Source: Takakia lepidozioides (Eukaryota > Plantae > Bryophyta). Taken from it: 64,000 nt of DNA. The notes under the pieces are model-generated. The model was not told where the DNA came from. It saw only the letters and a list, made by a program, of their open reading frames with translations, and did no database searches. This document shows positions 1-64,000 of the stretch, piece after piece. The DNA lies in contig CM060734.1 of assembly GCA_030704615.1 (NCBI GenBank), forward strand, positions 10,168,001 through 10,232,000, written 5' to 3'. A program made the position numbers and the translations under genes. Numbering within the stretch: position 1 is the stretch's first letter; every line of letters starts with the position of its first letter.

Positions 1-570
1 TTCAGGTTTGTGGGTGCAAGAAATGAAGCAAAGGAGTGATTCTCTTATGGTGAGAGTAGGGCATGTGTGGAGAATGCCTTCAGCCCATTGAGGCTCTTGT
101 TTTCAAGCTTTAGAGAGCTAGAACGGAAGTCTAGGGCTGGTTTCCACTTGGAGTGAAAGAAAAGCACTTGTAGGGCCTATGTGAGTTGGGGTTTCAACTT
201 CAAGCTTGAAGGGAGCGCAACTTTGAAGCAGCAGGTGTAGGGGGCTGGAATAGGCTCTAAGACAGATGCTATGGCCAAGGAGAGTGCTTGAATGAGTGCT
301 CACAAGGGCTGGGAACCAGCAGGGCTTGGTTGTTTGCCATTGAGTTTAGTGGCGTGTTGGGAGGCTAAGTGAGAAAGAAGGCTTGGTTTGTGGCAACCAC
401 CTCATGGCTTAGGGCTACTATGGTGGTGTGTGCCGAAAGAGCAAGAATACCTTGCTGATTTCCTCACAGCCGCCATAGCTCAATGGAAAGAAGCCTAGAG
501 TCCAAGAGACACAAACCTGATTGGCGTGGCTAAACCCTTGGAAGAAATGGCTAAATTGCCAGAGCGGCCA

Positions 571-1250
571 TGGATGGGGCTGTGATGGGCTGTGAGGGGC
601 GTGACAGGCGTGCTAAGGCCTTTGAGGCATATGAGGCTGTGAGGGGCTGTGACAGGCTGTGCCCATGGCCTTTGGGGCTGTGATGGGCTGTGAGGGGCTG
701 TGACAGGTGCCGTGCCTGAAGGCCTTTGAGGCTGTGAGGGGCTGTGAGGGATGTGACAGTGCCTGTGCCTGAGGCCTGTGGGGCTGTGAGGGGCTGTGAG
801 GGGGACTGTGTTGTAGCAACCGTGCCTTGAGGGGCTGTGGTGGCTGTGACGGGCTGTGACAGGCTTGTGTGCCAGTGGCCTGTGGGGCTGTGAAGGGCTG
901 TGACAGGCTGTGGCCCATGGCCTTGGGGCTGTGATGGGCTGTGAGGGGCTGTGACAGGCCGTGCCTGAGGCCTTTGATGCTGTGACGGGGATGTGACGGG
1001 ATGTGACGGGCTGTGCCCATGGCCTTTGGGGCTGTGATGGGCTTGTGAGGGGCCGTGACAGGCCGTGGCTGAGGCTTTGAGGCTGTGCAGGCTGTGAGGG
1101 GCTGTGACAGGCCGTGCTGAGGCCTTTGGGGCTGTGAGGGGCTGTGAGGGCTGTGTCAGGCCGTGCCCTGAGGCCTGTGGGGCTGTGATGTGTGTGTGTG
1201 TTCTGGGCTGTGGACTGTGACGGCTGTGGTGAGCTGTGTGGGCCTGTGCT
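571..1250 (+). repeat. Degenerate G-rich tandem array (GGGCTGTGA-type, about 10-nt units) in the 5' UTR of the element
   Basis: Dozens of ggctgtga/ggctgtgac units. The counterpart in copy 2 is at 52104-52580. Confidence 0.9.
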
Positions 1251-1955
1251 GGTCTGTGGTGGCCCGTGTTGACCTGGGGGCCTGTGCTGACTCGTGGAGG
1301 CACTGGTGGACTGCCTAAGGACTGGCATGTGGTCTGGAAGGCCGAATTTTGAAGCTCGTGGAGGGCGGTTTGAGGAGTATCTTCATGATATTCCCATGGT
1401 CATGCAAGTGAGGGAGAGAGGAGAGGAAGAGTGTTGGGATGAGGGCATGCTGGGGTTAGGCATTGCTTTAGCTTCTCTTCCTCGTAGTTTCCACCCTCTC
1501 ATTAGGCCAAGACCTTTCCGTAGGTGGAGGCAAGAGTCAGTCCGGGTTTGGGCTGGGGTGTCCTTGCAGAGCAACACCGTGGAGTTGTTTTTGGTGTGGG
1601 GGAGTTGTCGTTCTGATTTCTTGTGTTTGGATCCCCTCCATACCTGCATGCTTGACTGTGCGCCATGCTAGTTTTGTGTGGGCGCTTGTTTTATAGGTGA
1701 TTGGTCCGGATTTGATCACCGGCCAGTCCTAGAGCATGCTGTCGATGGTGAGGCTGGGGTGATGACCAGCCAGACCATCATTGTTCTCCTGTGGTGAGGT
1801 TGGAGGTGATGACCAGCCAACCATAGGAGTGCTTGCGGTGGATGCAGGTACAGGTGTAGCTATGTTAGGAACTTAGTATTCCAAACCATAAGCCGCAACA
1901 GGTTCTCTACCCGGTTACCTTGTGGAGAGGGGTTTAGGGACATGTTCATGACCGG

Positions 1956-4900
1956 TTGAGTGTCAACACGGAGGTGCCACTAGTTGCTGGGGACAGTGCC
2001 GGTTCGAGCACTAGCGATACTAGTGGGTACACGAGACGAGGTGTGCGGTTTAGGCCACCTTCACCTCCTGTGTCTTCTACGGAAGGTTCTGATTCGGATT
2101 GTGAATCAGGAGGACTCATACCGGCGGTGCAAGTTGTTTCTTTGCCATTGTTGTGGGACACAATGGAGGAGATGTATGGAGCTACCAAGGGGCCACGAAG
2201 GTACTCTGGGGCGGTGGGCACCATCGAGTTGGATGATTTTATCCAAGAGTTTGATAGTTGGTGTGATTTGCAGCAAATGCGCAATCCACAACTATTTACG
2301 CCTTTCATGGCATGGAAGGGGCTGTTTCAGCACCTTGAGGGGCCGCCTATGGATGATTACCATGAGTTCAGGCGGGGGCATGAGGTTGAGATCGAGGAGT
2401 GGAGGATGTACTGGTCACCCGACTATGTCTCCATCACTAGGGGCACTAGAGCCACGAGGGCAGTGGCTACCTGCCGCTGCACCGGCAGCTTCAGCAAGTA
2501 GCAGTGGGACTGGTGGTACAGTAGCTACGACGTCCACCCAAGCCACTACCGCACCAGCACTAGCACCCGTGCCTGCCTTCAACCCTGTTGTGGAGTTCTT
2601 CGAAGAGTTGAGAGGGAACTACCAAGGGGTGAGGACAGAGAAGTTGCGGAGCTTGCAAGAGTTCCAACGGAAGCCGACCGAGAGCTTGAGGGAGGCTTTC
2701 ACTCGCATGAGGCGCTTGATAAATGTAACCCAAGGGGTTACGGAAGCTCAGGCAGTCCAATTCTGGTATGGGATATTGGACAAGGAGCTGAGGAGAAGGG
2801 TGCGGGATGCAACTCTCCTACAAGCGGCCCAACCCACCTTAGCAAATGTGTTTTTGCTGGCAGAGCGGATAGAGCTCAACATGGTGGAGGAACGAGTGGT
2901 CATGGTGGGATTTGCTAAGGAGACACCACGGGGTAGTGGTGCTCCTAGCCAACCACTACCTCAACGTGCTCAAGGCAACAAGGGGGCTCAGGTGAAGCTC
3001 AGGGAAGGGCAGAGAGGACCTCAGATGCAGGGGTCTCTCCCTTCATTTGCTGGCCAACAACGGGCGGATGTGGTGTGCTGGACATGTGGAGGACCCCATG
3101 TCAAAGGATTGCCAGAGGGAGGCAAAGGGCGGCACATGCACAGCCTGCACAGTTGCAGTGTGGGCATTGTGGCAAGCACGGGCATGGAGAGGCCCAGTGT
3201 TATGGTTTGCATCCTGAGTTGCGCCCAGGCCAGTTCCAAGGGAACAATGGTGGCCGGGGGCGAGGGAGCAGCCCAGAGAGGACGAGGTGGCCAGCCACGG
3301 GCCAAGGGCAAGCTCAACGTGGCCAAGGACGCGGAGGTCAGGGTGTTGACCAAGGCATGGCCAACCGGCTTCAGCAGCTAGAGCAGAGGCTCGCTGCCAT
3401 GGCTACAGCTCAGGTGGTACCGGCTCTAAGGCCGGATGGTCCACCTCCTGCTCCTGAGGGAGGAGATATGGGAGGCATGGGATTCATGTGTGGAGCAGCA
3501 CTACCACTAGTGCAGGTGGAGTCTGCTGCAGCCGTGACTCGAGGAGCAGCACGAGTTCCTGAGCCACGAGGTGCAGAGGTGGAGTTGGATCCACAGCGTG
3601 GGGAGGCAAGCCGTCAGGCTAGGCTTCCTCAGTCATTCACATTGGCGGAGACAGTGTCGACGCCATCCATGGCACCTAGTTCTCGCCCGACTGTTACCGA
3701 GGCGGAGGTTACTATGCCATTGGGGAGAGCTACACGGGTAGCACCACTACCTAGTGTTGCCAAGGCTACGGCAGCTAGTGTGCTGCTAGGAGCGGCCACA
3801 TCTGTGTGCCAGGCTCCATTGTTCTCGCTACCATGATTGCGACGCCGGGGGTAACCAGCTGAGGTGTTCAGGCTGGCAGCTACACTCTGTGAGAGTGGGG
3901 AGGTTACTTCATCTTCTGCGGAGATAGTGGGAGGTGTAGTGCCGGAGGGATCCTCGGATTTGAGGGTCAAGACTGCCACGGCGGCGCCATGGCAAGCTGC
4001 AGCTGCCAGGTTGATGGAGCTGCCAGCTAGGCCAGCCATTGAGCGCGCCATGGTGACACCTGGAGTTGTCATGTTAGACAACCAGGATGGCATTTTCTGT
4101 TTGAGTGGACCGGCAGGCAAGAGGTACCGGCCACTGCGGTCTTGTTGGACTCGGGAGCTCAGCCATTGATGCTGGCAGAGCTGCTATTGCAGGCTTGGGC
4201 CTCACGGAGGCGGATATGGAGCCTTGTCCTTTCCAGATACAGACGTCTCTGGGAGGATCGGAGCAGGCTCGGGGCATGACACGGCGTGAGTTGGCTATCA
4301 GACTACGGCCGGATCACCCTACAGATGGCTCAGTGATGCGAGCCAAGGCCATTGTGACAGACGCAGTCTCATACGATGTCCTGGTTGGTGGGGCAGTGTT
4401 GTACCCCATGGGCTTCACCCTGGATTTTTGGGAGGAGTCAGCTTCCTATAGGCCTGCATGGCAGTCAGGGGAGGGCCGGCGTGTGCAGCTCCCTGTGACG
4501 TTCATAGGAGGAGTTGCGGTTGCCCAGCGAGGCAAGATGCCGACACTAGCAGCATTCACAGCGGCAGTGAGTTGGCCTAGAGAGTTGCTTGAGGGCAATG
4601 CTCATTCAGAGGATGTACCACCTCCGGGAGAGCAGGATGACATGTATGGTATGGCGGAGTTGCCTACCATGGTTGCTCAGACTCCATTGTGGGGCACGAG
4701 CAAGGATTTGCAGCGGGATGCTGATCGACGGTGCAACAAGCCTGGGTGGAGGCTTTTGTACCGTCAGGAGAGGAGGAGAGTGTGGGGATTGCACCAGGAC
4801 CACCTCAATTGTCTCCATTGGACACCACACCTATTGTGTGGCAGTATCCGGATGAAGGCATTTGTCTTCTGGACTTGTTTGGCGGGATCAGCACCGGATT

Positions 4901-6101
4901 GGCTGCTGTGTTACAGGCAGGTGTACGAGTTCGGCGTTACCTGTATGTGGAGAGGGATGAGACTGCACGACGCGTTTCACTTCGCCATGTTGCTCAGTTT
5001 GGTGCAGCGGTACCCTGAGTTGTTGTCGGTGTCTGCAATTCGTGGATATCAGCAGGCCTTGCCAGCAGACATTTCGTTGCTGGGGGCGCAGGATTTGGAG
5101 CGGGTTGGCTCCATTGATCTGGTAGTGGCAGGTTGGCCCTGCCAAGGGCATTCATCAGCCGGGCATGGCAATGGATTGCGAGACTCGAGGTCGGGTCTGT
5201 TTTGGGAGATGGTGCGGGTTTTGCGCCACTTGCAGCTTCATCAAGCTGTATCTCCAGCATACATCTTGGAGAATGTGCCACTGATGGGCGATTCTCGGGC
5301 CAGGGTGATGGCCAGTGTGCATCAAGTCCGGTCGTGGCTTGGGTCAGCAGTGTTGCTAGATGCAGCTACAGTGGGGTCACATCGTCCACGGCTATGGTGG
5401 ACTAACTTGATGCCACCCGCACTGCTCAAGCGTGCATTTGATGGGGTGCAGCGGCCAGCACATCTCACAGTGGATAACATTCTGGACACAGGGAGGCAGT
5501 CTCAGCGTGTGAGACACGATGACCGTTCGCCTTTGGCAGTGGTCAACAAGGTGGGTCAACCACGAGCAGCATTACCTACACTGCTCAGCTTCCCAGGATC
5601 GCATGCTTTCCGGGATAGTGGACCTGGCCTCCTGTGGGATGCTCAGTTGCAGCAGTTAGTGGAGCCTAATGCTGACGAGCGTGAGCGGGCAATGGGTTTT
5701 ACCACTGGTACCACGGCGGTGTCGTCTCTTTCTGAGGCATCACGTCGTCAAGTGTTGGGGCAAGCAATGGATCTCAATTGCTTGACCTGGATTATCAGCT
5801 TGGCTCTGGCTGAGCAACGCAGAGTGCGGAGTACACTTCCTCAATGGTCTCTCTGCCTACCGAGACGGTACAGGCAGTGAGTGGGGGCGAGCATGTGAGG
5901 ACCACGGGGTGCATGCATCCATGGCACACGTGGGAGGTGCTCGAGGTTCAGAGGGAGTTGGCAGCCAAGGCGGCTGTGATGGATGAGGTTGGGGATTCTT
6001 CTCGGGTTGAGGAGGTCCTCAAGGATGAGATGATGGGGCAGGATGAGGCCTTGTCATTGACTGAGCAGGCAGGGAGTACTGCTCAAGAGGTTGCAACATA
6101 G
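1956..6101 (+). pseudogene. ORF1 of copy 1: Gag-aspartic protease-C5 DNA methyltransferase, broken by several frameshifts
   Basis: Pieces 1956-2501, 1984-3381, 3075-3836, 3864-4169, 4105-5880, 4731-5018 and 5844-6101 join into the protein seen in copy 2. CGHCGKHGHGEAQC knuckle; LLDLFGGISTG, AGWPCQG, YILENV, RPRLWWTN, ERERAMGF, RRQVLGQAM. First in-frame ATG at 2163. Confidence 0.9.
4860..5800 (+). other. C5 cytosine methyltransferase domain (DNMT3-like, motifs I-X in linear order), copy 1
   Basis: Motif I FGGISTG, II VERD, IV PCQ (5137-5145), VI ENV, VIII HRPRLWW, IX ERERAMGF, X RRQVLGQA. One frameshift near 5000. Confidence 0.93.
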
Positions 6102-9100
6102 CAACCACGGACGCGTCCTCTACCTCTAAGCCCACTGGACTTAAGGTTGCAGTTACGGAGGACAATTGGGAGCCTGACATTGGACCCATTGTCACCGGAG
6201 GAGAGAGACGACGTATACGGCGGTTCCTGAGGGCTTACAGGAATTGCTTTGCCTTCAGTTTGAAGGACTTGGGAGCACTGAAGGGTCAAGAGATCCGTAT
6301 TGAGTTGGCCACTGACACGCCAATCTTTCGGAGACCCTATAGATACAGTGACATGGAGAGGTCTTTGATTCAGATGAGGACTCAAGATCTCTGGGAGGCA
6401 GGTTTGGTGGAGCTCTCTGGTGGAGAGTATGCTTCAGCCACAGTGATGCCAGCCAAGAAGGATGTCTATGGCAATTGGACGGAGAGACGTATGTGCGGTG
6501 ATTACCGGCCTGTAAATCGTCAGACCAAGTCCGATAAGTATATGCCATGCCAACACCAGAGGAGATCTTTGATGCCATCGGGCATGCTAAGGCCTTTAGC
6601 ACTTTGGATTTACGATCCGGATATCACCAGTTGCCAATCAAGGAGGCGGACAAGCAGAAGACGGCATTCTGGGGGATCAATGAGCACGGCAAGGATTGCC
6701 TATATCAGTGGCGGTTCTTACCATTTGGGCTTAAGAATGCTCCTGCAGAGTTTCAGAGAGTCATGGATAGGATTCTAGCAGGGGTGGACTTTGCTCGGTG
6801 CTACATAGATGACATCATCATCTTTAGTGTTACGATGGAGGAGCATGAGAGACACCTTCAGGTGGTATTGGAGCGCTTGAGAGCGCACGGATTGAAGTTG
6901 CATCCGGGGAAGTGCAAGTTTTTCCACAACCAGATTGAGTATCTGGGTCACATGATATATCCTGGAGGATTGGGGGTACAGCAGACTAAGGTAGAGGCCA
7001 TTGCACAAATTCCACGCCCCACGGATGTGAGCCGAGTTCGAGCTTTCATGGGGTTGGCAAACTATTATAGACGGTTTGTCAAGGGATTTAGTACCATTGC
7101 AAAGGCTCTAACCAAGCTGACCAAGGTGGAGTGGCAGTGGGAAGATGAGCAGGAACGAGCTTTTCAAGAGCTCAAGGCGAGGTTGACCTCGGCGCCTATC
7201 TTGAGACGACCTATCAGGGGGCGTCCCTTTCAGCTGCATACGGATTGGAGCATGCTGGGGCTTGGAGCGGTGCTCACACAGGTGGATGATGAGGGAAGAG
7301 AGTTCGTAGTGGCTTACGCTAGCCGCTCGAACAACGCTGCAGAGGCTAAGTACAGCTCATATGAGGGAGAGTGCTTAGCTGCAGTGTGGGCCGTGGCACA
7401 CTTCAGGTGCTATCTATACGGCAATCTTTTCACCCTTGTCACGGATCACCAGCCACTCAAGTGGTTGATGGAGTCAGACAAGCTTACGGGGAAGCTTGCA
7501 CGGTGGGCACTTATACTCCAGGAGTATGACTTTCAGGTTGTGCATCGACCGGGTTTGGTCAATCGGGATGCGGATGGATTGAGTCGCAATCCATGCATGA
7601 GCCAGCAGGATGACACTGGAGCTCGGTGGCATGGTGAGACGGACGAGGAGATGGTGCCGGGATGGCACGCATCTGCATTTTTGTGTATCTTGGCATCGGA
7701 GGTCAGATTGGACCTACAACAGGGATGACTGTAGACGGAGTGTCTGAGGACCCTGAGGCTAGTGATGAGCTAGGTGGTGCCAGAGATATACATGAGGATT
7801 CGGCTGTGTTGGACTACCTCCGCACGGGACACGGCAGCCATTGTGACTGCCAGGGAGAGGGATCGGATCCTGCAACGAGCCAAGAGGTTCAAGTGGGAGG
7901 GGATACACCTACTTCGAGTGTGGGAGGATGGTCGGGTGAGGATTGTGCCTCACCCCACACAGCGTGCACGGTTAGTGCGGCATGCCCATGAGGAGTTGGG
8001 GCATTTTGGAGTGCGACGCACTCACAGTTTACTGCAGGGGCAGTATTGGTGGCGTGGTATGCATACAGAGGTGCAACAGTTCGTGGCTAGGTGCATGGTG
8101 TGTGACAGGGTGCGTGCTTCATTCAACGCCCCTACACCACAGTTGCATCCTTTACCAATCATGGGATTGGGCTACAGGTGGAGTCTTGACTTCGCAGGAC
8201 CGTTGCCACTGACTATGCGCCACCACAGATATGTGTTGGTGATGGTGGAGCACTTCTCCAAGTGGATTGAGTTGGTTCCATTGCCTGACAAGGCTAGTGA
8301 GGGGGCTGCGTATGCATTCTTGGATCGTGTGCTTAGCCGATTTGGTGCTCCAGCTGAGGTACTCACGGACCAAGGGAGAGAGTTCTTGGGGGAGTTTCAG
8401 GCTTTGTGTGATAAAGCCTTGATAGACCACCGCACCACTTCTCGGGATCATCCTGAGGCCGATGGCTTAGCAGAGAGAGTTGTTCAGACGGTGAAGAGGG
8501 TTTGCGCAAGTATGGCTTGCAGAAGGGACACCTAGGAGATTGGGATCTTCAGGTTCCTTGGTTAGCCATGGGCTACAGGTTCAGCAAACAAGCATCACTT
8601 GCCTCCTTCTCACCATATTTCCTTCTCTTTGGCCGAGAGCCGGATTTGCCTGCAGCCATTCGTAGGGACACTGCTCAAGTCCTTAACCTTGACGATCCGG
8701 ACGTGTGGGTACGTGCATGTGATCAGCGTGCAGAGTTGTTCAAGAAAGTCATGCCCATGGCTTTTGAGAACCTTGCCATTGCACAGCACCGTGATACGTT
8801 GAGGTATGCCACTATACGTGGTGGAGGATATCGTCCTGGGGTTCGGAGGTTTAGCCCTGGTGACTATGTTTATTTGCAGCAGACTGCTCCTACGACTCTG
8901 GATGTTACTGCAGGGCGTGTTATTCTGAGGGTTCGAGAGGTGTTGCCCTCAGGGGTCCTGATCTTGGAGGGTCGGGATGGCATGACTTGGAAGGACCATG
9001 TGCGTAATTGTGCGCCATGTCACCTTCCCAATGTCGATGGCAGAGTTGACCCAAACTTGGCAGTGGTACCTGCAGGTTTGAGGTGCATGCTCTGTGGGTC

Positions 9101-9227
9101 TGCCAAAGGGGCAGCCACCATGCTGGTGTGTGATCGATGCTCAAGGGGTTGGCATATGGGATGCTTGACACCACCTCTTGAGAAGGTTCCTGACGGAGAT
9201 TGGTTGTGTCCACACTGCTTGGGATAG
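6102..9227 (+). pseudogene. ORF2 of copy 1: RT-RNase H-integrase-PHD finger, frameshifted
   Basis: [21 protein letters not shown]; TDWS/ECLA/TDHQPL/DADGLSR; HAHEELGH..CMVC, SLDFAG, TDQGREF, GLAERVV; terminal C4HC3 CMLC..CDRC..HMGC..CPHC. Confidence 0.93.
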
Positions 9228-9467
9228 TGGCAGTGGACATGACTGGAGGCAGCTAACAAGACATGGGAGGCCAAGCTCATAGGAGTCAATACATGAGATC
9301 CCAAGCTCAAGTTCACAGGTTGCAAGACGGCGACTAACGATGGGGCAACTCTTGCACCCGGCCTCTTGATCTATCGAGTTTGAGTGTAGTAGGGATAGTG
9401 GTGGAGGACTTAGTGAGGCTATGGTCACTATCACATCTTGGGACTTAGAGGGACCTAAGCACCAGCT

Positions 9468-9476
9468 AGGGGGGCG
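9468..9476 (+). promoter_or_regulatory. Polypurine tract preceding repeat B1
   Basis: AGGGGGGCG, then AT, then TG. The same context (CAGCTAGGGGGGCGATTG) recurs on the minus strand near 44069-44086 and near 31850-31867. Confidence 0.75.
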
Positions 9477-9478
9477 AT

Positions 9479-10184
9479 TGTGTGGACTAGTGACTGCCAT
9501 AGTGGGCAGCATAGTGGCAGCCTAGTGACTGACTAGTTGTAGCCTAGTGGTTGGACTAGTGGCTGGACTAGTGGTGACTAGTGGTATACTAGTGTGTGTG
9601 TGCACATGTGTTGTGTGGTTTTGGACAGCGATGTAGTTGTGTAGCGATATGTATGCGCACGACAGCTGTCAAGTTATTTTACCACTAGTGTGAAACTAGC
9701 TAGGAAATAGCTAGCTTTTACATATTGACATTTGGGATTGGCCCAAGTGTCAATCCAGGGGTCAAGGCAGATTTAGGCCCTGGAGTGGTTATCTTCACGG
9801 CAAGCGCGGAAGGCTCATCTTTCTCGAGTTGAGCCTCACCGCGCCTAGCTATGGCGCCGTAGTGTGGATTCCCCATGGCGTGGGGTGCACTTGGCTTGAC
9901 TTGTATTTGAGTGATGAGGTTATATATGCATGAGTTTATGCTTCAGCTTTGTGAGCTCGCATGAGCTTGTGCTTGTATTCTTCTTCTTTATCTATTGTGT
10001 GGACTAGTGACTGCCATAGTGGGCAGCATAGTGGCAGCCTAGTGACTGACTAGTTGTAGCCTAGTGGTTGGACTAGTGGCTGGACTAGTGGTGGACTAGT
10101 GGTATACTAGTGTGTGGTGTGCACATGTGTTGTGTGGTTTTTGGACAGCGATGTAGTTGTGTAGCGATATGTATGCGCACGACA
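9479..10184 (+). repeat. Split terminal repeat block: B1 (9479-9664), GC, A2 (9667-about 9993), AT, B2 (9996-10184)
   Basis: B1 and B2 are near-identical direct repeats of about 186 bp, rich in ACTAGT. A2 matches the 5' terminus of copy 2 (53880-54199, minus). Palindrome GACAGCTGTC at 9661-9670. Confidence 0.93.
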
Positions 10185-10236
10185 ACTCTCTCTTCCTCTC
10201 TCGCGCTCTCTCTTTCCTTCTTTCTCTCTCTCTCCT
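10185..10236. repeat. CT-rich microsatellite
   Basis: ctctctcttcctctctcgcgctctctctttcc... directly flanking the element end. Confidence 0.7.
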
Positions 10237-12702
10237 ACTAGTCTCCCTTGTCAAGATTAGTTAGTTTAGTAGAATCAGAGGAAAAGTTTTTTTTCCCAAA
10301 GTGTGGCATCCATCGAGGAGTTGAAAATAATAGGCAGAACGGCAGTTCAACGATCAACTTACTCAATCTTGGAGAACGCAGTGTGAAGAGTGTTCGAGAG
10401 GAGAGCAATCGGCCGAGAGAATGGTCCTGATCAGCAGCTTCTGCATAACGTAGAGCGGCGTGCGAGGGTGGCAGTGCGCGCCGCAATATCAAGCGACCAT
10501 GGATTCGTACATGAAAAGACACAACTGTTCAGAACATGTCCCTTGGACGCTTTACATTTGTCATTAACAATTCTAGAGATACTTGTTCGTGCGCGCAGTG
10601 TATCAGAACGAGTATGAATTTGATTGTCTACAAGCAGTTTTTTTTTTTTTGTAACTCAAAAGACTTCTGATCTTCGATACTTAATTCTTTATTGTGATCA
10701 GCAGGGGTACTTATCTCTGAAACTAAAGGTGGTGTTTTCGCACAGCTAGGGACGAGCAGTTAAGAGCGCTTGGAAGCCGCTTGGAAGTTAGCCTTGAATT
10801 TTGCTCTAACCAATGCTTAATGTTTCTCTTGAAATTAGTCAACGAAGCATAAGGTGGATATTTAAGAGGCTAGTGGAATCTTGCCTTAGAATTTTAAATA
10901 CCTTTGTCAAAGAGGAGAAGTCTTGAACAACCAGAAGTATGAATCAGATGGCCTGCTATACAGCCAGAACTGGGGAGTGAAATGATGTTCTCTCAAGCTT
11001 ATTGCAACATGTCAAATCACATTCACATGTAGAAGCTTATAAAGCTACCTACCCGTGTCAATGAGAAGTATTGCCGAATCTGAAAATTTCTAACCGCTTA
11101 TCCGATGATTCACTGTCCCTGATGTTTATGAAAGTGTTCGTTTGTGACCCGAGCTTCAGATGATTTCCCCTATCTATTGCCCATAAGATCCTAGCCAAGC
11201 AGCCATCTACTATCCTGAAGATAACCTCTAATTTTTTTTGCCGATGCCATGGCAAGGTGCTAACCGCCGCAACAATCCACGGATCCATAAAATGTCATTC
11301 GAAATTGACGGAATGCAATGACCCTTCGTGGTTGAAGAGACACTATAAAACGTGTCCCTTCAGACGTATCGTGTTAAAGTAATTAATGCAACATTGTTAT
11401 TGTAACACATGAATTTGGGGTTAGGGAGGTTAGTACCAAAACGCAGGTCGAGGGTTCAATTCCCTTTGGCCACATTATCCTCTGTAGCTCGTTTTCTTGT
11501 ATTTAATTCTTAAGACCCCGCTACACCTATTATAAATATGTAGATGACTGAGTTTGATTTAATGAATGAACATGGATTTGGTGGTTAAGGAAGATTACTA
11601 GATTGCCCGATGTCGGGAGTTCAAATCCCTCTGCTGCAGCACTAGTACTCTGTTTATTTTTATTTTTTATATATTAAAGAACGTCATTGGGATATAGTCA
11701 GTCGTTCTTTACTAACATAAATCAATTGAAATTATTAACAAATAAATAAATCCATCTCTATCTTTTAGACTTAATTATATATATAAATATATAAATAAAT
11801 ACAAATATTCACAAAAGAGACTAAATAGTAAAATTAGGTGGGATATAATAAACCATTTTGTGATTTGCCTTTAAGCAATTTTTACACTAGAATATGTCTC
11901 TTTATATATATGTGTGTGTCTGTATACATATATACCTCTAAATTAATAATTCTTATCCCAAGAGTAATTATACATTCGCAGTACTTATTTCTAGACTATT
12001 GTTTTTTTTTTGTAAACGCGTCAATGAGCTAGTATTGACCGTTCGATAAAAATTTACAAACGCAAGACTTATAAAAATATATAAGACGAAAAAAATGGGA
12101 AACTCAACAAGAGCAGCAGCTCAGGGCTAAGCGGCGCCTTCGGGACCTAACCTAGCTCTGTCTAACACGAACCCTAAATTAAGTATGCAACTGTTAATGG
12201 GGTGCATTAATGGTTGACAAGAAGTCAGACCACAAGTCGATGAAGGCAGGGTACTTACTGATCCCCGGAATGAGCACGTTCTTAATATACCTACAAAACA
12301 AAGGAGGTACACTTTTAGACATTGAAGGCAAAAAAGCATGTAGTCCGGCCCTCCCAAAATGCGTGCGTCGACGCACACAGTTTGGGGGTGCACACATACT
12401 TGAGATGAGGCAACCGAAATCCACTACCCCACAAGCAACATAACAGAGGGTTCCATATGCAGAAAGATATCCCATTCTCGGCAGAAAGATATTCCATTCA
12501 GAATATCCTCAAAGGCAGCAAGAACTGCCAACGAAGCAATGAAATCCATGATGGAGGGGAAAACACACCTGAGTTTGTGGCCCTCCAAAACTGTGTGCGT
12601 TGGCGCACGCAGTTTTGCATGGCCACAAACTGCCTGTCTACTGATTGCCAAAGATATTTTTCAACCAGAAAACAAAATTAACGAACCTATATAGGACCCC
12701 CT

Positions 12703-13899
12703 TCATGGCTCCCTCCGCTCCGTACTATTGGTCAAAGTTATTTGTGCGGGAGATGCCTCCATCTCGGGAAAACTCTCTGAAGAAGTAGTGGTCTTCCACT
12801 GTCTCAAGTAATCCTCCAGAGTGTCCTCGGGCACGGTCATGGTAATTTTGTAATCATGAAGCTGTTTCTCCAGCACCTTGTTTGCACGAGCTTCAATCTG
12901 CAGGGATACATATGCATGGGTTAGAGTCCATGCGTGGGAAGATATTCTCAAAATTTCAAGCAAAGAAAGTCCTAAAGAGTACCTGGCTCCAGTAGGTGGC
13001 TCTGTGCAATCATGTATCGAAAACTTGGTCGCTGAAGGGTTTGATGTCCTAGTGTTCTCATCTCTTTCACTCCTAGGGAAGTAGTATATATCCTTGACAG
13101 TTGGGTCATAATTCCAAATCTCCAACCATTTCACTTTCTGGTCTGCTTCCACCGCTGCAGTTGACAACCGGTGAAGCTTTTCCTGTGTCATCTCCGGTTT
13201 GGTGTTATTGTTACAGTGGATCCTCACCTGGTTAAGGAACTCGGGACCAAAATCAGGGTCAGCTATTCTCAGCTGCTTCACGAAAGCGCTTATGAGCTTC
13301 TTCCATATCTCATTCATCGTAAACTTCATGGCTTCCACCACTCCCTTGGACGTTCTCATACCCTCCGGGTTTTTCAAATAATACTCTGCTTTTCCTCTCT
13401 CTCCAGCTTCAGCTATTTCTTGCTGCAAAACGTAATCCGGAATGAGATCACTTATTACTGACAATCACAACAGACAATGGAAGGCCAGAGCGATGGAATA
13501 CTTACCGTGTACATGTACTCCATGAATGCTTCCCTCGTCAGCTTGTACCAGGTGTCTGACGTTTTCGATGTCAAGCATTTCATGAAGGACTCCGCACTCA
13601 GGATGCTCTTGAATGAATCGAGGGGCATCTGGCCGATATTTTGGATCCTGAATAGTGTGTGAAGCAAGTTCATTGTCACATGGGCGGTTTCAGTTCCCTT
13701 GTCACATATAGTGGTATGTCGTCAGTGAGTGCTAAAAGCGAACAGACAGACATGGGAAAAATGAGGACAATAAAAGGTGAAGAAGACACTTATTTGTTAA
13801 CGTCATGCATTGCCGTCAACAGTGCAGTGATGTTTCCCTTGGGATCCAGCACCATTGAGGCCACAAAGTAGTGCCACTCCTCCTCGGTGCTATGAAATC
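12703..13899 (-). pseudogene. Unidentified intron-containing coding fragment, cut at its 5' side by an LTR insertion
   Basis: 253-aa ORF 12703-13464 plus upstream ORF 13455-13679, with a candidate short GTAAGT...TGTCAG intron near 13459-13506. No family recognised. Confidence 0.4.
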
Positions 13900-14612
13900 T
13901 GTTGTGCACCTCACTTCAGTAAGCTCTCCTTCACGTCATAGTTACTCGCTTTGGCGCGCGCGCCTCCCAAACTAGCCGCCAGGCCAACTCGGAGCTTCGG
14001 CTGCTCACCGGGACATAACGGTCCCCTTTTGCTCATCCACAAGACCCTCGCTCACTTTGGGCCTAGTGGAAATTCCCTTTGGTTGTTGGTAGTCCGGAAT
14101 AGCTCCCCACACCTTGGTCGCTTTCCGACTCGCACGCTTACTCACTAGTTTTTGGTCACCAACGGGCTTGCACCGTTCTTGGGGTTACTACTCCCTATAT
14201 ATACTTCTGTGACCATCCGCGGGGGTTTCACAAACAACACCATCCTTTTATGGCGAACCACCACGAAGACCCTTGACTCCCGGTGATGAGTCGCAGTGAG
14301 TCTTGGCCCACCCACCACAGCCCCAATGGACCGTGATGAGTCCCAAGACTCCCCACGACTCTGACCACAAGACCACAAGGGGTCTCCGCCCCATGGTGAG
14401 TCCTATGCCACCCCCACTAAGACCCACTAAGCTACCACCACCCCTCGTGGAACCACCCCCACCGCAACCCGGTGTGCGGGGCTCCACCTAGTGAGCGCCT
14501 CCGCCTCCTTGAGTGTCTTGGGCACTCAAGGGTGCTTCAGCCCCCGTACCTATTGTTGCCACTGCCCCCACCACAGGGGCAGCCCCTCTTGTGTCCCGAC
14601 CCCTTGTCCTCA
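13900..14612 (-). mobile_element. Partial LTR of the chromovirus family
   Basis: Reverse complement aligns with about 34130-34842 and with 40643-40744. Terminal CA at 13900-13901 on the minus strand. Confidence 0.85.
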
Positions 14613-14616
14613 AGGT

Positions 14617-14875
14617 ACTATGATAGGAGGAAGATTGTATAAGCTAGGACCTTATGGAGTTCTTAAAAGATGCTTGTACCACCATGAAGTTAATAAAGTT
14701 TTGGAAGAAGTTCATAAAGGAGTGGCTGGAGGCCATTTTGGAGAAGAGACTACCAGTAGGAAAATATTACTTGCAGGTTACTGGTGGCCTACCTTGTTTA
14801 AAGATGTACACAAGTATTGTAAGAGTTGTGATGAGTGCCAGAGGCTAGGACCTGGTGCATTCCGAGTTGGTTTTT
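14617..14875 (+). pseudogene. Athila-like integrase N-terminal (HHCC) fragment
   Basis: LEEVHKGVAGGHFG..YWWPTLFKDVHKYCKSCDECQR; near-identical to about 58196-58430. Confidence 0.85.
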
Positions 14876-17071
14876 GATCTTACATGCATCAACGTGGAGG
14901 GACGCACGGTGGGGTGATGTCTTGATCTTCTGAGCAGATATGCTTCAGCTTGATCCTCTTGTCTTCAGCGGCTGAGTTGTAGATTGCGGATTGTGATTTT
15001 CATGGCCTTATGGCTTGCACATTCTAGGACTTAAACATTTTATTCTTATGATATATCACCACCTGTACTCCCTGCATGGTTTTCCTAGCCAAAGATTTTG
15101 TTTGTGGCCCAATTTGCAGGTGCCAGGTTTTCCCTTGGTAGGTTTTCCACCCAGCAGCGGAGGGTGATTTTATCAAAACATTTACTTATTATTTCTTCTA
15201 TTTTACTTCGCGGAGCTTAGGATTTTTCGTGGGGGATGGCCCAATCTCTTCTCATCTCTTAATTTCCTATTTCATCCGTGTGACGATACTCATCCATCCG
15301 TATAAATTTTTGGCTTAGAATATCGTTAAACCGTTACAATCATGGGTTAGCTAGGGGTTAGTTAGGATGGTGGCCGCATCCAGGCCATCCAGTTGATCTA
15401 TGGTTGCAAATAGGCACCGCGGGCTCAGCCTATTGCGCCTCGCCACGTGACATGCATCAGGGCTAGGGTTTTAATTGTATAAAAGTGGCGGCCTGACACA
15501 AGGTTAGACAGCTTGTGTACGCTGGTGTATGTATGTGTAAAGGTGTTCGATTTCCATATGTGTGAGAGATTTCTGTCAGTTGGCTTGCAAAGATCCTCCT
15601 CTCGCTGATTGCAAGCTCCCTTTGCTTCGCCCCTGTCATTTTGTAGAGCACCTCGTGAGGATAGGAGATTATTCCTCCAGCTACTTTTAATGCTTCACAA
15701 ACCTATACTTATAAACTTTTTGTTATTGTTGTGATAAGCTACTTTGCAATAACATCACCTCTTTCAGGTCCACCCCCCACAGGGCCAGTAACTGCAAGGT
15801 GAAGTGGCTTTCAGTCTGCCGGCTTTGGCAGGAGTCTTCTCTCTCTCTGACCTCTGTCAATTTGCTTAATTAGGTTCTTCCATGTGCTTGGGGTGGAGGC
15901 AAATTGACATATTGGTCTCTCTTAGTTACATTGTTACACTGTTTCTAGTATTAGTCCTCGTACAATTTTTGAAGTCAAATTTGAAATTTTACCCTTGCGA
16001 CCAAATATTCATTTGTTGGTACTACATACTTAAGACAAACATAAAGAGACGAAGAGAAGCTTTCTGCTGAAGAAGAGAGCATGGACATTTTTGCTCAACT
16101 TCATTGGCACTATCTAGTCCTCTCGCAAAAAGGACTCGCTACTCCCAGCATGTAGTCCAAGCCTTACCATCAAGGCTCAATGCAAGACGTGAGCCCTCCC
16201 AAACAAAAGGCTGCTATGTTTTATTTAATTATCCATCTCAAAGGTTATATTTCACCCAAATTTAGGCCAAGTTTCACTATAAGACTAGATAACAAAATTG
16301 TTTTTGGAGCCACATTGTGTTCACTTTTAGACATATACACCCCGTGATCTTCCAAAAACGAAGTCATAGCACATCCAAATGAAACAGAATACAAACCTAC
16401 TTCTGCACAAAAAACACAAAATCAAGATATAAGATCCTGAAATCACCATACACCCCCATTCTTGGCTGATTATATTTTCGGACAGGATGCTATATGTCAA
16501 TTCATCCTTCGTTTATTTATCTTTTGAGGGTGCATGTAGCCATTCAGGCGTGGGTTGAGGTTGTTGCAGCATTGTATGAGAAATCCTCTCTAACCAGACC
16601 TGGATCGTGCTCTATCTGGATAATCAATTTGGAAGGTATTTAGTTTATATGAAAACCTCTGGATGAGAAGCTACTCAAAAGCGTGGGGTCTTCTCATTGC
16701 ACTTTTCAGGGTTTGATGCTTTGTTTAGACTTAATCTCAGGCACTTGCAATGAGTTTAACCAACCTGACTGAGTTCTTTCAGGCTATAATCATGGAGCTA
16801 AGATTTTCACACCATCAGCAGGCTAGTAGAAACTGTTAAATAGCATACCGGAAGACTGTTTTAACTGTGTTCAGATTAAAAACATGTGGCCTGAATCTGC
16901 GGAAGTCTTAACTCCAAAGTTGCATGCTCTATAATCTCACTGCTTGGTTCATGCCTGGCAGTGCATAGAGAAATTGCATCCACCCAGTTATATGGAGGAA
17001 CCTGCCAGTCTTTCTCTCATTCTCACTCATGGTGGTTGACGTTTAGGTGAATTTGATTTAACTATCCAAAT

Positions 17072-19376
17072 CTATCCATGCTCAGTACCCATGATAGCAG
17101 CTCTCAGCTTGACATTGGCATTTTCCTGCAAAAGTACGTAGCCGAGACAACAACAAGATCGTGAATAAGTTACTCATGACAAGCCAACAAGAGCCAGATG
17201 ACGATGACCAACTACTACGACACGTCTGACAAAGCAATCTTTACATTTGGCAGTAAGCCTGCAGAAATTGTTGGGGTGCTTAATATATATATCCACTGCC
17301 TCCTTTAGGGCACCAAAGCTCCGATCCTCCTCAAGATGATACAAGGAACCAAAGCAAACTGCAACAGACGCGGGCAGCAAAAGCCCAGAGGGTGCAAGAA
17401 TATATTGATGAACTAATAACGAAGTCATTGAGTCAGCAGAAGGGAGAGTCTGAAAGCCTACCAGGGCAAAAAATAAGGTACACATGGGCAAACTAATGCA
17501 ATTCTGCACTAGAGAAGGTGAATACGAAGGTACTCACCAAATGCATTAGGACTCGAAATCATACTTATCAGTGACCAGGATACCCCCAGTTAACTGAATA
17601 CTTTCAAGGCAAATAGATATTCCCACATTACAAAATCGTGCCTGACTTTCCTGCATAATCTTCCAAGGAATGTCCCAGCAATCCTTGGCACAAAGCATTC
17701 CCTGGTTAGTGGCTGAGATACCAGGACAGCATACACATGTTCATGTGATGCTCATTCTGAAGGTGCAATTCAGGTCTGGGGCCTCACCTATTATAGACCC
17801 CAACACTGGCACCATGTCGTACATAATAGTTTAGGTGTCTCAAGCTAGGAACCTAGGTGTGCTTAAAAGTTCCTCCAGATTTTGACTACATATTCTATTA
17901 AATTATGGCCTGGCCTCATTGAGATTTGAAAGATATCCTGGTATCAAGAGACAAGGATGCATTCCCAAGAAAGATTCTCCATATCAGAAAGTGAACACTG
18001 CATGCTACTTGGGAACGATAACAACAAGAGAGGAGAAAACACACCTGCTCAGCAAGAGCATCAGAGCTTTCACAGACTTGCTTTGCCAGAGCTTCAAGTT
18101 TCATTAGCATTTTAGTGTATAAATCTTCAAGTTCCCGCACATGCCCACCCTTGCCTTCAGTTCTAATCATGCCCCTTAATCTGTCAACTGAAAAATCCTG
18201 TGAGTACATATTCAAAAGCGCTTGCTCCGTGACTCCTGGCCTTCCACCACCTTCCACGCTTACATCTGAAAGAGCATCCTTGCCGTGAGCTCTTCTTAAA
18301 CCCTCACCGGTTGTTTCAGTGCCTTCAGTCCCTTCCATATCTGAGGGGTTCAAGAACCATGGAAACGGTGCAACTGGGGAAAATGAGTCGTACAGCGCTC
18401 GAAATGCAGGACCAATGTTTACAATGTTTAGTGTCCTAGGCTCAAAAATCCCCCCTCCCTGCGCTTTATCACGGTACTGGAATGCACGATACTCATGGGT
18501 GTAGGTCGAATTTATTGCGTACTCTGAGATTAGTAAAAACACACACGGGGAGGTGGAGGGCACTCCAACGAGCTTCAGAATAAGCCCCCCTTCATGAGAG
18601 ATACCACTGCTACTTCCCTTTACAGAGCTCCCTGGCACTTTGGTGTGTACAAAGCCTCCCGGTGAAACAATACCCCCACTCCCACTCCCACTGCTGCTTT
18701 CTCTGGATGGGAAATTTCCAACTACCTTGGCGTTTGCACTGGAAGAGGTAACACCCCCATCTCTGGAGAGACTGATTCTGGTCTGCATGGGACCCTTTCC
18801 CAAATTAGGGATCCCAGTGGCATCAACAATTCCCACTCCCTCTGTACCTCGAGTTTTTGAAGGAAGACGGTTGGTTTCTTTTGAAACATTGCCAGGACCA
18901 CTCCCTTCAATAGTGGCCATACCTCCACTTGCATTACAAGGCGGCAAATAATGAGTTGCCATTCTCAAATTGATGGTCACAGATGTTTCCCTCATCGAAG
19001 GCCTCATTGTAGTCTCCCGCCTACCAACAAACCAGCCGATGGGAGAATCGCCGCCTCTGTCTTCCCTCTCTCCAATCATCTGAAAAAGCTTTGAAGGATC
19101 GATCTGACCTGTTGCATCATAGAAACTCATAACTCTGCCCGTGCAGCAGTGACCAGTCACGCTTGCTGTGAACTCTTCACACTCACTTTGAGCTCCCACT
19201 ACCTCATCATCACCTAGAGTGGACGAGGTTTGGCGTTGCACATGGCCGAATAAGATGCCATCACAATCACCCTCAGAGGAGCTGAAGGCCTGCATTATCT
19301 GTGATAAAGTCGCTCCTGAGATAGCCACTCTGTCACATGCAGGGTCCGCCTCTACTGCAGGCTTCCCCGATGCCAT
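17072..19376 (-). CDS. Abraxas/ABRO1 (FAM175)-like BRISC/BRCA1-A complex subunit; predicted exons 19376-18045 and 17125-17072
   Basis: N-terminal MPN-like segment VAISGATLSQIMQAFSSSEGDCDGILFGHV, PIGWFVGRR..RPSMRE, THEYRAFQY and a C-terminal coiled coil. Donor GAGCAG|GTGTGT at 18045. Acceptor TTTTGCAG|GAA at 17125 gives ENANVKLRAAIMGTEHG*. Confidence 0.78.
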
Positions 19377-21423
19377 GCTCCGTATCTCCTGAGAGACCGC
19401 CTGTTTCCCCTCTCCGTATCTCTCTCCCCACCCCCTCCCCTTCCGTGTTTGTCAGAAATGTCTTCTTACTGCAAACCCATAGAAACTCCCTGGGTGCCAC
19501 AAACCCATATCTCAGAAACACATAAAGCTCTACTGACTATCCGTGCACAGACCTGCTGCACAAAAGGAAAAGCACAGGAGATGAGCTTGCACACAGACAT
19601 GGAGGGGAGCAATAAACAGCAGTAGCCTTTGTGGGCCCTTTGTCTTCTCATCACTCTGGCACTTCTCATCCATCTCTCTCACTCATTCATCCTGTGTCCT
19701 CTATGCAGATTTTAGAGCAGACAGTTGAAGTCAGCCCACATTTATTGATGAAAACCTGTACAGCTTTATTTACAGGAAACATGAGGTATTTGAGCATATG
19801 ATAGAAAAACCCCAAAACCTGGGAAAGAACAAAGAAGGGAGGAAAGGGAAGCAAGCTAAACTAAACTATTCAAACTTCTCAGTCATCCCAACCTACTGCT
19901 TGAAGTAGGTTGGAGGGCAACATGGGTGTAACGTCTGGGAGAGTTGGGAGGTGGGATGAAGCCAATCCAGCTATGTCTGTCCGATGTAAAATGGCCATTG
20001 CTTGAGCTCCGATGTAAAATGGCCATTGCTTGAGCTCTGTGTAATGCAAAGGCCACTTTTTGTCTGTAAAAGGCCACAAGAACGGAGGCATAAGGAATCC
20101 ATGTGGTCTTGTTTTGGCCCGCTTCATTGGCACATGAACGGAGTAGGTTGTCAAACTGGCGATGGAGATAGCCGAATATCTCTACAGCCAAGAATAGAGC
20201 CCACCCTCCAAAGGGGGCAATACCCACATGGGGAAGAGGCTCTTATTTACGCTAGCTTCGGCTGGCGTCATATATATATATATATACAGCCAAGGGGATG
20301 AAAGTGTCGGTGGGATGTCTGTCCCGATAGTCGGGTTCCTTGACTTAGAGCATCCCCACTCTACACCTCTATGGACCCCTGCACCCGTACTTCTCGTATA
20401 GAGGTTCAAAATTGCCGCCAAACGTACCACACCCTTGCCCCGCTACAGTATACGCCGTTCAGGGCGGGCAGTGAACCGCCTCTCTTTCACTGAATCTGTG
20501 CACGATATTCAGTCCCTGTACTCGTCCCTGACCCGAGTTGTCCCCACATGGACATGTCAGAGCGTGCCTCTCAGCCTCTGGCCTCCCTTCCAGCGGAAGA
20601 CAAGAGCTGCGACACGGGGATGACGCAGGCAAGCAGTAGGTGGGGAACGTGATAAGGAGCATTGAGAACGTCACTCTCTGGGAACATAGGGTACCAGGGG
20701 CGTAACGAGGGGCAAGGGTGTGCTATGAGCAGCCGACCCCTTCACACACCTTTCCAGACTCCTGAACCAACCCCTCCAAATCAGTGAGAAGGGTGGGGAT
20801 GCTCTTAGAGCAACAACCAAAGTCGCAGAGCCCTGAGAGGATGCCGAACGTGAAAGTAGGTCGGATCGGGTAGGGTAGAGTAGGCTCGGGTCGGCAATGA
20901 CAACGTAGGCTAGGGTGCGAAGACCATCTTTAGACAGGATGACATTTATTAAGAGACCCTCACCGGCGAGCGATTCTATCGATAAGTTATATTACATTAC
21001 CGCTCGCCAAAGCCGAGGAGGAGAAGGATAGCACAGATTGTGGGTGCTTGCTGTGGTTGTGTCGTCTCGCTTATACAATACGGTTTTTCTTTCTAGCGAT
21101 CTGCAATGGGATGTGGGCGATCTGTTCCTAGCATACTTTAGTCTGCCCTGATGGGATAGTTAATTCTAAGGATGTGGGTGCTTTTCCCTGTGTGCGACTG
21201 TCCCAGCCAACCTAGGGTTATGCTGGTACAGAGTTGAGTGTTCAATGCAAGTCTTTCTGGCACCAATTCTTTTGTAAGCAACATCGGGGAGTTGTACGAT
21301 GTTGGAGTGCCCGACCATGTGTCCACAACGGACTCTTTGGTTGGCCTTTGTCCCAACGGATTGCCCATCTGTCTATCTCCATCATTGATTTCTTGACAAT
21401 CCCTGTTACCTTCTCTGTTTCTA

Positions 21424-22650
21424 ATGGATCCACTATCTCTGATTGCATTCCTTCCAGCTTCTCCTCCATCATCGTGTGAAACTCCTCATGAACTGGAGTT
21501 TTGTGTCTCCACCAGCATGGATGAACGAGTGTGGAGTAGATTATCGCAGGAGCTCCTAGAGAGAATTTTGGCGGCAACGCCTGCCCCTAGCATCCTTCGC
21601 CTTCGCTCTGTCTGCAAGGGGTGGAACTCTCTCTTCGCCTCGCAGAAATTCATCGAGCTGTGGTTGCAACACTTCAAATCTCACAGGCCCTGCTTTCTCA
21701 TGACTGCGTTCGTCGTTCGGGATAGTGTGGGTTTTTCATTCTATAACCCAGCTTTGAATTTATGGCACCAAATGCTGATGCCAAAATTTGTCTGGGGCGA
21801 AGGTCAGAATGTGAATAATCTCACTTCATCTATACCTGGACTCGTAGCATCTGATGGAGGATTGCTTCTCTTAGGAGTTGGGGCTTTGCAAATGCCACAT
21901 GCTTATGTTGTGTGTAACCCCATGACATCCACATGGAAACTCTTGCCTCGCATGGTGCAAGCCACTGGACGGCAGTCGTTCATCCGAATGGGAACAGATT
22001 CAAAGAGATACAAGATAATCATGGCATGCAATGAGAGTGATGCATCAGATTCGACCACAAAGGTGTACGACTCCTCCACCGACTGTTGGATGGTTTATGA
22101 TAGCGCCCTCCCCCCTACCATCACCGCCATGGATTACCAGCAATCCGGTGTTGTTTGCAGTGGATATTTGTATTTGGTGGCAAAGGATCCTGCCATGGTG
22201 GTAGCATTTGACCTCGAGCATGGGGTCTGGAGCGAGATCCAACCACGAATACCGGATCGCATCATTCGCCCACATCTTGTTGAACGGCATGGTCAATTGA
22301 TGATTGTGGGGGGTGTTGATAACATATGGACTCACAGCAGATGGCCCAACCCTCAAAGTATTGGTGTGTGGAAGCTGGATCAGTCACTACAAGCGTGGGT
22401 TGAAGTGGCGAGGCTGCCTAAAGTCCTGTGCGAAGAATTTCAAAAGTGGATTAATTTTGAGAACTTCAGGTGCGTAGGCCAACATGACATTCTTTATCTT
22501 ACCTGCACTAGTGGCCGAGATGTACTGGCCTACGACATCTCCAAGAAAACGTGTAAATGGTTGCCCGAGTCGCCCAGACTTGTTGACCACCATGGTCGAC
22601 CCTGGTGGATGCTGTTGCCATATGAGCCCTCGCTGACTCCCTCAATTTGA
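21424..22650 (+). CDS. F-box/kelch-repeat (FBA-type) protein, intronless; alternative start at 21517
   Basis: F-box MDERVWSRLSQELLERILA..LRLRSVCKGWNSL, followed by beta-propeller motifs (VASDGGLL, VVCNPMTSTWKLLP, TKVYDSSTDCW, VVAFDLEHGVW). Confidence 0.9.
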   Translation: MDPLSLIAFLPASPPSSCETPHELEFCVSTSMDERVWSRLSQELLERILAATPAPSILRLRSVCKGWNSLFASQKFIELWLQHFKSHRPCFLMTAFVVRDSVGFSFYNPALNLWHQMLMPKFVWGEGQNVNNLTSSIPGLVASDGGLLLLGVGALQMPHAYVVCNPMTSTWKLLPRMVQATGRQSFIRMGTDSKRYKIIMACNESDASDSTTKVYDSSTDCWMVYDSALPPTITAMDYQQSGVVCSGYLYLVAKDPAMVVAFDLEHGVWSEIQPRIPDRIIRPHLVERHGQLMIVGGVDNIWTHSRWPNPQSIGVWKLDQSLQAWVEVARLPKVLCEEFQKWINFENFRCVGQHDILYLTCTSGRDVLAYDISKKTCKWLPESPRLVDHHGRPWWMLLPYEPSLTPSI

Positions 22651-25218
22651 CAACAATATCTGTCTTGATATCTCTCAAGTTGTACATTTCATGTTTATGA
22701 TCTCTGATGAAGATTTGGGACATAATTCAGCACTGCTAATACCCTACTAAGCTGTCTGCTTCATATTCTAATTCAAATCTTAGATAAGTATGGTTTTGGT
22801 CTTCTTTTGCAACTCACATGCAAACCCCTCTTTCTTGGGCAACTTGAAGGCTCTCAACCTATGTATGGTTCCAATGGTCTTGAGACTAACCTTCATCAAC
22901 ACTTGACTAGATGTTGGTACAAAGGAAGACCAAACTGTCTCTTCAGATGTTCATTTCTGCCTGTGTTCTGGTAGTGGCAAGTTATTTAGGCATTGTGGGA
23001 ATACTCCTAAGAAGAGCGTCAAATCACATTGTGTGGTTGTCCTGTGGTACACTACAGTAAAATTCCAGTATGTGCTGTCTCTACATCTAAGAGAGGATGT
23101 TGAGGGCTGCATAGTGGATGCAATGACTGTATCTTGGGAATCCAATTTACAGACAACAGCTGGCAATATTCTCTTGGTGAGAGGTGTAAGCAGCAGGGAG
23201 AGCCAGCACTACATGTGCTCAAGTATCCATAGACTCAAGTTCTATTACCTTTTGCCTGTCCCGGGGATGAAAAAGAGGTGTTGAAATGTGGCAGTTGCTC
23301 ATTTAGCAGGGTTGATGTTGGTATCCGGTCCCAATGATCTCTGTTCAGTGTCGATGAAGGCAAAGATGAGGTCAGCATTCTTCCAGTGGTGTTTGATATT
23401 CCTTCCTACCTGACTTTTTTTGTGAGTGGATCTTGGACAGCCAGATTTTTGGGTCTTGGTCTTCATTGTTAGTTTTGGTTCTCCTCAATTGCAAGGATTT
23501 CATGCAGAGAGGTGAGGATTTAATGGCAGTATTTGCTTCAGTGGTATGGACGATCTTTACAGTTGCAATCACAGGCACCTATCAGGATCTTGGTGCAGGT
23601 CTGTTTAGCTTTCAGATTTCAATCCTGTCACGGTGTCATGATCAGACATGCTGAAGTTCTCAGCTCCAGTGCTAGATGTTTCTAGAACCTTCAGGTGCCA
23701 TATACAAATTGTATTGAAATTGACAAGTGTGTTGTCTCTACCTCTCTTATCATGAACTCATAACTTTTGCAGCTGATAGATGTACCCCTTATCACCTCCT
23801 TGAAGATCTCTGAAACTCATCAACAGTAGGAAACCTTTCATCCAGCGCATTGTACTAGTTTAGTCGTGCAAATGCCTTGCACTCGCATCTTACCTTCACT
23901 AGAGTTCCAACCAATAGTACCTTTTGAGTAAACTTGGAGTTGCCTTGAGTGGGCAGCCCAGTGGTTGGGTGTTTATGCTCTTAATCAGGTGGTCCTGGGT
24001 TCTACTCTCAGTAAAGACACAACCGTCCATTGGCCCCTCGAGGGGCTGTGCATGGAGCTGCATGCTCTGTGTAAATTGTGGACATGAAACTTCCTTTCCT
24101 TTCCCAAGGGAAGTAAGGGTCTAGCCAGTTTGAAACCAGCAGATTAGTTACCAACATGGTCAACATATTCTGCGTAAACCTGAGGGACAACATTTCTAGA
24201 TGTTGACTCATGTGCAGTCTGAGCTTGTGAACGGGAGTTTCTGAGAGGATATTAGCATTTGGTTTTACCTATTTTTCATGCAAACAACAGAAAGGCGAGG
24301 TTCCATTGCTCAGCAGGAACTTTTTGATGTCCTTTTCAAAAAATTGTGTTTCTAACTGATGGCCTGGGGTTTAGCTACTATGATGGTAGTGGAAATGTAT
24401 ATTGATCAGGGGAAGGGAGATTGCTGCGCCCATCCTAGGTTCTGGGTGGGTTCATAGAAGTGTGGACTGTAGTCATTGAGCCACAAAAATGTTTACAGCT
24501 GTCTCTCTCATCAGGTTAGTAATACAGAAATTTCTCATAATTAGTTGAGCATATGACCAAGATCACATGATACTAGAAATTCAGGTTTGATACTCAGTGT
24601 GACAGACTTTCCATGAAGATGTTTTTTTGGGTGTAATGGACGTATAGAAGAAATGAACTTGATCAAGGTGTAGAATGATGAAGCTTGCTTCTTTGACAAC
24701 GGATCTTGGTGTATAATTAAACCCCAACATGCCAGTCTAACTGTAAAGGGGTTTGATGAACATGCCTCATGATAGTTTTCTAATTTCTCTGTGGTAACCA
24801 ACTTTTCTTTCCTTGCACTAGACCAGCATCCTCATCTTCACAACCCTCTCTGAGAGGAAGGATCGACCAAAAGCCCTCTACTTTCCAAGTAAGGGTTAAG
24901 AGTCTTCTGTAGCAAGAAAAAATTGTGTGAATGCTGAGATCCCCTTGCCAGGAGGTGTTCTCTCTCTAATTTGAAGTGTCCCTGTCTCCAGCTACAAATT
25001 TGGAACGATTGAAGTGCAAAAGCCCGATGTTTTGAGCCAAGGAACTAAATTTTTGTCATGTTACACATACTTCTACATTCCAACATTGCTCACACGAGGC
25101 AGGGAAAAACCCTGTTCATGGCAGCTTCAATGACTGCTCTAAAGCACCTTGTTGGCCTGGAGAAGTACTGTCTCCAAATCCTGAAGTGTTCTGTGTCCCA
25201 CAATACTTGAGACATTTT

Positions 25219-26567
25219 CTAATTGCTGAGGGAAGTGTTCTCTGAGAATGTATCATCATAAGTCCACATCTGGTCGTGGACATCCACTGATGGCTGACCT
25301 AGCACACCATCTAGACTTGGGAATTCATGTTGTAGAAAATCCGTTTGCCATCCCTCTTCCATTGAAGGGGAGAAGCTCTGGTTGGACCCTGACGTGCTAT
25401 CAGTATCATCATCAACATTTCGAGGCGGGTCTAAGGAATCCAAGTGCTCCAAGAAATTCTGAATATCACTGTGTTTACTGGGGTTCTCTCCCGTTTTCAG
25501 TTGGTGATTCTCATGCTTTTCTACCAACTCCACCTTGCCTAATGTTCTGGAGGCTGAAGAAATATTGTGATGGTATGCAACTTCCAAACCTCTGCTCATG
25601 CTGCTCCCGGGCTGGTACCTGCTCTCTTGAGGAGATTGAAGTAAACCTTTGGCTGCATATGATCCAGAAATTGAGGAGGCTGGATCTTCATTGTAAGCAA
25701 GATACTCTTCAACTTGCAGCTTACCAGCCAATGCTGCTGGTGCTGACCAATCATGTTTAATCATCATTTTGGAGTCTGAGCGAGAGAGAGAGGCAGTCCC
25801 TGCTACAACATGCTGGGCCCCAAAGTCATGATTTGCATTCAGAATCTGATTCTGACTGGCTTGATAAGGGCCTGGCTTGCTGCTGCCATTGAGAGTTGAC
25901 ATTTCCAGAGACATGAGGTCCAAGCCCATGAGCTGGGTATCTCCAATTTCCATGGAGGACCTTCCATGATCAAACAAGGTAGTACCACTAGACACACCAA
26001 ACGAGGCAGCTGCAATTTCGCTTGCTGATGAGAGGGGAAAGAAAGTAGCACCTGGAAAATTATTCAATGGGTTGTAAGCAGGTATTGCTTCAACGACAGG
26101 AAGATTGATTGGTGCATCGCCGGACACTGAAGGCTGAGCAGAAGTATCGCAACTCCTCGGACTGTGGGGCAACTCAGGACGAGTAGTGGGTTTCCAGTCA
26201 GGCAGATTGATGTGTGCGTGCTCTCCATAAAGCTTGCGAGCAGCAACATCGTAGGCCAACGCAGCGTCCTCCGCAGTAGCAAAAGATCCCAGCCATAATC
26301 GGGTACGCTTCTTAGGCTCTCTGATTTCAGCTACCCACTTTCCCCAGGTTCTCTGACGCACTCCCCGGAACTCGCAAGTAGCATTCTGAGGGCCCCCTTT
26401 CCCTCTCATCGACCCTTTCTTCCATCCTCTGCCCGGTTTCCTTGGGCTTTTCTCTATCACCTTCGTGGGACTTGAGCGGTCGTCTTGGTTTGGTATTTGC
26501 ATCGTCGGTTGTATTTGTGCGTGTTTGTCACTCTCACTCTCTTTCTGCGCTGTCCTCTTCAATTCAC
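25219..26567 (-). CDS. DREB2-type (group A-2) AP2/ERF transcription factor, main exon; first exon or start not resolved
   Basis: [13 protein letters not shown] motif followed by AP2 domain [45 protein letters not shown]; acidic C-terminus. Probable acceptor TGTGCAG| at 26568. Confidence 0.9.
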
Positions 26568-29369
26568 CTGCACAATCTGACTGAGCACGCGATGAATCTG
26601 TCCCGATTGCTATGAGTGAGAACGAGAATCAATCCCCCGGCTCAATTGTCACCTTCAATTCCCTTCCACAGAGAGTGTAAGTGATTTTTTGGCGGAACTG
26701 CCACTCAAAGGCCCTGTTTGCCCGGTCTATGTCACAACAACTCTGTTCCAAGAACATCTTCTGGTGAAGTTCCCTTCCAATTGACCTTTCTCTCTGCGAT
26801 TGTCCAACGTATTGTGAGGCACCGAAAACTAACTTGGGGACATATTTTCTCACAACCCAGGAGCTTCCCAGCTCTTGCTGCAAACTACGAGCTGTAAGAC
26901 CTGGTGAACTCGAAAACAATTGAGCTGCCACAGAGAGCGGGGCACTAAGAGCAGGGTCCTGATATCTCAGTAACTGGAGATCGTCGGCCGCCATGATTCA
27001 GGCGAACAATTCTGTACATGTGCCCCTGATGACAGTGGAGGCGAGAAGAGGCAGTTTCGTGGGTCCCCCACAGTTTACCTTTATTCACCTCACCATTAAG
27101 GCAATACAGAAGCTGCCTGGAACGCCACGGACATCCTAACAATGTCTATCACCGTCCTGTTATCTTTTCTTGTTAAAAGCAGCTGCTCCAATCAGTGAAA
27201 ACAAAGAGCGGCCGCCATGTGAAAACGCTAGAGCACACGCAGCTTCTGAGCTTCACTGGATTCTTCCAGAATCCGAATGCAGGGACCCACATGCAAACTA
27301 CAGTACCGCTGTGAAAGATGCAAAAGTTACGACTGCCAACCCTGGTTCCAGGAAGGATGCCGCAATCTGGCTGCTTGGTTAGAGCTCCACGTTTGTATTA
27401 GGTGGCTGCTTGTATCTAGTCTTAGCAACTTCACTATTTGAAAGATCTACAAGCCATCGCCGCCTAGCCATCCATGAATTCGCCAGCTTTGACGGCTGTA
27501 ATTTCCAATCCATGCTAAACATGGGACGAATGGGATCTATGATGTGACTTTCCTACCAGGAAAAATGTTGTGTTCCGTTGTTTGGGGTTGAAGCAAGTAA
27601 GCTTGGCTACAGTGGGGCTGGCTTTTGGAGTCGTGAAAAGTCCTTCCGTTGGATTTGGAGTCTTGCAGGAGACAGAAACGTGGGATTTGGGAAAAGAAAA
27701 ACAATTAATGAGGAAACTCAAGTGTGGGTTTCGCAGTTCGCAGTGCACCGCGGCTAGAGCAAAATGATACAAATAAGGTAGGGCCCTGAGGAGAGTTAGT
27801 AAATCAAACACCCCTGTTGGAAAACCCCATGGGCCTTGATGTGGTACAGCGGTTGCTATTGACCAGTTGACTAATTGTGGTAAAAGTTGAGGCGGTTAAT
27901 AAGAGTTGCGAGGAAAGTACAAGGTTGGCAGAGACGTAAAGACAGCGGTTGTGGTCTGCAGTCTGCACCACAAATGCTGCCAAGCTGGAACAACAGCTAC
28001 AAGTTAACAAGCGTCTAGAAGACGCCCAAGTAGATCGAGCAGATCCCTCTAAGCTTATCTTCCCTCACGAGCCTTCTTCTCGCACTACTGTCACCTTCTA
28101 CCTGTTGCTCTCCGTCATATCCCCCCTACAACTACAAGTAACCCGTCCACTGTGTTTTTAGGCAGTTCTCTACCTACCGACACTCACCCTCAGATGGTGC
28201 AATGTCCAACAACAAAGTGGGTCTCAAATTTGGAAAAAAATGCATGTTGGATTGAGCGCTTACGAAGGTGAATGATACCACTATGTAGCTTCGCTGTAAG
28301 TTTTTTTTGGTAAAAAAAACAGAAAAGGATTTCACTTGTGTTGCGATTATTTTCGTTCACCCATTTTTCGCTGGAAGTCAACTCATCATGGTCATCTGCT
28401 CAAAACATGTCCCCCAAGATTTATCAGGTTAATGTCAATGCGGCCTTCCAAAATCACCCAAACATGATCGTTACAGACAGAAAGATCTCTGAGAAGTACC
28501 TCCCTGGCCCCACACGAGACTCACTGACACATAGTTTTCTCTCTCACATTCCACTGACGCTATGGCCCAGTTTGAAAGTTGAATACCGGAATTTGAATCC
28601 CGCTTTACTCATCTCTCCAATCTTTCTGCCTGTCCCAAATAACTAGTCCAACGTTTCTATTTGATCTCCTCATGAGGTCAAACTTGCTTTTGTCTGATCC
28701 CAGTGACGTGAATGAGATGTGTGCACTGTGATTGCGCACACAACCAACCACAAATCCAAATCGAACTTTTGGCCAGAGATTTTGTGTAACGTGCCTCACT
28801 CACACCCAACTGGTCCCACTACAATCTCTCTCGGGGTCCCACAGAGTGACAGAGATGTAGACAATCGACGTTGGAATGACGATGAGGGCTCCTGTCGTGC
28901 TTTACTGTTCATAGCAGCCATAAGTAGATCGGGGCCAAGAGGGAGGAGAGGAGAATTTTGCCATTTTGGAAGGCATTTGGCTTTCCCATTCAAAGGTCCA
29001 AAGGCTCATCCCATATGGATAGTGAGATCTACTTTCCATAATTCAACAATACTTCATTCGTGAGCTTATACTTGGAGTACTGCCTTCTGGTTAAACGGGA
29101 GGTCTTCTATTTTTTCCTCCAAATAATCCCAAATCAAGTTAAACAGGGACACCGGCCCTTTTCCTCTTTAAAAAAAGAAAAACCATAATCCATCATAAAG
29201 TGTTTTTTGGTGCCATTTTCACTGCACAAGCATGCCTGATTTCCCAAGAAAAAATATGTATGTTGCAAAAACCCTTTGCACTATATCCAACCGGTGGATC
29301 GAACCCACAACCACTTCCGAGGTGGTATTTGTCCATTACCACAGGTTACAACTGGGTTGTCCCAAGTCA

Positions 29370-30450
29370 CCATAACTAGGGTAGGCTGTGCCGTTGGCCC
29401 AAGTGTCCAGTGATTTAAGTGTAATCCCCTATGTATCAGTGAGTCTCCTATGTCGAGGCCCATGTGTGAAGAATTGAAATCTAAGACCAAGTGCAATTTC
29501 CTATGTATCCAAGTGCGTCTCCTATGTTAAGGCCCATATAAACCCAAGTGTAATCTCCTATGTATCCAAATGTTTCTCCCACGTAGAGGCCCAAGTGCAA
29601 CCTCTAGTGTCTAGTGACATCTAAGTCCAAGTGTCAAGGACGAGAACATGACTGAACACAAACAAGAGATAAAACTAGAGGTACAATGCTAGACAAGAAG
29701 TCAAGGTCGGCGTGGCCGAATGCACGATAAGTAAATATGAATCAAGACGATCTTTATAACAATGAACAAGAGTACAAGATATTGGAACACGACTTGAATA
29801 CTGGAATGCTGGAAACTGGACTGGAGTACCAGATACTGGAAACTGGGCTAGAGTATTGGGAATTGGACTGGAGTACTGGAAACTGGAAACAAAAGTAGCT
29901 TGAACTGGTGTTGGCGAGACTGAAGAGTGTCCAGTCTCGCCTCCTATATATATTGGCTACTAAGAAGCTTCCCCAAAAAGCTGCCCCTATGGAGGTTTCT
30001 TGCTGGAGAAGTTTCCAAGATTAAACAAAGGTTTCTTGATGGAAAAGCTTCCTTAAACAAATGAGGTATCTTGATGGAGAAGTTTTCTCCAAAGGAAGCT
30101 TCCTGAGTAGTTTCCCAAGTTACTCTTGGTAATTTGGTAAACTCTCGGTAACTTGGTAAGTAATGATAAATCATGGTAGATCATGGTAAATCACGGTAAG
30201 TCATGGTAATTTTTGGTAACATGGTAACTTGATAACTTCTGGTATTTACTCCTGGTAAGTTCTTCTGGGCTATGTCCGTGACACCAAGTGCAGAGACCCT
30301 CCTGTTTGGGAGATGTAGGCCTAGGGTAGCATGTGCCGTTGGCCCAAGTGTCTAGTGTCATCTAAGTCCAAGTACAATCCCCTATATATCCAGAGACCCT
30401 TATGTTTGGAGATCCAGGCCTAGGGTAGCCTATGCCATCGGCCTATGTGT
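29370..30450. repeat. Degenerate tandem repeat (CCAAGTG..CTCCTATG..GGCCC units) interrupted by a solo LTR
   Basis: Recurrent ggcccaagtgtc/ctcctatgt/atccaag motifs on both sides of 29632-30283. Confidence 0.6.
29632..30283 (-). mobile_element. Solo LTR (652 bp) with 5-bp TSD CCAAG
   Basis: TGTCAAGGAC...GTCCGTGACA termini; CCAAG at 29627-29631 and 30284-30288; internal TATA run and short tandem repeats. Strand is tentative. Confidence 0.85.
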
Positions 30451-30463
30451 GAAGAATTGAAAC

Positions 30464-33400
30464 TTGGTGTATTCGAAAACAAAGGAAGACCACCTAGAGC
30501 ACCTCAAAATGGTGTTCCAGAAATTGCGGGAAGGGAAGCTATATACCAAAGCTTCAAAGTGCGAATTCAGGGTCACAAAAGTGGAGTTCCTAAGGCATGT
30601 GATTACACAAAATGGGATCAAAATGAAAGACAGAAATGTGAAGGTGATCTTAGACTGGGAACCTCCGATTTCGGTCCCGGGAATGCGATCCTTTCTGGGA
30701 CTCGCCTCCTACTACCGAAAGTATGTGAGAAATTTCGCCAGGATTGCGGGGCCGTTGTTTGACCTCTTGTGTAAATCCAAGGTATGGGTGTGGAACACCT
30801 TCTGTGGCCAAGCTTTTGCCGAATTGAAGCAGCAGATGATGGAAGCCCCAATTTTGAAGATCCCGGAGTTCGACCGTCCGTTTGAGATTCACACAGATGC
30901 GTCGGACTTCGCGATTGGGGGTGTGCTAATGCAAGAGGGGCGTCCAATGGCTTACGAAAATAAGAAACTGAACGAAGTGGAGTGACGGTGGCCTACGCAT
31001 GAAAAGTAAATGAAAGCGGTGGTGCACTACCTTAAGCTTTGGCGCCACTATGTTGGTTCCAACCCCGTGAAGGTGTTCACGGACAAAGTCACGGTGAAGT
31101 ATTTTGCCACACAGCCTAAGTTGTCCCCAAAACAAATTAGGTGGCAAGACACTTTGGCATTGTTTGATGTGGATATTCAGTACAAGCCGGGACGGGACAA
31201 TTGATGTGGTGGCCGATGCTCTAAGTAGAAAACAACAGCTCATGTTGGTGTACAGAGGCGAGACGGAGCTGTAGAGGAAGATCCGGAAGGCTTATTGGAA
31301 GGATGAGTTGGCTATCGTGCACCTAAGCATCGTGCCACAACATACATCACTGTCTACTACACATTCTAAGCACACAATCCTAGAAAGCTATGCCACAATG
31401 ATAATGGAAGTGAACACAATGGAAACACTCCATTCATGAATCCACTCAATCACATAAACTAAGTCAAGCCAATGGCACCCTTGCTAAGGGAATCCACTCT
31501 ACAAAGCCCTCAACACACTCCCTCTCAATACCTAGAGCTATGGAGGTGTGAGAGGCTCATGGAGGCTCAACTACAAGAAGATGAGCCCTACTCAACCCTC
31601 ACAAGAGGAAAACCCATCCCTATGTCCCAAGTGAGGCTTGACACCTCACTTGGCATGTGAGACCAAATGAAGTTCCAACACACAAAATACAAATATAAAT
31701 ATCCTAAATATCCTAATTAACTATAAGTAGGTAATTCTAGTTAACCATCACTAAAACCATGACAGCTGTCGTGCACCTAAGCATCGTGCCACAACATACA
31801 TCGTTGTCTATCATACATCCTAAACACACAATCCTAGAAAGCTATGCCACAATCGCCCCCCTAGCTGGTGATTAGGTCCCTCTAACACCGGATAATTGAC
31901 AAGTATCCATCGTTTGGTCTTCAATCGCACATGTCCCAATTTTCTAAAGTCTATGGATCAAGAGGCCGGGTGGAAAGAGAGCTCTGTCGTTAGTCGCCTG
32001 CCTGCAATCCATGATCTTCAATTAAGTATCCATGGCATTGAGCTATCATCAGCTAGACCTTGGATCACTTGCCAACCTAACCATTGTCATACATGCCAGC
32101 AAAATCAAAACGAATACAAAAAACAAGCGGGGCTGTTACAACCTTTGCCGATTCCAGAGAAGTCTTGGGAAAGTGTCTCGATGGATTTCATGACTGCTTT
32201 GCCGCTGTCGAAAGGATTCGATGCAATCATGGTGGTGGTGGATAGGTTCAGTAAAATGGGCCATTTCATCCCCACCAAAGAGACGGCAACGACACATGAG
32301 ATGGGACGACTTTACTTCGCCCACGTCTTCAAGCATCATGGACTCCCGAAGGATATTGTCTCGGACCGCGATCCAAAGTTTACAAGTAAATTTTGGAGGG
32401 CACTTTGGAAGAAGATGGGGACGAGGCTCAAGATGAGCACGGCCTTCCGACCTACAACGGACGGCCAAACGGAAAGAGTGAACTCCGTGGTGAAGCAGAT
32501 CTTGCGGAGTTATGTGTCGGCAGACCAGTTGGACTGGGTGGAGCACTTGGATGCGGCAGAGTTCTGTTATAATAACACAGAACACTCTGCAATGGGAGCT
32601 TCCCCTTTCGTATTGGTCTATGGAAAAGCACCTCTGGTCTTGTCGGGCCGCCCAGGACGGTGAGGAGCCGGCAGCAGCAGCAGTGTTGGAAGAACGCGAG
32701 CGTTTGTTGGAGCTCGCAAAGTACAACATTGCCAAAGCTAGGAAACGTTACGAGCGACAGGCAAATCAAAAGCGGAGGGAAGTTAAGTTTGAGGCAGGCA
32801 CGGAGGTCTGATTGAACATCAAGAATTTTCGACTACCTCCAGAAGTGAGTCCAAAGTTCGTACCTCCGTATGCGGGGCCTTTTCGCATCCGGAAGGTTAT
32901 GAATGAGGATTTTATGAGTTGGAGCTGCCGGTAAACAACAAGATGCATCCGGTATTCCACGTTTCCCTTTTGAAGCCTTACTTCAAAGATGAAGCGCGTC
33001 CGAATCGGCATCAAGTGTTGCGTCCGCCACCTGTGCTGTTGGATCACGAAAATGAACTTGGGTACGAGGTGGAGGCAGTGCTTAAGTTGAGGAGGTGCAA
33101 GAATCGAGAAACGGAGTATCTCATGAAATGGAAGGGCTATCATCAAGTGGAGGCAACTTGGGTGCGTGCCTCAGAAATGGGAAACGCATTCGAGGCGGTT
33201 GCAGCTTTTGAAGGGCGGCCTCAAAAGCGGAGAAGCGTTGATGGGGACATCAACCTTAGATCGTGGGGGAGGAAATGCATGCTTAGTCCGGCTTAGCTAG
33301 CTCAGGAATCCGATTGCAAAAACTTGTGTTGTACAAATTTTGTTTATAAATGAAATGGTTTCCAAATGTTGTGCTTCCTATTTTGTTTGGAATGGTGATG

Positions 33401-34842
33401 CATGGTATGGTTGGCTAGTGTGTAGAATGCATGCTAGCTTACAAAAAGTGGGAGAGGTAAATTGGATTAATCATGTGTTTGCACAGCGCCGAAATGGGGT
33501 GACTCCCATCCAAGGGGCAAGGAAACTTGACTTCTTTGGGAGTTCACTATAACTGCGCTACCGAGGGGGTTGCCTTGTAGTGCGGGCTAACGCGGAAGCT
33601 ACGTGCTTCTATTCATGTACTATAATCGTGTAGCCTTGGGACGAAGTCGTAGTGCGGCTTCGGCGTGTTCCCGTACCTCAGGCCAACATTCCAAGGCGGA
33701 CCCAATTGTAGTGATTGGGGCACACGGTTGGTTCAAGGTTATCTTCCTAGTAAAAAAGGGTTCAAGGTGAACCCTTGCTCAAGGTGATGCCAAGAAGCGG
33801 CATCATGGGCAGTCGCAAGCAATGTTGTTGCAGTAAGGCGATTCAATCATCAGGGAGGATCGTTCCTTGGCTGGAAAGAGGCCAAGAAGAGTGCACTGGG
33901 TGGAGCTTGAGAGGCTCCACCCTTGGCCGGGACTTGGAGGAAGTCGGCCGAATAGTAGCTAGTGGAGAGTAGAGTCAAGTGGGGGTTTGATTCTTTGCCA
34001 TGGGACTCCATGGTACGGAAACAAACTCCTTGATGTGGGACGCCACAACTTGGATGTTAGTTTCCACAAAAAAGGACAAGTCGATGAGGACATCGACTCC
34101 TCGTTGGTAGGGGAGTGTGTCGTGGTCCTTTGCCTTCAGGGCGGGGGGTCAGGACACAAGAGGGGCTGCCCCTGTGGTGGGGACAGTGGCAGTGAATAGG
34201 ACAGGGGGCTGAAGCACCCTTGAGTGCCGAAGGCACTCAAGGAGGCGGAGGCGCTCACTAGGTGGAGCCCCGCAAACCGGGTTGCGGTGGTGGGGGCTCC
34301 ACGAGGGGTGGTGGTAGCGTAGGGAGTCGTAGTGGGGGTGGCATAGGACTCACCATGAGGCTGAGGCCTTATGGTGGGAGTCGTGGAGAGTCTTGGGACT
34401 CACTGCGGTCCATTGGGGCCATGGTGGGTGGGCCAAGACTCACCGCGACTCACCACGGAAGGTTGAGGGTCTAGGTGGTGTTGCACCAGATTTGGACTTG
34501 GCTAGTTTTGGAACCCCCGCGGACACCTACAGAAGTATATATAGGGAGTAGTAACCCCGAGAACGGTGCAAGCCCATTGGTGACCAAAAACTAGTGAGTA
34601 AGCGTGCAAGCCGGAAAGCGACCAAGATGTGGGGAGCTGTTCCGGACTGTCATCCACCAAAGGGAATTTCCACTGAGCCCAATAGGTCGAGGGTCGAGTG
34701 AAAGTGTGAGGGGGACCGGTATGCCTCGGTGAGCAGCCGAAGCTCCAAGTTGGCCCGGCGGCCAGTTTGGGAGTTAGGCGCGCACATCAAAAGCGAGTAA
34801 CTATAACTTGAAGGAGAGTGTACCGAAGTGAGGTGCGCGACA
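30464..34842 (+). mobile_element. 5'-truncated chromovirus (Ty3/Gypsy): RT C-terminus, RH, IN, chromodomain, 3' LTR about 33276-34842
   Basis: FLGLASYYRK, HTDASDFAIG, SMDFMTALP, SDRDPKF, DGQTERVN; chromodomain YEVEAVL..EYLMKWKGY..ATW (about 33062-33190); PPT GGGGGAGGAAA; LTR ends GCGCGACA. Several stops. Confidence 0.9.
31313..32083 (-). mobile_element. 3' end of a diverged split-repeat element (PPT-B1-gc-A2-B2) nested in the chromovirus
   Basis: 85-bp direct repeats at 31313-31397 and 31767-31851, GACAGCTGTC at 31761-31770, same PPT context, and 3' UTR patches shared with copies 1 and 2 (GATCAAGAGGCCGGGTG, TCGTTAGTCGCC). Confidence 0.88.
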
Positions 34843-36870
34843 ACAAGAGACACCTTCAGATGACAAACTACTATTAACGGTTTGTCAAGGGATTTAATAG
34901 CATTGCAAGGCTCTTACCAAGTTGACCGAGGTGGGTTAACCAGGAGTGACAGTGGGAGGACAAGCAGGAGGAAGCCTTTGGGGAACTCAAGGCTCGATTG
35001 ACTTTTGCACCTATTTTGAGGCGGCCTATTCGAGGGCGGCCTTTCCAGCTACAGACAGATTGGAGTATGCTCGGGATTGGAGCAGTGCTCACATAGGTGG
35101 ATGATGAGGGAAGAGAGTTCGTAGTGGCATATGCTAGCCGCTCGAACAATGATGCTGAAACGAAGTATAGTTCATATGAATGGGAGTGTCTAGCTGCAGT
35201 ATGGGCAGTGACACATTTTAGATGCTACCTCTATGGCATCTCTTCACTCTTGTCACGGATCAACCATTAAAGTGGTTGATGGAGTCAGACAAGCTTACAG
35301 GGAAGCTTGCACGGTGGGCAGTTATGCTTCAAGAGTACAACTTCCAGGTGGTGCATCGAGCCAGTATAGTCAACCGGGATGCGGATGGATTGAGTCGCAA
35401 TCCATGCACAAGTGAGCTTGATGATAGATGAGCTTGTTGGCATGGTGAACGGACGAGGAGATGGTGCCAGGATGGCACGCATCTGCATTTTTGTGCATTC
35501 TAGCAATGGGAGCTCAAGCTGGTCCATCCCATATGATTGGTCATGGAGATAGTGTGCATGACAATTCAGAGATCAGTGAGGAGCTTTGTGGTGCTAAGGA
35601 TGTGCATGAAGATGCAGAAGTGTTGGCCTACCTTCGTACCGGAGAGACAGCAGCTAATGTGACTGCCAAGGAGAGAGATCGGATCCTATAACGAGCCAAG
35701 ATGTTCAAGTGGGATGGGACTCACCTACTCCGTATATGGGAGGATGGACAAGTGATGATTGTGCCTCATCGAACACAACGAGCGCGATTGGTACGCCATG
35801 CCCATGAGGAGTTGGGACATTGTGGGGTGCGGCGCACTCATAGTTTGCTGCAAGGGCAGTATTGGTGGTGGGGCATGCATACAGATGTGCAATAGTTAGT
35901 GGCAAGGTGCATGGTGTGTGATAGGGTGCGTGCTTCCTTCAATGCACCTACTCCACAACTGCATCATTTACCCATTATGGGATTGGGTTATCGGTGGAGT
36001 CTTGACTTCGTAGGCCCATTACCACTAACGATGCGCCACAATAAGTACGTGTTGGTGATGGTGGAACACTTCTCCAAATGGATTGAACTGGTGGAATTGT
36101 CTGACAAGGCAAGTGAGGGTGCTGTATATGCATCCAATTTGGTGCTCCAGCCGAGGTACTCACAGACCAGGGGAGAGAGTTCTTGGGGGATTTTTTAGGC
36201 TTTGAGTGAGCAAGCCTTGATAGATCACCGCACTACTTCTCGGGATCATACCGAGGCTGATGGCTTGGCGGAGAGAGTTGTTCAAACAGTCAAGAGGGGT
36301 TTGCGCAAGTATGGCTTACAGAAGGGACATATAGGAAATTGGAATCTTCAGCTGCCTTGGCTAGCTATGGGCTATAGGTTATGCCTATGGCTTTTGATAA
36401 CCTTGCTATTGCCCAACACCGAGACACATTGAGGTACACCACTATAAGTGGAGGGGGATATTGGCCAGGTGTTCGGCGTTGCCACCTTGGGGACTATGTG
36501 TATCTGCGCAGACAGCGCCTACGACCTTGGATGTCACAGCAGGACGTGTGATTCTAAGGGTCAGAGAGGTGTTACCTTCAGGAGTGTTGATTCTGGAGGG
36601 TCGAGATGGCATGGTATGGAAGGATCATGTGCGCAATTGTGCGCCATGTCACCTCCTACATGTGGATGGGAGGATAGATCCCAACCTTGCAGTGGTACCT
36701 GCAGGGTTGCATTGCATGCTATGTGGGCATGCTGGTGGTGCCGCAACCATGTTGGTGTGTGACAAATGCTCAAGGGGGTGGCATATGGGATGTTTAACAC
36801 CGCCACTTGAGGAGGTTCCTAGCGGAGAATGGTTGTGTTCACGATGCCTTGGACAGAGGTATTGGACATG
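34843..36870 (+). mobile_element. Decayed RT(end)-RH-IN-PHD remnant of the DNMT/PHD Gypsy family
   Basis: Peptides closely match copy 1 ([55 protein letters not shown]), with many stops and deletions. Confidence 0.9.
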
Positions 36871-38070
36871 TGGTCCATGTCTCTGCTGTGGTCCGCAAGC
36901 GAGCCATCATGGCATTCTCTCAAGAGACCATCTCTAAGCCCTCCCTTCAGCACGTAGACCTCCCTGCAGGAAGCGTAAATAAGAGTCTGGACTCTGCCTT
37001 CCTGGCGCTTTTGCTTATACCGAAGCAGTCCTTTATGCAAGTGGAATTGCGACTTAATCCCCAGCCTCAAGTCCCGCAATATCGACGTCGCGAACTCATC
37101 CTTCCAATAAGCCTTCCAAATTTTCCTCTGCAACTTTGTCTTGCCCTCGTACACCAACATGAGTTGCTGCTTTCTACTCAGAGCATCGGCCACCACATTG
37201 TCCCGTCCCGGTTTGTACTGGATATCCACATCGAACACTGCCAAAGTGTCTTGCCACCTAATTTGTTTTGGGGACAACTTAGGCTGTGTGGCAAAATACT
37301 TCACCGTGACATTGTCCGTGAACACCTTCACCAGGTTGGAACCAACATAGTGGCGCCAAAGCTCAAGGCAATGCACCACCGCCTTCATTTCTTTCTCATG
37401 CGTAGGCCACCGTCGCTCCACTTCATTCAGCTTCTTACTTTCGTAAGCCACTGGACGTCCATCTTGCATCAGCACACCCCCAATGGCGAAGTTTGACGCA
37501 TCCGTGTGAATCTCAAATGGACGGTCGAACTCCGGGATGTTCAAGACTGGAGCTTCCGCCATCCACTGCTTTAACTCGGCAAAAGCTTGGCCACAAAAAA
37601 ATGTTTCATATCCATACCTTGGACTTACATAGAAGGTCTGACAGCGGCCCCGCGATCTTGGCAAAATTTCTCACATACTTTTGGTAGTAGGAGGCGAGTC
37701 ACAGAAAAGATCGCACTCCCAGGACCGAGGTTGGAGGTTCCCAGTCCAAGATCGTCCTCACCTTTTTGTCATCCATTTTGATCCCATCCTGTGTAATCAC
37801 ATGTCCTAGGAACTCCACTTTCGTGACCCCGAATTCGCACTTTGAAGCTTTGGCATACAGCTTCTCTTCCCGCAATTTCTGGAACACCTTTTTGAGGTGC
37901 TCCAGGTGGTCTTCCTTCATTTTTGAGTACACCAAGATGTTGATGTACACGATCACAAAGTCATCCAACCACTCATAAAAGAGGCAGTTCATCAGCGTGC
38001 TAAAGGTTGTTGGCGCGTTGTTGAACCCAAAAAGCATCACCAAATATTCGTATGAGCCATACCTTGTCCT

Positions 38071-38409
38071 TGTCAAGTAAAGTTTACTAGTAGTGTGAAA
38101 CTGGCCAATAAATAACTAGTTTTTATATATGACACTTGGGCTTGATCCAAGTGTCAACCCAGGGATCAAGATATTTGTTGGCCCCTGGACGTTGCTTATC
38201 TTCACGGCGAACGCGCGGTGAGGCTCATCTCTCTCGAGTGATAATAAAAACTAGACACCATCACTCATACATTATGAGTCAAGCCAAGCACACCCCAAAA
38301 GCTATGGGGAATCTGCACTACGCATTGTGGCAGAGTGATTTGTGTGTATGTATATGTTGTGTGGTTTGGACAGCGATGTAGTTGTGTAGCGAGGTGTATG
38401 CGCACGACA
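38071..38409 (+). mobile_element. 339-bp A-B mini/solo element of the split-repeat family, 4-bp TSD TCCT
   Basis: TGTCAAGT...GCACGACA; TCCT at 38067-38070 and 38410-38413. Removing the element and one TSD restores the host RT frame (..TACRTRYGSYEY). Confidence 0.92.
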
Positions 38410-40628
38410 TCCTGCATGCTGTCTATTCCTCATCTCTTTCCGCTATCCGGATCTGGTGGTAACCCGAGCGTAAATCGATCTGGCTGAAATACTTTGCTCC
38501 TGCCAACCGATCGAAGAGGTCGTCGATCCTTGGCAAAGGGTACCGGTTTTTGATAGTCACCTTATTCAGAGCCTTATAATCAACACACATCCGCAGCGTC
38601 CCATCCTTCTTATTTGCGAATAGTACCGGGGCTCCATAAGGTAATTTACTCGGCCGGATGTACCCCTTTGCCATTAGATCCTTGAGTTGGGCCTTCAACT
38701 TGACCAACTCTCTGTGGCTCAACCAGTAGGGCACCTTGGCAGGCGGCTCCGATCCTGGCACCACCTCTATCTTGTGGTCAACTCCTCTTCGCGGTGGCAA
38801 GCCGCTTGGTAAATCCTCTGGCATCACATCCTAGTATTTCTCGAGGATCCCCTTGATCCAATCTGGGCTCGGCTCCCTATCGACTTCTCCTTCCACTTGT
38901 CTCACGTAAAACAAAAATTGGGGCTCGTGTGGCTCCTCCATGGCCCACTCCTTTGTTGTCAGCAGGTTTATTCGCCCTCCTACTCGGTTGGGCATTTCTG
39001 ACACCCGTAAAACTTCGCCACCATTCCCACACGGTAGCGTGACTACTCTCTTGCGGCCATCTATGACCGCTCCGGATTTGCTCAAAAAGGTCATCCCCAA
39101 AATGAGAGCCACTCCATCGATCTCGCAAATGGTGAAGTTCTCACGACGTCCCTCCCAACTCTCCAGCTAAAGAGGAACATTGAATGCCACCCTCATCGCC
39201 AGTTGTGATTCTCCTTTGGCAGAACGCACTTCAATAGAAGCCCCCACATCACTTGTCGGGAGGCCCAGCTTCCGTGCCGTTGCCGGTGTCATGAAGGAGT
39301 GTGACGCTCCTGTGTCCACCAACAACGACACGTTAGTTCCGGAAATTACCCCACACACGAACATTAGCTGACTTCCTTTACGCAAAGCTCTCGTCTCCTA
39401 GTATAACTCACAAAAATAGTTGCCTACCTTGCCAGTCCTGGCGACCACCGCCTCCACCAAGCGGCTGATGGGATCTTCAGACAGCTCCGTGGTCGCCCGA
39501 GTCATGTTCAATTGTCGGGGTTTCAGGCACTTCTTGGCCATGTGCCCGGGCTCCCCGCAATTAAAGCACACCCCATCAAAAGTTGCCTTCTGTCTGCCAT
39601 TAGCCGCCGCACCTGATTTTCCTTTTAAAGTACCGGGTGCCGCCTTGACGTGCGAAGGCCCTCCCTTCGATTTCCATCTGCCATTGTCGCCGCGTAGCCT
39701 ATCCCACTTCTTTTCCGGTCGGAAGGAGTCACCCTCTCGCCGGACCTTCTTGTGGTTCAGCTCCGTATGGCCCTGTCTTTCACCCCTAGGCACATCCGAG
39801 AAGCATTCAGCCCTTTCAATTGTCTCGTTCAAAGTCTTTGGTGGCCTCTCCTCCAACTTCCGCCTGGCCCATGGGGCCAGTCCCGCCACAAAATTGAAGA
39901 CCATTTCTGGTTCCGCCATATCCGCGACTTCAAGCAATAGCACATTGAAAGCCTGAACATATCCCCGAATGTCATCCGTTTGCTTCAAGTTCCTCATCTT
40001 GTCCCGGGCGAGCTAGGACACGTTGAGGGGCACAAACTGTCTTTTCATAAGTTCCTTGAACCCACTCCAACTCAAGGTTTCTGGGTTTGGCCCTTGGTCA
40101 TAAAGGCGCTTCTTCCACCATTGTTGAGCATAGCCCCTCAAATACGTGGGAGCCACTTCCACCCGATCCTCGTCACTCAACTTGGCTGCCCGGAAGTACC
40201 GCTCTAGCTCCAAGAGCCAGGTGTTGAGTGCCTTCCGATTTCGGACGCCTCAAAGGTGCTGGGTTCCTTAGGCTTCACCTTAAACTTCACCTTAGTGGAA
40301 GTGGCATTAGCCGCCCTCATCACGTCTTTCAACGTCCTGCCAAACTGCGCCAACAACCCTTCCCAAAAGGCTGCTGGCATGGGAGGCATCTGTTGGTCTG
40401 GCGGAGCCTTTGGGAAGTCCTCGGGCTCCGACTCCCCAAATTCCTCCCGCTCTTGAGCGGCCTCGCTTTCAGAAGCATAAATTGCCTCTTTCATTTGCCG
40501 CTTCGGTGACACGTCGCCCCCACCGGGCTCACCGGGATCATCGTCTTTCGGGCCGTTCCGCTTTCGCTTTGTCTTGCCCGACCCCATGGTGAGGCCGATC
40601 TCAAGGAGGATCGCGTACTGAACTCTAA

Positions 40629-40640
40629 GCTCTGATACCA
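40629..40640 (-). promoter_or_regulatory. Primer binding site complementary to initiator tRNA-Met
   Basis: TGGTATCAGAGC two bases after the LTR-terminal CA. Confidence 0.9.
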
Positions 40641-41189
40641 AGTGTCGCACACCTCACTTCGGTAAACTCCCCTTCAAGTCATAATTACTCGCTTTGATGC
40701 GTGCGCCTAACTCCCAAACTGGCCGCCGGGCCAACTTGGAGCTCCAGGCACTAGAAGCATTCGTGTCTTTTCCGAATCGACTGGGTGTCCGCCAACCACT
40801 CCAGGAACCACTTGGCAGTAAACGAGACTACTGGAGAGTCGAAACGGACAATGTGGGCCCACGGGGGCATTTCTGACGGCGGGCAGAAGTGGGGTCAACG
40901 ACTCCGGAGACGTAGCAAAAATCCGGGCTATTTGATTAATTGCGTAAATACGTAAAATTTGAAAACAAGTGGTTCTAATTACTGCACATTCGACATAATT
41001 TGATTAATGGAATAAAGATATTTATTCATTAAAGTGAATATGTAGTCGACTCAACGACTCCATGAACCACTGCGCATTGATTGCACCCGGACATTTGTTG
41101 ACGTGTGTTTCACAAGAACACGCAAACAAAATCTGGCCTTGGGGCCTTGCATATTTAAATATATACTTCCTCCACCTCGAAGTGACATG

Positions 41190-42306
41190 GAAGGTCCATG
41201 GTGACATCGTGAAAGCTGTAATTGTAGGGTTTGCCTTCTGAACACCGCCCTGGTGGACATGTATGCCGAATGCGGGAGCATTGAAGATGCGAAGGTAGCG
41301 TTCGACTGTGGCTCAACGAGATGTGGTGTCGTGGAGTGCGATGATCACATTGGCAACAAGGCAAGGATGTATGCATGATTTGTGCAGAGGCAGTGATAGC
41401 TAAAGGAGCAGGACAGAGTGTGGGTCCATATTCATCCAAGAGGGTCGGATTTCAAGCTCCAGATTACCTATGGATCCCTGTGGAAGGATAACTACAAGAA
41501 ACCTCCATGGGAAGATGGTTAGCCCATGGTGACATCGGTCAAAGCTGGAATTGCACTAGATGTCATTCTGAACACTGCCATGACCTGGACATGTATGCCA
41601 AATGTGGATGCATTGAGGATGCAAAGGGAGTTTTTGACTCTATGGCTGAACGAGATGTGGTGTTGTGGAGTGCGATGCTTGTAGGGTATGCACAACAGGG
41701 ATATGGGATGGAGGCTTTGGAGACCTATGATCAAATGATGGGGGAGGGGGTGAAGCCCGGCCACTTTGTGTGCGTTTGCAATGCTTGTGCAAGCTTGGCA
41801 GCCCTAGACAAGGGCAAAGAGGTGCATGGGGATATCATCAAAGCTGGAATTGTACCAAATGTCATTCTGAACACTGCCCTGGCAGCTCTGGAAAAGGGGA
41901 AAGAGGTCCATGGCGACATCTTCAGAGCTGGAATTGTACCAAATGTCATTTTGAACCATACCCTGGTGGACATGTATGCAAAATGTGGGTGCATCTAGGA
42001 TGCAAAGGGAGTGTTCGACACTATGGCTGAACAAGATGTGGTGTCGTGGAGTGCGATGCTTGCAGGGTATGCACGGTAGGGACGTGGGATGGAGGCTTTG
42101 GAGAGCTATGAGCAAAGGATGGGGGAAGCACATCATGTTTGTGTGCATTTGCAATGCTAGCCATGCACCTCTTTCCCCATTTCCAAAGCTGCCAGGGCAG
42201 TGTTCAGATTGACATTTGGCACAATTCCAGCTTTGATGATATCCCTGTGCACCTCTTGCCCTTCTCCAGGGCTGCCAGGCTTGCACGCACATTGCAAATG
42301 CACACA
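41190..42306 (+). pseudogene. Decayed PLS-class PPR gene fragments with an inverted duplication
   Basis: DMYAKCGCIEDAKGVFDSMAERDVVLWSAMLVGYAQQGYGMEAL, LAALDKGKEVHGDII; stops and frameshifts. 42161-42306 is an inverted copy of about 41767-41912. Confidence 0.85.
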
Positions 42307-43700
42307 CACTGTCACACTATTGGGTTTGACCCCATAAGTGATGGTTCCCTTAGCCCAGTCTGTACATACTTGAGCTTGAACCAACCATGGTCTGCCCAAT
42401 AGTAATGCATACGAGTATCCATCTGACGGAAATTCAATGACTTGGAATTCCATTGTGTATGCAGAACCCCCGGATTGCATCTGAAGATTGGAAATTTGAC
42501 CCACTAGCCTGATTCTTCGTTGATCTGCCAATCGGATAATCAATGGGGATTTACCAGTCATGTGTAAGCCTAGTTTCTCCATTGTGGAGAGTGGCATGAT
42601 GTTCACCGAGCTTCCACCATCTACCAAACAATGTTGAATAAAACAGACTACAATCTCCACTTCAATCTCTATTGGTCCAGGGTCTATTCTTGCATTGACA
42701 TGATGTGATACTAGGAAATTCTCTCGTCTTTTCCTGACCAATGAAGCCTTCAAGGCTTGTCTGACTGTAGGGGCAAGAGAAACAAGCTGAGCTACTGAAA
42801 TGTTGGCCTCCACTTGGCGCAGGTCATGCATCAAGTTATAGGGCTCAAGCTCATCGGTAAATCTCATGGTGGTAGACTTCATTTTCAGAATTTGAGGATG
42901 TTTCGTTGTAGTGTTAGCTATTTTGACTGCTAACAGTTTCGGTCACATCACTAGTGACGGCAACGGAGTGGACACCTTACCCGGAGAGTCGCTCCCTTCA
43001 AATACCATAGATTTTCCCTTCTTGATACTGGCTTCATTCTCATTGTGAAGAGTAGTAGCAATTTTTGTCACATCGTCCTTCACAACTTGAAAATCCATTG
43101 GTTCTTTGTCCGAAGATGAAGTAGGTGTAACCTCTGGAATTACCTCTTCCGGCGCTCGTACCAGCATCTCTCGTTGTTGGCGAGTCATCACCACACATAT
43201 GTTCTCCTCACATTCCTCCTCTTTTGGCATGCTTGACAGTTCGGCGTGTATCCAATTCACATTAGGTTGCGATGGTAACTTCTGCGTGACTGGACCAGAG
43301 GAAGTCCCTGCTTGTGGAAGAGGTTGTGTGGATGTCAATGCTTGATTGGACCCTTGATTCCTCTCATCCTGCGATCGTCGCCATGGAAGTTGACTTTGCG
43401 TTTCCTGCATCACAAGATTTGTAAATGACACGCTAGGCTGCTGACTGAATTGAGATTGCTTTGTGGGATTTGAATTTGGATCTCTTTGTAATATTTGCGG
43501 AGCAAAGTACATCCCGTGTTGGGGTGGTAAATTTTCCGAAGGCACCTGATTATATTGATCAGGAAATGGCGCTCTTTGACCTTGTAGATTCTGATCAACT
43601 TGCCATTGGGTAGTAGGTTTTGTGTCTCCTTGTGTCCTTCAACCATTCCTAAGAATGGAACCACCTTAGGAAACCACGCCATCCACTGAAGATTCAAACA
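42307..43700 (-). pseudogene. Gag-linker/aspartic protease fragment of an Athila/Tat-type (non-chromovirus) Gypsy element
   Basis: YNLMHDLRQVEANISVAQLV linker; CLVDGGSSVNIMP and ALLLGRPWL protease motifs. Confidence 0.8.
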
Positions 43701-44315
43701 AACCTCCACAGGCCAGCACAAGCCGTCCATAGGTCGGCACAGGCCACACACAGATCAACACGGGCCACCACAGGCCGGCACAGTCTCACAGCCCCACACA
43801 GGTCACAGCCCCCTTCATGGTCGCTCATGGCAGTTTAGCCATTTCTCCAAGGAGTTTAGCCACACCAAGCTAGGGTTTGTATCGTCGTGCGCATACATAT
43901 CGCTACACAACTACATCACTGTCCAAAACCACACAACACATGTGCACACCACACACTAGTATACCACTAGTCCACCACTAGTCCAGCCACTAGTCCAACC
44001 ACTAGGCTACAACTAGTCAGTCACTAGGCTGCCACTATGCTGCCCACTATGGCAGTCACTAGTCCACACAATCGCCCCCCTAGCTGGTGCTTAGGTCCCT
44101 CTAAGTCCAGATAGCCACAAGATGTGATAGTGACCATAGCCTCACTAAGTCTTCCACCACTATCCCTACTACACTCAAACTCGATAGATCAAGAGGCCGG
44201 GTGCAAGAGTTGCCCCATCGTTAGTCGCCGTCTTGCAACCTGTGAACTTGAGCTTGGGATCTCATGTATTGACTCCTATGAGCTTGGCCTCCCATGTCTT
44301 GTTAGCTGCCTCCAG

Positions 44316-47300
44316 TCATGTCCACTGCCAGTATCCCAAGCAGTGTGGACACAACCAATCTCCGTCAGGAACCTTCTCAAGAGGTGGTGTCAAACATCCC
44401 ATATGCCAACCCCTTGAGCATCGATCACACACCAGCATGGTGGCTGCCCCTTTGGCAGACCCACAGAGCATGCACCTCAAACCTGCAGGTACCACTGCCA
44501 AGTTTGGGTCAACTCTGCCATCGACATTGGGAAGGTGACATGGCGCACAATTACGCACATGGTCCTTCCAAGTCATGCCATCCCGACCCTCCAAGATCAG
44601 GACCCCTGAGGGCAACACCTCTCGAACCCTGAGAATAACACGCCCTGCAGTAACATCTAGAGTCGTAGGAGCAGTCTGCTGCAAATAAACATAGTCACCA
44701 GGGCTAAACCTCCGAACCCCAGGACGATATCCTCCACCACGTATGGTGGCATATCTCAACGTATCACGGTGCTGTGTAATGGCAAGGTTCTCAAAAGCCA
44801 TGGGCATGACTTTCTTGAACAATTCTGCACACTGATCACATGCACGTACCCACACGTCCGGATCGTCAAGGTTAAGGACTTGAGCAGTGTCCCTACGAAT
44901 GGCTGCAGGCAAATCCGGCTCTCGGCCAAAGAGAAGGAAATATGGTGAGAAGGAGGCAAGTGATGCTTGTTTGCTGAACCTGTAGCCCATGGCTAACCAA
45001 GGAACCTGAAGATCCCAATCTCCTAGGTGTCCCTTCTGCAAGCCATACTTGCGCAAACCCCTCTTCACCGTCTGAACAACTCTCTCTGCCAAGCCATCGG
45101 CCTCAGGATGATCCCGAGAAATGGTGCGGTGGTCTATCAAGGCTTTATCACACAAAGCCTGAAACTCCCCCAAGAACTCTCTCCCTTGGTCCGTGAGTAC
45201 CTCAGCTGGAGCACCAAATCGGCTAAGCACACGATCCAAGAATGCATACGCAGCCCCCTCACTAGCCTTGTCAAGCAATGGAACCAACTCAATCCACTTG
45301 GAGAAGTGCTCCACCATCACCAACACATATCTATGGTGGCGCATAGTCAGTGGCAACGGTCCTGCGAAGTCAAGACTCCACCTGTAGCCCAATCCCATGA
45401 TTGGTAAAGGATGCAACTGTGATGTAGGGGCGTTGAATGAAGCACGCACCCTGTCACACACCATGCACCTAGCCACGAACTGTTGCACCTCTGTATGCAT
45501 ACCACGCCACCAATACTGCCCCTGCAGTAAACTGTGAGTGCGTCGCACTCCAAAATGCCCCAACTCCTCATGGGCATGCCGCACTAACCGTGCACGCTGT
45601 GTGGGGTGAGGCACATCCTCACCCGACCATCCTCCCACACTCGAAGTAGGTGTATCCCCTCCCACTTGAACCTCTTGGCTCGTTGCAGGATCCGATCCCT
45701 CTCCCTGGCAGTCACAGTGGCTGCCGTGTCTCCCGTGCGGAGGTAGTCCAACACAGCCGAATCCTCATGTATATCTCTGGCACCACCTGGCTCATCACTA
45801 GCCTCAGAGTCCTCAGACACTCCGTCTATAGTCATCCCTATTGTAGGTCCAACCTGACCTCCCGATGCCAAGATACACAAAAATGCAGATGCGTGCCATC
45901 CCGGCACCATCTCCTCGTCCGTCTCACCATGCCACCGAGCTCCAGTGTCATCCTGTTGGCTCGTGCATGGATTGCGACTCAATCCATCCGCATCCCAATT
46001 GACCAAACCCGGTCGATGCACAACCTGAAAGTCATACTCCTGGAGTATGAGTGCCCACCGTGCAAGCTTCCCCGTAAGCTTGTCTGACTCCATCAACCAC
46101 TTGAGTGGTTGGTGATCCATGACAAGGGTGAAAAGATTGTCGTATAGATAGCACCTGAAGTGTGCCACGGCCCACACTGCAGCTAAGCACTCTCCCTCAT
46201 ATGAGTTGTACTTAGCCTCTGCAGCGTTGTTCGAGCGGCTAGCATAAGCCACTACGAACTCTCTTCCCTCATCATCCACATGTGTGAGCACCGCTCCAAG
46301 CCCCAACATGCTCCAATCCGTATGCAGCTGAAAGGGACGCCCCCTGATAGATCGTCTCAGGATATGCGCCGAGGTCAACCTCACCTTGAGCTCTTGAAAA
46401 GCTCGTTCCTGCTCATCTTCCCACTGCCACTCCTGGTCCACCTTGGTCAGCTTGGTTAGAGCCTTTGCAATGGTACTAAATCCCTTGACAAACCGTCTAT
46501 AATAGTTTGCCAACCCCATGAAAGCTCGAACTCGGCTCACATCCGTGGGGCGTGGAATTTGTGCAATGGCCTCTACCTTAGTCTGCTGTACCCCCAATCC
46601 TCCAGGATATATCATGTGACCCAGATACTCAATCTGGTTGTGGAAAAACTTGCACTTCCCCGGATGCAACTTCAATCCGTGCGCTCTCAAGCGCTCCAAT
46701 ACCACCTGAAGGTGTCTCTCATGCTCCTCCATCGTAACACTAAAGATGATGATGTCATCTATGTAGCACCGAGCAAAGTCCACCCCTGCTAGAATCCTAT
46801 CCATGACTCTCTGAAACTCTGCAGGAGCATTCTTAAGCCCAAATGGTAAGAACCGCCACTGATATAGGCAATCCTTGCCGTGCTCATTGATCCCCCAGAA
46901 TGTCGTCTTCTGCTTGTCCGCCTCCTTGATTGGCAACTGGTGATATCCGGATCGTAAATCCAAAGTGCTAAAGGCCTTAGCATGCCCGATGGCATCAAAG
47001 ATCTCCTCTGGTGTTGGCATGGCATACTTATCGGACTTGGTCTGACGATTTACAGGCCGGTAATCACCGCACATACGTCTCTCCGTCCAATTGCCATAGA
47101 CATCCTTCTTGGCTGGCATCACTGTGGCTGAAGCATACTCTCCACCAGAGAGCTCCACCAAACCTGCCTCCCAGAGATCTTGAGTCCTCATCTGAATCAA
47201 AGACCTCTCCATGTCACTGTATCTATAGGGTCTCCGAAAGATTGGCGTGTCAGTGGCCAACTCAATACGGATCTCTTGACCCTTCAGTGCTCCCAAGTCC

Positions 47301-47464
47301 TTCAAACTGAAGGCAAAGCAATTTTTGTAAGCCCTCAGGAACCGCCGTATACGTCGTCTCTCTCCTCCGGTGACAATGGGTCCAATGTCAGGCTCCCAAT
47401 TGTCCTCCGTAACTACAACCTTAAGTCCAGTGGGCTTAGAGGTAGAGGACGCGTCCAGTGGTTG
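44316..47464 (-). pseudogene. ORF2 of copy 2: RT-RH-IN-PHD, one frameshift near 45615
   Basis: ORFs 45584-47305 and 44316-45665. The frame is open from the codon directly after the TAG at 47465-47467. Confidence 0.92.
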
Positions 47465-50400
47465 CTATGTTGCAACCTCTTGAGCAGTACTCCCTGCCTG
47501 CTCAGTCAATGACAAGGCCTCATCCTGCCCCATCATCTCATCCTTGAGGACCTCCTCAACCCGGGAAGAATCCCCAACCTCATCCATCATAGCCGCCTTG
47601 GCTGCCAACTCCCTCTGAACCTCAAGCACCTCCCACGTGTGCCATGGATGCATGCACCCCGTGGTCCTCACATGCTCGCCCCCACTCACTGCCTGTACCG
47701 TCTCGGTAGGCAAAGAGACCATCGAGGGAAGTGTACTCCGTACTTTGCGTTGCTCAGCCAGAGCCAAGCTGATAATCCAGGTCAAGCAATTGAGATCCAT
47801 TGCTTGCCCCAACACTTGACGACGTGATGCCTCAGAAAGAGACGACACCGCCGTGGTACCAGTGGTAAAACCCATTGCCCGCTCACGCTCGTCAGCATTA
47901 GGCTCCACTAACTGCTGCAACTGAGCATCCCACAGGAGGCCAAGTCCACTATCCCGAAAAGCATGTGATCCTGGGAAGCTGAGCAGTGTAGGTAATGCCA
48001 CTCGTGGTTGACCCACCTTGTTGACCACTGCCAAAGGCGAACGGTCATCGTGTCTCACACGCTGAGACTGCCTCCCTGTGTCCAGAATGCTATCCACTGT
48101 GAGATGTGCTGGCCGCTGCACCCCATCAAATGCACGCTTGAGCAGTGCGGGTGGCATCAAGTTAGTCCACCATAGCCATGGACGATGAGCCCGTGACCCC
48201 ACTGTAGCTGCATCTAGCAACACTGCTGACCCAAGCCATGACCGGACTTGATGCACACTGGCCATCACCCTGGCCCGAGAATCGCTCATCAGTGGCACAT
48301 TCTCCAAGATGTATGCTGGAGATATAGCTTGATGAAGTTGTAAGTGGCGCAAAACCCGCACCATCTCCCAAAACAGACCCGACCTCGAGTCTCGCAATCC
48401 ATTGACATGCCCGGCTGATGAATGCCCTTGGCAGGGCCAACCTGCGACTACCAGATCAATGGAGCCAACCCTCTCCAAATCCTGCGCCCCCAGCAACGAA
48501 ATGTCTGCTGGCAAGGCCTGTTGAATTGCAGACACCAACAACAACTCAGGGTACCGCTGCACCAACTGAGCAACATGGTGAAATGAAATGCGTCGTGCAG
48601 TCTCATCCCTCTCCACATACAGGTAACGCCGAACTCGTACACCTGCCTGTAACACCGCAGCCAATCCGGTGCTGATCCCGCCAAACAAGTCTAGAAGACA
48701 AATGCCTTCATCCGGATACTGCCACACAATAGGTGTGGTGTCCAATGGAGACAACCGAGGTGGTCCTGGTGCAATCCCCGCACTCTCCTCCTCTCCTGAC
48801 GGTACAAAAACCTTCACCCAGGCTTGTTGCACCCGTCGATCAGCATCCCGCTACAAATCCTTGCTCGTGCCCCACAATGGAGTCTGAGCAACCATGGTAG
48901 GCAACTCCGCCATACCATACATGTCATCCTGCTCTCCCGGAGGTGGCACATCCTCTGAATGACCGTTGCCCTCAAGCAACTCTCTAGGCCAACTCACTGC
49001 CGCTGTGAATGCTGCTAGTGTCGGCATCTTGCCTCGCTGGGCAACCGCAACTCCTCCTATGAATGTCACAGGGAGCTGCACACGCCGGCCCTCCCCTGAC
49101 TGCCATGCAGGCCTATAGGAAGCTGACTCCTCCCAAAAATCCAGGGTGAAGCCCATGGGGTACAACACTGCCCCACCAACCAGGACATTGTATGAGACTG
49201 CGTCTGTCACAATGGCCTTGGCTCGCATCACTGAGCTATCTGTAGGGTGATCCGGCTGTAGTCTGATAGCCAACTCACGCCGTGTCATGCCCCGAGCCTG
49301 CTCCGATCCTCCCAGAGACGTCTGTATCTGGAAAGGACAAGGCTCCATATCCGCCTCCGTGAGGCCCAAGCCTGCAATAGCAGCTCTACCCAGCATCAAT
49401 GGCTGAGCTCCCGAGTCCAACAAGACCCGCAGTGGCCGGTACCTCTTGCCTGCCGGTCCACTCAAACAGAAAATGTCATCCTGGTTGTCTAATATGACAA
49501 CTTCAGGTGTCACCATGGCGCGCTCAATGGCTGGCCTAGCTGGCAGCTGCATCAACCTGGCAGCTGCAGCTTGCCATGGCGCCGCCGTGGCAGTCTTGAC
49601 CCTCAAATCCGAGGATCCCTCCGGCACTACACCTCCCAGTATCTCCGCAAAAGATGAAGTAACCTCCCCACTCTCACAGAGTGTAGCTGCCAGCCTGAAC
49701 ACCTCAGCTGGTCTTACCCCCGGCGTCGCAATCATGGTAGCCGAGAACAATGGAGCCTGGCACACAGATGTGGCCGCTCCTAGCAGCACACTAGCTGCCG
49801 TAGCCTTGGCGACACTAGGTAGTGGTGTTACTCGTGTAGCTCTCCCCAATGGCATAGTAACCTCTGCCTCGGTAACAGTCAGGCGAGAACTAGGTGCCAT
49901 GGATGGCGTCGACATTGTCTCCGCCAATGTGAATGACTGAGGAAGCCTAGCCTGACGGCTTGCCTCCCCATGCTGTGGATCCAACTCCACCTCTGCACCT
50001 CGTGGCTCAGGAACTCGTGCTGCTCCTTGAGTCACGGCTGCAGCAGACTCCACCTGCACTAGTGGTAGTGCTGCTCCACACATGAATCCCATGCCTCCCA
50101 TATCTCCTCCCTCAGGAGCAGGAGGTGGACCATCCGGCCTTAGAGCCGGTACCACCTGAGCTGTAGCCATGGCAGCGAGCCTCTGCTCTAGTTGCTGAAG
50201 CCGGTTGGCCATGCCTTGGTCAACACCTTGACCTCCGCATCCTTGGCCATGTTGAGCTTGCCCTTGGCCTGCACCTCGTGGCTGGCCACCTCGTCCTCTC
50301 TGGGCTGCTCCACCTCGCCCCCGGCCACCATTGTTCCCTTGGAACTGGCCTGGGCGCAACTCAGGATGCAAACCATAACACTGGGCCTCTCCATGCCCGT

Positions 50401-51599
50401 GCTTGCCACAATGCCCACACTGCAACTGTGCAGGCTGTGCATGTGCCGGCCCTTTGCCTCCCTCTGGGCAATCCTTCTTGACATGGGGTCCTCCACATGT
50501 CCAGCACACCACATCCGCCCGTTGTTGGCCAGCAAATGAAGGGAGAGACCCCTGCATCTGAGGTCCTCTCTGCCCTTCCCTGAGCTTCACCTGAGCCCTC
50601 TTGTTGCCTTGAGCACGTTGAGGTAGTGGTTGGCTAGGAGCACCACTACCCCGTAGTGTCTCCTTAGCAAATCCCACCGTGACCACTCGTTCTCCGCTCT
50701 GCCAGCAAAAACACATTTGCTAAGGTGGGTTGGGCCGCTTGTAGGAGAGTTGTATCCCGCACCCTTCTCCTCAGCTCCTTGTCCAATATCCCATACCAGA
50801 ATTGGACTGCCTGAGCTTCCGTAACCCCTTGGGTTACATTTATCAAGCGCCTCATGTGAGTGAAAGCCTCCCTCAAGCTCTCGGTCGGCTTCCATTGGAA
50901 CTCTTGCAAGCTCCGCAACTTCTCTGTCCTCACCCCTTGGTAGTTCCTTCTCAACTCTTTGAAGAACTCCACAACAGGGTTGAAGGCAGGCACGGGTGCT
51001 AGTGCTGGTGCGGTAGTGGACGTCGTAGCTACTGTACCACCAGTCCCACTGCTACTTGCTGAAGCTGCCAATGCAGCGGCAGGTGCAGCCACTGCCCTCA
51101 TGGCTCTAGTGCCCCTAGTGATGGAGACATAGTCGGGTGACCAGTACATCCTCCACTCCTCGATCCCAACTTCATGCCCCCACCTGAACTCATGGTAATC
51201 ATCCATAGGTGGCCCCTCAAGGTGCTGAAACAGCCCCTTCCATGCCATGAAAGGCGTAAATAGTTGTGGATTGCGCATTTGCTGCAAATCACACCAACTA
51301 TCAAACTCTTGGATAAAATCATCCAACTCGATGGTGCCCACCGCCCCAGAGTACCTTCGTGGCCCCTTGGTAGCTCCATACATCTCCTCCATTGTGTCCC
51401 ACAACAATGGCAAAGAAACAACTTGCACCGCCGGTATGAGTCCTCCTGATTCACAATCCGAATCAGAACCTTCCGTAGAAGACACAGGAGGTGAAGGTGG
51501 CCTAAACCGCACACCTCGTCTCGTGTACCCACTAGTATCGCTAGTGCTCGAACCGGCACTGTCCCCAGCAACTAGTGGCACCTCCGTGTTGACACTCAA
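47465..51599 (-). pseudogene. ORF1 of copy 2: Gag-PR-C5 methyltransferase, with a deletion/frameshift near 50695 and CAG>TAG at 48851-48853
   Basis: CWTCGGPHVKKDC and CGHCGKHGHGEAQC knuckles; VLLDSGAQPL protease; methyltransferase motifs I-X in one frame (about 47775-48700). Confidence 0.92.
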
Positions 51600-52103
51600 C
51601 CGGTCATGAACATGTCCCTAACCCCCTCTCCATAAGGTAATCGGGTAGAGACGGCTTATGGTTTGGAATACTAAGTTCCTAACATAGCCTACACCTGTAC
51701 CTGCATCCACCGCAAGCACTCCTATGGTTGGTTGGTCATCACCTCCAACCTCACCACAGGAGAAACAATGATGGTCTGGCTGGTCATCACCCCAGCCTCA
51801 CCATCGACAGCATGCTCTAGGACTGGCCGGTGATCAAATCCGGACCAATCACCTATAAAAACAAGCGCCCACACAAAACTAGCATGGCACACAGTCAAGC
51901 ATGCAGGTATGGAGGGGATCCAAACACAAGAAATCAGAACGACAACTCCCCCACCAAAAACAACTCCCCGGTGTTGCTCCAGCAATGACACCCCAGCCCA
52001 AACCCGGACTGACTCTTGCCTCCACCTACGGAAAGGTCTTGGCCTAATGAGAGGGTAGAAACTACGAGGAAGAGAAGCTAAAGCAATGCCTAACCCCAGC
52101 AGC

Positions 52104-52580
52104 TCGCCACAGCCCCTCACAGCCCCAAAGGCCTCAGGCACGGCCTAACACAGCCCCTCACAGCCCGTCACAGCCCCAAGGCCTCAGGCATGGCTTGTCA
52201 CAGCCCCACACAGCCCCAAAGGCCACGGGCACAGCCCGTCACAGCCCCACAGGCCACTGGGCACAGCCTGTCACAGCCCCGCACAGCCCATCACAGCCCA
52301 CAGGCCACTGGGCATAGCCCGTCACAGCCCCACAGGGCACTGGGCACAGCCTGTCACAGCCCCTCACAGCCCCTCACAGCCCCAAAGGCCTCAGGCACGG
52401 CCTGACACAGCCCCTCACAGCCCCAAAGGCCTCAGGTACGGCCTGTCACAGCCCCTCACAGCCCCTCACAGCCCCAAAGGCCTCAGGCACGGCCTGACAC
52501 AGCCCGTCACAGCCCCAAAAGGCCACCGGCATAGCCCGTCACAGCCCCCAAGGCCACAGGGACAGCCCGTCACAGCCCCA
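52104..52580 (-). repeat. TCACAGCCC tandem array in the 5' UTR of copy 2
   Basis: Same units as 571-1250 with different copy number. Confidence 0.9.
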
Positions 52581-54644
52581 TCCATGGCCGCTCTGGCAGT
52601 TTAGCCATTTCTCCAAGGGGTTTAGCCACGCCAAGCTAGGGTTTGTGTCTCTTGGACTCTAGGCTTCTTTGCACCGAGCTATGGCGGCTGTGAAAAAATC
52701 AGCAAGGTATTCTTGCTCTTTCGGCTCCCACACACCACCAATAGTAGCCCTAAGCCATGAGGAAGATGGTTGCCACAAATCAAGCCTTCTTTCTCACTTA
52801 GACTCCCCAAACACGCCACTAAACTCAATGGCAAACAACCAAGCCTTGCTGGTTTCCAGCCCTTGTGAGCACTCATTCAAGCTTTTCCCTTGGCCATAGC
52901 ATTTGTCTTAGAGCCTATTCCAGCCCCCTACACTTGCCACTTCAAGAGCCATGCTCTATCTAGGCTTGAGGTTGAAACCCCAACTCAGAACACGCTCTAC
53001 AAGTGTTGGACTGTCACATAAGAGCAGATCAGCCCCTTACCTTCTCTTCTAGTTCTCTAAAGCTTGAAAACAAAAGCCCAATGGACTGAAGGCATGCTCC
53101 ACACATGCCCCACTCTCACCACCAGAGAATCAGCCCCTTTGCTTTCTTTCTTGCACCCACCGACCTGAAAATACACGCTTCAGCGGGCTGGAAGCATGCT
53201 CCACACATGCCCTGCAGGGAAACCAGCCCCTTCCTTCCTTTCTTGCACTCCCAAACCTGAAAGTACAAGCCTTCAACAGGCTGAAAGCATGCTCCACACA
53301 TGCATTGCTCTCACATAAGGGAAGTCAACCCTTCCCTCTTCCTTGCTTGCCCTCCAAGCTTGAAGATGGAAGCTTCAATGAGCTGAATACATGCTCCACA
53401 CATGCAACCTCTTCAAGCTCCTAAAACCCTAAGGCTTACATTTCCAGCCACAAAACACTCCTCTTGTGGTGCAAGAGCTCTTCTTCCAAGCTCTGAAACC
53501 CTAGGTGCACATTCCATGGCCTTGCCGCACCTCTTAGCTCCTGTTCCAGCCCTGCTCTTGCCATGACAAGAGCCCTCTCAATGCTGAAGCTCGAGATTGA
53601 AACCCAATCTCAACATACTCCACAAAGTGCACTGATTTGCCCCAAGTCAAATCAGCCCTTTCGCTTGGTCTTGCAATCCTGCAGCATGGTGCTTTCATCT
53701 CTGAAGCTGAAGATCGAATGCCAAGGTCTACCACCTCGTAACCCACATCGCCTCCGCTTCTAACAACCAAGAGCTCCACGGTGCTCCTTGCATGGTTTCT
53801 CTCATTCTCAAGCAAAAACTACAAGTGCTACAACTAACTCGTATCTGGCACTCACAGATACGAGCTCATCTTTCTCGAGTGATAATAAAGAAGAAGAATA
53901 CAAGCACGAGCTCACAAATCTGAAGCATAAACTCATGCATATATAACCTCATCACTCAAATACAAGTCAAGCCAAGTGCACCCCACGCCATGGGGAATCC
54001 ACACTACGGCGCCATAGCTAGGCGCGGTGAGGCTCAACTCGAGAAAGATGAGCCTCCCGCGCTTGCCGTGAAGATAACCACTCCAGGGCCTAAATTTGCC
54101 TTGACCCCTGGATTGACACTTGGGCCAATCCCAAATGTCAATATGTAAAAGCTAGCTATTTCCTAGCTAGTTTCACACTAGTGGTAAAATAACTTGACAG
54201 TATCTTCTTGAACTCTAGGCTTCCTTGCACCGAACTATGGCGGCTGTGAAGAAATCAGCAATGTATTCTTGCTCTCTTTGGCTCCCATACACCATCAATA
54301 GTAGCTCTAAGTCATGAGGAAGATGCTTGCCACAAACCAAGCCCTCTTTCTCATTTAAACTCCCCGAACACGCCACTCAAGACCGTGACAAGCAACCATG
54401 CCTTGCTGGTTTCCAGCCCTTGTAAGCACTAATTCATGCGCTCTCCTTGGCCATAACATGTATCTTAGAGCCTATTCTAGCCCCCTACACCTGCCACTTC
54501 AAGACCCATGCTCTGTCTAGGCTTGAAGTTGAAACCCCAACTCAAAACATGCTCTACAAGTGTTGGTCTGTCACATAAGAGCAAATCAGCCCCTTACCTT
54601 CCGTTCTAGCTCTCCAAAGCTTAAAGATAGAAGCTTCAATGGGC

Positions 54645-54832
54645 TGAATGCATGCTCTACACATGCATCCCCTTCACACAGGAGGTATCAGCCCCCTATC
54701 TTGGCTGAATGCATGCTCCACACATGCATCCCCTTCACACAAGAGGTAATATCAGCCCCCTATCTTGGCTGAATGCATGCTCCACACATGCATCCCTTCA
54801 CACAAGAGGTAATATCAGCCCCCTATCTTGGC
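54645..54832. repeat. Three tandem copies of a unit of about 62 bp
   Basis: tgaatgcatgctccacacatgcatccccttcacacaagagg..atcagccccctatcttggc, three times. Confidence 0.9.
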
Positions 54833-57139
54833 TCCTTGATGCTCTCTGAAACAAGACTAAGCACTCCACAGCCTTTGTAAGCTCCTGAAACCCTAAGGTT
54901 TATATTTCTAGCCACAAGACACTCCTCTTGTGATGCAAGAGCTCTTCTTCCAAGCTCTGAAACCCTAGGTGCACATTCCATGGCCTTGCCGCACCTCTTA
55001 GCTCCTGTTCTAGCCCTACTCTTGCCATGGCACGAGCCCTCTCAATGTTGAAGCTCGAGATTGAAACCCAATCTCAACATACTCCACAAAGTGCACTGAT
55101 TTGCCCAAAGCCAAATCAGCCCTCTCGCTTGGTCTTTTAATCCTTCGCACAATGAAGCTCGCATTCCCAAGGCCAGTTCTCAGCTTTGCCACCAGAGCCA
55201 CTATAACCTGCTCTAGACTGATCATCTTCCCAATTGTGCTTGCTCATGCATGTATACAATCTGAAGTTCCATCAAGGTGCTCTAGAATTACCTGCAGCAC
55301 GGTGATTCATCTCTGAAGCTGAAGATCGAATGCCAAGGTCCACCATACTCGTAACCAGCATCGCCTCCGCTTCTAACAACCAAGAGCTCCACGGTACTCC
55401 TTGCATAACAACCTGGTTTCTCTCATTTTCAAGCAAAAGCCACAAGTGCTACAACTAACTCGTATCTGGCACTCACAGATACGAGCTCATCTGTCTCGAT
55501 TGATAAATAAGAAGAATACAAGCTTTCTCGAGCTCACAAACTTTGCACATAAAATCGTCACTCATATAAAGTCAAGCCAAGTACACCCCATGCTATGGGG
55601 AATCCATACTACGGCGCCATAGCTAGGCGCGGTGAGGCTCAACTCGAGAAAGATGAGCCTCCCCGCGCTTGCCGTGAAGATAACCACTCCATGGCCCAAA
55701 TCTGCCTTGATCCCTGGATTGACACTTGGGCCAGTCACAAATGTCAATATGTAAAAGTTAGCTATTTTCTAGCTAGTTTCACACTAGTGGTGAAATAACC
55801 TGACAACTTGTATGTTAAAGAGGTTGAGAGCTAGGAGAATTTAGCTCTTGTATCACAAGGCTTGCAAAGAAAGATACTTGTAGTATTACACCAAGGTGTT
55901 CGAGAGTTCATGAATGAGCTTGTTTGCCACAAGATTTTCAAGGATTGCAAGAGGGAAGTCTTGTGTGTGTGGAAGCATGGATTCTAGGGTTTGAGAATCT
56001 TTTCTATGCATTATGGAGTCAATGGTGTATGCCATGACTTGTGGAGAGCGACTAAATGATTGTTGGTGCTCATTTCACTAGCAATCTAGGGTTAAACAAG
56101 CTCAAATGTGGATGTTGTGGAAGAGAAGCCAAGGAGCTACATAGGCTTGGGCTTGAAGACAACAAGGGCAAGCACATGGAGAGCATTAGGAAGCTCAAGA
56201 GGTTTGAAGGGGAGCATGTGAAGAATTCTTCCAATCATGGTGGTGTGGAGCCAAGCTTAGGGCATTGGAAGGGCTTGGAGAAGAACTTGTGGGAAGTCCT
56301 TGAAGAGAGATCATCATTCAAGGTATTCATAGCTTCACCTTAATTATATAATGTGACAAGAGGGGGAGGCAATGCCCAGCTATTCATGCTCCTAGTAGTG
56401 TGAGCTTTGTGGTGGATTGCTCTAGGTGAAGCAAGTGGTTGATCAAGCAAATGGTGCATGTGTGGAGCATGTTTTCCAAGTGTGGCTTCCAACTTCAAGC
56501 TTGAGAAGAGCTAGAAGGTGAAGGGAGCAAGTTGATTCCCTTGTGTATGAGGTGATGCATGTTTGGAGCATGCTTTTGGCTTGAGCTTTGCAATTTCAAA
56601 GCTTGAGAAGAGTGGCTCTTGAGCTAGCAAGTGAAGGGAGCTTGAATGATCAAGGCTTGAGAGGAAACAAGGCTTGGTGGCTTGCCAAAGGAGGTATAAG
56701 CTTGATTTTGAGTTCCAATGAGTGATGGAGCTTGTTGTGTGGCCAATGCATTGCTAGTTGAGTTGGAGACAAGCTTGAGTAGCTTGAAGTGAAGAAGATC
56801 TAGGGAATTTGCCTTGGTATCCCATAGAATTCATGGATGCTTGAGGGGATTAAGCATAGAGCTCCAAGGAGCACAAACCCTAGCTTGGTAAGGCTAAACC
56901 TCAAGGAAATAGAGGGGGAAGTGATTAAAGCTTAGGGGGAAATGGCTAAACCCTAGGGGGAAATGAACTACTCTATGAGGCGAAAATGGCTATTGCCAGG
57001 GGGAAATGGCTATTCCTAAGGAGAATACAAGGGGAATACAAGGAAAATACATATAGGCCCAGGAAAATATTGGGGAATATTATGGCATATTCTCAGGAAT
57101 ATTCTTATGAAACTTTGGGAACCTATTGGGAACATAGTG

Positions 57140-57320
57140 AGTCCTTGGAGGACTGTTTTGGGGTCCTTGGAGGGTTATTTGGAGGACAATTGGGAGTCCT
57201 TGGAGGACTGTTTAGGGTCATTGGAGGACTATTTGGAGGACTATTGGGAGTCCGTGGAGGACTGTTTGGGGTCCTTGGAGGACTATTCGGGGTCCTTGGA
57301 TGACTCTTTGGAGGACTATT
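57140..57320. repeat. Tandem GTCCTTGGAGGACT(G/A)TTT repeats
   Basis: Repeated 12- and 21-nt units directly before the RT fragment. Confidence 0.85.
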
Positions 57321-60300
57321 TTCTGTGCGAACTCAGGGGTACTTCTGGGACACATTGTGTGTAAGAAAGGATTACTTGTGGACCCTAGAAAGACAGAGGC
57401 TATTAAAGCCTCACCACCACCAGGAAGTGTTAAGAGTCTAAGGAGATTCCTTGGACAAACCAGCTATTATAGAAGGTTTGTCCGACGGTATGCACAGATG
57501 GCGACACCATTGAGCAAGCTTTTGAAGAATGATGCAGTGTTTGCATTGACAGCTGAATGCCAACAGACATTTGAGGAACTTACATTGTCAGTAACAACTA
57601 CACCTGTGCTGATTAACCCACATTGGCATGTAGTATTTCATGTATACTGTGATGCCTCAGGAGAAGCATTGGGAGCTGTGTTAGCCCAAAATATCACAAG
57701 AAACATAGATTCACCTGTGTACTATGCTAGCAAATTATTGAACAGTGCTGAAAGGAACTATATAGCACCATTGAAAGAGAAGCATTGGCAATGATTTATG
57801 CAGTCAAGAAATTCAGGCATTACCTATTGGGAAGGAAGTTTATGTTTTATGTGGACCATCAGGCTCTGATTTATCTGGTGAACAAGCCTTTGATAAGTGG
57901 CAGGATAGCAAGATGGTTAATAATCTTGCACGAGTTTGAATTCGAAGTTGTTTACAAGCCTGGCCGTTTGCATCTTGTGGCAGATCACTTGTCACGCCTA
58001 TCAACAGGAGAGCCCGCCACGGGAGTAGACGACCAACTACCTGATGCGAGTCTATTTGCAGTGGAGGTGCAAGGAAGTGCAGATGATTGGTTAGATTGGC
58101 AGTGACTAATCAGATACTACCTTACTCATGGTCAGTGCCCACCTACTTATGGGAAGGAACAGAGGAAAAGAATAGCTATCAAGGCTTTACCTTACACTAT
58201 GATAGGCAACAGAATGTATAAGCTAGGACCTGATGGAGTTCTGAAACGATGCTTGCACCACCATGAAGTAAATAAAGTTTTGGAGGAAGTTCATAAGGGA
58301 GTGGCTGGAGGTCATTTTGGAGAGGAGACTACCAGTAGGAAGATGCTACTTGCAGGTTACAGGTGGCCTACTTTGTTCAAGGATGTACACAAGTATTGCA
58401 AGAGTTGTGATGAGTGTCAGAGGCTAGGACCATTGCAGAGATCTGGAAAGATGGCTTTGCATCCTACGATGCCTACTGACCATTTCAGAAGTGGGGACTA
58501 GACTTTGTTGGACCAATAAACCCACCAGCCAGAAATACACAGAACAAGTATATAATCACAGCCACTGATTATACTACAAAGTGGGTAGAAGCTAAGGCTT
58601 TGAGGGACAACACAGCTAAGTCTACAGCAAGGTTCATGTATGAGAACATACTCACAAGATTTGGTTGTCCCCTGGAATTTATTAGTGACCAGGGAAGTCA
58701 CTTCATTAACGAGACTATAGAACTATTGACTAAAGAGTTCATGATTGTGCACAGGAAGAGTACAACCTATTACCCACAGGGTAATGGGCAGGCAGAGGCC
58801 ACAAACAAAATATTATGCACTATCTTGGCTAAGATAGTCAATGCCAACAGAACAGATTGGGATACAAAGCTACTGACAGCTTTGTGGTCATACAAAACTT
58901 CACATAAAGTCACAACCAAGTATACACCATTCCAATTAGTTTATGGTATGGAAGCTTTACTTCCAGTGGAATTCTTGTTACCTACCATGAGAATTGAATG
59001 GGGAAGGAGAATGGAATTGGAAGATTCAATTAAAGTCAAGAAACATGAATTATATTATGTGGAAGAAGTACGTGCTAATGCAGCAGATAACATGACCAGA
59101 ATTCAGATGAAGAGGAAGGATCAATTTGATGAAGGTAAACTGAAAACTTTTAAGACGGGTGATTTGGTTCTGTGGTTGCAGAAGAAGGGAAAGATTAAAG
59201 TTTCTAAGCTTAAGTCACCATGGAAAGGACCTTATGTCATACAGAAGATGTATGATAACAACACAGCCATGTTACAAACCATTAACAAAGAGATGCTGGG
59301 AAGAGTCAATGCCAATAAGTTGAAGGGATACAGTGGTATCCATGATAAACCATTGCAGCATGATTTGCATATTGAAACACATAAACAGTCACAGGCTGCA
59401 CCGGTGATATCAACGGAGCATGAAGTACGTGTCGTAAAGCCGAATGTGTATGGCCTGAGTGGAGAACACGGGTGTTCGCACAGTTATCACAGCCCATCAC
59501 AGCATCACACAAACTATCACAGTTTACCACAGTTTGTCACAGCCTGTCACAGCCCAACACAGCCTGCGCGGGTTGCACAGTCCATAGGATCAGTGACAGG
59601 TGGACGCGGGTTAACGTCAGAAAAGTGGCCGGCAAGTGAAAGGACAGCTTGGAAGTCAAACTCGGAGAATGTGCCACGCGGACAGGGGAAGACGAGAGCA
59701 TGTTTAAAATCGAACACGTGGCCACTAGGGCGAAGCACACCGCGGTGCATATATTGCAAAAGTGGGCGTCATCATGCAAGATGACAAACTGGGCCGTCAA
59801 AGTACCTACACGGTACATCAGCCAAAACTAATTGTGGGCCCATTAATGCATTAACGGAACCCTTTACGTATACAGCAAAGGGGGACCTTTGCCACATGTG
59901 CTGTCCTAGTGGACATTCTAGGTGGGAATGTCCACTGAAGGGGGTAAAATTAAGAAGTTACCCAAGAAGGCAACAGCCAATCAGGAGCGAGAATTTCATG
60001 CAGGTGGTTCCCTCCAAGAAACAAGAACAAGAAATTAGAAGAGTTATGAGCGAAAGAGTCAGGGTGGCTCCGAATAACCAGCGTCTCGACGGGAGGGGCA
60101 ATCAAAGCTATAGCTTTGTAGCTATGGCGGATATTACAGACTACACATTAGCTTTACTTCTCACGCAGTGGTGCAAGGACGGACGGATTGAAAGAACATT
60201 CTCTCTCACCCACTATCTGCAAGCCCCACAGGCTTACACGCACTTACCCGTTCCTTTCTGTGCCAACCATACCTTTATGCTCTATGCCCTGCAAGCTTTC

Positions 60301-63300
60301 CTACAGCTGTTTCAAACAAGGCCTTCTTGTTTGTCTGGAATGAAGAGAGTTAGGGGAATGGAGGATATCAGGATGAAGAGCACCACGATTCTGCAGAAGC
60401 AAACAATTGCTACACCACAGGCAGTGCAGCTGCTGAAGGAGTTGCGATTGGAAGGGCTGCTACGCAATGACTGGTCCTTGCATCATCGGAAGTATATGAT
60501 TCAATTTATTCAGAACTTTGAGCCTCGGACAGGAGTTACCCAGGTGCGGAGAGTAGATATAGAAATTACTCCCCAGTATTTGCAGCAATTGTTCGATTTG
60601 CCATCGGGTCATGTGGATGTGGATGAGCACAGGGCAAGATTGCAGATAGGGAATTTGTTCCAAGAAGGGAGTTTCTTTAAGACTCAAAGATACACCTGCA
60701 CCAAGGCCAAGTACCCAGGGCTAAGAGAAGTTGGCCAAATACTGAACGTTCTGTTTGCCATGAAACAGAACCAACAGTAATTGAGCAGATCATTCACGGA
60801 GGAGATACTCAAAGCTTTGAAGGGAGAGGATGTAGCTTGGGCGGAGTTGATGTACAATGGTCTGGTGGAAGAGATGAAGCGGTTACAGGGCATTGTTGCT
60901 AAGTCTCCGATCATAGTGTCTGGCCCAATAATTGCGCAAATTATCCTTGATTCTTGCATACTTGATGCGCGAGAACGTAAGGAGATGGGAGTGTTTGAGA
61001 CAGCAACCACTGTAATTGAGGAGCAGGGCTCTTCACATGGTGAAAGTGGATTGGAGGGGCGGCACCAGTCCAAGAGACAAAAGAGGGATACGACTGTGGC
61101 AGATCCACTAGCTTCAAAGAAACCACAAGATGATGTTTCCATAGCGCTTGTGTAGGATGAAGAGCAGCAGCACAGGGGGCTGTTATTGCTGGAAGCACGG
61201 CCTTTGGAGAGGGAGGAAGAAGTCACCTCAGTACCACAGCCACCACAGCCAGTTGACTCAATTGTTCCGGGGGTCACTCAGTTAGTACATGCTGTTACAC
61301 CCGAGCCTATTGCTATGGAAGGAGAAGGGTTGGACATTCCCACTACAGAGCAAGTAGTGGCAGAAATTGAGAAGGGTGACCTTCTCTATGAAAACTCTGG
61401 CTTGGACAAGGAACCAGTAGTACCAAAGATGCAGAGTTTGACCAAGGAAATCCCTGTTGTGCATGTGATGCCCGAACCTGTGGAGGAGGTTCCAGGGGTA
61501 GAATGTAAGGGCACTGCAGCACCTGTGGAGAATGAGGTCGTTCAGGAAGAAGATCTTGTGGGAACATGGCCTGAATGGTTGGTGAAACATCACACTGTGG
61601 AAAATCAGGGGGACCATCAACAAGTTTCCCATGAAGACCCACAACAGGCCATGCTTATGAGTTCCATAAGCAGGACACTCAATTTGTTGGGCACTTATGT
61701 GAAATCTCATGTTCCATCCACACAATTGGCAGCTTTGAGGGAGGAACTCAAGCAGGAATTTGAGGCTAGAATTGCCACCAAGTGTGCAAACAAGGTGGAT
61801 ATGGAGGTCAACCTCAAGTTGCAGAAAGAATTGGAGGACACGAAGGCTGCCCTGCAGCTAGCAAAGGGGAATCTGATTGAAGCGGGTCTACAGCAAGAGA
61901 AGTTGCATGAAGCACATAAGCAACAGCTATACCAATTGCAGGTGAAGCATGAGGGCAAGTTGCAACGTGCTCCATATAGAGTTGGAGGCAGTTCATCAGA
62001 AAATGACCATCCAATGTGCCACACTGACAACCGCTCTGGACAAACGACATTAGAATTTAACAAACAAGCAAAGAGGTGTATGATGGCAGAGGCTGAGACA
62101 GTAGAGCAAGAGAAACTCATTGCTGATTTGAGGGCTATAATCTGTCGCAATGAGGTTACTTTCTAACAAAACAGTCAGGTTGAGGCTGAGATTGAAAGGT
62201 ACATCCTGAAGTTGCAGCAAACACTCGCGGGCCAAAAGAATGAACTCTCTGTGGCTAACAAGGCTTGGAAGGAAGCCAATAATTTGGTTGCTGCCTATGC
62301 GGCCCTGGTTGAACCTCATGCGAAGCGCATGGAGGCTTTACAGCAACAGTTAGATGTGTACAGACTCAAGGAGGAACAGGCTCTCAGGGGTGCTACACAG
62401 GACTTGGTGGATAATCATCTTATGCAAGTATGGTTAACACAAGGGCCGGTGGAAGGGAAGGCACCACGAAAGCTCACTCAGAGGGAGATGAATGATTTCA
62501 GGTTGCAGGTGCAGAACATTGCCACAACTACTATAGACAATGTTTATAGTAGGATAGCGGAGTTAAAGGGCTGCAGACTCAAGTGGATGACCTGAGTTCC
62601 AATATTGACAAAAGAGTCTTTGTTCCCGAGGAGCAGCTGGTGGCTACTTATTTGCATGCCAGGACTCTGATTTTTCAGTCTTCTTCGCAGGAGGTGCAGG
62701 AGTTGCCGGTAGTAGGAGGGACAGTGGCGGCAATATCACAGCCCCCATAGCAGGTGGCTGTGCAGGTGGCTGACCCTGTTGATACCATGGCAAAGCCACA
62801 GTCTGAGGTTTGGGGGGATGCTGCTTTTAATCCACCTAGGACTCCTGCTGCACTGGAGTACAATCGGGCTATGATTATGCCCTTCAACCAAATTCCCATT
62901 GTGATGGATTTGGCTTGGAAGGAATTCAGTCCTCCACAGTCTTTGGCACATTATTACCAGATCATGCGCATTTGGTTGCCAGTGGCAACTCGGACTAAGG
63001 TTCTTCCGAACAATCGACCCATTGAGGATCATCATTTTGCAAGGTACTGGTCTGAGGCACGCACCATGTTGAAGGAATTAATTGCCTTCCAGGTTGTTCA
63101 TGGGTACATCTACATCAAGACCAAGGAAGTATCTAGTATTGTCATGGGCTGTGGATTCTACTATGCTACTTGTTTCATTGCACGTTATCACATTGAGCAG
63201 CAGAAGATGCAATCACAATTTCCGAGTTATTCCAGTGGGGATCATTGGGTCTTACCTTTAGTTCCACCCCATATGTATCTGTATGATGCAAAAGTCATGA

Positions 63301-64000
63301 TGCAGAAGGATTCCCAGCTTCGTTAATGGTTTAATTTGGCTTGGAACAACTTGGCCAAAGAGAAATTGGGCCCTGATGATATTTTCTATAAGAGACATGA
63401 AGCCTGGAAATACTTACACTGTTCCAAAGTCATTGGCACACCTCTCACCTATACGGCCAAGGAGTTCAGGGAGTTCTCTCATTTTGCTTGCAAGCGATTA
63501 AAGCAAGTAGTACAGTTTAAGCTTCCAGACATGGTGGGCCAACACTGTATGCCACGTAGGATTCCTGAGGAGCCACTTAAAGTTCGGCCACCGAAACACC
63601 TCAAGGGGGGAAATGATTATGATACTACTGGTTCTACAGAGGAACCTTTTGACATGGCGGAGAACTATGCACTCCAGATGGCAGAGAAGAAACGACGGGG
63701 ATCTCCTATGCCTGAGAGGTTACCTCGTTATCAACCACAGGAGGGTCAGACATTTCCATTTGGTGATCAATCGCCTCCATCAGCCAGTGACAGGGCTCGG
63801 GCTCGCACACAGAGCCCTCCAAATGACTCTCACCGTCAGAAGGGTGCTCGCTCACAAAGGTTTGCTGATCCTAAACAGTAAACTGTGAGGACACAGCTTT
63901 TTGAGAGGGGGGAGGGGTAATGTTAGAGGGCTGTTTGGGACGTAGACACTTTTATGGGTTCTGTGGGGTACCCTTAATTTTTGCGCAGACTTACGGATGG
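57320..64000 (+). mobile_element. 5'-truncated Athila-like Gypsy element: RT end, RH, IN, long extra ORF, PPT (63903-63917) and start of 3' LTR (63921)
   Basis: FLGQTSYYRRF, YCDASGEALG, VDHQAL, HHCC, SDQGSHF, GNGQAEATNK; no additional RNase H seen; GAGAGGGGGGAGGGG-TAA-TG. Confidence 0.85.
60340..63881 (+). pseudogene. Decayed extra 3' ORF (env-like position) of the Athila-like element
   Basis: ORFs 59896-60780, 60781-61155, 61186-62166 and 62212-62595 share one frame; 62754-63326 and 63336-63881 share another. N-terminal IQFIQNF..QVRRVDIEITPQYLQQLFDLP resembles plant-transposon extra-ORF domains; coiled-coil middle. Confidence 0.65.

Follow-up and report, generated by a model that had tools for sequence, protein, structure and literature searches.

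A Ty3/gypsy lineage of bryophytes and charophyte algae with integrated ends at a palindrome inside the LTR

Introduction

The closest described system is KnitGypsy-Dnmt3 of Klebsormidium nitens (de Mendoza et al. 2018), which carries a Dnmt3-like methylase within a Gypsy pol and whose combination of DIRS-type repeats with Gypsy domains is given in the legend of Fig. 4c of that work (PMC5890265). The family was regarded there as an acquisition by K. nitens, in an account that does not deal with the ends, target duplications, palindrome, priming site or mechanism (PMC5890265). The initial annotation of the locus analysed here knew of no described LTR retrotransposon that works in this manner, a statement that this legend shows to be too strong; no other description and no mechanism was found in the open-access literature. 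Surveys of the Chlamyvir and Tcn1 clades make no mention of PHD-finger elements or split repeats. The "LTR subparts" of Chlamydomonas Gypsy-7a_cRei were considered as a further instance and rejected: the term refers to that section of a library entry which holds the LTR, and the LTRs of this element are ordinary.

Split direct repeats of the form A1...B1-A2-B2 are otherwise known from PAT, TOC1 and Ngaro, for which a joined or circular cDNA is implied. These elements encode a tyrosine recombinase and produce no target-site duplication (TSD), whereas the element described here has an HHCC-DDE integrase, 4-bp TSDs and no recombinase. Among DNA transposons, IS3 and IS30 abut their two ends with 2-3 bp between them, and this circle or dimer junction is the active substrate of their DDE transposase. 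They do without reverse transcription, and the likeness to the present element is functional only.

Two further systems bear comparison with it. In Tf1/sushi elements and the plant Tcn1 chromoviruses, the primer-binding site (PBS) pairs with a segment of the LTR and not with a tRNA, as the putative PBS of the present element would also do; self-priming in Tcn1 has been reported (PMC6317226). They possess ordinary paired LTRs and a chromodomain, in contrast to the permuted repeats and PHD finger seen here. The integrases of PFV and HIV-1 act on two-LTR junctions, cutting the internal palindrome of abutted end sequences (PMC1180852, PMC1905944). In those viruses the palindrome arises only when LTR tips are joined, and its use is a side route; in the present element it is encoded in every LTR and is the sole site used.

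The window analysed here is a stretch of 64,000 nucleotides from the moss Takakia lepidozioides. In comparison with KnitGypsy-Dnmt3, its element resides in a bryophyte genome and has moss and liverwort relatives. The two share the methylase, the repeat type and a tail of the form PPT-B-GACA GC TGTC-A-B (PPT, polypurine tract), although the A and B sequences of the window cannot be aligned with those of K. nitens except for the 10-bp palindrome.

Results

Anatomy of the copy 1 tail

Copy 1 comprises a 5' region, gag, a protease region, a Dnmt3-like methylase, RT/RNase H and an integrase-PHD gene, followed by a tail in the order PPT-B1-GC-A2-B2 (Table 1). This layout is as initially annotated, with coordinates shifted by a few bases. 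B1 is 98.4% identical to B2 and also to the B of copy 2. The flank 3' of B2 is CT-rich, unrelated to the element and begins with ACTC. Only two occurrences of the 10-bp palindrome GACAGCTGTC were counted in the 64 kb, versus an expectation of 0.15, and both are located at B-to-A joints (9661-9670 and 31761-31770). Copies 1 and 2 are 97.2% identical across 8.2 kb (1448-9663), their tblastn matches are collinear, and the reading frames of both are broken by frameshifts or stops, those of copy 1 at several places.

Table 1 Positions of the element, its parts and its relatives in the 64-kb window. PPT, polypurine tract; PBS, primer-binding site.
Feature	Position	Strand	Remark
Copy 1, internal part	1..9467	+	5' end about 1 kb before window start
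Copy 1, tandem-repeat array in 5' region	575-1250	+	
Copy 1, PPT AGGGGGGCGA	9468-9477	+	directly 5' of B1
Copy 1, B1	9478-9664	+	5' part of U3 in reverse-transcription LTR; TTGTG start, CGACA end
Copy 1, palindrome GACA-GC-TGTC	9661-9670	+	two integration half-sites end to end; 2-bp spacer
Copy 1, GC spacer	9665-9666	+	between B1 and A2
Copy 1, A2	9667-9994	+	remainder of U3, R and U5; TGTC start
Copy 1, primer-like segment GCTCATCTTTCTCGAGT	9813-9829	+	inside A2
Copy 1, B2	9995-10184	+	terminal B repeat, fused directly to A end; CGACA end at host flank
Copy 1, ACTC	10185-10188	+	expected 3' target duplication, by analogy with eight other insertions that have 4-bp duplications; 5' partner outside the window
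Family 2, tail	31862 to 31313	-	inserted in RT gene of unrelated gypsy element
Family 2, PPT	31862 to 31853	-	
Family 2, B1	31852 to 31767	-	86 nt
Family 2, GC spacer	31766 to 31765	-	
Family 2, A	31764 to 31399	-	366 nt; TTATCA end
Family 2, B2	31398 to 31313	-	
Mini-copy, rearranged	38071-38409	+	TGTC and GACA ends
Mini-copy, target duplication TCCT	38067-38070 and 38410-38413		
Copy 2, A-PBS-internal-PPT-B	54199 to 43883	-	from ORF matches and alignment to copy 1
Copy 2, A	54199 to 53880	-	96% identical to A2
Copy 2, PBS	53880 to 53864	-	
Copy 2, gag	51599 to 50664	-	
Copy 2, protease region	50716 to 48851	-	
Copy 2, methylase	48832 to 47465	-	
Copy 2, RT/RNase H	47305 to 45584	-	
Copy 2, integrase-PHD	45665 to 44316	-	
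Copy 2, PPT	44081 to 44072	-	
Copy 2, B	44071 to 43883	-	followed by flank
Copy 2, target duplication ATAC	54203-54200 and 43882-43879		
Copy 4, 5' part (A', decayed PBS, 5' region)	54200..55805	-	split by copy 2; continues from 43882 downwards
Copy 4, A'	55805 to 55501	-	91% identical to A2; TGTC at 55805

Further copies within the window

Copy 2 is nested inside the older copy 4, and its target duplication can also be read as GATAC if the final base of B is counted as target. The empty site is seen in copies 1 and 2: window positions 61-507 match 54666-54206 and positions 508-604 match 43883-43786, so the sequence split by copy 2 is uninterrupted in copy 1, as it is within copy 2 itself. The 5' flanks of copies 2 and 4 are unrelated, and each of the two copies starts with A alone.

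The tail of family 2 has a B and most of an A that can barely be aligned with those of family 1, while PPT, palindrome and layout agree between the two families. The identical layout in so diverged a family excludes a one-off rearrangement as its source. The mini-copy at 38071-38409 had initially been annotated as a plain A-B. Its TSD and its TGTC and GACA ends are real, but the distal half of A lies in inverted orientation, with the breakpoint exactly at the primer segment, and B is truncated at its 5' side, with the last 70 nt left, and the plain A-B reading was given up. The mini-copy interrupts the RT gene of another element, between residues 135 and 148.

Coding content and classification

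Pfam searches gave the same ORF order for copies 1 and 2, namely gag, protease region, DNA_methylase, RVT_1 with RNase H, Integrase_H2C2 with rve, and PHD. The aspartic protease match is weak (Asp_protease_2, E 0.017). The C5 methylase match (PF00145) lies between protease and RT in both copies, its Dnmt3 subtype being putative, and the PHD finger is located at the C-terminus of the integrase. The translated integrase contains the motifs H-x4-H and C-x2-C together with D99, D159 and E195; with the exception of the first H, the HHCC/DDE residues are invariant in an alignment of 14 sequences. The best solved relatives of this domain are the Ty3 and PFV integrases. No long ORF of the element has a Phage_integrase match in Pfam, no minus-strand ORF of at least 100 aa is present in the 5' 2 kb of copy 2 (52142-54199), and the gene calls of the Sphagnum and metagenome loci likewise contain no tyrosine recombinase. 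The Pfam matches and the catalytic residues thereby bear out the initial annotation of an intact HHCC/DDE integrase in an element that lacks a tyrosine recombinase.

The domain order, the HHCC and DDE integrase and the short TSDs with TG...CA ends are those of Ty3/gypsy elements, but paired identical direct LTRs are missing: the 5' end consists of A only, and the 3' end is either B-NN-A-B, where NN denotes the two spacer bases, or B. The split direct repeats A1...B1-A2-B2 are those of DIRS-type elements, from which the DDE integrase and the 4-bp duplications set it apart. With KnitGypsy-Dnmt3 the element has in common a methylase in pol, Gypsy domains and DIRS-like repeats, and the matching tail is found in K. 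nitens. The element is a member of an old streptophyte Ty3/gypsy lineage of the KnitGypsy-Dnmt3 type.

Relatives and census

Close relatives of the integrase-PHD protein are encoded in liverworts (Calypogeia, Riccia, Marchantia), Sphagnum, Klebsormidium nitens and Haematococcus, those of K. nitens being 54-56% identical to the protein of the window. The contigs of these relatives were retrieved through exact protein matches. The arrangement PPT-B-GACA GC TGTC-A-B-flank was found in K. nitens (two contigs), in one ENA assembly and on one Sphagnum fallax chromosome. A complete Sphagnum fallax copy reads, in order, ATCT, A, PBS, 8 kb of internal sequence, PPT-B-GC-A-B and ATCT. A scan of metagenome contigs with the 14-integrase alignment yielded 80 further loci, and the layout recurs at about 25 independent loci among the metagenomes.

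The census recorded 3' ends of the form B-NN-A-B at about 26 loci in addition to the two in the window, and of B only, with GACA at a unique flank, at about 17 loci in addition to copy 2, so that B-only ends amount to ~40% of the 3' ends. All 15 of the 5' ends consist of A alone (15/15). Full-length A was met 54 times, with some loci entering the sample more than once (twice). Of these occurrences, 15 lie at 5' ends, 38 belong to B-NN-A-B blocks (a count taken after inspection of 5 borderline cases) and 1 to a snap-back structure (locus L035). The reciprocal form A/B-GC-A...B, in which B lies upstream of A and the internal part downstream (a slash here and below marks a direct joint), was found at none of the 15 5' ends and for none of the 54 full-length A. 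The spacer in GACA-NN-TGTC has a constant length of 2 bp. It is GC in well-kept copies and AC, GT, AT or AA in old ones, which is mostly C-to-T decay.

Duplications of 4 bp surround A...B-NN-A-B copies (ATCT, AAGG, CATA, ATGT and GCAT/ACAT) and the B-only copy L070 (CCAA). Together with ATAC and TCCT in the window, they are present at eight insertions. Among full copies, five of six carry them; in 2/8 full-length census copies (L069 and L077) no duplication is recognisable. The integrated ends TGTC and GACA are the two halves of the U3-internal palindrome GACA-GC-TGTC and not the LTR tips. These ends and the 4-bp target duplications uphold what had been proposed from the window, that the TSD-bounded ends lie at the halves of an internal palindrome.

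Four sets of candidate tails were set aside. In Haematococcus lacustris (L002) there is no recognisable B/A block, and a large inverted duplication follows the PHD finger. Marchantia polymorpha (L004) retains only a B-like remnant, 70% identical. In Calypogeia fissa (L006) another young repeat interrupts the tail. Loci L007 and L008 read PPT-B-AACA GC TGTC-A, and no B2 was found in them.

Support from short reads

The read evidence consisted of assembled contigs of public runs (Logan). A contig of run X5, an independent plant-metagenome run, spans 9622-9709 and with it the B-GC-A joint, and contigs of runs X1 and X12 cross the A/B joint at 9994/9995. Since both joints are bridged by independent contigs, an assembly artefact is excluded. 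Several contigs begin to match exactly at TGTC (9667) with differing sequences upstream, and one contig runs from the end of A into the PBS. The contigs suggest a very high degree of repetition of the family in the source genome, although contig depth does not amount to a copy number. In sum, the observations that would have spoken against permuted ends did not materialise: no conventional copy with paired LTRs was seen, the spacer keeps its 2 bp, and an artefactual origin of the block is excluded.

Priming, the reverse-transcription LTR and the A/B joint

The PPT adjoins B in every lineage examined, the tract of copy 1 recurring before the B of copy 2, family 2, Sphagnum and the metagenome loci. 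At the other end, the 15-17 nt that follow the 5' A show complete complementarity to a segment at A positions about 147-180. In the window family the segment in A is GCTCATCTTTCTCGAGT and the PBS position reads ACTCGAGAAAGATGAGC; in the Sphagnum type and in a third type the segments are AACATAGTTCTTTGAGT and AGTTTTTCTAGAATT, respectively, and the PBS position is in each case the exact complement. Primer segment and PBS covary, giving three sequence pairs in three lineages. This covariation supports a putative Tf1-like self-priming, in which R would start in the middle of A and U3-R-U5 would consequently correspond to B-GC-A. The initial annotation had arrived at the same reverse-transcription LTR, and the positions of the PPT next to B and of the putative self-priming PBS next to A agree with it. 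The competing assignment, in which A-B with its TG...CA ends is the real LTR, was rejected, the PPT adjoining B and the PBS adjoining A in every lineage.

The tail of locus L035 consists of B-GC-A-PBS followed by an inverted first half of A, with GACA at the flank. Plus-strand strong-stop DNA that had folded on its own primer segment and been cut at the palindrome would look exactly like this, and the locus thereby lends independent support to B-GC-A as the reverse-transcription LTR.

The passage from the end of A to the start of B is exact in four lineages. At the A/B joint of family 2, A ends with TTATCA and B2 starts with TTGTGG, exactly the base after the PPT. The Sphagnum joint is likewise exact, and in K. 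nitens B2 again starts at the base after the PPT, the end of A there lacking a definition by the PBS. The joint of copy 1 has a small indel relative to the A end of copy 2, and locus L018 carries 19 nt of filler at the joint, as from end joining. The A/B joint thus behaves as an end-to-end join of the U5 tip of the cDNA to its U3 tip would. As B2 lies outside the inferred transcript, the joint would have to be remade in each cycle. The earlier suggestion that A/B is a former junction of cDNA ends fits well with these observations, an exact U5/U3 joint being what joined ends predict.

Discussion

The best explanation of the whole combines self-primed reverse transcription, joining of the cDNA ends, opening of the PBS-proximal palindrome by the integrase and insertion with a 4-bp stagger, and we assign it a probability of roughly 0.6. 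Reverse transcription would be conventional and self-primed, on an RNA that probably extends from the middle of A to within A2, and the LTR of the cDNA would then be B-GC-A. The U5 end of the full-length cDNA would be joined to the start of U3, via a two-LTR circle or equivalent end joining. The integrase would cut after each CA of the palindrome in the PBS-proximal LTR, leaving recessed CA-3'OH ends with 2-nt GC 5' overhangs, a geometry like that of retroviral ends after normal processing. Insertion of this permuted molecule with a 4-bp stagger would result in the structure observed, TSD-A-PBS-internal-PPT-B-GC-A/B-TSD. The terminal redundancy of A...A, which the next round requires, would be kept in this form. 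The B-only copies, such as copy 2, and the A/B minis would most simply be later recombinants of the B1 x B2 or A1 x A2 type. Cleavage of palindromic LTR-LTR junctions by retroviral integrases provides a precedent for the opening step (PMC1905944, PMC1180852).

This explanation retains much of the initial annotation, in which the cDNA circularises and the integrase opens the circle at the internal palindrome. The anatomy given there was largely right and the route is plausible, but the direction of opening is left unexplained. In retroviruses, two-LTR circles are minor, dead-end species, a point that was counted against the circle route. Moreover, if a two-LTR circle were opened at either palindrome, the reciprocal form should be equally frequent, and this prediction fails against the census (0/15 and 0/54). 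Each two-LTR circle contains two identical palindromes and no reciprocal product is seen; plain opening therefore needs an added directional rule. Either such a rule exists or the route does not pass via a free circle.

The strongest competitor, tentative and clearly less probable than the joined-end explanation, dispenses with the free circle. The integrase would cut linear cDNA at the palindrome in its left LTR and insert both of the new ends, and the host would seal the U5 and U3 tips; alternatively, the reverse transcriptase would make an end-to-end template switch at the last plus-strand step. The same product would be obtained, with the same exact or filler-bearing A/B joint and the same duplications, and no sequence feature separates the linear from the circular route. 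Reverse transcription proceeds in an order that gives the two LTRs different timing, which could explain why only the PBS-proximal site is used. To our knowledge, no integrase brings two unlinked DNA fragments into a single integration event, which counts against the linear route. The ends held in one complex would in that case be those of a 190-bp B fragment and of a long A...B-GC-A fragment, the blunt tips being sealed during or after integration.

A further possibility, put forward in the initial annotation, assigns the three forms to three substrates: two-LTR circles would give A...B-GC-A-B, one-LTR circles A...B, and double cuts A-B. All three end types do exist (copy 1 and family 2; copy 2; the mini-copy at 38071-38409), and B-only ends are both common in the census and bounded by 4-bp duplications (CCAA at L070, ATAC at copy 2). 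However, recombination of a single form suffices, since B1 x B2 or A1 x A2 exchange yields identical products with identical duplications, as with solo LTRs. The mini-copy is rearranged and not a clean A-B, and the missing reciprocal form is left unexplained. Three separate substrates are regarded as improbable.

That the locus is a DIRS/PAT-type tyrosine-recombinase element, whose standard layout in PAT, TOC1 and Ngaro-type elements is indeed A1...B1-A2-B2 (PMC5890265), or a conventional LTR element that nesting, tandem rearrangement or misassembly has distorted, is already refuted by the domain content (no recombinase domain, the long downstream ORFs being assigned or unannotated, and an intact DDE integrase), by the 4-bp duplications and by the census, the layout being shared by two families of the window and by the independent assemblies of three further organisms, with contigs of other runs bridging both joints.

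The permuted-end layout is a property of the whole lineage. We consider the chances about even that this is an ancient DDE-integrase lineage, extending from charophyte algae to mosses and liverworts, in which the junction of the ends is encoded in the LTR, the cDNA ends are joined and only the PBS-proximal junction is opened, a route that would be undescribed. If so, split direct repeats would be a signature of junction-based integration regardless of the enzyme, which bears on the origin of split repeats in the tyrosine-recombinase retroelements. Standard paired-LTR finders would systematically miss such a lineage; for the family at hand, LTR-pair finders and dating by LTR divergence will misread it or miss it. 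The census places a constraint on every model, that only one of two equivalent palindromes is opened. If the joined-end explanation is true, a retrovirus-type integrase can use recognition sites inside the LTR, and a joined-end substrate would be the normal route of the integrase rather than a side reaction, which bears on how such enzymes choose their DNA ends.

Joints and termini of the split-repeat tails

At locus L018 (2660-2700), an otherwise normal B-NN-A-B tail, NN being the 2-bp spacer between the GACA that ends B and the TGTC that starts A, carries a 19-nt filler that separates the end of A from the start of B2. Such a filler is what imprecise end joining would leave. One metagenome copy, L008 (2160-2175), has GC directly before its 5' A, the flank reading ...CCAAGC with TGTC following; coincidence (1 in 16) may account for this, or the spacer may have been kept on that end.

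The 3' tail of a third locus outside the window, L035, ends on the flank side in GACA, after the inverted first half of A. Judged by this arrangement, the tail looks as though plus-strand strong-stop DNA had folded at its own primer site and been integrated as a snap-back. The mini-copy within the window resembles it: the distal half of its A is inverted, and the breakpoint coincides exactly with the primer segment, the mid-A stretch complementary to the PBS that follows A. The mini-copy may record another aberrant priming product.

Positions of features in the window and at L035
Feature	Position	Strand	Remarks
L035 3' tail	3230-3900, JGI metagenome contig Ga0209611_10009954		PPT-B-AACA GC TGTC-A-PBS, then first half of A inverted
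Mini-copy	38071-38409		Ends correct; TCCT duplication
C5 cytosine methylase domain (PF00145, E 7e-13)	47465-48832; 4105-5880	minus; plus	Inside pol
Unrelated gypsy element, two copies	30446-31312; 37090-38800	plus; minus	
Third RT-integrase-PHD copy	34761-36870	plus	80% identity
Host genes between elements	17916-26562; 41190-42310		MPN/Abraxas-like ORF, F-box/Kelch ORF, AP2-domain ORF, PPR repeat array
Tandem arrays, ~10-nt unit (GGGCTGTGA and variants)	575-1250; 52086-52592		5' untranslated region, copies 1 and 2

Neighboring elements and host genes

Both copies of the unrelated gypsy element, whose RT is ~32-35% identical to that of the split-repeat family, have been struck by this family, one by the tail of the diverged family 2 and the other by the mini-copy. 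The third RT-integrase-PHD copy breaks off ~230 bp short of the expected PPT, and no recognizable B or A lies behind it in the window. The host genes found among the elements confirm that this is plant nuclear genome.

Methylase domain and 5' untranslated region

The methylase domain is placed between the protease and RT, the same position in pol as in KnitGypsy-Dnmt3, a relative from Klebsormidium nitens; here, the methylase-bearing pol resides in a land-plant genome. The 5' untranslated regions of copies 1 and 2, where the arrays lie, share only 79% identity, in contrast to 97% elsewhere between the two copies, which indicates fast evolution of this region.
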